From: Haplodiscus bocki
Taxonomy: Eukaryota
DNA: 64,000 nucleotides
Assembly: GCA_965655095.1 (NCBI GenBank)
Contig: OZ296648.1
Span: 148,676,001-148,740,000, forward strand
Direction of reading: 5' to 3'
Shown: positions 1 to 64,000 of the stretch, piece after piece
Layout of the letters: each line of letters starts with the position of its first letter
Numbering within the stretch: position 1 is the first letter of the stretch
The notes under the pieces: generated by a model
What the model was told of the DNA's origin: nothing
The model's database searches: none
What the model saw: only the letters and a program-made list of their open reading frames with translations
Position numbers and translations under genes: made by a program

Positions 1-2189
1 GATCTCAATCCAAAAAATCGTATCAACTTTGAAGACTTCTCTTTTTGCTTTTTCAGTTTATACTTAGCCAGCATTTCCTCTCCATTGATTGGTGGGACAC
101 TTTGTTCTGGATGATGTTCACGTTCAATTTAAAAGTTCGGTGTCTCAAGAACAGCAAGAGATCCTGCGACTTATTTAAGGCCGTTAGCGTTCTTGCACTA
201 TGTTTTGCTCTGTATGTGTCTACTTCACGTGCCCGTCTTTTCTTGTAATGCTAGCAGCCCTTCTTAGATTGGGTGAATTATTCGCTCACGCTGGTTTTGA
301 TATGTTAGCTGAGCTGAGTAACGAGCTGTTTTCATTTTTCAATCAACTCTTGTCTCTCCTCGAACGCTCTCAATAGCAGGCTGCCCACGCTTCTGTCGTG
401 TGAGTGCACAGAAGACTAATCCTCCGGCCGAACTTATTTGACTCAACTTAAATAAACAATTTTGAAATTTCTGTGACAGCAAGTCGCAAAAACAATGGAA
501 ATGTTGGTAAATAGGTGAGTCACAGGGACATTTTTCTTGCACGTGCCTTCTGCGAATGGAAAAATGGAGAGGTTGCTGGCCTTTTCCGTTAGGTGATTTA
601 GAAAATATCTTCGTGAGGGTAGAATTTGATTACGAGTTCAATGAGCGCACTGACTTTGTTGTCTGACTCGTTGTATTACTTCCTCTCTGAAGCCTGAAAC
701 TGACGAATTCAACTCGTCCAAATTCTTTTAACGGTGATTGTGAGGGTGTTCTGAGGCAAGTAGTCCCGGACTAATTAGAAGATGTGGCATCGTTCGTCGT
801 TTTTATTTGTACAGAACCAACCACTTTTTAATCCACTCCTTACATCAGTTTCACAACTGGACCTTCTCGGTTAATCAGCACGCCCTATGTGAATGACATA
901 TGAGTATAAACATTGCGATGAGCCGGATAATTGAAGGGACATGGCTGTGGCAATGATTGTGTAAGACGCATAAACGGACGTTCTCGAGGTTCTCACTCGG
1001 GATAGCCGAGAAACTTAAAGTGTGACTGAGAATTCAAGGAATCGATGCACTGCACTTGGTGTGCGTTAACTTGGCAAAAGTAGCTCTGGTTGAATTTCCC
1101 AATTTTCGTTGAAAGTCGTTGTTGTGGGTCGTCGTCCGCTCCAAAGTCTGACAACATTACCTGATCATTGAAGTGATCAACAGAAAAATCAGAACTGTCA
1201 TCGGTCACCATGTACCCACAAAGAGTTATATCAGTCTTTGACTCCTGTGTTTGACTGGGAAGTTTAGTCTGGCTGCTGACCGTGCTGGCTTAGTGGAGAG
1301 CGTTTTGATGGTACAGTCGCAGCAACGCGTGAAAGATGTTGATCTTCATCAAGCGAACATTCTTCTCGGTAAAAGTTAATTACTTTCACAAGATCGTCAG
1401 AAAAGGAATCAATGACAAACTCCCGATCTTGTGCCTATTTTTGATCTACTTTCGAAACCGAAAGATCACCAAAAAAGTTTTTGAGGTGCTTCAAAACTAT
1501 TTTCAACCCAAGATTCTGAAACTGTCATCTAAATTCTTGTATCACCTTTTACAGTGTGATCGCTCGGTCCACTTTTTGAAGGTAAGACCTTTTTAGCTCT
1601 GCAAAGGGTAATACAGGACAAAAAACTATGATATTGCTGCTATGAGCGACTGTTTCCCCCTAGACAATGTAAAATGACCCTAATGAAGTTTCGGGCGCAC
1701 TTTTTCAAGAGCTTCTTGTTGATTTTCAAAAAGTTAGATTGAGTACTCATGATTCGAAACCATTTGTTGTGTATAAAATTAGGAATATTCAACTTCCAGA
1801 GGGATAATTTTCTCCCTCTCGCTTATGAGCATGTATCTAGACAATACACTCGCGTGACATGTGGTACCATGGAATTCTCCAAGCGGGTCCTTTACTTACA
1901 AAATTCACTCTTTTATTCTCGAATTTAATTGGAAGATGAGTAAAAAGAGGATCACTTTTTTCTGGTTTTTCATTGAGCCATAGTTTGACTGGGGAACATT
2001 TGCAGCAAATGCAACAATCTGATGAACTGTCGGGATAGCTACTCGATAAACGAATATCAATTGTCAGGCAACCATGTGGGTTAAGCTGTCGGGTCAGAAG
2101 CTGATGTGCTGTGGCTTGTGTAACTTACTCATCAGTTTCAGGGCATCGATTCTGCTTGTTTCGGGGAGTCATCAAAGAATGGTCGCTTT

Positions 2190-2950
2190 CGTTTTCGTGG
2201 TGATCAATCTGAAAAATTCCTTCAAAGTTTGCTCAGACGTTGTTTTTCAATTCAAAGCGATTAGCGTCCCTGTGATGGTACTTCTCGAAACAAGCGTGAG
2301 AAGCGGTTTCCGCTTCTTCCCATAGTTCCACGGGCCCGGCCAGTCATGGCAACGTTGATTTGACCTCTTCACTTTTTGTCTGCCTCCAAGACTCATCTCA
2401 GGCACTCTTGCGGAAAATTTCAGAGCGAAACTATTGCGGCATCACTGCAGGGCGTTGAAAGCATTTTTTTTCTTTCCTTCTTCCAGACGGGTATTTGCGC
2501 AAGAGAATGTAATGCTCATTGAGAAAAAGAAACTGCCTATTCTTTTGTTACTACCTAATTGTACAAAATGAGTTGTTTGATAGGGATATTTGGTCTGCTT
2601 TTGACGTGCTAATCATAAATCTGCAGGCTGCTTGAATCATCAGTTTCGAACTGCTGATCTTTGAAGAGGTCATTCGTGGAATGTGCAAACCCAATGTTCG
2701 TCAAGAGCGGCCAATCTGATGTATTTTTGAAAGTGCGGCCAGCTTTTGTCTATCTGTTAAAAATCATTTCAAAAATTTGGATAACTTTTGCCACAACAAG
2801 TGGTCCGGACAGGTAAAACTTTTTTGTCAAGTATTCGTCCGTGGGTTCTTTATCCCGGATGTACTACAAGGAAGTTGGTTGACACGGCAAGGGCCGCGTC
2901 TCCCAGGGCTTGAGTTGGTTTTTCCATAATCTTGCCGAAGTGACTGGGAA
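2190..2950 (-). pseudogene. Alpha-like RNA-dependent RNA polymerase remnant
   Basis: Manual minus-strand translation: KNQLKP..PCQ...SGPL (motif F-like, ~2800-2925), IYD*H (motif A-like, ~2605-2625), EHYILLRKY (~2500), MGRSGNRFSRLF (motif B-like, ~2290-2325), GIFQIDH (decayed GDD motif C, ~2200-2220). B-to-C spacing is about 34 codons. Confidence 0.55.
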
Positions 2951-3749
2951 AGACGACTTCAAAACTGTGACGAAGCCTGTTTCTGGATTTTGATTCGTTG
3001 GAGAGACTTGGTTTTCAGTTGCTTTGTTTTCTCTGCAACTGAGAGCACAAAAATAGGCCACCGTTTTTTCTTGCAAAAACAAGGCTGCGATCTGACTTTC
3101 TTGTATCTGTGAGCACTCTTTCTGACACTTTCTGATTGTAATAGGTCGTCCGTATTCTGATTCCGTCAGAATTCCAGTGCTTGTTGTTAAGTCTATGTAA
3201 GATGTCGGAGTCATTTTCATTTAACAGCATGCTCCATCTGCCAACCAACTTTTCATTGAGTGGCCATGAAGTTGTAATTTGGAGGAGGGGCGCCTGAAAG
3301 GAGTCTTTTTTGAAAGTCACAGCTTCAAACATTTTTGACTGCAATTGGTTGCACTATTGACGTGTAACGATAAAAAACTGATGTCGATGAAACTTTCAAA
3401 ATGGTTATTTTGTCCATGTATCACTTGACCATGGTACCAGTTCGCTGTTCAAACGAAGCCAGGCTCTTGTTCAATGCTCTTCGAAACGTTATGGTGGAAT
3501 TTTAGAGTCCGAATGGCAATCTCTTCTGTCGATCAACCGGAGTTCGCTTGCCTTAGGTGTTTTTGTAAGACCCTTTTTTCTCAACGGACCTTACCACAGT
3601 AATAACTTTGCTTTCAAAATGACGAAACATTTCGCTTCGTCCAAATTAACAGCATTTCATCAATCGTAGGAGGGTTGCATATCCTTGACTGTTATGTAAT
3701 TGAGTTGCCTAAAATTACAACTGAAGTGTTTTCTGCGTCCCCTTTTCAT

Positions 3750-4870
3750 AAGAATGACACTACCATTAACTCAAGTCGAGCAAAAGGCTGCTACAAAATC
3801 TAAGGCCATGAGGTGTTGCATTTCTTGATTGGCTCCCTCTTGCTCAACTCGTGTAGTCCTCATGGCTCCTTCCCAATGGGGGTTTCTGTTTGATACTAGC
3901 TCGATTTTGTGTTTTAGTATGGTTGCTCTAAACCTGCATCTCGCTCTATGTGAGAACCAGAGCCCTTATTAACTAGTTGATTCAGCCTATTCTGAGTTTT
4001 TAACAAACAGCACTATTTGGTGGATAAAGATCTGATCCTGAAACGAAGTTTGTCAGACTTTAATCCAAATAGCTTTCACTCTCGAGTTCAGAGCAATCAG
4101 CCAGAGGGCATCGAAGTCCTGACACAGATTTTGTTGCACATGATGACCTAATCGAAGTTCTTCTTTTTTACCACCTTCGATAAAATTTGTTTCTCAGAAT
4201 GAGGTGAACATTCCTCCATTATAAACTTACTTGAATTTAAAAATCTGTTTTTTTTTGTGATTCCGAAAACGTAGCCACCGCCATGATAACCCTGTCATCC
4301 ATTCTGCAAGAACTGAGCGAGCTGCACATTGCTCACAGTTTCAGGTAAAGCATCAAACGGCTGAGCAACGAGTTCAGCTGTGTTGCATTTGGCCACTTTT
4401 TGAGCGTATGACCAACCCGGACCAGTGCTTTTTTGTGATGTCACGAGTTTTGATTCCAAATGTTCAAAAAATGAATTTCCAGTATTGTGACAGCTTTTGT
4501 CAAGTTGGTACATCTGTATAAAGCATTCGGGAAGCGGCTGTCAAGTTGTCCTAATGTTGGTCCCCGGTGATGGGCTTCTTTGTTCCATATCCACGAGCAG
4601 CATCGTCCTGATTCGAGAAAAATCTTTCCAAAACAAAACATCTTTGGATAGGCAGTCATCCACTACCACCAACTCGGTTTGACGCCCACACCATTAAACG
4701 TACTACTTCTGCCACTCCAAATGTGCAAATCGAAGCTAGATTGCTTTAACAAAAAGATTGTGGTTGGGCAGCAGGAAAAAGCTGTACTGTAACCCAGTTT
4801 CTATCAAGCAGAGATTTTGACAATTGGTCCAGCTCCAGTGTCAATCAATCCTCTCAAGTTGACGGAAGGA
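3750..4870 (-). pseudogene. Superfamily 1 helicase remnant
   Basis: Minus-strand motifs in canonical order: IDTGAGP (decayed I), FSCCPTTIFL (Ia), LVVVDDC (II), LLVDMEQ (III), LDKSCHNT (IV), SHIERDAGLEQP (V), FVAA/ARLELMVV (VI, across a frameshift). Confidence 0.65.
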
Positions 4871-7800
4871 AGACTTTTTGGGAATATTTGCAAGAAAATT
4901 GAATTGTGGTCATTGGGAGCCTCGAGCAGTCAAAGTGTGAAAAGGAAGGTTTCAACAACTCAATCTAGCGAACCATGCACCGATAATTTGCACTGTATCG
5001 CTTGATCTTAATTTGAGTCATGATTTTGTTGAAGTTCATTCTTTGTGGCCAGCTTAGTATGATGCACCTGGTCTTGGTGCCATGTTTGAGTTTTTTGGCA
5101 AAACTTTTAGTTTTTTCATTGCAAGTTGGATGACATTGTCGAAAGTTTTGACATCTCTTGTAAAAGATATACAAATTTGAACGCTTTTCCACTTACATCG
5201 TAACAATAAGGGTTCAAAGTGTTTCAAACTCAACACTAACGTGTTGTAGGAGATTTCGATGTCCTTAGGAAATTCTGCAATCCGTTTCCAGCAGTCCTTT
5301 TTGAAAACAGTTGCCACATTTTACCAGAAGGATAACTTGGGCCTCATCTTGATCAATAGTTTCTGAGGACTTCGATAAATTCAAAGTTGGCTGCCGATTG
5401 CTTGGTCGTACCGCTGCAGGTGCTGCAGGGCGCTTCGTGTCACTGACGATGTTTTATGGGCAACAACTACTGACAGAGCTGTGTCCTGTCCTTGTTCTCG
5501 TATTCTCACGATTTCTTTGTTGCGAAGAACCTAAGTTCACCCACCGTGGGTGGGATTTTTATGTCTCCTTCATCAACTTATCTAGCAGTGACAATGCGAT
5601 GCAAATCTTGCTCTTTGACTCCAATTCAAAACTTTTTAAATGCTTCAGAGGGCCCAAAGTTTGGTAATTTTGGGGAAAAACTTACCCAGGCTTTCTATTT
5701 CATCCAAGTTTGGCATTATTGATTCCACTGGCTTTGAACGTCAAATAGTGTGGTACTGTCTCTTCTCGGTTTTGCTGCTTAATCATGGTTAATCAAACTC
5801 AGTTTCTCGCTTCATTTTACAAGCAATCGATGACAAGCCACACGATCTGCGCGTCCTCAAAGCAGTGTGGAAAAGCTTTAGGGACATGTTGCGCATTTTT
5901 GATCCGTCTTTCGACTTTTTCCTTCGGACTCTTTTTAAGCTGTGGGTTTGATTTTCCTTTGCCTTCTGTGCACAACAAGATGTAGAAGAGATCACCTCTG
6001 AGATTTTGCTGATATTAGGTTAAGAGACATTAATTCCAGGCACAAGAATAGTTGCTTCAAACCCTTACTACTGGTGGTATCAGTTCGGGTTTTGACCGAT
6101 TTTCGAAGCTTTTTGGTTGACAGTGTTATCTTCACATATGTCAATGCTCCATCAACTTGATCCTTGCATATGATTGATGATCGCTGTAAGATGTTTTTAT
6201 TCTGGTCACTTTGAAGGGATTTGCTCCTCCATTGAAGAAGTGCCGTTTGATTGGCAATCCGGGTAAACGAAGTTTTCAGAGCAAAAATCTATTAATCCAA
6301 AATTTTCATGGCAACTGACACATTGTCAATCCGTCGTAACTTCATTTGCATTTCTTTTTCTATTGGACGTGTGCACTAACGTTACTCGAAACTTTGATTT
6401 CGTTTTCTGGGTGGAGACTTGCAACCATTGCACTTGACTAAACCGTCTCCGTGATACTTCTTCACCCAAAGATTTGACTCTTTGGTTAAGCAACTGGTTT
6501 TTTCATTTCAAGTCTGCCCTTCCACCGGTCATCCGTGTGTATTCAAAACCGGGATGGCACTTGTTGGACAAACCGTATTTATCCCAACTTCCGGCGGAAA
6601 AACAGAAAGATGATCTCGAATGTCTGTGTGTCATCTCCTTCCGCTTGCTCCCATATCTAGATTGAAGCTGCTGCTGCTGCGAGGCAAACTTTGCGCTAAA
6701 CTTGTTTGCTTAGCACTGCGATTTGACCAAAAATCAGCTTTTTTGGAGCGTTTTCGGTGAGTTATTCAACATTTTCAAAAAAAACTGATGTCAAAAATTC
6801 ATCATATTTTGTTCTTCGTATCCTGTCAATTATAAGACTCAAGTTCGTTAAATATTTGCTGGTCGTTGCTGCTCCGAGTTTTCTCCCACGAACGTTGAGC
6901 GGCTGAATTCTCTGAAAGCATTACCTGTCAAAGTCCGTCTGTCGACTGGCACTTTTCTCCAACATACAACCTTTGATTTTTTGCAGCTGATATTATTTGG
7001 AATTTGGGATACAGCAAATACAAAATATTCACCATTTGAGTGGATTCTCGGTTCTTGCAATCTTACAGATAACCTCTCTTACAGAGTTGAGGAAATTTTT
7101 TTCTCCGAAGACTGGGTTAGCCTAAACAGAACTTCTGACGGGAATTGCGGCTTTGCGTGACTTTCCTTCGTTTTTTGATAATTTCCATGGTTCTTTTTTT
7201 CTCAACTCTTGCTTCAGCCTTTTCCTTACTGGTTGAGATTTTTATAACAAGGCTCTGCACTGTAGCAATGTTGGAAATTGGTTGTTGAGCCGAAAAACAT
7301 GTTTTTTTTTTGTTTTTTGGTGTGCAAAATCGTGCACGTCTGATCTCCCGTTTCTGAAGGCGGGTTTCAGGTTGGTAAAATTGTGTGCAGTTTTGTTTAG
7401 AACATGACCTGCAGGTTGTAACGCATTTTAGATGCACTCCGCGGAATCAAAAGTGAAGAGGTTAATGAAAGTTGACTTTTTTGAATGAAAGTTACTTCCC
7501 TTCCAATGACGGCTTCTGGGTGGTTCAGAAATGTCTGCAATGGTCTGATTGTCCTCAACTTTTCATTCTGTTCATTTGAAGCCAAGGACTCCGAAACTCC
7601 TCTTTGTGGTTGTTTGGATTCTGAGAAATGTTTTGGATTTTTTGAAGTTTGGAAGTGTGTTCCAAAAAGCTCCAAACTACAGCAGTCTAAAAATTGTTCC
7701 AATGGTCGGATGCCCAGCAAAACTGATCCGTTTATTCCTCTATATGAGAACGTTTTGATGCTAAATTGTGCCGTGGTACCAAATTGTAACAACTTTCGCG

Positions 7801-9229
7801 AGGCTCTAAGAAAAGAAACTGACTGAAAGTTTGATATTTTGTCGGTGATGGTCGGCTTTGACTAATCAAGACGAGCTCCAAATCGCTCAGCGAGCTCTTG
7901 GTGATACTTTCAAAGCGCCCAAGAACCAAGGAAAAAACTTCACTTTCCAAAATCTTTTGTCTCAAAATGATCAAAAAAGACTGTTTTCAGCCGAGCTTAT
8001 TTGGCCTGCAATTTTTCTCAGAGGGTTCTAGGCCCTGTAAGGTTTGTACAACATATCACAAAGTAAAAAAGTGCGATAGTCAAGTTGCTGATACCGCTGT
8101 GAGAGTGTATCTACTCGGCACTGAAACATTTTATCCACTCAACACTTGTGTCTCCAAATTATACATTTTCAAGCCTGGGGTTTAACTGCTTTGGTCGAAA
8201 GAGAAACCAAAGTTTGTCAATTTTGCTCCATAGTTCAGAAAGCTTTCAATTTGGCGTTTCCGGTAATTGGGGCATTGTTGGGCACGCTAAACCATGATTT
8301 GGGGTTACACCTCAAAAAAATCTACTTCCAATGTGTTTCAACAGTTTTTTTTGTGACCTTTCTCTTAAATGGGCCGGAGCTTGCCCTATAACCGAAATCA
8401 ACATAACCCAGCCACTCGGATTGCTGCTGACGTCCGAAGATGTTTCAATAGGTTTTTACTAAAAAATCTAGTTTTGACCGGAAAGGTGGTTATCTCAATT
8501 TCAAATTTTTCTGAGGAATGATTGAAATACCAAGTTCCTTGCTCAAATCATACCGCTGATTTTGAATCAGAGCTCACATTTGCAACTTTTGCTTCCGGAA
8601 AGATTGTGGATGCAAGACTGTGTAGTGACTGGAGATGCTACAAAACTCTTGATGTTTCACCTTTTGGGTTATCTCTGTCTGCAGAAAAGTGCGATCGAGC
8701 TGAGATTTTCCGGGAAGGCGCCTGGTGCACTTCTGAAGCTGCCTCTGACTGCTGATGGGTTCAAATTTCTATCTTCAAAGTCAACGGAAACATATCTTGA
8801 GCCGTTTTAGGCAAATAACCACTCATTGCGCGTAGAAGACTCAGAAAAATTGGAAACAGTTGTTCCAACGTCGTGGTCTTGATCCCAAAAGCAGCCTAAT
8901 TGAAAATTGGAGTAAAACTTAAAAAAGCCACTTTTTTGATCGAAAACATTCTCAAAGTGAGATGTACCGAAACGTTTTGCGGTTTTATGCTGGTTGAGAG
9001 CACGGAATCTTTTTGTGTAGGTTGTTGCCACAGTTAATGGGAATTTACAGGGTTTTTCAAAAAAGTCTTTTCCCATTTCTCCAGTTCACTCTCCTGGTTT
9101 TTCCTGTTTTTTTCTGCCTCTTTCTTCTATCTTCTCGTATCCGACTGTTGGCAGCCAACTCACAATTAGTCCTGGAACATGCTGTTTTTTGTGGGCAGGG
9201 GGGCTAACCCTGAGAGGAACCCTTCTTCT

Positions 9230-9510
9230 GATAAGAAAGATAACAATCCTTCTTAGGGCGCTGGCACCAGACTGGACTGACTCATAATGGAGTCTAAGAA
9301 TTCCTTCAGACTTCGTAATGATTTCTTCCAGATTTTTGTAAATTTTGGAACGCAATGGAGTGTTGCTTCTTCGAATACTCTGGTATGGGGCTTCCAAATA
9401 CATTCCCGATCAATTAAGTGGCTTTGGTGCTAGAATTTTTAGCGAGCGGATGTTTACTAGGAGCGATTGTAACCAAAGCTGAATAAGGGTAATCTGGTTG
9501 TCTTGATGCC
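9230..9510 (-). pseudogene. Viral (alpha-like) methyltransferase/guanylyltransferase N-terminal remnant
   Basis: DYPYSALVTIAPSKHPLAKNSS resembles the YP...H motif I; ILRLHYESVQSGASALRR resembles the H...DxxR motif. Confidence 0.4.
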
Positions 9511-10294
9511 TTCTGCGGGCAGGGGTACATCAAAAATTTGTTGCAACATAACAAATGGAGTTGAAATGGAGCAAAAAAATGAAGCCATATAACCAGAGAC
9601 AGTCAGGCTGTTTTGAATGAGTTTTCATTTTTTCATCTACGTTTGCCAAAATTAAATTAAGCTTGATCTTTAAAAAGAAAAGATTCATTCTGCTCAAGTT
9701 TCCTAGAACTTTTTCCCATTTATATTGAACTGTTTCGCTCTTTTCAGTCCAAAGGAGTGGGTGGAATTACATTTAAAGAATAACGTCTGCAACCATTTCA
9801 AGAATAATGTTTGGAGGAAGAACGTCTAATATTCAATGCATTAAGATATGACATGAGCATGACCTGTCATTATGGCGTTATTCCCGAAATGGATTTAGAT
9901 GTTAACTTTTTGATGTTCTTCCTGGTCACCAGTAGAATATTCCTGGAAACTTTGTGACGGTTCACGGCAGCTTTTAATTTTTTTGAAAACATTCTTGCAA
10001 GTATGATTCAATTTTGTACCCACAAAAATTGCCGTTTTTCCGAATTTTGGTTAAATTCTCAGAAAATTGAATATTTTTGAAGTTTTGGAAATATGTACAA
10101 TGAAGTTTCATATTTTAATTAAAGGCTTGATTTTTCATTGATATTTGCTCAATCAACCCACAACTGCATCTTCAAGAAGAAACTTTTGCTGTTTCTGAAA
10201 TTCTTAATTTTTTTGCAGTTTCTCATGTAACTTGAAATGTTCCAAGTTTTTAGCTGAACATCTCGAGAATAAGCTTTTTGGCGGTTCATAGGAA

Positions 10295-10445
10295 ACCCAA
10301 GTTGGCAAAGCATGGCAATCTGGCATCATAAAACCATGATCATGGCAAAAAACATGACCATAACAATGCCATGATGACGGCATGGTACCCATGTTTTTTG
10401 TCTCATAGCCATGATTGACCGTAATTCACAGCATGATCATGATTT
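10295..10445. repeat. CATG/CATGAT-rich low-complexity cluster, probably subterminal repeats of a non-autonomous DNA transposon
   Basis: Dense ccatgatcatgg-like motifs; a similar cluster lies near 9850. Confidence 0.35.
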
Positions 10446-13400
10446 GCTCCCCCTGTTTTATATCATTAAATTATATCAATTTTATTCAATTTTTTAAGGC
10501 AATTGATGGCACACTTGACTGCCCCTAGAGTCAACCACTCCTCTAATCACCTGAATCTGACGTTGTAACAAAGAAAAGCCCCGAAAAGCGTAGGAATTGC
10601 TTCTATGCTTATCATACCATGAGGTCTGCTTAGAAATAGTTTCGATAAATTATATTAATTGGGGTTCTAGATCGTCTCAGACAAATTCGATATGTTGGTG
10701 AGGAACATGTTTCGGAATATTCCTGATGGGTTCTTTCAAAATGTCAAAACCGTACTGACTCCCAGTGTAAAGGATCATGGTTAGACTGACCAGATTCAAA
10801 AACAACTGAAAATTCACAAATTGAATGATTCATTCTAATTTATCAACCTTGAAATGGATGAATCGCCTGAAGCCTTTGGTACATCTCCAGTCTACAATTC
10901 TGAAAACTACATAATTTCAGATGATCAAAACTTCCAATTTTGTAGTTTAGTGCATGTGAAATTTCATTTTTTTCCACCGTAAAATGATTGAAACTTAATA
11001 GAGAAAATTGAAAAAAGTAATTTTAATTAAAGTTGTCAAATTCATTCGTTGAAGGTTCCGTTTTGTATATGAGGGTCTTTTCCGTTACTTCCGCCAGTCG
11101 AAGCTGTAGCTACTGCTACCACTGAATTCACTGAATACGTCTTTCGCGAGTCAGTAGACAGTGCACGCGATTAACTAATCTCAAGTACCTACCAAGAAGC
11201 TGACTGCTTCCTAAAGCTAATTAAAGTTAACAAACAGGTAATTCCAATCATTCTCTTAAACAGAAAAACTATTGAAAAATCCTAGGAAATCTTTGAGTAC
11301 TAAAGTTATATCAAGTTAGATAAAATCTAGAACAAGGCCTCTTCATAGTATTGCCTTTACCAGAAAAACGAGAAACTTCTCTTTTGAAGTTAATACAATT
11401 TGGTGCAATGACAGTGAAAATCCATCCTCGTCAACGTTCTCTACCTTCACTGTCACATCCTTCTTCTATTCCTTCCTTTTCTACATTTACTCTTTTTTGC
11501 CTCTCTTCCATTTTCAGACGTCTTTTTATTAAAAAATCCAAAAAAATCAGGAAAAAATTTTTGTTAAATTTTTGTTCATTCGTTTGGACTCTAAAGTTCC
11601 AGTCCTCTGGACTATACACTTTGATAGTGGTTTCGACTTTAAACTTCATAGTCGTTTCGACTTGTAACTTCCAGTCCCTTGGACTAAAAGCTTCGACAGT
11701 CCTTTCGACTATAATTTTGGCCATCCTTTTACTTTTTCGTTCGCTGTCAGTATTGGTAACTGAATTCCGCCTAGACCTTGATTCTAATCCATTCTAGTCT
11801 GTATATTAGATCCTGAGTTTAAAATATTCTATTGTCAGGGCAGAATTCACTTTTTACCATTTTGTTCCAACTTATGTTTTTACGATTTTTTTTACGATTT
11901 TGATTTTCTGTTATTTTCGACATCAATTCATTTCACTGAAATTTGTCGACTTTTCTCTGCATTTTTAATTACAATTTATTCTGTATTCCATGAAATTTTT
12001 CATTAGCAACTTTCATTGCTAGCTATTATGTGATCATAAAATCTCCTTTCCTCTGACATTTTTAATTTCACACATAACTAGTGTTGGTATGATCTTATCC
12101 TTTTTGTCCTAAACAAATTTCAATTGTAGGTACTTTTCTACTCTGTGGATTTCTTTTTTTCCTGTCCCAACACGTAAGACATAGAGTCAGAACGCGAAAT
12201 TTCCTTTGCATAGCGTATCTGGATTTTTTGTTGCTGACTGAGAAGCTGACTGTTTAGAGCCTAGTTAGGAACTAGTTGTCTACTCAGAGAGCTCCTAGAA
12301 ATTACTGAACTCCTTTCTACCTATCGAAGTTCTCTTGTCTTGTAAAACGTAGAAATATAATCTTGCGATCAGTATTGATCGAACATTGTGTGAGAACGTT
12401 GAATGTTCAGAGTTTTCCATTCTTTGTCTTAAAAGTTTATTCCCCTTCTTAACCATTCCCCACAAAAAATTAAAAACTTTCACACTGAAATCATTGTTTG
12501 AAATATTCTAGCAATCTTTTCGATGAATGCATTTTCATATACTATCTTCTTTATTGCCGAAAACTTTTTGCTGGAGCGCAAACTTTTTAGTTTTATGGTG
12601 TCATACCCTCGCCGTATTTCGCTTTTTCATTTTTAGCTCTTGGAATTGTAAATACAAATACAACACTCTGAAAATATTTTCATTTAATTTCCTGCAAAGA
12701 GTTGTTTTTACAAATCTCATCCTGTTTTATGAAGTTTTCTGTAATCAAGTAAACTTAATTTCTCGCAAACATTAGGAAACCATAAAACCATCATTCCAAG
12801 TCGACACAGAATTGTCAATTCACAGTCGAATACTCCATCTGAAATTAAAAATGACGACATTAACAAACAAATTAAAAATATTAATGAAGCTTTTCAAGAT
12901 CAAATATCTGTGGAATCAAATACAACTTCAATTGGAAGTACACAACAAAATCCACAAAATATCCCAAAATCTTCCTACTCTGAGACATTTAGTGAACGAA
13001 TCCACAATCCCTCTTTGTAATGGCAAGAACAATTCTCTGAAGTTTTCTCATTAGAGCAAACTCAAGCTGAAAATAAACGTTTAAGCCTACAACGTCAAAA
13101 ACGAATCGAAGCAGCCAGTCAATTATTCCAAAGCCAAGAACTCTAACGTAACTACAAATACAACAATTGAATCAACCTGACACCGGAATTAAAGATGATA
13201 ACATCAATTTGGAAAAAACTCGAATGATGCCTTCAACAACAGAAAATTACCACCACATCAAGTCGCTAAATCTGAACTTTCAATTCTTGCTCCATTTATC
13301 CTTCAAGTGAAAAAAAGAAAGACAAAAAAGAACATTTGTTTCTGATGCTATCAGCTTCAGTAAAAATCTTATAGAAAAACTTCAACAATTTTTTTAACTG

Positions 13401-14779
13401 GTGAGGAACATTGTAATTCCTCCAACTAGAGCACACGATAATTTTTATGTATAATATATTAATTTAAGAACTTGTCAATCACTTTTTGCTGGTATATCTT
13501 TCATTGTAGTTTATAACCCACTCATAATCATTAACACTGGAATCCTTCCGAAGTAAATGAATCCTGGAGACAAATATTTACCAATTCAGGTTTCCGTACA
13601 TTTTCGGAGTAAACTGCAAGAAGCTAATGAGTTTTTAGATTACCCTATAGTTGTTTCTTCTGCAATTGATGAACTTCGTGATAAACAACACTTCTTTGAA
13701 ACTTCTGTAGTGGCTAAAGTGATAAGACTTAACAATCCACGCCACTGGCTTTTGAGAGACCTTTCTCTAATAAATGTTTTCCAATATACATTTTTCCCAA
13801 TTAATTGTTCTAGACACTGTAACAATACCACAAATTAAACTTTATTCTCTGTTTCTGAGAAAACTTTTCTGATTTGTTTATTAACTTGTCTGAAACGCTT
13901 TACAGCAAACTCAATTTTAAAATTTTTCAAATCATCTCATTGAACAAAAACTACTCCCATTTTCGATTAAGGCTGAAATTACTAATGTGAAGCTTCTTAA
14001 TTTACTTCAAATCAACTCTGATTTTATCTCTCAATTGGATTTATTACCCATGATGATTACACGCACAATGACTACGAACAGACTTCTTGATGATAATTTT
14101 GACGAAATACGTTCAAATCAATGAATGATCTCTGAAAAAAGTACTTCTCAAAAAAAAACAAAACAAAACATTAGTGTTTGTTGTCAACCTCAAACAAAAA
14201 CAACGTCTGGCAATTCAAATTCCAATATGAAAATTAATGAAACCACTGAAAGTACTCCTCCTACTGAAGGTAATGCAGTCTCAATTCCAACTACTTCTAC
14301 TCTGATACCAGGTATTCCTAAAACACTGCAAGTTCCAACAAAAACTATTCGACGCAATTGTGACATTTATAAAGATCCAAACATATCTGAAAAGTCTGCA
14401 TCTGAGCATATTGCAATTGCCCATCATTTTCAATTTCAAGAAACTGCAAAACTACCATTTCTGCAATTTAAAAGACCCAATGTATTAACCATTTACTGAT
14501 TATATCAACCAGATTCAAAATAATCCAACTGTAACAAATCATCCAAATAGATCAAAAGATCATACAATCATGCTGAATACAATAACTACAACTGTTCTTT
14601 TTTTGTCAAGACTCTCTTGGTTCTACTTACTCATGCAGTAACACCAACAAATTTCCTTTTCAAGCCAAAACCAAAATGAATGCCACGGCAAATCCATCTC
14701 AAACGTTATATCAACCACACAGCGCACCTATTCAATGTTTTTTTTGCAAGTTTACATTACTTTTTGTTGCAACGAACAA

Positions 14780-15560
14780 ATCTGTAAGAACTTTTTATGG
14801 ACTTAACCATCTTTATACTCCTGAAGAGTTCTTACAAAAAAGTGATGCACACCTAATTTTTGCTATGGGAGAACAGTTTGTCGATCCCGCACGTTATAAT
14901 CAACGGCACAAAAATAAGGTGGCTTAAATACAATGCTCTATATCTGGAATCGATTGAAGCTGGTTTTTGCGACTTCATGAAAATTTCAAAAGTGACTGAT
15001 CTGCTTTTGCATCTGTTTTCAAAAAACAACTTTCTTCACAGAACACTGCATGTTATGCACAAGTTGAAACCCAAGCGTTAACGAAGAAAGAGACTATAAA
15101 GATACGTCTTTATGATCTGAAAGTCCAACACATAGTTGAAAAAGGCCGGTGTAACGGATCTGTTGCAAATGTTAACCTCAATTGTAATGAAATTTTCACT
15201 CGAGATTTACCAAAAAAATTGAAAAGTCTTGCTCAAAAACGTCAAGTCAAACATGCGTCCACTGCTACGGAACCCTCCGTTCAATTTCAAACATTGGTTA
15301 AACTTGTTGACGCTGAAGATGTTCGGATGAAAAAATTCGTCTTCTTGACTTATCACTGGAAAATAAAAAGGTAACATCAAAATTAGAATTTTCAACGTTA
15401 CCTTTTAAAACTTATGATCCATATACTGAAATCTTGTTCACACGAACAATTGATCCAAAAAAAGAAACCCCAATTTCAGAAAAAATGTAATCATTGTCAT
15501 AAATCCAATCACTGTTTCAAACTGCTTTCGAAAGCAACGAGAGGATGAAGAAAAAAACGG
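14780..15560 (+). pseudogene. gag: gag remnant with zinc knuckle
   Basis: RTFYGLNHLYTPEEFL near 14790 resembles the capsid N-terminal motif of Gypsy Gags; CNHCHKSNH knuckle-like motif at ~15486. Confidence 0.6.
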
Positions 15561-17746
15561 AATAATTTTTATTCTCAATCGACGTCGCCTGTGATGTACT
15601 TTAGGCAATGCTTTAAAGCATATCGAAACCAAATTCATCCAAAAGAACAACTTATTGACTGTTGGCAATGATCAAGATGACACTGATACTGAATGGAAAA
15701 AAAGGAGTGATTAATGTTTTCACTCGGACCGAATTTGATAATTCATCAGAACCTGAAGATTCTCCGTAGCATAGATGAATTAGTAACTCTGAGAATTTCT
15801 TGAACCAACCTGCCACTCATAACTCTACATTGAAATTTGATGCTGACCATAATTTCTCCTCTGTGAAAAATGATACCTTGCATTCTCATTACGAACATTT
15901 TGACTATCTCTCATCCTCAATCGCAACTTTTTCTTGTCAATATCCTTCTCCAAAAGAGACAGAAAATCTTCACCATCTCATTCAATCTTATCCAATGATA
16001 CCACAGCCTTATTGACATTTTCGACAGATAAACAAACCTGTGAAAAAGTCTTCATCTCAGTATTTTAGTAATCTTTCTCCGACCAACAAGAAGATCCCAA
16101 ATATTAACCCTTCTTCAAACATTCCTCTTAGAACTCTGGAATACTGTCAATCTCATAAACCATAACTCAGCTTGTCTCCGAAAAATAACTCTGATAAATT
16201 ATGAAAAAACACTGTCAAATTTTTTGAAAAGTTCATTTTATATTTTCTCAAACATACCTCTGTAATTTTAGAATTTTTTTGTTTCCATCTGAAAAAAACT
16301 TCTCTGCCTCTCCACTGGCTCCTCACTGGTTCAATGGCTCACTGCCTTTTCACTGGTCGTGGATGTCTGTCAGTAGACTTCTGGACTTTTGGCTTTCTGG
16401 CTCTGGTTCTGCATATCTGCGTTTTCTGGAAACCTGCATTTTCGACTCTGCTGATATCTGCAATTTAATACCACTCTTCTCTGACCTCTCTTAAATGAAA
16501 CGTAATTTTCCATTGAGAAAGATATTACTGTGATTTTTGATGTTCTGGGGAAAACCAATGAAGTTCAATCCAAATTCTCTTGCAACTGCTCACCCTGTTG
16601 ATATAACTCGATTGTGACTTGGTTCAGAAAAAATGTGCTTTCGAAAAAACCGTCCGGCTCAACTGTCACTTCCTAAACTGTTGCACCTTTGTGTCATCCA
16701 ATTTGTTGCTCCGATGCAAACAAAAACTAGACGCACCATAGTTTGAAATTTGGCCATTGAAAACTGGTTCACACAGTAAAAGTTTGGACTCTTCTCATCA
16801 AAAAACTCCCAAACTCATCTTATCTCTTTTATGAACTCAAGAAGACTTTGGTTTCAATTCTGAGAATGCATTTTTTTTCGTAATTATGAGATAATTTCTT
16901 TTGTTTTAGATTTAATAATTCACCTCAAAGCGCTACCTTTTAACCTTAATTGCCTTGTATATCCTCCCCATGTTTATTTGACTCCACTTTTTCTCCACTT
17001 AATCAGTTCATGTATGCGCTAACATAAAGTAAAATAAATCGTTGCCAGAAAATTTAATTTGTCCAAATCAAAAAACTTTCACACTAAAATTTTGTCTGAA
17101 GTACCATCCGAAATCCGACAGAAAAAGAACAGAAAATGAACCAACTTTACGAAGAAACTTTGAGAACCAAGTTTCAAAAAAAAATGAAAGCGTTTCTACT
17201 TTGAAAGAACTGAAATTCTGAAGAAATGCTCAATTTGCAAAGAACTTGAGAACTCAGACTAAATTGTTCATTTGCTCCCTTTTCAACTCATAAGTTTGAT
17301 CTCACTCTCACGCTGACATGCTGATAATCCCGTACATGTTGGATTACGATTTGAACTTTGTCCAAGCTATTTCAACTTAAGTGAACAACAACAAATTGAG
17401 AGTCTCATGTGTTGAAACTCCGCAAATTAAAATTGATCTGTGAAACTATCGCAAGAAGTTAAAATGACCAATATACAGAAATCAATCAATTGTGATTGCT
17501 AAAGTTTGATTTTTCGCAACTAATTCAGAGGTCGAACCTTCAAAATTCAATTGAAAAGAATAGTTTAACTGACTGGAAAATCCTGTAAGAAGGAAAAACT
17601 TTCAAAAAATGAACTTTCTCAGAACTGAAATGTTTCAATAAAAAGGAAAGATGATAAACCGTAAAACTAAAACCGCACTGAGAAGTGCTAAACTTTCTGA
17701 TGCACATGCTGTGAAATTTGAATTTTAAAATAAAAACCCCCTCGGA

Positions 17747-18038
17747 TGTATTACATACACATTTTAGAGAAGATGATCTTGGAATATCATTGGGAAAAAT
17801 GTAACTCTATATTTCTTATTTATGACTTTAATAGATTTTTATGAGTTAGATATCAACTTAGAGTTGAAGTATTATCCAAGTAGAGAATAGTTGTTTTTTC
17901 GAGACAACTATTGAGAAATCTTGGGAAATCTTTGAGTACTCAAGTTAGATCAAGTTAGACAAAATCTAGATCAAGGTCTCTTCATAGTATTAACTTTACG
18001 GGAAAAACAAAGAAACATCTTTTTTTGAAGTTAATGCA
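17747..18038 (+). repeat. 3' LTR of the old LTR element
   Basis: Starts TGTATTA and ends TAATGCA; the distal 130 bp matches 11267-11397. Confidence 0.65.
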
Positions 18039-18476
18039 TTGCACTTGCCCAATAAAATGTCAGTCGCATAACAAAATGCAATTCATTTCATTTTGAGAGA
18101 CTTTGAAAAACTCAGCACGTGTGTGAATTTTTTTCGGAATGAACAGTATATGAAAACGATCAGAAAATTAGAAATTCATTTGATTAACTTTCCGATACTC
18201 AAACTTGTTGAACAATTTTTCAGCAAAACACTTAGACACTGATAAGAAAATTTCGCATTTTCCCTTTCAGTTTTAACTATGAATTGAAGAGTTGAGATTT
18301 TGTTTCTTTGCGCGTTTCTTGGTTTGTTTCGCAATGTCAAAGCAACCACATCAAACAGTGAGTTTTCTCGAAACTTGATTTTCTTTCGCTGATTTTCATA
18401 TCTGAAAATGAAAAGACTGAAAGTCGGAAAAGATAATCTTTAATCTCTATAGTCTCATTTGGCAGGATTCATCTCG

Positions 18477-18748
18477 GGTTTTTCCCAGTATCCCTATCCC
18501 TCCACCAAATTGCAATGAGCTGAGTTATAGCTTGCTGAATGAAAACTTTGTATGACTACTCACGTCTTTATAAGGATATGATTCACTAATTACGATTACA
18601 TGAACTAATTTGTGATCTCAACATGACTCTAAACATACAAAAAGTCGGTGCGGAATGTTATGAAAATCATTTTTTGTCAATGTGTTTTTTTTCGAAAGGG
18701 CGGTTACTTCTTTGCAGTAAGCTATGGTGGGGGATACTGGAAAAAACC
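18477..18748. mobile_element. MITE with 18-bp terminal inverted repeats
   Basis: ggtttttcccagtatccc (18477-18494) and gggatactggaaaaaacc (18731-18748) are 17/18 complementary; no clean TSD. Confidence 0.6.
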
Positions 18749-19649
18749 TTTGATCTTTTCAACAAATAGTTCGTTATAATCGGCTTACAAAGGTCTTCCG
18801 AAATTATAGCGATTTTCGGAATGGGGTTTGCCAAAGTTTGAAAGTATTATTTATAGAGCCCGGACAAGTTAATCGGTTGACCGATTAACTGGTTATTTAA
18901 ATCTCAGCTGAATAAATTTTTTTACTCGTTATAGCAAAAATCTATACAGTCAGAAATAAACGAGGATCGCTCAGGAGAAAAGCTGTTTTGAGCTTTGGAT
19001 TTCTGACCAAACTCCAACGTGTTTTATAGAACAATTCACAAAGTAGCAACCTGTCCCTCTTTAATATTTTTTGTCACGTTTTTGCCTTTTGTAAAAGATC
19101 CTTTTGTGTTCATGAATTTTTTTCTTTGAGTTGTTGTCTTGAAACTTCATAACCTTTACGTCGATTTTTTTCGCTTCGAGCTGATGCGGGTGGTAGCCAA
19201 CAACCAAAAATTTAGCAGCGCCGCCGCGCCTCATGTCCTTGTTCAAAATTGTTGAGCTTCCAGTTTAGGTGACCCTTTAACCGAATTATCCTGTTAATTT
19301 TCACGGTTAAGGGGTTAAGCTATTTATTAACTAGTCTAAGCTTTAATTAACTATACAGAAAAATGAAAACTTTTTTGGCAGAATAGTATTTTCAGTTACA
19401 TTCTGTTTCGATGATTGTCCACCCTTATCGGCTGGCATTGATGAAAATGGATACAGGTTGGTGTTGAGACATACTGGCAACCAAATGACGATCGAGGATT
19501 TTATGCAATTGTACCTGAAACGTTTTCTATCTGGTCCGTTCGTCAATGACGTCAAAAATTCTCATTTCAGAGATCCTATGCTACCTTTCTACTGGCTTGA
19601 AACAACTGGGGTCAGACTGGGCGCTTTCGATACCCAAGGATTGAAAAGT

Positions 19650-19850
19650 TCATCGATATATTTCAGAACTCTGTCAGGAAATTCCACAACCTGGCCTTTT
19701 CTTTTTGAAAACAACTGCTTGCTTGTTGAAAATAATACGCAAATTTCGTACACGGATATGGGTGAGTTATGCGCCTATAGCAGCTTCAGGCCAAAAAGTG
19801 TGGATGGGTTATCCCAGAAGGCCGTGTTTTTTTTTGGAACAAGTTCCACA
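19650..19850 (-). pseudogene. Possible hAT transposase C-terminal dimerisation domain remnant
   Basis: AFWDNPSTLFGLKLL*..PISVYEICVLFSTSKQLFSKRK loosely fits FW....L..LA...P.S...ER.FS. Neighbouring ttaaccg/ggttaa repeats lie at 18865-18895 and 19277-19320. Confidence 0.3.
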
Positions 19851-20525
19851 TGCTCAGATGATCAATTTGTTTGGTCCATGTTGAACGCCGAAATAGATTC
19901 TGGAGTCTGGACTGGCAGAACGAGATCTGCGCAGAAACACCTTTCGAAAACCAACTCACCGTCGCGCTCTATAACAGCTTCTCGGCACTCGTGAACAACT
20001 ATGTGGCCCTTCAAGTAGCGAGTAAGCTTGAGATTAGAATCAGGCACATTTACTCCGATAGGAGCTTCGACAACCAGCGGTTTCCAGAAAGGCTTCAGAT
20101 ATCCTTTATTCACTGTAATTCACCTTGAGGATTTCTTCAAGCGAGGAGAAATGGACCAAACTAATGACACCAGGTAGATGTGCCATGAAATTTTGTTTTT
20201 CTGAGGAAGTAATTTCTCATTTTTTTTCGATCAAAATCTTTCGAATTAATTGTGATTTTTTCTGTAATTTTTAAACAACAGCACCTACCAATCAGACAAA
20301 ATTAGCATTTTTAAGATGAGAGCTAATTTTTAAATTTTTCAAAAATATTGTTAAGATCACAGATGACTTCATTTCATCAAAATTGGGCGGAAACTCAAAA
20401 AGATTCATTATTTGGAACCTATGTGTTGCAGCACGACTTCAGCTCCTTTTTTGAAGGAAGACCTCTATCGGAGCGAAGACATGACTGCTCAACTCGGAAG
20501 TGCATCTCAAATTATGATCGTCATC

Positions 20526-21329
20526 TGTCGGACTGAGGCATGGCCGTAGCAGAAGTACCACGCTCAGTCCTGGGGTATGAATTCGGACGCCTTGAGGTAG
20601 ATATTCCTTGCACCAGCCGAGTCAACTCCTCTAGCTGGCGGGTCAGATGAGCAATAAACCCTCTATTCTGCTCGTTGACCGCCTCTTGTGTCAACGTTTG
20701 AATTTCCGGACTTTCTCCTTCGACATTTTCCGATGAACTTCTGTTCACGAGTTCCTCAGTACTACCGTGATGGCTCATTTTGCGTTCGACTGACGTTTGA
20801 TAGAATTTTCCGTTTCTCAGTTCTCTGTAGGCCGTGGAATGAAGTTTCAAGACTTGGATTTTATTTCAATATTTTCGTTATTTCAGTGTGTACAGAAGTA
20901 ATGATATTTTAGCGAATTTTACAAGAACTATTGATAAAAGCGATTAAAGTTAAAATCTGTTAATACTGGTCTGGGTCAAAGTATTAGTACTTTCTCAAGA
21001 TCCAGGCAGGCGCGAGCGGTGTCTCTGATTGCGCTCAAATTATGTCGCCACTCGGTCGATTCGCGTGGTCACGTGGCCAATGGTAAGACTGATTCTTACC
21101 ATCGGAGTTTCCTCATTGGTTCGTTTGCAATATAAGTAATTAACTAACTAAGCTGTGAAACACAAATCCACCGGAACCTTGAGGGCTACAAGCACGTAGC
21201 ATGAAATTATGCAAATTCTTGCAATAAATCTGCATAAAATGAATATGGCATAATATAACAAATCATGTATGCAAAATGATTAAGCCAAATAAAAATTAGA
21301 ATATCAGTACATTTCTCGCAAAACTTACA
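20526..21329 (-). mobile_element. Probable solo LTR containing the start of an ORF
   Basis: On the minus strand it reads TGTAAG...TCCGACA. ORF 20521-20850 (MSHHGSTEEL..LTRQLEELTRLVQG..MPQSD) runs off the CA end. TSD is imperfect. Confidence 0.45.
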
Positions 21330-22279
21330 AGATCACAATTGTAAATCTGCGTTTAGAACAAGCTATTTCACTTTTCATCGGAATTCACCGTTTCATCTAT
21401 TTCTACCCCTCTTGTCCGTATTTCAAAGTCAGTTAGGTCCTATGTTTTAGGAATTCTGATGTTATTTGCCAAGGTGAGTCCATAGCTCTTTATATCGTTG
21501 AGTTAGGTTAATACTGCAATGGTTCGATGAATAACGATGATATTAAATACTGTCAGCACCTACTGTTTCTTTATAAGTCACGTTTAGTCGCGGTGTTCAT
21601 CCTGTCGATGAAAACGGATGTACTTCTACACAGTCAGTCAGTTTATATGAGGGGTTTTCGTCATTCGGATGAAAACCGATGGATTCCAAATTGTTGCTAA
21701 ATGTCAAAATAGGAGGTTTACTAGGGTCAGATGTAAACCGATGAAATATATTTCTGCCATTAAATCCTTCTTTTGTTACTTACAGGCTTGTGAAATGTTA
21801 GTAGTTATTCTCTGGGCAATCGCATTCTACTATGCGTCTTGTTTGGAATGAATTAATGGAGAGAAACATCGTTCAGATGTTTTTTGATGAAAAATTCATA
21901 TCGGCTCTTTTTCTTATCCTAATAATCTCGCCGCTACAGAGGGCACTTGTAGTGACTTAGAGTATTCCGGTTGTAGCATTCCGGTGTCTTTTATGCTAGT
22001 TCTAGTTACTCTGAGCCTTCATCGGAATTTGTCATTTTTCATCGAATTGTTCCAGCACATTGTGTATGGATGGGTAGTGATGCTTTTGTATGCTCAGCGA
22101 TACTTTCTACATAATACATATTGTCGTTCACATAGTACATAAATCTCTATCATAGCTGGGGGAAGGGAAGTAATATAACAAACTCGCGTTTATACCTTTT
22201 TGGCTACAGAAATGCATTAAGATCTTAGTAATGAAAATGGCTTCATACATATAAAACATACCGTAAGTTTAGTGATATG

Positions 22280-22460
22280 TAGAGAACTCAGTATTTCTAT
22301 CATGCGGGCATGACATCATCTAAGATGTAGCCAGTTCGATTAAAGACTGTCTCACTTTCAAAGGTACTGGTGACACTTTGATTTGGTTCTCAGATGCAAA
22401 TCTTCTGTCTGCATGTAAATGGGATCTTGGAGGTATCGATTTTGATGTATTCGCTTTATC
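22280..22460 (-). pseudogene. hAT transposase C-terminal remnant (likely host element of the large LTR insertion)
   Basis: TSTFESETVFNRTGYILDD fits the hAT S..SER.FS..G.I motif; repeated CGATGAA/TTCATCG subterminal-like motifs at ~21370-22045. Confidence 0.4.
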
Positions 22461-23027
22461 TTCCTCTAAATTGGGTCGATATTTCCTCCTTCAAAGTGGC
22501 GGCACTTGGAACTGTGGGGAAGCCGAGGGCCCTTCTGCAGTGACCTGCAGACAAAAGGATTATATACCTGCTTGCTCTTGGGAAAGAATGTGGGCCGTTA
22601 AATATGACAGTCCTTCGAAAGAAGAGAAATTTTACGCAGGACATTTCATTTGTATGGTTTATTACTCGGAGAGTGGAACACCAATGAGATAAGAACAAAA
22701 TTCGATCAGACAAACGAAAGTCGCGTCATCTATCGAAATTTTTGTGAAACCAGCGGGCTTCCAAATTGAAGAGGTTTTAATTTTCAGTGACTCATGTCGC
22801 GTTATAGCTAACGCTTAAAGAGATATATTATATTTCTTACATATATGCAAAAATATATTAAACAGGAAATGAATAATGTGTAACAAGAGAAATGCAGACG
22901 GTATTGACTAACCTGGGAGCTGGTGTTGGAGTGGCATAACATGCGGTATAAAAGAAGGCTGAAGGAATGGAATTGCACAAGAAAAGGAAGAAAGCAAAAA
23001 TTCTAAAAGCGTTGGAACGCGGTTCAA

Positions 23028-23123
23028 CGCTATTGGCTCAACGACTGGTCACGAAGTAAAATTCCATTTTGGCTCAACGACGCTATTGGCTCAACGACCT
23101 ATCACGAAGTATAACTCCATTTT
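23028..23123 (+). repeat. 53-bp tandem duplication in the 5' LTR
   Basis: cgctattggctcaacgac...tcacgaagta.aa.tccatttt at 23028 and 23081. Confidence 0.85.
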
Positions 23124-23308
23124 GCAGCTAGGACGGGAAAGGCGGCCATAACTTACTTACTCATTTTCTGGACGGCGACCATACATCTTTCCCTTTACCT
23201 TGCTCCCTTTCCTTTTTACCTTGCTTTCTCTTCCTTCGCCCTTGGTTAAAATAAATCTGAATTCTGTTTCTTCTTTCCTCGGACGGAAATGTTTCAAGAC
23301 AATTCCAA

Positions 23309-23895
23309 TTTGTCTTAGCTACAAATTCTGCTGCTTATAGAACCAAACTACTCACTTTCGATTTTTCACCAAATGATCCTTTTGGCTCTCGCCAAAACTG
23401 AAGGAATACGCGGCCACTCGAGTATAAATACCCAGTGCACGGCCATTTTTATTCATTCGCTTGCTACCACCAACTACCCTATTTCCCCGAGGCGAAACTC
23501 TCTTCCACTTTCCTCTCATCCGAATTCTGGGGTTCAATCCTAACCCCAAAGTTGTTCTGAGACAATCCCAAAACATGTCTTAGCCAAAATTCTTCATCTT
23601 TTCAACTGAATTGGTCTTGGCCGCAAATTCTGTTTTACAGAACCAACCTACTCGCTCTCGGTTTCTCATCAAATGATCCTATTGGATCTCGCCCAACACG
23701 TGACAGTTTGAGTATAAACACCCAGTGCACAACCATAATATTCATTCGCTTCCTACCGTCAACTACCCTACTTCCCCGAGGCGAAACTCTCTTCCACATT
23801 CTTCCCGTCAATACTCTGGAAATATTCAAAGACTTTCTATCAACAACCCGAAAATATTCAAAGACTTTTTCGCCTGCAGAATTGTCTTAGCCGCA
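23309..23895 (+). repeat. ~300-bp tandem duplication inside the LTR (also at ~38945-39530)
   Basis: Shared blocks gtctt.gc..caaattctg, cccagtgcac and actaccta.ttccccgaggcgaaactctcttccac occur twice; a third partial unit starts near 23880. Confidence 0.85.
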
Positions 23896-23929
23896 AGTCA
23901 CTAATATCCCGGAAATTTTCAAAGATTTT

Positions 23930-24022
23930 CCAGCAGCAGCAGCAGCAACAACCAGCCGTAGCAACCAGCAGCAGCAACCAGCAAAAGCAACCAGCAGCAG
24001 CAACCAGCAGCAGCAACCACCA
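23930..24022 (+). repeat. 13-bp minisatellite (CCAGCAGCAGCAA) in the 5' LTR
   Basis: Visible tandem units; a longer array is present in the 3' LTR. Confidence 0.9.
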
Positions 24023-25652
24023 TTAATCCTAACAGCAACACCTACGCAATCAACGCCGACCTCCGTTAGTTATCAATACGGTTCCTAGCAGAGGATATCC
24101 CGCTATCAGTTGACCTAGGACTAGCTGCCCGGTAGCAGAGAGTAATCACCCCACCGAGGCCCAATTTTGTTACCTTTCCACTTTTCTGAAATTCCCTTTT
24201 TATGGTTTTTTCCCTTTTTTGCTAAGGCTTAGTTTTAATTATTAATTGGTAAAAGTAAAACTCATAAAATTTACGACCAGTCGACAGTCCTTATGACTTA
24301 TTTCCTGGTCGCAGATTAAAGAGAAAAAGTTTTATTGCTGGTGTCACGTGGGCCCGGACTGTTAATCGGCAGGTGACAAAAACCCAGCTTAATAATATGA
24401 CCCGACGCGTGGAATATCTATACGGTGGTCATTTTTTATACTAAGAGTAGTGTAAAATGCTTGTAATTTAAAATGCATGTAATTTCAACCCCTTTCCCTA
24501 CAGGCTGGCCTATCAAGCTTGGGACTAAAACAGGGGCTAGTTTTTTTAACCCGTCACCCTGAAACTCTAGCGAGAGACGTGGTTTAGCTAAACGTAAAAC
24601 AATCTGTAAAAAGACGGGTTAAAAAAGCCGAATAGATAAGACGGGACTTGCTCGTCACCCGCACTAGTCAAAAAGTAAAATGGTGTATGTTTACCCTATT
24701 TGCTTTATTCTCAGATTTTCAGTTTCAACAGCAGCTGTTGTGGATGTGGATGTGGATTAGCTTTGATTCTGAAGTTTTATAAATTTGGTTTATAAATCTA
24801 AAAATTATTGGGACTAAATTTGGATTGTCCAAGAGCCTAATTTTGAGAATTCCATTTATATTTCAATTGGACTGAATCGAACGAGTCCAATTTCTATACA
24901 TGATTTATTGTTTCTTAACTGAATCAAATTTAATCAATTCAACTTTCATATTTGAATTTATAATTGTAATTCAGACAAAATTAAAGTAGTCTGAATTAGT
25001 TGATGTTATTAAATTTTATAACTTTAATTCAGACTGAATTAAAGCAGTCTGAAGTAGTTATTGTTATCAACATTTTCACTCCTAAATTGGAATTAACTTA
25101 ACGTTGATTAATTTTCAGCAATTTGTGGCATCCCCTATTTAACCCCTCGTTTAATCTTCTGACTTCTTGCTGAATAAGTTGCTGTCCACGGTTGATTTAA
25201 AATGAAGTTGATTAATTGAAGGTTAAAATTTCATATAAAATTGCTAAAGCTAATATTGAAATCGAAATAAAACAAGAGAAGAGTTGACTGAAGTGTATAA
25301 CGTTAAAGACCATATGGCAATTTTCCCTGTGTTAATCCACGCTTACAACCTCAGACAGAGCTGAGTAATTCCCCTTGCGTACGTGCAGTCAATTTCGTTT
25401 TCCGCAAGTCAACATATTGGAATACCTTCACTGAAAATTTAACTTTCCTTCGTATTATTCTCCGCTAAAGCTCACAAGTCCTTGCTTGAATTCACACAAT
25501 CCCTTTGTTCGCTCGATTAAGCAAGGCACACTACTGAGACTTATAAAGAATAGCCGTCGCTACATTGCAGCAGTGCTGACTGAGTCAGCCGCCAGCACAA
25601 CTAAGTAAATATTAGATTTGCAATACCTCTACCCCCACAACGTGCGACAAAC

Positions 25653-25669
25653 TGGTGCAACCAGTGAGG
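25653..25669 (+). promoter_or_regulatory. Primer binding site
   Basis: TGGTGCAACCAGTGAGG 3 nt after the LTR end. The tRNA identity is uncertain; it resembles tRNA-Ser-type PBSs after CpG decay. Confidence 0.75.
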
Positions 25670-25676
25670 CCATTAA

Positions 25677-25895
25677 ATGAGCTATAACTGTGAAGTGTCA
25701 GATAATCTTTTCTCCATTTTCCCAACCTGGTCTGTTTTAATTTTCAGCTTAATCTTTATATTGGGCGCTTTGATTTCATTCATTACAGGCGCTTCATTTG
25801 GCATAATAGTTAACTGGGTCTTAGATTTTAGCCAGAGCATTCTCCACTCCAATCGACAGAGAATCCGCACACAAGAAATATTTCGCCTAGTTTGA
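25677..25895 (+). CDS. Small hydrophobic (putative membrane) protein directly after the PBS
   Basis: ATG-initiated 72-aa ORF with the hydrophobic stretch WSVLIFSLIFILGALISFITGASFGIIVNWVL. Confidence 0.5.
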   Translation: MSYNCEVSDNLFSIFPTWSVLIFSLIFILGALISFITGASFGIIVNWVLDFSQSILHSNRQRIRTQEIFRLV

Positions 25896-25922
25896 ACGAG
25901 CAATTTGACGACTTATTGGTTG

Positions 25923-26256
25923 ATGCCTCTGGAACTTGGGAACGACCCTAATCAGCACTGGTACTTCTCTGAATACAACGAATAAAAACATTTTTTTCCT
26001 ATTCTGCCCGTGGACGTTAGAAACCCCAACTGAACAATTGAAAGTGATAGTTACGAGGATTGATTTCACTCTCAAAAGACAGTTCCGACTCCGATTACAA
26101 GTTTATCCTGAAGGAGAACCCCTATTCAGTAAATTTATTACATTGACGAGATTCCACGAACATTTGGCCTCAGCAATCGCCGCTATTCTACATTATCACG
26201 AATTTCCAGAACTCGGGTTTCCCGAAGTGGATTTGCAGTTCTCAATTCACTCCTAA
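25923..26256 (+). pseudogene. Pre-gag accessory ORF, paralogue 1
   Basis: MPLELG..(stop/frameshift)..FCPWTLETP..LKVIVTRIDFT..FRLRLQVYPEGEP..HEHL..HEFPEL. Confidence 0.6.
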
Positions 26257-26329
26257 CTGACCCAGTGGTGAATCAATATTCCTAGATAACCCTAATTGAA
26301 TCTTCAATATAAATTCACGTTAACACTTG

Positions 26330-26656
26330 ATGCCTAAAAAATTTGAAAGTTCGATGACGCACTTGGACGAGCTACCCGAGGAAGAGTGCAAGCATATTCC
26401 ACTAAATTGCATCTGGCCCATCACCTCCGAACACACGAACCTAACGGTCATCATAACCTGTTTAAAATGGACCTTCAATTTTGAATTTTGCGTACGAGTA
26501 ACAGCCTATCAACTGGGAGCACCGAACATTTATAAATAAACAGATCTAGAAGATCATCATCCTTTGCTTCGACCCTTAACTGACGCACTCCATTTATACG
26601 AAGCTTTCCCCGAACTCATTTGAATTCCCATTGACTCGAAATCTTGGAAAAGCTAA
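26330..26656 (+). pseudogene. Pre-gag accessory ORF, paralogue 2
   Basis: MPKKFE..EEECKHIPLNCIWPIT..VIITCLKWTFN..VRVTAYQLGAPNI..HHPLL..EAFPEL, with in-frame stops. Confidence 0.65.
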
Positions 26657-26692
26657 TGGAATATCTGTATTTCAAATTCTTTCAGAAATTAA

Positions 26693-27034
26693 ATGCCACA
26701 AAACTTTGAGAACTTTCCACCAAATTGGGATGCTATGGAAGAAGAATGCCAATATGTTCCGCTGACTTGTCCGTGGACCATTACTTGTAAAGACGGAACC
26801 GTGGAATTCATTATTACGAGTTTGCAATGGACTTTCAACTAAGATTTTTGGATAAGAGTTATTGCCCATTCAGAAGGAAACCCGAATATTTCGGAGCAAA
26901 TTAACATTGATAAACATCACCCTTCACTCGAATCTTTATCTGAGGCGCTAAACGATTACGTGAAAGTTCCCGAACCCAACTTAAACTCTCTCCAACTTCA
27001 CATTCTTGGAGAACTATTAGACTTCTTGTTTTGA
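26693..27034 (+). pseudogene. Pre-gag accessory ORF, paralogue 3
   Basis: MPQNFE..EEECQYVPLTCPWTIT..FIITSLQWTFN*..IRVIAHSEGNPNI..HHPSL..KVPEP, with one in-frame stop. Confidence 0.65.
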
Positions 27035-27052
27035 GAAGATACATTCTCCAAA

Positions 27053-28477
27053 ATAGCCAATGCTCACCTAGCTTATCCAAACTTGGCACTGGACAATTTT
27101 TCTGGCACGGGTCCAGACGAAGACGCAGAAGCGTTCATCCGTTTAATAGAGTGCAAGATTAATTTTGCTCTTGGAGCCGAACCTGAAGCCGCTGCAGACG
27201 AACATGCTATCCATTTATTCAGAAAGAAAGCTCTACTTTCTTCATTGCTAAGAGGACCAGCAGCTGAGTGGTATGGGAGCACTATTACGGATGCTATGAC
27301 TTAGAATGATGTTCGAACATTGTTCATAACAAAATTTTTAGATGGAAGAAACAAATTTGGACACAGAATGGAAGTTGAACATTGTATACGAGCTGATGGA
27401 AAAGAGATTTGAAACTTCCTTCACCGAATAAAGAAGACAGTGGACAAGGGCTGGCCTGACGATATGGTTGGAATCGCTCTCGGCGACCAGAATGCTGAAC
27501 GCACCGCACAAGTGCAGCAAAGAAGACAAAGATATTTTGGTTACACACTAAAGGGACTCAGACCACGATATCTACAACGAAAGGCTCAAGAATTTTTAAT
27601 GGAACATCCAAATGCTACTTGGAATGATTTTTCAACCCACTTAACTAATAAAGTCGTATCTTACCAAGTCTCTACTAGCTTTCAAAATGACGAAGAACAG
27701 AACACGGCTCAAATGGCCTCATTGGGACAAGAACTGAAAAACCTACGAACTGAGTTGAAGGAACAGAGAATAAACGCTTTAGGAGGAAACCAGAGAACTG
27801 TTGACCCTAACCAAAAGGGAAGACAGAATTCTACAAGATGTTGTGGGAATTGTCGGACCAATGGACACACTCCTAATAACTGCAGAAAGAAGATACGAGA
27901 TGAAGAAATCCAGAAGTTGCAGAATGAAACCACAGCAGAGAAAAAGGTTACGTTCAGCCAAGATTACAACAAGAAGCGAGGACCCTCCCACGGATCTGGG
28001 AACTGGACTAGACGGAACGATGACAATGGTTCTATGATGTCAACTCCACGATCATTTACTAGAGGAAATTTCCGGCCAAGTAATCGGAATTCTAACAACT
28101 TCAGACAAAGTAGACCTTTCGAACGACGAGACTACCCGACTAACAACAATATTCAGTATAATGACCACAGAGCAAACTCACCATACCGGTCAAACCAGGA
28201 CCAATCCAGGAATTGGGGAAGTAACAATAACTATTCACGATCGCCTTCAACCTCACGACAAGATTCCTCTTTCACGGATTTCCGCAATCAACCCCGATCA
28301 AATTCTTCCAACCCTTCAGTGTTTAACCGGTTTTGAAATGGAGACCTGAGCAACAATATACCCTACGACAAGAAATTTCCAACTTCTAACAACGGTAACC
28401 AACCAAACGTAGTTCGATTCACTACAACAGACGATGAAATTAGTTCGTTATCGGAACTGTGCCCTTTAAACTACTGA
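27053..28477 (+). pseudogene. gag: gag (capsid, zinc knuckle, Asn/Arg-rich tail)
   Basis: One frame: (ATA in place of ATG)ANAHLAYPNLALDNFSG..LRGPAAEWY..GLRP..CGNCRTNGHTPNNC..LCPLNY*; several premature stops. Confidence 0.9.
28465..28471 (+). promoter_or_regulatory. -1 ribosomal frameshift slippery site T TTA AAC
   Basis: X XXY YYZ heptamer in the gag frame just before the gag stop; pol opens in the -1 frame. Confidence 0.8.
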
Positions 28478-31400
28478 GGTCTACAAGCTCAGCTACTGAC
28501 CAGTCCAAGAATTCAAGACTCAGCTTCAACTATTTCTACTTCGCCACCGGAGACACTCAAAAAGATAGTGGCTTAGGAATTGAATTCATGTTACATACTG
28601 GAGCTTCCAGCTCAATCATCAACTACCGAACTTATTGGGAAATCTGCCAAACCCAACATCCAATCACGCTGAAAAGAAGCACTACGCAAACAAGGACTTA
28701 TTTTGGTCAAGTTGTACCTATGATTGGCTTTGCAACACTAACATTCAGTTGCGACCCGGATGGACAATTTTCACTTCCTTTGACCGTCTGGATAACCGAA
28801 ATGAAAACTCAGAACCTTCTCGGCATGGACTTTTGTCAACAGCAAGTATCCGGTATTCACTTCGATTTACCCGGAAGTTAATTTAAAGAGCCACCAAATA
28901 CTGTGTGTTATGGAAGCCTGCATCAGAACAAATCGTATCCTTTCATTTCGCAAATCCTAACAATACGAACTCCGCATGCAATGCACATTGAAGCCAAGAG
29001 CGCAAGATGCTGGAAGTATTCTCCCGAAGATCCCAATGCTCATTTCCCTCCTTAATCAACTTTTCACCAAAATCGCAAAGCTGTTGCTACGGGACTATCA
29101 TTTGTCAATGCGCTATGCACCAAATCAGAATCAAACCTACCTATACTAATGGAAAATAACAAGAACCACCGAATTACCTTGCCTAAAGGCCGAAGTGGCT
29201 TTTCATCATTAGACGTCTCCGACAAAGAAAAACCAAAAAATCAAATACGAGATCCTTACGAGCTGACCAATGCAATTCTTTCAAAAAATGAACAGTACAA
29301 CGATTGTTTCCTACTACATTCTACAATTCTTTCCCAGTTACCCGACGAAATCTTGCAAATAGTCTATGGTAACGAAATTTTGATTTTGAAGACATAACGT
29401 TTTTCTTTCTGAAGAAAGTAAAGTTCCTGGGACACGTTATTTCACCAGATGGGATTCAACTGATAGCAAAACGCGTAGACGCCTTACGGAACCTCAAGTC
29501 GCCCCAGAGTAAGCGAGATGTATGTGTGAAAGTCTTGGGATGTATTGGTTTCTGCAGCTGCTATATTAAGAACTTACCTGTTGATAGTCAGCCGTTTTAT
29601 GACCGCCTAAAAGATTCTACACCAGTCCACTGGACTGAAAAACACAAAACTTTGTTTAACTCTATTAAGGAACCAATTCACAAAGATACAATTCTAGCAG
29701 TTTCTTCTACCGATTACCCGTTTCTTATTCACGTGGACTCTTCAAATGTTGGTACAGGTTGTATTCTTATCCAACAATTCCCTGAGGGAAAGAGAATTAT
29801 CTCGTTCAACTCGCGTGTATTTGACAAAGCAGAACAGAAAATGTCCACTCATCGAGAACTATGTGTAATCGTAACATCTCTCCAGACGTACAAACACTAC
29901 AATATTGGATCACCATTTCCCATTTATCTCTATTGTGATCATAAACCAATTCTTTTTTATGGGGACACAAAGGACAACTATGGCATCGCTTCTTCCGATA
30001 TCAGGTGATCATTACAAAATTCCAAAGTTTGAAGATCATTTGGACTCCGAGATCCAACTTATCATTTCCAGATTTTCTCAGCCGAAACATCACGATCGAA
30101 GAATATCAGATGTACCACTTGCAACATAAACGTTTTCCGAATGATATTGGGCTTTCGATGAGAAGGGAACTCCAGTCTCATATCAAATTCAGCATGAGGA
30201 CAACCCTAACGATACTTTCAACGACTTTTACCCAATCAGGTACAAGCGAGGCAACGAAGAAAAAGTATTACGATTACAAAGTGACGGCGAAGATTTTATC
30301 GTCAGTAGCCTACTTGACGAATTCCCAATGAATTCAATTCAACAAGCTTCTGACTGCTTCCGAATGGGACGATTTATCAACCAGTTTAGAAGAATGTGTG
30401 GCCCAGAGGCTCAATCAAAGCTATCCGTTAACACATCCGATACTGACTATAGTTCAATTGACTCCTTTAGTTCGTCTGCAGATGACACAGCAGATCCAAC
30501 CAGTTACTGGGATGCCTCATGCCACATCCGTACGGACTCCGAAGATGGAAGATGACAAAATCGTTTGTGATATTAGTATTCAAGCTGATAAACCCCGACT
30601 CTTTCAAGCCAAACAAGCTCACGAATTCGTGCTCGGGAAAACCGATGCTTCTCTAGCCAAGAAACTCCTAACAATCTCTGAGGCTCCACATCTAGACACC
30701 AAAGCATTGATTCGGAAACTTGACGAAGTTGCGAAGACAGTAGATCTCGATGTATCAACCATTCTCACAGAACAAATGAAGGACCCAATTCTTGGTACTG
30801 TACGTTCTTGGATTCGTAAGAACACTCCTTCCGATACTAAAGGTCCGGAGATACAACAGTCAAAAGGTCTGCTACGATAATGCCAAGAATTCAACAGACT
30901 TCTTATCAAAGAAGAAGGACAGCTCCTTTGCTATATTGAACAGTCAGACAAACTAGAAGAGGAGAATCTCCGTATTTGTCTCCCTTTATCCCTATTCCTT
31001 GCATGCTTTCGACTGGGACGCTACAACGAAAAAGGTGGGCACATGGGAGCAACTAAAACTTATGCCAATGCCAAGAGATTTTACTATTGGCCTGGAATGT
31101 TTGATTGGATATGTGCTTTGACAGCAGATTGATTTACCTGCCAGAACAACAAACCTAAACCGAAGCATGGAAACGAAATTCCACTCGAAGAATGGCAAAA
31201 CGAAACAGTTCCTTTCCGCACCATACACATCGATCACAAGGGACCCATTCACCCGACTAGTGCTAGTAATGTGCATTGTCTTTAAATCGTTGATGCATTC
31301 TCTCGATTTTTGATGGTCTATCCAGTCCGTAATATAACAGCCCTAGCAACTATTTTAGTTGTTGAAAAGAGGACTCTTTCTTTTGGAATCCCACAATCAA

Positions 31401-32640
31401 TCATCCATGATCGAGGTACTGCTTTCATCAATACAGTTCATCAATTGGACCAAAGACTTGGAATTACAATAAGACCTCGTACAGCTTATTCACCCTGGAA
31501 AAACGGTAAAATTGAAACCCAGAACCAACATATTCCTCGATACTGGCGAAGCTTTCCTAATGATGCCGGAAATAACTGGTCTTCACTAGCACCGAAATTT
31601 GCATTCGCCCACAACACAAGTGTCAACTAGACAACTGGAAAAACCCCATATGAAGTTGTATTTTGGACCACACCTCAAATATCTATGTCCTTCAAACTGG
31701 GACTTTATCGGAATAAACACAAACTTTGCTGTTTAAAATTCTGTGAAAACCTTCCTTCTCATTCTCATCGTGAGAACAGTTTGAAGAACGAGTTGTTGGA
31801 CAACCTATTTCAACCGCAGTTGTCACAAACTCTCTTAGGGTGAGAACGAACCTTCAAGCAAATCTATTCATCAACCTTCGAACGAAGCCGAGAACAGACA
31901 GCACGATCACACGCCTATCGCAATCGCTTCAAGTTGGGACACCACCTTGAGATAGTACAGAAAGTACTCTACGAAAATCACAAGCAAGATCTCACACGGA
32001 GCCAAAAACTTCAACAACGAAGACTTGGACCCTTTACCGTTACCAAGCGTATCATGGATACCACCTATCAAATTCAAGACGATAAAGACCCCACATTTAT
32101 CAAAACTGTCCATAGAAACTACCTTGTTGAATACTATCCTAAAGAAGGATCTCTACCCGCAATGATAGAAGAATATGTACCTTCTGATCATCAGAATGAC
32201 AATTGCCACGGGCGTTTCATGGAGCAACGCAACCGGGATTTGAATAACCCAAACACAACAGAAGAGCTTGATTCCTTCCCAATCCCAATAGAACCGTTAC
32301 GATCTATTTCGTCCACAAACAAGCCGAAACGTTCTAGTATGCATAGTAACGATTCTGGACTTACTTCTCCACTTGCTTCCTCTTGCACCCCTGTGCTATC
32401 ACCTGCAATTCCTACGGAAACATCAATTCCCATCAATCTTCTTCTCAACAATCACAAACTGATCAATTGTTGCCCGGGAACATCTCAGTCCAATTCAACA
32501 ATTTATTCGCATTAGTGCAATCCGCATGGCCAGAAATGGCGTCAAATCGCGCTCTAAAGAGCCCAAATACAAATTCTCTCAGACAAAATACCCGGATTCT
32601 CAGTCAGTGTTGAGGACAATCACTCAACAGGGCTATAAAC
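28465..32640 (+). pseudogene. pol: pol: protease, spacer, RT (core deleted), RNase H, integrase
   Basis: FMLHTGASS (mutated D-T-G), KVKFLGHVISPDG, HVDSSNVGTGCIL..RELC..YCDHKPI, GHMG..WPGM..CQ, IDHKGP, HDRGT, NGKIE, LGPF. Many stops and frameshifts. Confidence 0.92.
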
Positions 32641-32978
32641 TTTGATCCCCTTTTTACTATCGCCACATTTTTGTAACTTTTATATTACCTGCACAACTAT
32701 TTTCTACTCGAGAATTTTGCTTTTATTTGATTTCTGATTACTTTGAGCACGATGGCTGCGATTCTCCAATGCGGACGATTCATTTTCCTCTCTACTCGCT
32801 AATTCAACTCCTGGTTTATATCTCCTACAATTTTACAAATAATTACGAAAAAGCCAAAAATACTTTTATTTGTTGTGCAATTCCAAAGAAGAAAACCGCA
32901 CAGTACGCTACTGCACAAGACATATAAAAATGCCGCCGAGGGCTACAAGGCCCCCGACGACAGGCGGAGTCGAGCGAC

Positions 32979-33479
32979 TTACTCTATTTCGGGAAAGCCG
33001 CCCGACTCCGCCAACATACGTAATTTTTCTGTCCTCTCTCCAACGGCCCAAGTTTCATAATGGCTACGGAGGCGATATTTATTAAAGCCCGTCAGCTTGG
33101 CATATCCAACAATATACGCCAGCATCCGCTCGAACAGCGGCTCAGCTGCAAGCTGGAGGAACTTCGCCTGCCACTGAGGCCCGTGACGCTCTTGTAGATA
33201 CGCTGAAAAATTCTGGGAGATTATGGGAGCCTCCACGACATATCCCAACTCATTAACTCTATTTCTCGTCTCCTGGCCCCAATTTTTTAATTCTATTACG
33301 TCAGTGCGAGTGTAATAATTCCTGAAGTTATTCCCATCGTCGGGAAGTTCCCATCCATGCGACAGTTCCAGCTCCGGGATCGGAGGAGGAGGAACGGGCG
33401 AAGGAGCCTCTGGCTGAGGAGGAGGCGATTCAGGTGACTCTAAGTTCATATTTACCTGGATATTCAGAGGCGCTGCCAC
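32979..33479 (-). CDS. Antisense accessory ORF with proline-rich N-terminus, unknown function
   Basis: Uninterrupted 166-codon frame (first ATG at 33449) in a GC-richer block between pol and env; the composition looks protein-like. Confidence 0.55.
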   Translation of the reverse strand: MAAPLNIQVNMNLESPESPPPQPEAPSPVPPPPIPELELSHGWELPDDGNNFRNYYTRTDVIELKNWGQETRNRVNELGYVVEAPIISQNFSAYLQERHGPQWQAKFLQLAAEPLFERMLAYIVGYAKLTGFNKYRLRSHYETWAVGERTEKLRMLAESGGFPEIE

Positions 33480-34054
33480 CTCTTGTTCTTTATTCGATTT
33501 TTCCTCGAAATAGGAATCTGAATTGCTTTCCTTCCTGCAAACAATTCATATTACTCATTGGAAGTTACGACCCGCCTGCTCCTAATGTGACGCGTCTATC
33601 CTATTCAGAACAAAGCTGCTTCACTTTGCCGACAGCCCGATGATAAGAAATCAGCGTGCTCCCGACAAGAGATAGCACGACACTAGTCCAGAACCAAAAA
33701 CAGTGCTCAAGGATTATCCCACATTTGTTGTTCTGAATTTTGTCCTACAATTACCAACGCCTATTTTACCCCTCTAACCCCCGGAAGGCCCTGCAGTGAC
33801 GAGCACAGCAGAACGAAGAAAAGGAAGAGGATGCCACCAAAACTATTATACACATTTTATTCATTTTATTTGATTTGAATTTTTTTTTGATTAATCTTAC
33901 GAAAAACTTAATTCCTTAAATTCCTCAATTATATAGTACATAGTTACTATAAAGAGTGAATATATCGTAGCAATGAAATAACTGAAAAATACATTCTCAG
34001 ATTTGCTATGACCGATGTATGTCAAAACTGACGGAGAATTGAAGTCAATAAAAT

Positions 34055-34939
34055 GAAATGAGCTGGAATCCGACGCAACAACGATCCTCATTCACACCAT
34101 AACAGACGAACACCTGGAAGAGGAATACAAGTGTTTTTCTGACTCCCCTAACTATTACCATCTGCGCTGTTTATTGTCTGCAGACATCTACATAATCAGT
34201 GACGTTATTTGTGGCAACAAGGAGCATATTATTTAAATGACACTCGTACTCCTCCGGATTGACAATCAACTTCAGTGTATTGTGGGCTTAACATTCATCA
34301 CAGGAACCAAAGATTTCATGGTAACAACTCAATCTACTACCAGTGGTCAGATAACAAACTTCATTTGCTCACCCGAATCAACTCATTATCCTTTTATTGA
34401 AGCTATACTCAAGAACCCTCCCCCGAACCACATTAAAAGTGAGAACGGGAAATTTTAAACGACTGTTCGCAACAAGCATTTTTATTCCAGAAGACCTGGA
34501 GTAAGGAAACTCAGGACTCACTGTTTGAATGCATCAATTAGAAATATCAATCTCGCAGTCACACACAAACACACCACTCAACAGAGTTAATCTCAATTGT
34601 AAGTGGACTTCAAATAAGTTGAGAGAGTGTAAAATCACTAACTTTTTTTGGTTACCCGACGGGAGCCCTTTACAAGTGCGAATAGACCCGGTTGAGAATC
34701 TACCCACTGTAGTTGTTATCCCAATACCTGCCCGCATAGCAGAAGTCGCCAACGTCTTTGTGACCCTCACAATTGCTGGTCGGAACTTGGCCACTCCGAC
34801 TTTGGACACGACGGAAAATCAAGGATTGGTAGATTTCCTGGCGTATATGAAAGCTAACTTTAGGACATACACTGGGGTGTCACTCATCAACCTATTGCAC
34901 GAATTTTGCAATCTTTACGACCTGGAATTCAAAGGATAG
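34055..34939 (+). pseudogene. Unknown accessory ORF(s) upstream of env
   Basis: A frame reading NELESDATTIL..HII*MTLVLL..NGKF* is followed by the 136-aa ORF 34529-34939; this looks like one decayed ~300-codon gene. Confidence 0.45.
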
Positions 34940-35345
34940 ACGAGGAAGGTAAGTGAGTTCTTCAAAACCCCCACGAAGTCTTGACGAAATAACTAATCTG
35001 CTTCACCACTAAACAAAACCCGAATAGTTGGACATAAGTACCAATTGGGAACTGCAAACTATGAAAACCCAAATAGTTGGACGTTCGAGCGAACTGGGGA
35101 CTACAATCATCTTATCTATGGTGGAAGTAAGATAAATTTAATTTTTGGCACTACCGGTTTTAGCCCGGCACCCTTTACAAAAATCTCCACGTGGTTACTA
35201 GAGCAGTGTGGCGACTCTATAAATTTAGTGCTATCGCTTCGTGTTTGTGCCTACGAAGTAGCCGGTAAAATATAATACGGCTGTTCCTTCTCTTTTGGTA
35301 GTTGTGATGAGAAATTCCACTCTACCCTTCCCATTTGCGAAAGCA

Positions 35346-37513
35346 ATGGATGTTAGAAACCAGGTCTTGTTTCTAATTACTTTAGCCAGTTTCACAAACG
35401 GCAAGCTTGAAACAGCTGATCTTCAAAAAATAGCCTCCCAACTCAAAGTGACACATTATGACTGTGGAGAAATGACAGAGAATAAACTCTACACTTTAAA
35501 CCAAGTTTCCAAATGCAACATTGCTCCTGAAAACCTAGAAGTCAGCAGAGCGAAAATCACGATGTACACAAATCTTCTTCGAAAAGAAATCAACGCAACA
35601 GTTTGTACAGTCAAATATCAGAGTGAACAATGGCACTGCGGTTTTGGAGACGACTCAAGCATGGACGCCCATCATACAGGAGGCATAACAATAGACTTAA
35701 CCGTCACAGCATCCCAATGCAGAACCTTGGCGAGAGGAGGTTCAATCACTTCAAAGGATGAGACACTCGAGTTCAAGGAAGGAGTAAAAACAACGGTAGT
35801 TAAACACAAGGATTTTGTTGACAATGGAGCGGACCTCAGCGACAAATACAGAATCGAAGGCGACTCATATGGATGGATAAACCGCAAATAATCTGAAGGT
35901 CATATACAGGACGTCGTGCTTAAAGTACGTACTAAAGAGGGCAAAGTTATGAGCAAAGACGGATTACAATTACCATGCCCTTTGGAAGAACTTGGATGCG
36001 ACACAACTTCATTTGACCCTTACGCATACACATGGGACAATCCTGACAATTCCGTTTTAGCTATTCATCGGAAAGAAGATGTCAACATGATCAAACAAGG
36101 AAAAAGCAAATACTATATTGTCAGTGGACGAAACAACACCAGTCAGTATCTATTCGAGGTAAAAACGAAACCCGAAGTTTTCTGTAACAAACCAGTGCAG
36201 TTATACCCGACTAACTACGATTCCTTATATGTGGTTAACGACTTTGGTGGCTTCGATCTCGCTTCTGGAAAAAGAATGGGATTCTCAGGAGGAACACAGC
36301 ACCTACAATACTACCAGCCTTCAGCTTCGTCTGACAGCAAACTATTCGTACACAAACCTGACTTACCCCATACAGATAATCTTAACCCAGAAACGCCTCA
36401 TTATCTCAACCTAGACTATGAACTCCATCAAGGAACCAAACTGAATTACCTATTTTTCGAAAAGTCAAAGATGCTGAAGGCTCCGAGATCCAACTTTTAC
36501 GGAACCTATGCGAACAAGAAAGAACCCAAATATTAACTAATCTGATGCTTTTAATGGAGAACCCACGTTTAGCTGGTTATATGCTAACTGGGAACCGCTC
36601 CATTTTCCTCAGTACCGATGGCAGCCTCGCTTGGTTATACCACTGCCCTTTGATGAGTTCTCCACCACACGTGATGAACCAATGTTATGATAAAATTCCT
36701 ACCTTCTACAAAAATGAAATATTCTTCGTCGACCCAATCACCCGACAAACACACCCAGATGCTCAAGTTCAAAATTCTTCTGACAGGATAAAGAACCTCT
36801 TTCAATTCGACATATAAGATGAGAACTCCTGGTTCACTATTACACCCTCTCTAGAACACGGGAAATGACCAGCAGTATTTGGACCAAAAGATGTAACTCC
36901 TGTACCCAGAAGAGCTTTTGGCAGAGCAGGAGACGCTGGAATCTACACACGAGCCCAGTTATCTGAATTTTGGGACAATATCTTTATCAGCGCTGCTTCA
37001 AGGAAAGCTTTGCAAAAAAATTGAAAAGAACTCATCCTCCCCGACACAGCAATTCATGGACCAGAACAACATTCTTACTCTGCCACACGAACCGATTTCT
37101 ATGTGGACAACATGATTTCCCCCAGCTACTTCAAGAATCAGTTTATGGACACATTTGGATCAGTTGCCTATGTCTTAGAATTTTGTGGGATATATTTCTC
37201 TTGCTTCCTGTTTATCAAGCTCATCGTTGATCTCATAGTCATGATCTTACGACACATGGAGATTAATCGTCTTAATGGCGCTTCACTTGGATTTGGCAAG
37301 ACACTCCTAAGCGCTTCTTACAATTTGCTTTTGACGTCTATTTTAACGTCAGTATTCAATCCCCAAGCTCCTCTTTTGCAGGCATTGGAGCCCGAACCAA
37401 GGCCTACAAGAGTAGAAGACGAGACTACAGATCCAGTAGACGAAAATAAGAAAAAGGAAGAGCACCTTTATCCGATTGTTCAATGCTCCACTACAGCTCT
37501 TTCCCTTGTTTAA
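35346..37513 (+). pseudogene. env: env: class III fusion glycoprotein (chuvirus G / herpesvirus gB-like)
   Basis: Signal peptide MDVRNQVLFLITLASFTNG; HYDCG..LYTL..C, VC..WHCG, QC; NPRLAGY..DGSLAWLYHCP..QCYDKIP..FFVDPITR; C-terminal TM VAYVLEFCGIYFSCFLFIKLIVDLIVMIL. About 720 codons with stops and frameshifts. Confidence 0.85.
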
Positions 37514-37555
37514 TTAGGATAATATGGGCGTTATCCTGACAAATTTTCTATTAAT

Positions 37556-38220
37556 TTGAAAATTTCAATTTTTTTATATATTGCTTTTTATAAGTCAGAC
37601 GACCAACCACTCCCTTTGCTGGAACACGACGAACTCGATGCGCTGCTCAGCGGAATTGACTGGGACCAACCCTTATCTCCACTTGATTTAAATTTGCCAA
37701 CGGACCCAGATACTATAACCCTTGTTTGTTCTTCCTCTCCTATCTTTCTAGTTGTTTTGCCGAACCAGCCACCAAATCCGTTGCTCGACAAATTCCTTCA
37801 ATCCCTAACAAATACACCAATTCAATTTTCAGATCACCCTACCACCTCTCGGCAAGAGTCTCGAGTCAAAATTCTATTGCCTTCATTGTGTAGTTCCGAA
37901 GCTCATTCTATTAAAACCCAATCGGAGGAATCACATTCTAATCCCTCTTCGCCATGACGACTCCGCTCTAATTCAACAGCTCTGGGAACAGCGACTCAGG
38001 ACGCTAGAGCATATCTTTCACGACATAATCGATTCCAATTAAATCAGAAAATTTTCAGACAGAAGCAAAGGGAAAGGCTTAAAAATCTGTCAGAAGACGT
38101 CGATACAACACCTGTCTACATTATCAGCTAACTAACGCTTTTTCTTCTTGGGAAATTGTGTTTTGGGATTATAAAAGACAAGAATATACCATCCAGAAGA
38201 CGGTTTTATCCTCACAGAGA
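37556..38220 (+). pseudogene. Low-complexity Pro/Ser/Leu-rich ORF remnant, possibly the N-terminus of the TRAF ORF
   Basis: ORF 37556-37957 continues in frame past a TGA; there is no recognisable motif. Confidence 0.35.
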
Positions 38221-38224
38221 TTAG

Positions 38225-38906
38225 TGGTACCCCTGTCAGCTATCGAAGTACAGCCCACCAAGCTCTGCTGCTTTTCAAGACTCCAATGGCCTAGGCAATA
38301 TCCAAATATCGAAGCCTCGGGTCACAATCACTTCAGAAAGAACTTCGAGCACTACGTCTCGTTCTCAGCTAACTGAATCGCCACAGGCTCCCCCATCAAG
38401 CCAAACAGCATCTGGACCTTCTTCGGATTTAGAAACCCGAGGCAAACAACTGGAAGAAGAAATTACCAAGGCGAGAGATAGTCGCGAAACAATTGCATCC
38501 ATTTATCGATCTCAATTTGCCTTCCTCTATAATAAAATTAGAGCCTTGGAGTCTGGAGGCACAGACATTACTTTGTGGAACCTAACTTCATTGAAATTAG
38601 TTTTCGACACCGCCAAATCTTCTGCTCGACTGGACAATGCTGCCAAGGACCCCAGTACTCATTACAATAGCCCTGCGTACCGCACACACTTTTACAGCTA
38701 TAACTTCTTTGTTCAGTTCTACCCATATGATCTGTACTCTGCCGCTGGAAACCACGCTTCAATTATGTTCGCCTTATTCCCCGGCGACTACGATGTTTTA
38801 TTGACATGGCCGTTCCCCAAAACGATTCATCTCTCAGTCCGCGATCAGCTTGACCTCCAGAATACGTGAAATTTTGCCTTCGCACCTTCGGAGAAGATAT
38901 CCTTTC
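38225..38906 (+). pseudogene. Coiled coil + TRAF-C/MATH domain, 3'-truncated
   Basis: Open frame 38225-38869: ..DLETRGKQLEEEITKARDSRE..KIRALESGGTDITLWNLT..SPAYRTHFYSYNFFVQFYP..GNHASIMFALFPGDYDVLLTWPFPKTIHLSVRDQ, then *NFAFAPSEKISF. This fits the TRAF consensus IWKI..SPxFYT..YGYK..LY..GTHLS.F..GxYD.LL.WPF..L.LLDQ..SF.RP. Confidence 0.9.
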
Positions 38907-41390
38907 TTCTATCCTCGGACGGAAATATTTCAAGACAATTCCAAGTTGTCTTAGCTACAATTTCTGCTGCTTATAGAACCAACCTACTCGCTCTCGCTTT
39001 TTCACCAGTTGATCCTTTTGGCTCTCGCCATAACTGAAAGAATACGCGGCCACTCGACTATAAATACCCAGTGCACGGCCATTTTTATTCATTCGCTTGC
39101 TACCACCAACTACCCTATTTCCCCGAGGCGAAACTCTCTTCCACTTTCTTCTCATCCGAATTCTGGGGTTCAATCCTAACCCCAAAGTTGTTCTAAGACA
39201 ATCCCAAAACATGTCTTAGCCAAAATTCTTCATCTTTTCAAATGAATTGGTCTTGGCCGCAAAATCTCCTTTACAGAATCAACCTACTCGCTCTCGGTTT
39301 CTCATCAAATGATCCTATTGGATCTCGCCCAACACGTGACAGTTTGAGTATAAACACCCAGTGCACAACCATAATATTCATTCGCTTCCTACCGTCAACT
39401 ACCCTAATTCCCCGAGGCGAAACTCTCTTCCACCTTCTTCCCATTAATACTCTGGAAATATTCAAAGACTTTCTATTGACAAACAGAAAATATTCAAAGA
39501 CTTTTTCGCCTGCAGAATTGTCTTAGCCGCAAATCATTAATATCCCGGAATTTTTCGAAGATTTTCCAGCAGCAGCAGCAACCAGCCGTCGCAACCAGCA
39601 GCAGCAACCAGAAAAAGCAACCACCAGCAGCAACCATCAGCAGCAACCAGCAAAAGCAACCAGCAGCAGCAACCAGCAGCAGCAACCAGCAGCAGCAACC
39701 AGCAAAACCAACCAGCAGCAGCAACCAGCAAAAGTAACCAGCAGCAGCAACCAGCATTCATCCTACCAGCAGCACCTACGCAATCAACGCCGACATCCGT
39801 TAGTTATCAATACGGTTCCTAGCAGAGGATATCCCGCTAGCAGTTGATCTAGGGCTAGCTGCCCGGTAGCAGAGAGTAATCACCGCACCGAGGCCCAATT
39901 TTGTTAACTTTCCACTTTTCTAAAAGTCCCTTTTTATGATTTTTTCCCTTTTTCGCTAAGGCTTAGTTTTAATTATTAATTGGTAAAAGTAAAACTCATA
40001 ATACTCACGACCAGTTGACAGTCTTTATGACTTATTTCCTGGTCGCAGATAAAAGAGAAAAAAAATTTATTGCTGGTGTCCCGTGGACCCGGACTTTTAA
40101 TCGGCAGGTGACAAAAACCCAGCTTAATAATGTGACCCGACGCGTGGAATATCCATACGGTGGTCATTTCTTGTACTAAGAGTAGTGTGAAATGCATGTA
40201 ATGTAAAATGCATATAATTTCAGTCCCCTTTCCCTACAGGCTGGCCTATCCAGCTTGGGACTAAAACAGGGGCTAGTCTTTTTTAACCCGTTACCCTGAA
40301 AATCTAGCGAGAGACGTGGTTTAGCTAAACGTAAAACAAACTGTCAAAAGACGGGCTAAAAAAGGCCGACTAGATAAGACGGGACTTGCTCATTACCCGC
40401 ACTAGTCAAAAAGGAAGATAGTGTTTGTTTACCCTATTTGCTTTATTCTCAGATTTCCAGTTTCGACAGCAGCTGTTGTTAATGTGGATGTGTGGATTAG
40501 CTTTGATTCTGATGTTTTATAATTTTGGTTTATAAATCTAAAAATTATTGGGACTAAATTTGGATAGTCCAAGAGCCTAATTGAGATAATTCCATTTATA
40601 ATTCAATTGGACTGAATTGAACGAGTCCAGTTTCTATACATGATTTATAGTTTCTTAATTGAATCAAATTTAATCAATTCAACTTTTATATTTGAATTTA
40701 TAACTTTAATTCAGACATAATTAAAGTAGTCTCAATTAGTTGATGTTGGTTATATTTTACGACTTTAATTCAGACTGAATTAAAGCAGCCTGAATTAGTT
40801 AATGTTATTAACATTTCCACTCCTAAATTGGAATTAACTTAACGTTGATTAATTTTCAGCAATTTGTGGCATCCCCTATTTAACCCCTCATTTAATCTTC
40901 TGACTTCTTGCTAAACAATTTGCTGTCCACGGTTGATTTAAATTGAAGTTGATTAATTGAAGGTTAAAATTTCATGTAAAATTTCTAAAGCTAATATTGA
41001 AATCGAAATAAAACAAGAGAAGAGTTGACTGAAGTGTATAACGTTAAAGACCATATGGCAATTTCCCCTGTGCTATTCCACGCTTACAACCTCAGACAGA
41101 GCTGAGTAATTCCCCCTTGCGTACGTGCAGTCAATTTTTTTTCCGCAAGTCAACATATTGGAAAATCTTCACTGGTAATTTAACTTTCCTTTGTATTATT
41201 CTCCGCTATAGCTCACAAGTCCTTGCTTGATTTCACGCAATCCCTTTGTTCGCACGATTAAGCAAGGCACACTATTGAGACTTACAAAGAATAGCCGTCG
41301 CTACAACGCAGCAGTGCTGAGTGAGTCAACCGCCAGCACAACTAAGTAAATAATAGATTTGCAATACCTCTACCCCCACAACGTGCGACA
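38903..41390 (+). repeat. 3' LTR, lacking its first ~470 bp
   Basis: Aligns to 23267-25649 and ends GTGCGACA followed by the TSD CTCA. Confidence 0.93.
39567..39757 (+). repeat. Expanded 13-bp CCAGCAGCAGCAA minisatellite in the 3' LTR
   Basis: About twice the length of the array in the 5' LTR. Confidence 0.9.
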
Positions 41391-42416
41391 CTCATCAATG
41401 GAAATTTTCAAAAAAATCAGTGTTTCAGCATTGTTTCATTGCTACTTTATGAATTATAACGATTTTTCAGCGGTAATCATCTCCGGGTCCTTTGACGTTT
41501 TAGACTAGGCGAGAAAAGGAGTTGAGAAAATTTTAACTAGAGCAAACGATTGTTTATCAAAAGAAATTGAAATTTATTTCTATTTGTCAACATCCCTCGA
41601 CGCCCAATTTTGTGTTCAAGTTAATTGAATAACATGAAGTAAGCCAACATAAAAAATTAACAATTTCAATGACGTTTATTTGGAATTGAAAATCTATCAA
41701 AACATATAAAAACCCTTGAAGCATCGAATTCGGCTACATTTTGTGGTGATGGGAGAGATAGTTTGATATAATTCAAGTATATTTTGAAGGGTACGACGGT
41801 GTCAGAAAAGAACTCTTCCAAGTGCACCATCAATCTTGTTTTTCGTTTAGCCCGAGAAGTGAAGTCCCATCAGATGAAGCCTAATTTTACGTTTTGAAAA
41901 AATTCTTTTGTGAACTTTTCTGTTTCACCGACTGACTATAAATCTGCTTTTAGTCGCTGCTTTTCAATTAAAAAATGCGTGACTACTATACTGATTTGTC
42001 TTTTTTTCAACTACAGCTTGTTGAAACTGTTCGGATACCAAACTTTACAAACATCCATTGGTTTCAAAACCAGGAGTGGAAAACAAACACATTGCGGTCG
42101 ATTTTTTTTTGGATTTTTGGACCTACGGTCAAAAATTTTTCTCGAAACCCCCATTAGATCCATCAAAAAGTTTCCATCGAAAAGCATGTATGAAAATATT
42201 TGAAATAATGACTTTATCAGGCAGTATATATTGTACCAAATGCGAGGAAAAACACTTTTTGACTACCTAAATACAGTTATAAATTTCTTTTCAAATGGTT
42301 TTTTTACATGGTAGCTCAAGAAAATTAGGATTATTAGCAATGCAAACAAATAACACATAAAAACCGCAGAATTGTTCAATTGTCATACATACTTCAAAAA
42401 TCGTTCGATTGTTCTG

Positions 42417-42866
42417 CTATTTCCATCTTTCTCCAAGAGCAATTTCTATCTTTTTAATGGTCTTTGTCACGACAATCTTTTGGGCCAGAGTTTTGTCTAG
42501 TCTGGCCGGGAAGATGCCTGCTTCAGGATGAGGATCACTCTGGGAGTCGTCCTCATTCGTTCCCTGGTTTTCCACGTTTGTGTTCCGGAAAGTTCCCGGA
42601 ACGGTTTCGGAATGCGTCTGTATCTGTTGGTTCAAGAGAAATTCACCTATATTAGACAGAGCACCCAAAATGCGGGACTCTGTCCGCCTGAACTCCTGGG
42701 ACAGTTTTCTACTGACTCTGCCTTCAATCTTCTCAGAAACTTGTGTGATATATTCCTCGTTAATTCTAGGAACGAAAGTGTTTCGTGACTGGCCGTTCCT
42801 AGGACTTTCTTCTTGTGTTTCTCTTGTAACGGCTGCCAACTTTCGTTTATTTCTCAACGTTGCCAT
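42417..42866 (-). CDS. 149-aa ORF, probably a retroelement Gag/ORF1 N-terminus
   Basis: ATG start, basic N-terminus and a coiled-coil-like EEYITQVSEKIEGRVSRKLSQEF..RILGAL segment. Confidence 0.5.
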   Translation of the reverse strand: MATLRNKRKLAAVTRETQEESPRNGQSRNTFVPRINEEYITQVSEKIEGRVSRKLSQEFRRTESRILGALSNIGEFLLNQQIQTHSETVPGTFRNTNVENQGTNEDDSQSDPHPEAGIFPARLDKTLAQKIVVTKTIKKIEIALGERWK

Positions 42867-43400
42867 CTTTTTGAAGGGAAACTGCTACGCAGTTATGAAG
42901 ACTGAATAATTTTGTATTTGTTAATAAACTTGAGATTATAACAAAAATGTTATTCTTTAAAATAAACAACTACTTGCAATCAGTACAGTCAACTGATAAT
43001 CAAAGTGATATTATGGATCTCCCGCTTAGTACTTTCAGTTCTCCTATTTATACCTTTTCCTTGGCGGGAAACATAATTGTTTACACGCCAAGTAAAGGTA
43101 CAAAGTAGGGAAAAGTACTTTAATCATAATAATTACAATGGAATATGCCGACTCTGGCGGGAAATAAACAACTTTCCCTCCATTTCTTCCTTTACAGACC
43201 GCGTCTTTTTCATCTTTCGACGGAAAATATACGGGTTTGATCAGTCGGAAATGGATATCAAAGTGATTATTCCCGCGCCGACACAATAAATAATAACATA
43301 AACAAATGATCAAAAAGATTTTCCATAAGAGAAAAGTATTATAAAATGCACCAAAATTAGGTAAAATACACTAAAATAATCATATAAAATCATAATTACA
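42465..43400 (-). mobile_element. Probable solo LTR containing an intact ORF start
   Basis: On the minus strand it ends ...GTCGTGACA at 42465, with a candidate TGTAAT start at 43400. ORF 42417-42866 (MATLRNKRKLAAV..) runs off the CA end. No clean TSD. Confidence 0.45.
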
Positions 43401-43514
43401 TGCTTGGTAATACTATTGCATCGATTTAATCCACTTTCGGAACGAAACTAGGCTTTTTCCTAGCCCGTTCCACGTTTTTACTAGCTCACGCCTCAATTTG
43501 GCCGGAGCGTTCCG

Positions 43515-43862
43515 TGGCGACTACGTAGCCGCCTGTAGCACTGCCTTCCGCAGTACCACTGAGGAGAATGATTCTGGTGGCTACGTAGACGTCCCGTGTC
43601 CGTCCAAAGTGAAACAGCGCAAAAGCACAGCGGATTGGTTGAAAGTTTTGTGACGTCACCAGATCGGTAGCCACGTAACGCGTACGTAACAAAATATTCA
43701 TTCCTAGCTTAGAGTAGCTGCTAGGTAGGTACGTGTTCGTTACGTAAAAGTTGCGTCCCAATCTGGTTCAGTACACGGGAGTGCTACGTATAAAATACGT
43801 AGAATTTGTATGAAAATATACTGGGGAGTGATACGTATTTGATACGTATCAACTACATGTAA
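43515..43862. repeat. Cluster of TACGTA/ACGT palindromes
   Basis: More than ten ACGT-core motifs in ~350 bp of otherwise CpG-poor DNA. Confidence 0.7.
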
Positions 43863-44239
43863 ACGCAATGATATATTATTGCAATATTATTATATGAATG
43901 GAAAAGGAAAGTCTAAAGTTTAGATACAGTTTCTTCTAATTTTCAGACAATCCGGGGATGTCCTTTTCTTTCTTTATGCACGTAGGCTTCGCGGGTATAC
44001 TGCGACAGTCTTGTGTAAAACGGATCACTTTGCTGGAATTGTCGCAAAGGAAGTGGAAGAGCGCTAAACTCACTCGTGAAAAAAGCGAAAATCTTTTCAA
44101 GGCCTTCCGGTTTATCAGTTCATCTTTGGTTCTTTGTTTTCAGTGAAACAGTAGTTGGTAATTCGAGTGATTTAATTTCTTAAATTCTGATATTTGGTAC
44201 CTTTGTTAGTTGAAAGACAGCTCCTTTCACATGAATTCA

Positions 44240-44790
44240 AAAAATAGATTGTTGGTCGAAACTTGGTCCGGAAACTTCGTTTTCCTTCTGCTTTTCTTCT
44301 GTTTTTAAAAAACACTTAATTCTGTGCCCCATTTTATCTGTTTGGGAATTTGAATTATTTGGTTCCACGTATTTGATGTCAAAAGCTGCATCCAATACTG
44401 TCGATGATAACACTAACGCTTTCATTGGCGATATACAGGATTTTCTTGGTAACTCAATGATCTCTGTGGTTTGTGGTTTAAACTGCCAGCACTCATCTTA
44501 CGTGGCAGCGAGCTTTTTTTATTTTGATCATGTAAATTGCGGTGCAACTAGACTCCTACAAATTTCTGTGACGAATCTATATTCTGTTGATAGACTTTTA
44601 TTCGCAAGTCTTCATTGGTTTTCCGCATTTTTTCCTGAAAAAACAATCAGTTGAGTTGCAGACCATCTACCAATTGTCTGCCGCGATACATAAATGTACG
44701 AAAAGAGATCTTATCAAACTCTTTGACGGCAAAGCCACAATTTTTGCAGAAGGAAAGACCCACCATGGATATGCTGGGCCTTATGGGCGG
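44240..44790 (-). pseudogene. Possible Polinton packaging ATPase remnant
   Basis: RPSISMVGLSFCK resembles a decayed Walker A segment (ISLVGPS.TGK); downstream similarity is weak. Confidence 0.3.
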
Positions 44791-46539
44791 CGTTAACTTG
44801 AACCGTTCACAGTTTGCTCAGCTATGGCTAAATAAGTTTTCGGTTGTAACGTTCAGTTGAGTCTACTGACGATCAACTTTCTGTTATAGCTTCGAAATGA
44901 TCAGACACTTCGAATCCACTTTGTCAGTTTGACGGCGCCATGGACACTTTCTCCTTCAGCAGACTGACAACCTTTATCTCTTTATCGTCCGGAAAGAACT
45001 TGTAGCCATCTTAAGTCCTCTAACGGAGTTGAGATGGATTTACTAGACTGATAACAGGAGGCGCTAAATAGATACAAAAAGTGACATTTTACAACTAAAA
45101 CTGTTCGGAGACAGCAATCAAAAAAACTTGTACAAAAAGCAACTATATGAGATTTTTTCTTGAATAGATTAAAACTACCGCAACCCCAAATGAAACCCAA
45201 AAATTGTCAAATCAAGTGTAGTTTTTTTGTAACACAAGTTTGAAATTCAATGAAAGTTAAGATGGATGATATACCGTTTTGAAGACAATAGTATCTCTTA
45301 GAATAGACCACATCCATCTGATTACTTGAGAAGCTCCACTAAATTTACAATGGAGTCTAGGCACTTTGGTCAAACAGAACAGGAGTTGACTAGAAATTGA
45401 AGTGAATTCATGTACACTTGTTAAGACAACAAAATTGAAGGAAACTTGTGGAGAATGTTTTTTCCTCTTTTCCTTGAAAATTATAGAATGAATCTGCCGT
45501 AAACCTATAGAGTAACAAAACAAATCTCAGCTATTTAGTACGTTTTTTCTCACAAAAACGTGAGATCGGTTTTATCTAACAAAGAAGTGAGTAAAAACTA
45601 CTTCAGCACGCAAGATATCTTTAAAAACATACCAGAGAAGCAGCAAGTGGTTCTAAAAAATTCGAGGCTGATGTTTCGATGAAATAAATGTGATGATCTG
45701 TTGAAGCAAACCGAGACAACGATTGATTCTGAAATAAAATACAATGGTGGTTGGTGGGAATTTTGTCGTTCTGAACTATCTTTATGATAAAATATTAGTT
45801 TATAATAAAAGCTTTGAAATAACGAATCAACGGCAAAATGATAACTCCATGCCTTGTAATGAGTTTAAGTGTAGTGTGGGTCTTTTCGGTGCAGTCTCTT
45901 TTTAGACACATTTTAAGGAATATTTCCTGGAGGGAGTTGGTTAGCTTTTCGCATTGTCTGAACATGGTCTAAATGTTTTCGCAATGTAAGTTTAGGCTCC
46001 AATTTTTTTGGCGGCATGACTATTTATCGTTGCAGTGAGGTTTCTTTCCAAGAAAGAAATAACGTGTCTTCCAAACTTAAATGGTTGACTTGAGACATTT
46101 TTTGACTTGCTACAAACGTACAGCTTTTATTGCAACGCTTGAACACCAGCTGAATCTTTCTGCCATGCTAAATGCTCCATGAGTTTGTTTTCATGCTAGA
46201 TTGACTTCAATTTTGAGGCAATTTCTGAAAGAAATGCCGCCTTTTACACTTTTGAACACTTTTTAATTTTCCCAGGCCATTCGAAGTACTCCCTTGATAC
46301 AGTGAGCTGAAGGATTGTTTTTGGAAGAGTTGATCTTCGTTTGATCACCGTACGGAAAAACTGCAGACAATTTTTCACAGCAGGCTTCTGATTCATGTTG
46401 ATTAAAGCACAAGAATTGTTCAAAAAAAGTTTAGTAGAACGAAAAAAGAGCAACGAGCAAATTACAAACTTTTTGACAGATTGATACAAGTTCGATGGCT
46501 CTGTATGTTTCAACAGGTATCTAGAGAGAGCGTGTACCT

Positions 46540-47770
46540 GGTTCGAAAATCTGAAGTTCGTTATGGTAATAAAATTTCTCTGCTAGAGCTCCAACAACCG
46601 TAGTTTAACAAACTGGAAAAATATCCAACAAAAACAGTCCGCATGAGTACACGTCTTCATTTGTAATTTATACTTCGTACAATTGTTTGAACTGTGTAGT
46701 TTAATATTGAAACACTGTTTTTTTTGCCAAAAATTTTTCCATCTAGCGTTGACCTTGGTTTACAGTTTGACGACCAAATGAGCTGTTGTCTAGCACTTTA
46801 TTTGCCTCAGCGGCTACTTTGAGGTTTGAATTCCCGTCACATGGTTTTCTTTTAACCACAACTCATTGTTAATTGGAGTGTTCTCATAAAAACGGCATTC
46901 TTTTTTGCAATCAAGACGCAGTTCCGACTAGAACAAAAGCAGCGAAGTATGCAAAATCCATTTTGTAAGTTGCAACTTGAAATCAACTCTTTGAGAGGCA
47001 ACAGCCCCTCTTCTTCTGCGTACCGTTTTATCAACTTTCCCATATCATTACCACTGTGACCGAAATATTTTTGAAAAATGGATTGAATTTTACAAAATAT
47101 GGTTTCAAAAAGTTAGTAGGCTATGTGTGGATTCGATTCAAACCAAACATTTTTCCACCAATTGTTTCAACTATTAGTGTTCTGCAATTGAACGTCAGTA
47201 TGGAAACATGTCTCAAATAGAAAATTCAAAAACAGTGTCTGTCTGATGCAGTGTCCAACTCTACACAATCTCAGTTTCAGTGAGGCCATCCTCATGTTTG
47301 GGGTTCAATTCCAACTAATCAAGCTCCCCCTTTCTCTTCCCACGCCCAAATTGTTAATCAACTAAAGGGAACAAGAAAAGAAGATATGAGCCCATGGTTT
47401 CGACTTCAGAATGCAGTATACACTTTTGCAACGAACAAAAGCATCAGCATCAAATTGGTAGTTTTTCGTCTGCCTCTTGTAGACGAGCTTCAAGTTTTAA
47501 AATCATATAACTTTAAAACAGGATTTAGCCATATCTGTACAAATGTGAGTTTTGTTTGGTCGCGGTGTATTTTTCATGGTCTCCGTATTGAGACCCGGAC
47601 TGATGTAAAATCTTGCTGAACCGGTTGTTACAACGAGCGTGAAGGAAGCCGCTTGGCATCTAGGCCAACAATTGATTTAGAAAGTCGAATCGATTTCTGA
47701 ATAGGAGTTTTGTCAACGACTGCTCAGCGCTAGAACAACACAAAAAATCCTGCCACCACGTCTTCGCAGA
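46540..47770 (-). pseudogene. Protein-primed family B DNA polymerase remnant 1
   Basis: VDKTPIQKS..SKSIVGLDA (motif A region), DGNSNLKVAAEANKVLDNSSFG (motif B, K..NS.YG), FQFVKLRLLEL (A..RMLEL). Confidence 0.7.
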
Positions 47771-47924
47771 AAACTTTCCAGTACATCTCTTTCTGTGATT
47801 TGATGGAATTGTTCAAATTTAGATTTGCGCAGGTTAAGGCCAACAATTTTTAATGAAGTTTCAACATGCGTTTTTTTACTATACTTAAATGCAAGTGTCT
47901 TTTGTATTACTTCCTAGGTAGGAG

Positions 47925-48489
47925 CAGTATCTTCACATATATAACAGCGCAATAAGTCCGTGAAGGAACACGTTTTACGTTTTGCCTGCTTCCCTATATT
48001 TTTAATATCCTATTCCAGGTATTCAAAGTCCTCAATTCCCTACTCACTCTCTCCGTCATCGTTTAAATACCGGTTGGACATTTAGCCATGCGAAAACCAA
48101 GTGATGTGTCAGATTGCCCTTGCTTGCCCTCCCGAAAACGAGTTAAAGCAAACTGGTCAATTTTTGTGGAAAACAAACACGTTCATACTTTTAAAACACT
48201 GTCGTATTTGCAATGAATGTAAAATATAGTTTAATGAACTGCAAAAACGAGAATAACTACTCAACTCTATCAACCTCCTCAGTTTGTTCGTCGAATAAGG
48301 TAGTTGATCTGACACATCATATGGTTCTCGGATGCCTAAACGTCAAACTGGTATTTAGGCGATGACAGAAAGAGTGAGCAAGGAATTGAAAGCTAAGAAT
48401 ACCTGGAGTAGGATTTTAAAATACTGTGGAAGCAGGCAAAACGAGTTCTTTCAAGAACTTCCTGCGCTGGTATATACGTAAAGGTACTG
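47925..48489. mobile_element. Foldback MITE with ~190-bp imperfect inverted arms
   Basis: CAGTA...TACTG ends; arm motifs such as cgttttgcctgcttcc/ggaagcaggcaaaacg, tccaggtattc/gaatacctgga and tgatgtgtcagat/atctgacacatca. Confidence 0.8.
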
Positions 48490-49549
48490 TTTCAACTCGG
48501 TTCTATGTATTTTTAGATTTTTAGCCAAACTCCTTTCTGCAATTCACTTCACTCGTTCCGATCTTTAGGACCCTGACTGCTCGCTCTTGCTTCGTTCGAT
48601 CTCACTCTCGCTACGCTACTGCACGAATCTTTCAGACTTTCCTTTTGCAGCGGTTTGATAATGAAATTAAGTGGATATGTATATTTTTATTAACTTATGA
48701 TTTTTTCTGACTTGTTGAAATGAAACTTTATTTGTTTTTCACCCATTTCAATGTCATAATTTTCAATGAAATTCTCATTTAAAAAACTAAAGACTTATCG
48801 TTTTTCGACTAGAAAAAATGATTTTGTATTTTAACATGTATTTTTCACGTGTACAAAATTAATAAGCTATTAAACGTATTGCCTTCCAAATTTTTCCCAA
48901 ATAAACAAATATAACTCAGATAAATTCAAAAGAAAAGCTTGTAATTAATTTATAAGCTTGCACTATGTGCAAAATGGGTATATATCATCCCAAAACAGTG
49001 AGAAAAAATCAGAAGGTTGTTTTTAACTTTAAAAGTGCATTTGACAATATTCTTTTGAAATGTAGGGTACTTTGACTTGCTAACGTCGCCTAAAAACTTT
49101 AGTCAGCTATACCCCATCTGAAAAATTGAAGACAGTTATGGCGCCTTAGCGCAGATTTAGAGGCGTAACCCAACGGGAGGGGAAAAATGGTTCACCAGGG
49201 CATCTGTGAAAAAACGCTCGAAAGGGTTTTTAACATGACATGCTAACAAGAAATTGCTGCTGAAGTTTCTTTCAAAGAATAATCTTTTTGTTTGACATCT
49301 ATGCAATGGACGATGTGAGAACATGTCCTAAAGTATTAGGTTTTTGTCGTTTTATTTCGTTTAATTCTGCGATAAAATCCCCTGAACAGTTTTCACAAAT
49401 TTTTTTTTTGCTTGGTACACTCAATGCAATCTCTTTTTTACTTGGAATTTTGAAACCATGTCCAAATGACGGTTTTCATGCAAAAAGGACAGTACCACCA
49501 ACAGCTTAGCTTTCAAATTTCAAGCGTAAAGCGGTCATCCCGTATCTAA

Positions 49550-51100
49550 ATATCCTTAAAAAGTTTTCCTTTTATATGTTGCACCTTGTTTATAAATTGT
49601 TAGACACTGCTTCACACTGCTATGCCCAGGAAATAGGCATACAAAAGTCTTCCACCTCCACAATCGTTTTTTCATTCTCCTGTTTTTTTTCCAAAAAACA
49701 ACCCGTTTTTTCTGAATATTCGAACCGTAATGTTTGAATGTTTAGTCAATCAGTGTCAAGATAGTAAAAAACTATTTGTGTAAAAACCTTCTATTACATG
49801 TGCAAATTTATTCATACTTGTTTTTCCTTCGCAAGTGTGAAAACACCCGAATGAGAACAGAACGCATACACTTTTTATATTCCTGGGTCCCGTCCTTCTC
49901 CTCATATTCTTTCCCTTCAACGACAAAATGCGCATTGGCTACAAACTGACAAGCCATCCCTCTATCATCATTTTACCATTTGAACAAAGTTTCAAATTTA
50001 CAAACTTACTGTTGTATAACTTATTTTGCAATCGATGGATTATGAAAACGTTTCATATTAATTCGATCAGTTGTTGCCGTAATTCAATTCCTTCGTTTTT
50101 ATATCAATTCTCTAACGTGAATAAATTTTCAGTACATTTCATGAAGGGACTTCTCAATTTGTGTGGAACATTTACCTAGATAAAGTTTTAAAACTCTATC
50201 ACCAATCTTTACATGTTCGTCGGTGTCAATATCTGTCAAGGTATCTGTTACACAATCAGTTCTTAACCTATTTACTACTTTTTTTTATTTTTGTTCAGCA
50301 GGTAAATGCTGAGATATCATGTCGTTTGGTTTATAAAATCTCACTTCTTCAATGGTTGTTTGAAACTTTCAATCAATAATTTTTTCTCTAAATTCAGATT
50401 CCACAAAAGGTTTAAGAGCGTATTAAGTTTCATTTTTGGGAATTCTTCAATCCGGACCACCCAATACAGATATATAGAGACTTGTGCAATCAAAAGTCAA
50501 AAACAAATCTCTAAACATTTTATTTTCTAACATCCATTGGGACCCTTTTAACCTAAATAAACTTTATTCAGCTCAAAAACATTTTGAGAGATAGATCAAT
50601 CAAAATATTGATTTAATGCTGCAATACTTCCACCTACAACTGTTTGTGTTATGAAACGTTTTATGTAATTATCAACATATGTGTAAATAAGTTCTTTTTG
50701 GGTCCGATGGACATCGTAATGATATGGAGTTTATCCATTCTAAGGAAGGAGCTGTTAAGCAGTTCTTCATGACAAAACCAGTAATATCATACAATTTAAA
50801 TGTTTGTCTCAAATTAACGAAAGCTAAAGTTGAAACATCTACTGTTACATAAGGTTCTAAGATGCTTCACATATGTAGCCTTGTGTCTCAATGTATATCT
50901 TCAAGTTTCTTTTCACTTTTCAGGTACTGGTTTTGATTCAAAAAACTAACCTAATTCGCTGAGCTTCTGATTCAAACGACAAAAACTTTAATTAGATGTT
51001 ACGTAGTAAAGTATTTTGGTTTTCCCAGCAAAACTATTAAAAATTGTTACACCTAAAAGACCTCTATATGTTATTACTCTCCCAATTTCCAGTTTTTCCG
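49550..51100 (-). pseudogene. Protein-primed family B DNA polymerase remnant 2
   Basis: EPYVTVDVSTL (exonuclease III-like), KRFITQTVVGG (F.R.SI.GG) and VFYYLDTD (motif C, ~49750-49775). Confidence 0.55.
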
Positions 51101-52337
51101 ATAACAAAGAAAAACATGTGTAATGAGATCCAACTATCAAAACCTACACCAATATGTGCAAACATGTTATAGTGACACTCAAAATTTATCTCTTTTCTTC
51201 AATTTGTTTCACTTTTCCTTTTTTCATTGTTCATTTCTCTCTTATATTTTCAGCCAGATGAGGAATACAAATAGTTCCATCATATACAATATCCTCGAAC
51301 AACCTTCAAAAGCTTTTCTTGCGTTCAGTCTTGGTCCCTTTTTGTTGAACCTTTTTTTTGAAACCGGGTGAAACCCAACAGCATCATATGGAATAGACTC
51401 ACCATTTAAGCAAAGGATCTTAAAGATTCAGGTGTTGAAGCAAAATTTTGTTTAGCATTCAAAACAGTTTTTCTTCTCCTGTCTTCAAAGGTTTTTTCAC
51501 CATAGTTATTATCACTTTTCCTTGACCTGTAGTGGAGGAAGGAAACCGTAAAGTTTTTGTTTTTTTTGGAAGCCTTAGATTGACTTCAACAGGAGTAACA
51601 GCATTTCTTTTATCATTTACTTCATCATACTGATTTTTTCACCTATCTGTCTAGTATGTTTTTTGATATACTTAATTTTTTCACCCTTTTCACAACTTTG
51701 AAGTGAACCATCTAGGTGTTCGTTTACATCTCAGAAGAATAAAATTTCATTTGATTCATGTTTTCAAATCTGGTTTTGAGCATCTTTGGCATTCAATTTC
51801 CCGTAATTTTCATAATATACTAGATTCATGGATAACATATTTCTCATCTCTAACTTTGTTTCAAGACGTTCCGTTTAATGTTTTTCAATTTTTTCAACAT
51901 TTCCTAAACAATTTTTTCATAAAAATTTCAACCTTTCCAGTTCCAATTAGCCTTCTAACGATTTTTTGACCAAAGCTCGATAAAAGTTTTCAGAAATATT
52001 TTGAGGCCTCTAATAAGAATTAGTTTTATCAAAGATTTCAGTTTTTCTGTACAGGTTACAGGACCAAGTAGGGGGCATCATTTTTACTGATTTTTCCTCG
52101 TAAGTAGGTTGCTTCTATCAGATCATCGTTTTCGGATTTCGGTTTATTCTTCCCACGTCTTTCTATTAGATTAATCATAACAAAATATTCATTCCTTTTA
52201 ATTGGTTCCTCGACAGGTGATAGTTTAGTTGAGCTATGAACATTGTTGTAATTACCATGTTTTTAGGGTTTGGGGATATCCAATTAGCAACTCTCCTTTC
52301 GGGCAGATTTTTTGAAAACTTCTCTGTGATGGTTCTC

Positions 52338-52559
52338 TTAAAATTCTCCGCGAAACTTCTTCTTGTGCAGGTAGAATGTGAAAATCTTCTGATATCTTTT
52401 TTTAACTAGATACCCATCAAATGTAATAATAACAATTATCTCCCTATCAAGTGTTTCAATTGGTTCAAGTTTCAATTGCTGCCATCGAAACTTGTTTAAC
52501 TTATCAACAAGAACAAGTACATATCTAATTTCTCTTTTTATTTTGTTGTCCAAAGTCAA
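52338..52559 (-). pseudogene. Polinton-type retroviral-like integrase fragment
   Basis: RYVLVLVDKLNKFRWQQLK..ETLDR resembles Y.LV.ID.FSK..W..PLK..TDRG. Confidence 0.5.
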
Positions 52560-55500
52560 AAAAATCTAGAACGTCGGCACTGCATGTGCCACCAAAACTT
52601 TCTATTACTGTTTCATTAATCACGTAATTGATGTTTGTGGGTTCTGCAAAATTTTGATTTATAGAGGTTTTGATCATAAAATTAGTTTTTTAATTTGAGC
52701 AAAAACATTAGTGAGTATTAGTTGCCTGAGGAAGATATAACATAAGCACCTACTGATTTTGTTTCCCTCAGAAGTACTCTTTCCCTAACATAGGTCCTAG
52801 AGTTCTCCAGTTGAGGGATTTTCTCATTTCTTTTTTTTCTAATAGATAGAGAGTGTGGTCGAAAGGCTAAACGGAACCATATTTTTCAAGGTTCTAATCA
52901 GACCCTACATGATGTAATTGAACTTCATTCCAACTGATGGAGAAGTTTCGGGGTTAACCAAATAAATCGAGATTATTATTAATTTTAGAGATATGTAGTG
53001 ATTTCTCTATAAAATATGTCCGTTTTCTTGAGTTCTAAGTTGTTTTATATTTGTGGTTCAATCAACTATTTATTGTACGTTTTTTTTATTCAATCTTGCA
53101 ACAGTTTTCTAACTTGTTACAATTTTGTTATCCTTTGGAAACAAAGTCTATTGAAAAAGTTGTTCTACTTTCTATGCATTGTTCAACTAATCCCTTTTCG
53201 TTTGGATCATTAATTGATGTACTCAGTTTTTTAGCATATTTATTAAAAAGATCAGTTTTTTCAAATATATAGCTCTCTTGCTTACGCTAGTTTTCCAATC
53301 CCAACACCTTTAGAAGTGGCTCAAAACCCACATGTCTGCGTTCCAGCATAAATTCTTGCTCAAAGATTACGGGTTGAAGCTGCATTTCTTAAAAGGCGTA
53401 CCAACTTGCAAAGCCCTATCGGGACATTTAATATGCCTCTTTCTTACTGGTTTCGGAGTTTTCTCACAAAAAAAGTATATGTCTCTATTCCATTACTTTC
53501 CAGATCACACTGCTGTTTGGTATAGGTTTTAGGTTAAATTCTTTGATCTACTACAAGAAGGTCAAAAAATTGGGGAATAAATCTCCCAAATAAATCATTT
53601 GACCATAGAGTTTGCCACCTTCAGGTAACTTTTCTCATTGGAACACATACTTGGTCTTAGAAATTCTGCTTCACGTGTCAATTATCTTTTTCAAAAAGTT
53701 CCATTTGAGATTGGTTTCGTCCATATATTAATCCTTTACGTATGATGGCTTTACGCTGCGATTTCTATTAGGGTCAAGTTCATAAAATTGCTCCTGATTT
53801 GGAGTGTCAGGGAAATGTCTTCCACCGACACAATATATTTACGTTCAGTTTTAAAAACTTCATATTCAGGTAGCGCACTTGGTGTATAATCCTTAATCTT
53901 GATCGTTTTTAAAAAAATCAAAATGAAAATCTGATTTTTTGGTTTCGGTTCTTTCCTCAAAAAAGTATTGAGTAGTTTGCCAGCCAATCAAATCAAATTA
54001 ATCTCCGGCTTCGGACTCAGCTAGTTTTTTAACTTTTTCTACCGTTGTATGGAAAAGACAGCTTCTTTAACTCTGCTACTTTTGAATCAATAACGCGATC
54101 CTTTGACGAGTCAATCTCCCAACAATTCTTCATAACGAATTGCTATCATTTATATGAAATGTTTTAGTTTTGTATTTTCAACTCGGTTTGATTTAAAATC
54201 TTTATTAGTTAGGATGTGAGCAATACTAACGATACATGGAGTCCCTCTCAGAATTAGAACTCCGACAACAGCACCAAAACTTGTTGCTGTTAAGCCTGAT
54301 GCTGTGCCAAAAACCAACAGCACCGGTCAAGGAATCCAGAATCTTTAGTTGAATTTTGCTTTGACTCAGCTATTTATGTTTGTTTTTATGTTTTTCAAAT
54401 CTTCTTTAACTGTTTCCAAACAATTTTTGAAAAGTATCTATCTGGGGTATGATAAAAACCTTCAGTGAAAGCATCACCTTCAATTAAAATTTTAATTCTG
54501 GATTGAGAACCAAAGCGACCCCCTTAAGGTCAAAGTCAATTTCCCTTTGTAGACTGCTGCAGTGAGTTGGCATTTACTAGCGAGGAATTGTATTCTTGAT
54601 GGACTCCAGTTTCCAAAACGTTTCATTTCAGTCGAAACCGAGTGATTCGACTATTCTTCTAACAAGTTGCTCACTCGTTATTTTTCGACCATCAACCGTT
54701 AGAGTATAGGTAAAAGTTTATGTTTTATGAGAAATGTCATGTTTTTGCATTGTTCGTCTATTATGAGCAAATATTTCAAAATATGCCGCTACGATAAATT
54801 GATTGGTTTTCAAAGGGGTCATTGATTCTGGACACAACATTATTTCCAGAGTTATCTAGTCCAAATTTTGATGTTTCTGGAGGCTTCGATTCATGATATG
54901 AAACCAATTTCTTGAACGTCGGGTCGAAATTCACATATTATTTTCTTTGTTCTCTCACCATTTACTTAACTGAAAATCCAAATCTTGCTCAAAAATTAAC
55001 GCAACTAAATTGTGTACTGGTAAAGTGTTTCAGATTTTGTTTTGAAGCAAAAGTTTGACCTTGACCAACTTCTGAAGGCGGAATATCATTCGATACTTGA
55101 GATCTAGTACCTTTACTTTTTGAGAGTGTGCATAACTCTGTAATCCTGTCAATCATTATACTAAGTGTCATTTTGGCAGATGCATAGTTACATGGTATTC
55201 TTGCATTTATGACACGTCCACCAGATGAGAATGAGAGGATAACCAAACATATGAGATGTAGCTCCAAAAATCCAACATCTTTCAGAACTTCTAGCCACAA
55301 ATGGGGACGCTTCTTCTGCCCCACTGTCAAAACCGGTTTTTATTGGATTTTCTAACAGAGTCATAGCAGAGGTGACCTGATTAATTGTAAGTATATCTAA
55401 TATGGTTTCTGGAAATTCTAATTTAAAGTTAGGACTAATATAAGCATTTTCAAATTTCTCGTTGGTGTCAAGCCTTAGAGAGGAAGTTTCATCTATAGAT

Positions 55501-56196
55501 TCATCAACAATTTCAGTGGTTAAATAATATGTTTCTAGTTTTTGAGTTTCTCCGACACCACTCTGTATCCATCTTGTTTACGAGAATCTAAAATTCAGCG
55601 GCTTTTATTCGCAACAACTCAGAAAATTTTACGTTGCTATCTACAAATTGTTTTTGTTTTTAATGGCATTTAAATATCTGGACCATAATTAACATAGATT
55701 GATTCTAAATTGAGTAAATTGGTTTTTTTTCTTTTTTCATCAGTATTTGCTTTGTAGTTAAGTGGTTTCGAACTGTAGAAATATAAAGAGATGCGTCGTA
55801 TTTATTCAAATGAAGATCCTTACCGTTGAAATGCTTGCGTTAATTGTTCGCAACTCTCGTGTTTTCAATTAAAGTCTCTGAAAAAGAATTCCGCAACCCA
55901 TCCATCAACCTTTTGTTTCGTTGTCATTTTCAAGCTTGATGAACGGTTTTGTGTCGCTGAGACAGTTGTATTTTCGGTTAGTGAAATATTTTTGAAGTTA
56001 TTGTTTCTATAAATCATTAGGAAGCCATTAGATTTTGAGCTCTCATCACCATAATCTTTGTTGGCAAACTATAACTGCGTGCATTGCACATATTTGATGT
56101 ATAGCAGCAGAAGCTTTCTTAAAATCTAAATTAAATTTTCCTTCATTAAATTTTCTTTCTTAAAACTTGAACTAAATTTCATTTCTATTTTCGTCT

Positions 56197-57123
56197 GTTT
56201 TATAAACAGCTCGCGCTGAGTCAAGTACCCTCAAAAACCCTCGAGTGCTTTTGCTAAACAAAGCCCCTTTTCATAACAGTATTTTACAAACAACAAAATC
56301 CTCTTATCACTACTCTGTAATTTACATACAACACTCTTTCTATTCTTTCTTCTTACATGCAATAATCTTCCTTTATAACAAGTGTACAATTTAATCACAT
56401 ACGTAACATTTCAACAACTTTAATACAACATATTTCTTATCATTGACATAAAACAACGTTTAATATTTTCCGTTATAATTCATTGCCAGTATTTTATCAC
56501 AATATGCACTCTCCATAAATACTTCGCACAACAATTACATAGCAGTTCTGTACTCTCTGTTTTGTTTTCGTAACCCGCTGACACTTGCCCCTCATCCCGG
56601 CCCGCATTTAAATTAGTGCAAATTTCGAAGTCTTTCTCTTAATCCTGACCAAAAATATTATCCGCCTGAAAATTTCTAATCATTTGTCGACAACAGCACA
56701 ACGAAAGAAAGACGACCCAGCAAACAGACGAACTCAGCCGCAACAGTTTCCAGCTCTTGCTCGAAGAAAAGAAGAAGCAAAATCTCCTCTCTACAACTTG
56801 ACAACCAGTCCTCCAGAGTCTTCAACTTTCTCTATCCAGAAGTGCAATTGCCTCTCTTTGCCTCAACCAACAAAAGACATTATGTAACCGTATAATCTAT
56901 TTAAACTTTACTTTAAAAATATCTTCCTTTTCTAAATAAAATTCTTTCTTAAAAAGCCAAAAACATTTTTTATTCACTTGAGATATCCCGCTAGCAACCA
57001 CCAAACCAAAAACACCTAAATAGTAATATCAGAAATTACTGAAGTACCATTTCCAATATCAGTCGTCCTCCGCATCCAAAATTATTTTCTAGCGAACTGT
57101 TTTAAAAGCATACGACTGTAACA
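56197..57123 (+). repeat. 5' LTR of the second Gypsy element (start uncertain)
   Basis: Ends CTGTAACA immediately before the PBS. The partner LTR is outside the window, so the start is a guess. Confidence 0.45.
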
Positions 57124-57126
57124 AAA

Positions 57127-57144
57127 TGGTGACAGGAGTGGGAT
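57127..57144 (+). promoter_or_regulatory. Primer binding site, tRNA-Leu type
   Basis: TGGTGACAGGAGTGGGAT is one mismatch from TGGTGTCAGGAGTGGGAT, the complement of a eukaryotic tRNA-Leu 3' end. Confidence 0.85.
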
Positions 57145-57287
57145 CTCTCAAGTGGAAGGTCGTTTAAAAACGATCCGTGTGCGATTTTCGAAAATTGTAA
57201 AAGTGAATTAGTTTTTCCCCTTTCTTAGCTTTGGCCCAAGACCTTCGCCCACTGTTTTTCTTGTCACTGAATTTCCGTGCCCGCCAG

Positions 57288-57368
57288 CTAAGATCCTTTT
57301 CACCGGACTGTGTCCGAGCCTAGTTTTCCTAAGATCCTCTTCACCGGACTTTGTCCGAGCCTAGTTTC
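57288..57368 (+). repeat. 41-bp tandem duplication in the leader, each unit with a CGGAC-n3-GTCCG hairpin
   Basis: ctaagatcct.ttcaccggact.tgtccgagcctagttt occurs twice. Confidence 0.85.
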
Positions 57369-58244
57369 ACCAGCTTCGTGCTGTGTATTCCGCGTTATGC
57401 GAGTTCTGCCAAGACCCACTAAGATGGCCTTTAAATTTTCAGGATCTCACGTGAGTACTAGCTAAAACTTCAAGTTTTCTTGAAATTTTTCGTACATTTT
57501 TGCTTTTGTAGCCCCTTTTCTTTTAATGTCCGTTCAGTTTTGTGCACATACGTCACCCCATGCCCGATTTTTTTCTGTGAGTCCTCCTTCACCCCCACCA
57601 GCGTACCGACCCGTGCAAAACCGTTTCCCAATCATCAGTACAACCTGCCTTTTCAACATTTTTCTCGCACTGACTGTCATTACGCTACTCCTACTGATAA
57701 CCGCCATAACCGGGTTAGCTTTCGAAGTTCACGAAACCAGAAAACAGTGTTTTCGCGCAGTAAACGCTAAATTTTCAACAAAAGACACTTTTTGAGTAAA
57801 ATTTGTAATTCCGATGTATCTTTTTGGTTTTCCTGTGTCAACCACTACGAACACGTTACCTAAAGAAATTTTATTCCCTGTTATTTCTGTCAAGTCCGCA
57901 CACATCAAATCCCAATCGCTTTTCGGCCCGAGTGTCCTAATTTACACGGCATCAATTGAGTATTCATTATCGACTTGAAGGAATTCATTACCACCAACAC
58001 AGTGAGACGCACCGACTGGTTCAATTTTTCCCTAACACGAACCATCCAAACCACATTAAGTCCACAAGTAGTTTCTTCTTCCCAGGAATAGCTCAAATCT
58101 GGAGAACTTATATTGAATTCTTGTCGCACTATTTTACTGACCCCCTTGCAATCGAGTATCAAGGTAGTGCTCCCTCAACTTGATGACCTCACCCGCTAAT
58201 AATTCGAAGTAATTTGATTCTTTTTGAGTTTTTTTTAAATTACA

Positions 58245-59464
58245 ATGTCGACAACCGCCGCTACGGCAACGACCACTACCGCCACCGTTAAAAGCGCAGG
58301 AGGAACCACTTCTAGCACGCCTACCTCCTCGACTGCTACCAACAGTGCAACAAGTACCCCAGTTTCGTCGACCGCAACTAGCTCAACGCCTACTGCAAAC
58401 CCAGGCACTGGTGCTGCCGCACCTGGCACGCCGTTCGCGACAACTTTTGGCCCCGGAGGAGCCCTTTTGTAACTCTTTTGCCCTCATGCCTTATGCCAGA
58501 AAGTTTCACCGGTTCTGGTGACTTTGAGGACTACCTACAGCAATTTAACACTGCTGCCTTACTTTCTGGTTGGTTTTCACCGTCCCATGACAGCAGGCCA
58601 CATTATTTCGCCCTTCAGCTGCGAGGAAATGCCCTGCATTTCTACGCAACGCTTTCTGCAGCCCAACAAACTGATTTCAACTTGTTAGTTGATGCCTTCC
58701 GGTAGAACTATACAACGAATGTCGACATACTGAAAGCAAGATTGAAAGCTGCCCGGCAGCAACCCAATCAAGATAATTGTGCCTTTTTGTGTGACATTAG
58801 AACACTCGCGCGACGCGCCTATCGCGCTTTTCCTCACTTAGTAGAACAAATTGTCTTGACTAGTTTCATCGAAGGTCTGAGCGATGCAACGCTTCGATGG
58901 GAACTTAGAAAGTCCAAACCAGCTACAGCTGATGATGCTCTATCCCTGGCTATGGAATTGAATTCTTTCCTGGAAATTGAGAAAGGAGCTCCATCAACAA
59001 GTGAAATGGCCGAGGCCAGCGTAAACGCGATCTCCCGTGAAACTCCTGAGCCACCCACCAAAGAGTGGATGGACGAGCTTGTTCGAAGGCTAACGGAAAG
59101 ATTCAAGAACGCCATGCCTAAGCCGAACGCAGAAGTTTCCCGACAGCGAAATAGTACGCCAAATCGCAATCAGCCTTCTCGATCAAACAGCACCGATTCA
59201 CAAGGAACCCGAACGGTCCGTTTTCAAAATAATTCGAATGAAAGAAGAATTAACAGCGGCCGAGACAACAATCGGCAAGGACCCAGCCGCCTGAATTCGA
59301 CCCCTAACCGGCCCAATAGCACCCAAAATAGTTCCAAAGGACCTTGCAAACTTTGTAAACGCGAAAATCATGCCTCAAACGAATGCAAAGCGTGTTTCAA
59401 GTGTGGAAAGATTGGACACTTCCGCAATGAGTGCCGAAGTAACACTCCCAACAATTTAAACTGA
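58245..59464 (+). pseudogene. gag: gag with Thr/Ser/Ala-rich N-terminus and two CCHC knuckles
   Basis: PESFTGSGDFEDYL, LRGNALHFY, FIEGL, CKLCKRENHASNEC and CFKCGKIGHFRNEC; premature stops at ~58470 and ~58703. Confidence 0.92.
59455..59461 (+). promoter_or_regulatory. -1 frameshift slippery site T TTA AAC
   Basis: Directly precedes the gag TGA; pol lies in the -1 frame. Confidence 0.8.
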
Positions 59465-61827
59465 GATTGTCTACGCCAGAGGGTCAACGCGCAGACAAAA
59501 ACACTCATCCAGGCCCACAAATTGAAACATTGAATTCTGTTGTTGATCACCGAAGTGTGTCCATTCAAATAAAAATTTTTGATCGCATAATCGAAGCGAT
59601 ATGCGACAGTGGAGCAAGTGTGTCATGCCTTAGTAGTGAAATCTATGATTCCCTCAAATTGAAACATTCTTTGAAATTGGAACCTGCACTGAGACAACTG
59701 AAAGCTGCAAATCAATTGCCCATTGAGACACGAGGCGTCGTACGCCTCCCCATAAGTTTAGGCGGAAGAAAATTTGAACATAATTTTCATGTTTTGGCTA
59801 AGTCGGAAGCCGACTGCCTGATAGGCCTTGATTTTTTGGAAGATTACCAATGTGATCCACTTTTTTCGAAGAAGAAATTGCGAGTGAATGATGACACTTT
59901 TGTCCCATTGTACCACAAAGTTTATACAATACAAACTGATAAGGTCTTCCTAATTGTCCCCACTGACAACGTTTGGATCCCAGCAGGTCATTCGATGATC
60001 ATACCAGCCCACATCCCAGGATGGAAGCGCCCACCAATAGAGTTGGCTGCCGTATTCGAGCCGCATGAACGGTTCAAGGTAGACAAAGAGGTCAGTGCTG
60101 ACCATGTCTTGTTTAATTCCGCCGAGGAAACAATCCCGGTGATGGTAACAAATACTGGGGATGAAGCGGTCATGATACATAAAGACACTACATTGGGACA
60201 ATCCGAACTAGTCGCAGCAGATAAAATTCAAAACATTAGTACACTGAAAAACCGGAAAAGCCCGAAACCTACCGACAAAAAGGATGCCAAATACGATTTG
60301 AAACTTGTCAAAATTTCTATCGATACTGGTATTTCCCAGGAAGCAAAAGCAAAGTTCTCTAAACTAATCAATGAGTTTTCTGGTGTGTTCTCGAAAAATG
60401 AATGGGGTATTGGCCAATGCGATGTAACCGCCCACAAGATTCAAATAGAACCCGGGTCGCGACCAATTAAACTCCCCAACAGAAGGATGCCCTTACATTA
60501 CAAGGACAATCTGCAGGAAAAAATCGATGCTTTCCTAGAAAAGAAGCTAATCACGCCTTGTCATAGCCCATATAGTGCACCAGCCATGCTCGTCCCGAAG
60601 AAAAACGGCAAACTGCGTTTAGTAATAGACTACCGGCAGTTGAGTAAACAAACCATCAAGTCCGGTTGGCCCATTCCATCCATAGAAGAAATCTTTGACA
60701 CCTTAGAGGGAAGTGAATTCTTTACCACGATTGATATGTCGTGGGGTTTCTACCAGCTCCCAATGGCTGAAGAAAGTCAAGATTATACCGCTTTTAGCAC
60801 GCCTTTCGGATCTTTCAAATGGCTCCGAATGCCTATGGGACTAACTGGTAGCCCAAATACCTTTCAAAGCTTGATGGAACAGTTTCTAGTTGGCCTAACT
60901 TGCTAGACCTTGCTAGACAACAGACCCTTATTTAGATGATTGTATCATCTTCTCTTCTACGGCTGAAGAACACATTGAAAGAAAGATTAAGAGAAGTTCT
61001 TGAACGGTTTCGCTCTGCGAATCTAAAAATAAACCCAACAAAAAGTGAATTTTTCCGAACTCGCGTCCCCTTTTTTGGCCATATCATCAGCAAGAGTGGT
61101 CTAGAGGCGGACCCCCACAAAATTGCTGCCGTAAAAAAGTTTCCCATCCCCACAAATGCGACAGAAGTAAAATCTTTTCCTGGTTTATGTTCTTACTACC
61201 GTCGTTATGTGCAAAATTTTGCTGAAATAGCCCGACCACTCCACAAAGCAAGTGAAGTAACTGCAAATTTCAATTGGACACCCGAAACCCAAGATGCTTT
61301 TGAAACTCTGAAATCTCGACTAACAACTACGCCCATTTTGGCTTTTCCTATGATGAAAGAACCTTTCATCCTGTACACCGACGCTAGCCTAACGGCTATG
61401 GGCGCTGTCTTGTCGCAAGTACAAGACGGACAGGAGCGTGCCATCTGCTACGCCTCCAAAGTTTTCTCGAAAGCCCAAACTAGATATTCTGCGACTAAAA
61501 GAGAATTGTTAGCCGTCGTTAACTTCACACGACACTTACTTGCTTGCTCAGAAATTCACAATTATCACTGATCATCGTGCCCTACAATGGCTCCACAAAT
61601 TCAAGGACCCAGATGCACTAACCGTCCGCTGGCTTGAAAAACTTGCCGCTTTTGACTACGAAGTAGTGCATAGGCCCGGAAAATCGATTGGCCATGCCGA
61701 TGGTCTATCCCGAACACCACTCATAGCATTTAATGCAATTGCAACCGAAGACCCAGCCACAAATGCGCCTGAAGATGATCAAGAATGGCCCAACCGCACG
61801 ATTGAAAGTCCACCAGACGCCAAACAA

Positions 61828-62244
61828 ATCCAATATTCGGAGATTCAAGGCGATGTACTGCAATCAACTGACTCCATTGCTCACTGTATTTCAGCTGACT
61901 TCAAGCTAGGAGCAGGAATCGCTCGAAGCATTAACTGACGCTTTCCAACGCAGAACCCCGACAAGGAAGCCATTACTAGCGAAGTCATTTAGCCGCAATG
62001 GATAACCGAATCGCAACGTTTCGTCTACCATTTAATAACAAAAGTGCGTTATTTCCATAAACCAACGTACAAGGCATTGAGATTATCTCTAGAGGCAATG
62101 AAAAACCACGCTGAAAGCAAAAATGTTTTGCGCATTAGCATGCCCCAGACAGGTTGTGGCCTCGACAAACTTGATTGGAGTAAAGTTCGAACCTTGATTA
62201 AAGAAGTTTTCCGGCCTACCAACATAGAAATCATCGTGTTTCTA
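61828..62244 (+). pseudogene. TARG1/OARD1-type macrodomain embedded in Pol
   Basis: IQYSEIQGDVLQSTDSIAHCISADFKLGAGIA..RFVYHLITK..HKPTYKALRLSLEAMKNH..ISMPQTGCGLDKLDWSKV..IKEVF..IEIIVF in a single frame with two stops (61936, 61990). Confidence 0.93.
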
Positions 62245-64000
62245 AAGCCTTCAAAAGAACTATCGCACGCAAGTCAAGACTCAGTTGACTCCAGTGATAA
62301 TGCAGTCTCAACAGAGACGCCTAATAATTCCCAAACGTTGGCTTTCCTCGCATCAGCACAGAGAGCCGACCCAGCATTGAAGAATCTTTTTCAATGGGTC
62401 ACACGCGGTACACCACCAAGTACCCACGGGTTACAAGGACTTTCACGAGCAACATGGCAATTGGTCAACGAATTCCGAAGTCTGACGATCGTCAACGACG
62501 TTCTATGTAGATAGTTCGTCCACAAAAAACGTCCATCGTACTTTCAACAACTCTTACCTGCGTCATTAGTACCCCAAATCCTGAATTAAATCCACTCATC
62601 GACCACTGGAGGTGACCTAGGAATATTCAAGACTGTGGAAAAAGTCCGTGAACGTTTCTACTGCCATGGCTTCCAGGAGGATGTGAAGTTTTTCATCAAT
62701 TGTTGTGAACAATGCCAGAAAAGAGCCAACCCACCCAAGACCCATCGACATTCTTTGGTCGAATGGACCCCCAAGCTACCCGTTTCGTCATATTGGCATT
62801 GATTTTATGGGTCCCTTACCATTGTCGAACGGTAATCAACACATTCTTTTAATTAGCGATCATTTCTCGAAGTGGTACGAAGCAATCTCACTTCCCGACC
62901 AAACTGCTTCTACCACAGTTACGGCTCTTCTTGAAAATTGGATCTGTCGATTCGGATGTCCCCACAGTGTCCATAGCGACCAAGGTCGTAACTTCGAATC
63001 AAAACTATTCAAAAGTCTGAATCAGGCTTTGCAGGTCGACAAGACCCGAACAACAGCCTTCCGGCCCCAGTCAAACGCGGTTGTGGAACGAATGAACCGT
63101 ACGTTGCAATCAATGCTTGCCAAATGCATCAACGATGAACAAAGTAACTGGTCACAACAGTTACCGTATGTCATGATGGCATATCGTACCTCGGTTCATG
63201 AATCTACAGGGTACACTCCACATTTCCTTGTCTACGGACAGGAAGTCTGCCTTCCTATTGATTTCATGTACCCAAATCCGAGTGATCTACCCCCAGCCGA
63301 CATCCATGAATTTGTGTCTGCCCGACAAGTCAGATTTCAAAAGGCGTACGATTCGGCTAGTACAGCCCTGAATTTCAATCAGCGACGCAGGAACGCCATT
63401 TACAATCGAAAGGTCCACGGACCCACCTACCAAGTTGATCAAAAAGTCTTATTACACAACCCTGTTGTCCCAGTTGGAAAGTCACCAAAGTTCTTTAGCC
63501 CATGGAAAGGTCCATATGTCATTTTTCAATGCCTTAATGATGTGACCTGCAGCATTCAAGAAATTGCAACTCAAAAGGAACTTGTTGTTCATTATGACCG
63601 ACTGAAGTTATTCCATGAACTCCCATCGACCTCGAATGTACCAACGCGTGATAAAAGAAATCCGAAAAACATATCTCAACCAAAATCTCAGCAACAAGAA
63701 CCATCATTTCCCGAGTACGACCACGATCAATGCACCTGGTATTAACCGTACCATACCGTCCCCTTCAGCAACCACTTGTTCTCGCGCCATTGCTTGCACA
63801 ACCCCGCCTGCTACGCCTGCACCAGCAACTACTCCAGTTGGTTCCCCCAAATCTGTACTACCGAGTCCCTCTTCTTCCTATTCTGGAGCTACAGCACCCT
63901 ATAGCCATGGCTCTCCCGGCACACCGAAGACAACCACTTCTCTCCGTTCGGGCACACCTACACCTGAACCTCAAACATCTGCAGAATCACCGGCTCACTC

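Follow-up and report, generated by a model that had tools for sequence, protein, structure and literature searches.

TRAF cargoes in retroelements and viruses

The closest described systems are the giant gypsy elements of planarians, Burro/GYPSM1, which are present in thousands of copies and combine a MATH_TRAF_C domain with an env resembling the fusion glycoproteins of mononegaviruses; the available text of the review that describes them proposes that this cargo meddles with apoptosis and ubiquitination (PMC6431247). According to the same text, Burro elements exceed 30 kb, carry MATH in a 4873-aa polyprotein or an upstream ORF, along with BIR, BCL2 and ankyrin domains, and have env between gag and pol (PMC6431247). 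The element analysed here shares with Burro the Gypsy-type LTR, the MATH_TRAF_C cargo and the mononegavirus-like env, so that this type of cargo is not new, and a preliminary description of the locus was mistaken in holding that no LTR family with such cargo had been described (PMC6431247). Set against the available description of Burro, it is distinguished by its length of about 21.7 kb, a separate env located after pol, a stand-alone TRAF ORF before the 3′ LTR, a PAM2-type start and a traceable donor. The Burro hallmarks (giant polyprotein, BIR, BCL2, ankyrin) were absent in a profile search of copies, in which gag, pol and env occupy separate frames.

Capture of a TRAF is also known from viruses, as exemplified by ORF111L of the Megalocytivirus ISKNV. 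As far as the available text describes it, ORF111L differs in belonging to a DNA virus, in retaining its RING, in being fish TRAF2-like and in acting pro-apoptotically through TRADD (PMC3352826). For acoels, to which the host probably belongs (see below), the available text of one study reports the lack of TLR, MyD88, IRAKs and NF-κB, and its main text mentions neither TRAF nor TNF (PMC12849515). LTR elements account for half of an acoel genome in a report whose available text does not mention TRAF (PMC9911081), and acoels, TRAF and Burro all go unmentioned in PMC13524379. A literature search, with most subscription papers and repeat databases outside its scope, returned no description of the acoel element or of a PAM2-TRAF fusion.

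A broken element in the window

The window, that is, the whole stretch of 64,000 nucleotides that was analysed, contains an element on the forward strand at 22795–41390, with TGT…ACA LTR ends and a 4-base target duplication, CTCA. The 5′ LTR (TGT…ACA; 22795–25649) is preceded by CTCA at 22791–22794 and followed by a fragmented gag (27035–28336), the equivalent frame of which matches Retrotrans_gag in a natural copy. Profile matches and comparison with natural copies identify protease, RNase H and integrase in the fragmented pol (28444–32515), where about 1.4 kb is gone at 29380/29390, comprising most of the RT and part of a Macro-like domain. The fragmented env (35262–37513) encodes a Monjiviricetes-type fusion glycoprotein (Monjiviricetes_fusion PF24664, E 1.2e-9 and 3e-6; the env of a natural copy matches this family with E 6.8e-32). 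It is followed by orfX (37523–38256), of no known family, broken here but 227 aa long in natural copies, by a TRAF remnant recognised from TRAF-frame homology (38254–38904; linker, second coiled coil and first half of MATH), and by the 3′ LTR (38903–41390), which has lost its first ~0.47 kb and is followed by CTCA at 41391–41394. All of these features are on the forward strand. The K2P distance between the two LTRs is 0.061 over 2382 aligned bases.

The open frame at 38225–38869 (forward strand, 214 aa) matches Pfam TRAF-mep_MATH (PF21355, E 8.6e-11; score 42.7 bits, cut-off 27.4), with the match spanning only profile positions 3–68 of 125. A TRAF-C signature after a coiled coil, downstream of env and inside the LTR pair, is what had been reported, and the profile matches, the LTRs and their CTCA flanks bear this out; the extent of the element is corrected here (5′ LTR 22795–25649, 3′ LTR end 41390), and although the TRAF segment is real, what the window holds is a remnant with half a MATH domain. 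Relative to a natural copy, about 0.48 kb is gone at 38254/38256, including the start codon, the PAM2-type motif and the first coiled coil, and about 0.69 kb at 38904, taking away the end of MATH and roughly 0.47 kb from the start of the 3′ LTR; the frame also has a premature stop at 38867–38869. The window copy is incapable of making a TRAF protein. In agreement with the preliminary description, RING and zinc-finger families gave no match in the window frame or in the full-length natural copy (Pfam profile search).

Several further ORFs without known family are kept across copies: besides orfX at 37523–38256 they include ORF Y (34529–34939, forward strand, with counterparts in lineages A–C), an antisense ORF (32979–33545, reverse strand, with counterparts in lineages A–D) and L040:6288–7425. 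The interval from the 5′ LTR to gag likewise contains short ORFs. Elsewhere in the window, an ORF on the reverse strand at 42417–42884, beginning MATLRNKRKLAAV, suggests another retroelement piece, and a GC-richer, skewed stretch at 58000–64000 suggests others.

A TRAF gene kept in four element lineages

The element is gypsy-type and env-bearing, a placement that rests on its TG…CA LTR ends with target duplication and on the pol order protease-RT-RNase H-integrase. The TRAF segment is not confined to the window: in a genome search, all 150 scored TRAF matches of lineage A (out of 3543 first-look candidates) were 81–100% identical, many of them open frames of 433–441 aa encoding a TRAF protein of about 430 aa with coiled coils and MATH. 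More distant protein queries recovered three further lineages, B, C and D (lineage C, 98 scored of 5251 candidates, 89–97% identical; lineage D, 137 scored of 4210 candidates). Since the candidate lists of the lineages overlap, hundreds of copies are demonstrated and thousands are likely. Even a canonical TRAF, used as genome query, led to element-type copies in 30 of 30 examined loci (127 scored).

Full copies of lineages A, B, C and D, including one lineage A copy of about 21.7 kb, have the order gag-pol-env-orfX-TRAF-LTR, and some examined copies carry internal deletions (C9:14.43 Mb, C10:28.58 Mb). In the 30 top env-selected loci the TRAF N-part always lies 760–767 nt downstream, and coiled coil plus MATH were found in all of 20 loci sampled down the env list of 150; the TRAF ORF is thus present in 50 of 50 env-chosen copies (30 top and 20 spread down the list). 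Twelve of the 20 lack a stop or frame break, while eight are damaged, five by a stop and three by a frame break. The TRAF frame ends some 57 nt before the 3′ LTR. orfX lies upstream in all 73 element-type TRAF rows (63 places) and an LTR directly downstream in 70 of them (61 places); both are absent beside nine host-type rows (7 places). The TRAF frame is a long-kept accessory gene of an env-bearing gypsy-type clade. LTR pairs that are 99.7–99.9% identical in lineages A, C and D show recent activity.

Hits 18 kb apart had raised the idea of a TRAF inside the LTR, which was ruled out because the units are tandem and share an LTR and because the TRAF frame stops short of the 3′ LTR. Such tandem arrays with common LTRs and units of 17–19 kb are seen at C3:37.41–37.45 Mb, C7:15.32–15.37 Mb and C9:15.02–15.04 Mb, and a 1.8 kb tandem array of lineage D TRAF segments at C4:103.37–103.40 Mb. 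In mosaic copies (L054, L058, L064, L067, L069–L071, L081) the N-part is ~95% and the MATH part ~85% identical to the query, which suggests recombination within the TRAF ORF. The env of lineage A is only 58–59% identical to those of B, C and D, which are 83–97% identical to each other, with RT at 90–99% throughout; exchange of env between lineages is possible. Between protease and RT, pol has a weak, sub-threshold Macro-domain match (E 0.0036; L114:5615–9997, L041:3–130), and a Macro-like domain could possibly be a second counter-defence cargo. Related retroelements were sought elsewhere by matches to gag, pol or env, with none found at any of 81 loci from viruses and metagenomes, the metagenome matches being limited to the 80 best of 462, and orfX had no match in Pfam or Atlas.

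Selection and divergence

Across coiled coil and MATH in the 20 env-selected copies, mean pairwise dN/dS is 0.16 at a mean dS of 0.41, values that are pairwise counts on natural copies from non-independent pairs and that take in decay since insertion (the closest pairs give 0.46). Among the top 30 env loci, dN/dS is 0.02 for env, about 0.28 (0.27–0.28) for orfX, 0.07 for the first coiled coil and 0.29 for the linker. Between lineages synonymous sites are mostly saturated and open frames are still kept. Of the three outcomes that the preliminary description named as counting against it, namely confinement to a single copy, neutral evolution across active copies and nesting as a recent processed pseudogene, none was observed. 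Judged from these sequence comparisons the gene is under purifying selection, yet it changes fast: the TRAF proteins are 37–51% identical between lineages against 90–96% for RT, and lineages B and C share 96% of RT and 93–94% of env residues but 49–51% of TRAF residues.

Two stretches stand out when element and host-type proteins are compared. By analogy with TRAF2 structures we take residues 373–398 to line the ligand groove; their identity is 91% across five host-type rows and 32% across the four element lineages. For the second coiled coil (216–250) the corresponding figures are 57% and 21%. Per-position constancy is partly circular, the rows having been picked by motif, and it is kept out of the evidence.

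Fold and predicted trimer

A natural full-length copy matches PF21355 with E 4.7e-19, and the 28 PDB matches of the TRAF protein are all TRAFs. The predicted structure has helices at 59–147 and 217–260 and a confident MATH domain, with an unstructured N-terminus and linker; the helix at 217–260, directly before MATH, corresponds to the TRAF-N coiled coil and makes heptad contacts in the trimer model. The fold is TRAF1/TRAF5-like (best Foldseek match TRAF1 5e1t, E 5.9e-14), and the top viral fold matches are iridovirus TRAFs. Of the traits of the family, the C-terminal TRAF-C/MATH is present and the N-terminal RING and zinc fingers of TRAF2–6 are absent; TRAF1 is itself RING-less. The TRAF domains of vertebrate TRAF1, TRAF2 and TRAF5 share the fold and the coiled coil/MATH layout, but identity is only ~25% and, in an alignment with canonical rows, the canonical receptor-peptide groove residues (roles and numbering as we presume them) are not kept in the element TRAF.

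Modelled as a homotrimer, the protein obtained a score of 0.79, the best control one of 0.22; contacts agree to at least 91%, pLDDT is at least 84, and likeness to solved TRAF trimers may explain the score. The mark set for it was attained by 21 of the 30 solved pairs (7 of 16 for animals) and by none of 23 single chains. The element protein is predicted to form a TRAF-like trimer.

Probable origin from a host family of RING-less TRAFs

Two host genes of genome G000, at C5:50415063–50416706 and C5:9059877–9061322, encode two coiled coils and MATH, with an intron inside MATH. The cluster 50% identical to the C5:50.4 Mb gene includes RefSeq proteins of the acoel Convolutriloba macropyga, and on the strength of this one named homologue the host is probably an acoel. 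The longest annotated isoform in C. macropyga, XP_075250303.1, has no RING or zf-TRAF match and one residual zinc-finger-like stretch. It is from this annotated member that the family is taken to be RING-less, the C5 genes being known from big exons that begin at acceptor-like sites; a crude pattern scan of ~18–20 kb upstream of each C5 gene found no RING or zinc-finger exons. A small host family of RING-less-type TRAFs is found at C5:50.4 Mb, C5:9.06 Mb, C3:129.36 Mb (inverted pair), C10:61.98 Mb, C1:77.08 Mb and C6:7.80 Mb (inverted pair), and at the seven places examined none has env, orfX or an LTR beside it.

The acoel family resembles the element TRAF in its two coiled coils plus MATH, in the absence of a RING from the annotated model, and in a common N-terminal coiled-coil motif and MATH insert. 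The host genes differ in the intron within MATH, the residual zinc-finger-like stretch, the nearly invariant residues 373–398, the absence of a PAM2 pattern, and the lack of an adjoining env, orfX or LTR. In two trees, whose root is assumed, whose host-type rows include some of uncertain or virus-like origin, and in the first of which long branches meet, all element rows fall on a single branch (SH-aLRT 99, 100), which is placed with the RING-less rows of host type and apart from canonical TRAFs (support 99 and 96). The first tree left out the window remnant, P0158, P0292, L028 and L116, plus L138, L181 and L184 (frame pattern without match); for the second, eight long or redundant rows were dropped and L181 was added. 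An AU test did not reject the host-type rows as a single clade (p 0.335), and the element being nested or sister is compatible with it. Evidence independent of the tree comes from the N-terminal coiled coil, which is 51% identical to that of the host family over 45 aa (E 6e-9). The host intron follows F-I-x-H, and the element crosses the same position unbroken into last-exon sequence. Together with the coiled-coil match, this makes capture through spliced RNA the simplest reading, and we infer with some firmness a single capture from a host TRAF family that was already RING-less, with the nearest host paralogues now 27–35% identical. The preliminary description was right, then, to see an intronless, captured host TRAF, but its idea that the element had dispensed with the RING as a dominant-negative device does not fit the annotated Convolutriloba member, which already lacks one. 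A canonical zinc-finger TRAF at C8:58.44–58.45 Mb was rejected as donor, since in the first tree it groups, on a long branch, with canonical rows.

The same subfamily is met on L212, a 15.3 kb section of a metagenome contig 39 kb long that is gene-dense and apparently intronless, with HSP70, a protein kinase, an IAP (BIR plus RING), three MATH proteins and an exo/endonuclease/phosphatase-family ORF; by its look this would be a large DNA virus. One of the three MATH proteins, P0205, shares 44% identity with the RING-less TRAF of acoels and clusters with that protein. P0122, P0139, P0143, P0162 and others are unrelated proteins in which 5–13 MATH domains stand in tandem, in some cases together with RING or zinc fingers.

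A PAM2-type start overlapping a stop codon

PAM2 motifs are defined by L3, P/V5, A7, F10 and P12, and their ligands are the MLLE domains of PABPC and UBR5, according to the available text of PMC2854688. In lineages A, B and C the N-terminus of the TRAF ORF is a 12-residue PAM2-type motif with L3, P5, A7, F10 and P12, the same positions as in Paip2, eRF3 and Ataxin-2, and it lies in an unstructured region of the model (PMC2854688). Unlike in those proteins, it stands at the extreme N-terminus of a TRAF, in a retroelement, and the preferred Glu at position 9 is absent. Counted by pattern, the motif occurs at all 30 env-selected loci of lineage A, at 8 of 9 loci of B and at 12 of 14 of C, and at none of 13 lineage D loci on target and none of nine host loci. 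By chance the pattern is matched anywhere in 0.9% of 20000 protein shuffles, and the six frames of the window contain one chance match. The Pfam PAM2 profile (PF07145) matches two of five N-termini, at 16.5 and 19.0 bits, both below the 20-bit cut-off, and none of three lineage B termini. dN/dS is 0.04 for residues 1–14 versus 0.33 for residues 15–60 in 56 TRAF-selected copies, a comparison that involves 14 codons and non-independent pairs.

The start codon of the TRAF ORF overlaps the stop of orfX, as ATGA in lineage A and as TAATG or TGATG in B and C, and the overlap with a long upstream frame is found at all 30 lineage A loci, at 7 of 8 in B and at 11 of 12 in C. Caliciviruses, influenza B and SART1 are described, in the available text, as having the same arrangement where termination-reinitiation takes place (PMC10275272). 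The overlap supports the methionine before the PAM2-type motif as the true start, and it argues strongly that TRAF is translated by stop-restart after orfX. The preliminary description could not have noticed either feature because both are deleted in the window.

The motif may be an MLLE binder, with PABP or UBR5 as predicted ligand. The genome contains a host MLLE+HECT exon/gene, with which a homologue search found nothing. A host poly(A)-binding protein was not located at the two loci examined of 53 matches; by their look we take these two to encode an SF3B4-type and an hnRNP-type protein.

Possible roles of the TRAF protein

The TRAF is a real and functional cargo of the element, to judge from its retention and mode of evolution. 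Our best reading, tentatively preferred, is that it acts as a trimeric adaptor between MLLE proteins and the partners held by its MATH domains. The N-terminal PAM2-type motifs of the trimer would bind MLLE domains, either of poly(A)-binding protein or of the HECT ligase UBR5, the MATH heads would bind a host or element partner through their fast-changing groove, and the adaptor would tether that partner to the mRNP or to ubiquitin machinery. The outcome would be protection of element RNA or, independently of NF-κB, a blunting of stress, death or antiviral responses of the host. Lineage D, which lacks the motif and has LTRs that are 99.7% identical, weighs most against PAM2 being central and shows the motif to be dispensable. 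An improbable extension of the adaptor reading is a degradation adaptor, in which the RING-less trimer would recruit UBR5 via PAM2 and the MATH groove would pick host defence proteins; acoel RING-less TRAFs would then be the hub of an NF-κB-free pathway, copied independently by a retroelement and by a large DNA virus (L212).

Alternatively, the PAM2-type motif might only localise a protein that is a decoy, damping JNK, cell-death or acoel-specific defence through mixed trimers or competition with host RING-less TRAFs, again independently of NF-κB. This is a doubtful reading that can appeal to the retention of both coiled coils and the trimer surface, to a genome with one TNFR_c6 match and a zinc-finger TRAF gene, to the presence of the same TRAF subfamily beside an IAP on the virus-like L212, and, as far as the available texts go, to the apoptosis-themed cargo of Burro (PMC6431247) and the action of the iridovirus TRAF on TRADD/caspase-8 (PMC3352826). 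A decoy for the ligand or trimer of the parent should conserve residues 373–398 and the second coiled coil, the very stretches in which element lineages diverge and host-type rows do not, and the fast change at 373–398, outside the trimer-model interface, makes it less likely that the protein simply sequesters the ligand of its parent. Divergence counts likewise against a purely internal role as scaffold for the element RNP, env trafficking or particle assembly, which we consider unlikely: it would account for the presumed translational coupling to orfX, the fixed place after env and the retention in every lineage examined, but TRAF has diverged far more than env and RT between lineages B and C, as is more readily expected of a protein facing the host than of one whose partners are conserved proteins of the element. 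A RING-deleted dominant negative of TNFR, TLR or RLR signalling to NF-κB, as first proposed, is very unlikely. The RING-less architecture and the single TNFR_c6 match would suit it, but the parent family is RING-less already and the canonical groove residues, by our presumed numbering, are not kept. Moreover, if the host is the acoel it appears to be, it reportedly belongs to a group without TLR, MyD88, IRAK and NF-κB, at least in the available text (PMC12849515); a search of the genome for NF-κB/Rel domains gave no match but carries no weight, since the controls gave none either. Least credible of all is a neutral passenger or recent processed pseudogene. The broken window copy and the stops and frame breaks in eight of 20 env-selected copies are what it would predict, but the low dN/dS, the survival of open frames in lineages that are saturated at synonymous sites and the mere 27–35% identity to the nearest host paralogues largely refute it, as does the tree, in which element rows form one branch that is not nested close to a single host gene.

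Significance for acoel defence

Among LTR elements of invertebrates there are few documented cases of accessory genes taken from a host and kept under lasting selection. The MATH cargo of Burro is described by domain annotation only in the available review text (PMC6431247), whereas here the donor family, intron loss, selection and a four-lineage history can be traced. What is new in this element is the PAM2-type start, present in three of four lineages, and the start codon that overlaps the stop of the upstream ORF; the motif offers a cheap and direct test of the adaptor reading. As acoels reportedly lack Toll/NF-κB and complement signalling, mimicry by a parasite points to a defence pathway that acoels do use, and the traced donor, the PAM2-type start, a host that reportedly does without NF-κB and a virus-like contig bearing the same TRAF subfamily would together provide a good handle on acoel defence.

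Follow-up and report, generated by a model that had tools for sequence, protein, structure and literature searches.

A TARG1/OARD1-class macrodomain between the RNase H and integrase of a clade of Ty3/Gypsy retrotransposons

A macrodomain of the TARG1/OARD1 class (61828..62244, forward strand) sits between the RNase H and the integrase within the Pol region of a decayed Ty3/Gypsy element in the window (the whole stretch of 64,000 nucleotides of Haplodiscus bocki DNA analysed here). Sequence comparison indicates that it is a real and constrained accessory enzyme domain of one Gypsy clade, composed of known parts in a new arrangement and with a putative function. Gypsy Pol has few known accessory domains, and an enzymatic one now joins them.

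The macrodomain and its host element

The region 61828..62244 comprises 139 codons, two of which are stops (61936-61938 and 61990-61992). With these stops written as X, a phmmer search against PDB matched five sequences of human OARD1/C6orf130 over residues 6-138 (E 4.4e-30 to 6.1e-30), and the sixth and last match was DarG (5m31) with an E-value of only 0.065. A profile of 58 related sequences gave 4e-62 for TARG1, 4e-16 for DarG and 0.15-0.6 for alphavirus macrodomains; eight vertebrate-OARD1-like proteins had been removed before the profile, the trees and the counts were made. The macrodomain match is far beyond chance, and the assignment to the TARG1 class, put forward in an earlier note on this DNA, is borne out. 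In a Macro-profile search, suggested there as a check, Pfam Macro alone scores the domain weakly (E 0.0051, below cut-off). The NCBIfam DarG model NF048014 gave E 3.5e-10 and 39.7 bits at a cut-off of 250, which leaves the domain outside that family.

The lysine of the LITK motif (62041-62043) aligns with K84 of TARG1 and the aspartate of GCGLD (62164-62166) with D125, so that the catalytic equivalents proposed earlier are found in place. K84 is described as the nucleophile and D125 as the resolving residue (PMC6397177). The TARG1 pattern of loops 2 and 3 from the same source is present in strict form in 11 of 16 long relatives (13 of 16 when relaxed) and in 108 of 123 homologues outside the clade. 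The window copy misses one loop position, which we attribute to the decay of a copy that no longer works. In comparison with human TARG1 (PDB 4j5q, 4j5r), the whole domain is matched and the positions of H32, C33, S35, T83, K84, P118, the GxG loop and D125 are kept. On the other hand, TARG1 is a standalone protein while the element domain is embedded in a polyprotein, the R119 and C122 positions vary among families, and the window copy is interrupted. The DarG antitoxin has the macrodomain branch and the catalytic lysine in common with the element domain, but the element lacks the C-terminal DarG domain. No DarT-like gene was found by Pfam among the window ORFs scanned.

The surrounding features, all on the forward strand, follow the order gag and then protease, reverse transcriptase (RT), RNase H and integrase, which identifies a Ty3/Gypsy LTR retrotransposon. 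A probable 5' LTR (56883..57123) ends in ACA three bases before the primer-binding site (57127..57144), an 18-mer starting with TGG right behind the LTR that presumably resembles the 3' end of tRNA-Leu. This site sets the 3' end of the LTR; its TGTAAC start at 56883 is a guess, and the 3' LTR of the element lies beyond the window end. The gag gene (58245..59464) is broken by a frame change near 58490 and a stop at 58703, and carries a C-terminal CCHC knuckle (Pfam zf-CCHC, E 7e-6). In the gag/pol overlap, a slippery heptamer (59455..59461) precedes pol in the -1 frame. The 79 nt 3' of the heptamer fold no better than shuffles (z 0.78) and do not support a stimulating RNA structure, hence the frameshift signal at 59455 is only putative. 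Ser/Thr/Pro-rich low-complexity stretches occur at the start of gag (58245-58470) and behind the integrase C-terminal domain (63750-64000).

Within Pol, the aspartic protease (59563..59841; Pfam gag-asp_proteas, E 2e-7) is followed by the RT core (60592..61088; Pfam RVT_1 and tblastn of intact relatives), RNase H (61275..61716; Pfam RT_RNaseH/RT_RNaseH_2) and a putative protease cleavage site between RNase H and integrase (61729..61740), which is deduced from a motif in relatives and lies 5' of the macrodomain. Behind the macrodomain come the integrase N-terminal region (62335..62730), composed of a small helix/strand domain and an H2C2 zinc-binding domain (Pfam Integrase_H2C2, E 2e-15), and the integrase core with its C-terminal domain (62780..63607; Pfam rve, E 2e-11, and Integrase_p58_C, E 7e-8). 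The earlier note had described a full macrodomain in frame between RNase H and the integrase region. It is indeed full-length and shares its frame with the RNase H end and the zinc-binding region of integrase, but this frame is not open. Pol contains four stops (61936 and 61990 in the macrodomain, 62512 and 62587 in the integrase N-terminal region) and four frame breaks (near 60900-60982 in RT, at 61535-61537 in RNase H, at about 62720-62820 and at 63411), and no enzyme can therefore be made from the window copy. Its identity to P0004, which represents a cluster of 83 sequences, is 94% over 427 residues. None of the close relatives bears a name. Among the matches listed, RT identity to named Pols does not exceed about 46%, and the tree described below was made without reference elements.

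Distribution and constraint

A search among longer proteins yielded 51 relatives with the domain (38-93% identity), one of which, P0020, is an uninterrupted Pol of 1598 residues. Its RT-RNase H region was used as a query, and the best 120 of 3588 matches were examined. In 19 of these Pols, RNase H is followed by a macrodomain (truncated in one by the end of the protein), and they are exactly those with an RT identity of at least 75% to P0020; the other 101 (RT identity at most 53%) have none. A tree was made from the 106 rows whose RT-RNase H is collinear. One of its clades (SH-aLRT 100) carries the domain in all 20 rows, as compared to none of the six rows of the sister clade, and 84 of the 106 Pols are without it. 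The distance from RNase H to the zinc domain is 92-96 residues in the sister clade versus about 250-336 in carriers. A carrier clade next to a macrodomain-free sister indicates a single gain at the base of the clade, provided that the root lies outside it. No sibling DNA was found in the prokaryotic genome contigs scanned.

Trees of macrodomain, RT and integrase from 12 intact Pols display the same three subgroups, with the exception of P0201. Its macrodomain sits with a different subgroup (AU p 0.019, the groups having been named after pairwise identities were known), and the same displacement is not significant for the part comprising the small domain and the zinc domain (AU p 0.118). P0201 is a mosaic: protease, RT and integrase core are nearest to P0020, macrodomain and integrase N-terminal region nearest to P0213.

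Mean identity among the intact Pols is 0.79 in RT, 0.80 in RNase H, 0.73 in the integrase core, 0.60 in the zinc domain and 0.55 in the macrodomain (12 sequences each); the protease also reaches 0.55 (11 rows), while the upstream linker and the tail are at 0.23 (12) and 0.26 (11 rows), respectively. The macrodomain measures 136-138 residues in all 12, compared to 31-96 for the linker. None of the 16 long relatives deviates at H32, S35, D37, G43, A45, K84 or D125. Of the 139 columns, the 35 that are conserved in 123 non-clade homologues, which may include unrecognised element fragments, have a mean element conservation of 0.86, versus 0.57 elsewhere (rho 0.68). The 51 unselected siblings include many decayed ones; 44 of the 46 hits that cover the K84 position keep this lysine, and 33 of the 37 that cover the D125 position keep the aspartate.

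This protein-level evidence indicates purifying selection on catalysis. Since siblings carry the domain and its catalytic sites are constrained, intact elements likely encode an active hydrolase. The earlier note had counted absence from siblings, or inactivity together with neutral evolution, against its own proposal; a survey of family copies instead located the domain in 51 sibling proteins and in every row of the clade, with catalytic sites that appear constrained. The domain might nevertheless be regarded as a captured fragment of a host gene that is carried along without function, considering that the window copy is broken and that most Gypsy Pols do without it. The domain length is fixed and the active site does not vary even between families as little as 37% identical, next to linkers that diverge. 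This largely refutes the idea, which we consider scarcely credible.

Position next to integrase and spread among Gypsy elements

In 11 of 16 relatives, a motif resembling the one before the protease N-terminus lies no more than 16 residues from where RNase H ends; between macrodomain and integrase N-terminal region, a cleavage-like motif is found in 2 of 16. The motif was defined post hoc, with the sequences already seen, and it is absent before the domain in 5 of 16. Sister-clade Pols have their integrase N-terminal region directly behind RNase H and that putative cleavage site. The simplest reading of a motif that is frequent before and rare after the domain is that the macrodomain extends integrase at its N-terminus; it probably rides in this form, travelling with the cDNA. 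This attachment is not obligatory, as displayed by P0063 and P0060: both consist of a zinc-knuckle-like region, a protease and then a macrodomain related to that of the clade, in a protein without RT or integrase. Their layout also implies that the domain has moved between element architectures.

A place beside integrase bears on two other possible roles. The domain could be a hydrolase of metabolites that clears O-acetyl-ADP-ribose or ADP-ribose-1''-phosphate and thereby affects sirtuin-based silencing or tRNA primer supply. A PDB deposit of TARG1 is named O-acetyl-ADP-ribose deacetylase, and ADP-ribosylation of KAP1 by SIRT6 is reported to silence LINE-1 (PMC4695847). However, a diffusible substrate gives no reason for a fusion beside integrase, and we regard this role as improbable. 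Alternatively, the domain could be a reader that binds ADP-ribosylated chromatin and directs integration to breaks, replication gaps or telomeres, in the manner of chromovirus chromodomains. It flanks integrase in most carriers, its binding pocket is conserved, and it stands twice at the C-terminal site where chromoviruses are described to hold their chromodomain (PMC12440569). Binding alone would not require the two catalytic residues to be kept without exception in 16 of 16 relatives, and we deem such targeting rather unlikely.

To survey the wider spread, 1.84 billion representatives were searched, with 3174 matches at E 0.001. Of the best 150, the 80 longer ones were scanned with Pfam, and eight of these carry retroelement domains. 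In them, the macrodomain follows the protease in P0063 and RNase H in P0155, P0139 and P0183. It stands before or behind the zinc domain in P0067 and P0104, and on the C-terminal side of the integrase core in P0079 and P0152. The strict TARG1 pattern is present in six of seven Gypsy domains from outside the clade (P0060, P0079, P0104, P0139, P0152 and P0155, with P0063 as the exception). P0152 and P0155 fall outside the carrier clade in the RT tree, P0155 on a long branch. Based on the positions and the RT placement, repeated capture by Gypsy lineages appears likely. The macrodomain tree, with 15 element rows and 41 of the 123 others, needs six changes, and the AU test does not reject one common origin (p 0.206). 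No single donor of the clade's domain stands out: its Atlas neighbours are both phage and eukaryotic Macro clusters at 0.94, and 96 phage records match, all below 60% and the best at 37%.

The varying position in P0063, P0155 and P0139, P0079 and P0152 would suit a cytoplasmic counter-defence, in which the domain strips antiviral mono-ADP-ribose from the RNA, the Gag or the Pol of the element, inside the particle or close to it, and its place in Pol merely serves packaging. RNA-virus macrodomains are known to oppose PARPs. TARG1 itself is reported to reverse uracil-N3 and guanine-N1 ADP-ribose on RNA (bioRxiv 10.64898/2026.03.31.715305), and all 16 relatives have R or K at the position of R86, which belongs to its RNA-binding surface. 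By contrast, only 9 of the 16 have a basic residue at the position of R126, and the low quantity made at Pol level would be little for a decoy of bulk defence. We consider a counter-defence of this kind unlikely, yet worth keeping in view.

P0155 contains a second, degenerate macrodomain in the bridge between RNase H and integrase, which is 26% identical over 131 residues to its first one (E 2e-8) and scores 24.5 bits as compared to 14.1 for the best of 300 shuffles. Searches for relatives of this second domain found none: one gave only the domain itself among 553 candidates and another a single locus. None of 81 macrodomain-free bridges scored above 4.2 bits. A link of the degenerate domain to the 'pseudo-RNase H' of errantiviruses is possible. 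P0155 (residues 630-787; L001, 127-3288) comes from a record of a bacterial MAG and is probably host DNA; in this Gypsy Pol, the intact TARG1-class domain comes first. Separately, TARG1-class domains in P0088, P0112, P0144, P0146, P0193, P0196 and P0103 are fused to DNA ligase 3, PNKP, NADAR or SLOG domains; these fusion partners are nick-processing and nucleotide-conflict proteins.

A possible role in the removal of ADP-ribose

Based on this dataset, we tentatively favour, at somewhat below even chances, an active ADP-ribose eraser that acts on the cDNA or the integration complex. An ancestor of one Ty3/Gypsy clade inserted a domain of the TARG1 ADP-ribosylhydrolase class into pol, behind the putative RNase H/integrase processing site and ahead of the integrase N-terminal domain, as position and clade distribution show. 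To judge from the invariant residues, intact members would keep a working enzyme with the two-step lysine/aspartate mechanism of TARG1. It would be made at Pol level via -1 frameshifting, packaged in the particle and kept on integrase after protease processing. There it may remove ADP-ribose from cDNA ends, from the gapped integration intermediate or from integrase itself, and host PARP marks would thereby be kept from stalling strand transfer or gap repair. The window copy would be a decayed fossil of that design.

TARG1 is reported to reverse thymidine-linked ADP-ribose on DNA in a K84-dependent manner (PMC8501950), to clear marks made by PARP1 where Okazaki fragments are unligated and at 3' overhangs (PMC11102865), and to take ADP-ribose off single-stranded DNA that PARP1 has modified at gaps and overhangs (PMC8501950, PMC11102865). 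By analogy, gapped integration intermediates may resemble these DNA substrates. The earlier note had inferred protection of element proteins or cDNA from host ADP-ribosylation, and this may apply. On the other hand, PARP2 or PARP activity is reported to aid LINE-1 integration and not to block insertion (PMC11140550), and if PARP helps insertion, the domain could help to tidy up the integration site instead of countering a defence.

A bolder hypothesis, drawn by analogy and in our view fairly unlikely, is that animals ADP-ribosylate the bases of retrotransposon cDNA or RNA as a defence, and that Gypsy elements have repeatedly answered with a TARG1-class eraser fixed to integrase, as DarT is opposed by DarG-like phage proteins. 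Degenerate copies such as the second domain of P0155 may then correspond to the 'pseudo-RNase H' of insect errantiviruses. If this latter idea were true, the capture would be old and widespread.

The natural TARG1 substrates in animals, nucleobase-linked ADP-ribose on DNA and RNA, are only newly described. A clade-wide TARG1-class domain beside integrase, together with unrelated carriers, may point to ADP-ribosylation acting on the retrotransposon cycle. The natural intact domains, with the macrodomain-free sister clade as a control, make such a role directly testable.

Macrodomains have been noted in some non-LTR elements. Among reverse-transcribing elements, epsilon-like endogenous retroviruses of fish are reported to have macrodomain ORFs (Basta et al. 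2009, as cited in PMC4977317). These are likewise carried by a reverse-transcribing element, but they are described as additional ORFs and in Retroviridae (PMC4977317). The macrodomains of RNA viruses (coronavirus Mac1, alphavirus nsP3) are also part of a viral polyprotein; they differ by their MacroD-type chemistry, and alphavirus chains reach only E 0.15-0.6 against our profile. TARG1-like genes are reported in viral genomes, with a patchy presence in invertebrates (PMC4245714). The 'mini' and 'pseudo-RNase H' bridge domains of Ty3/Gypsy (PMC13524379) occupy the same location in Pol, and a small domain before the zinc domain is present here, too. The word macro is absent from that paper, whereas the present elements have a catalytically complete TARG1 domain ahead of the small one. 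Among the papers listed in literature searches, none describes a macrodomain in Gypsy Pol, and passages of PMC12440569, PMC10221186, PMC4695847 and PMC10499221 contain nothing on such a fusion. Automated Pfam labels already place Macro on P0206 and P0209.

No second macrodomain was found elsewhere in the window, including another LTR element (23267-41390). This element has terminal repeats of about 2.4 kb that are 90-95% alike, remnants of a Gypsy-type pol, a gene for a Monjiviricetes-type fusion glycoprotein (35262-36817) and, just inside the 3' repeat, an ORF with a MATH/TRAF domain (38225-38869). Both of its terminal repeats contain tandem arrays of a 13-base unit (23911-24048 and 39541-39769), which differ in copy number. 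An inverted repeat at 47978-48443, with arms of 137 nt that are 81% complementary and 192 nt apart, is MITE-like.
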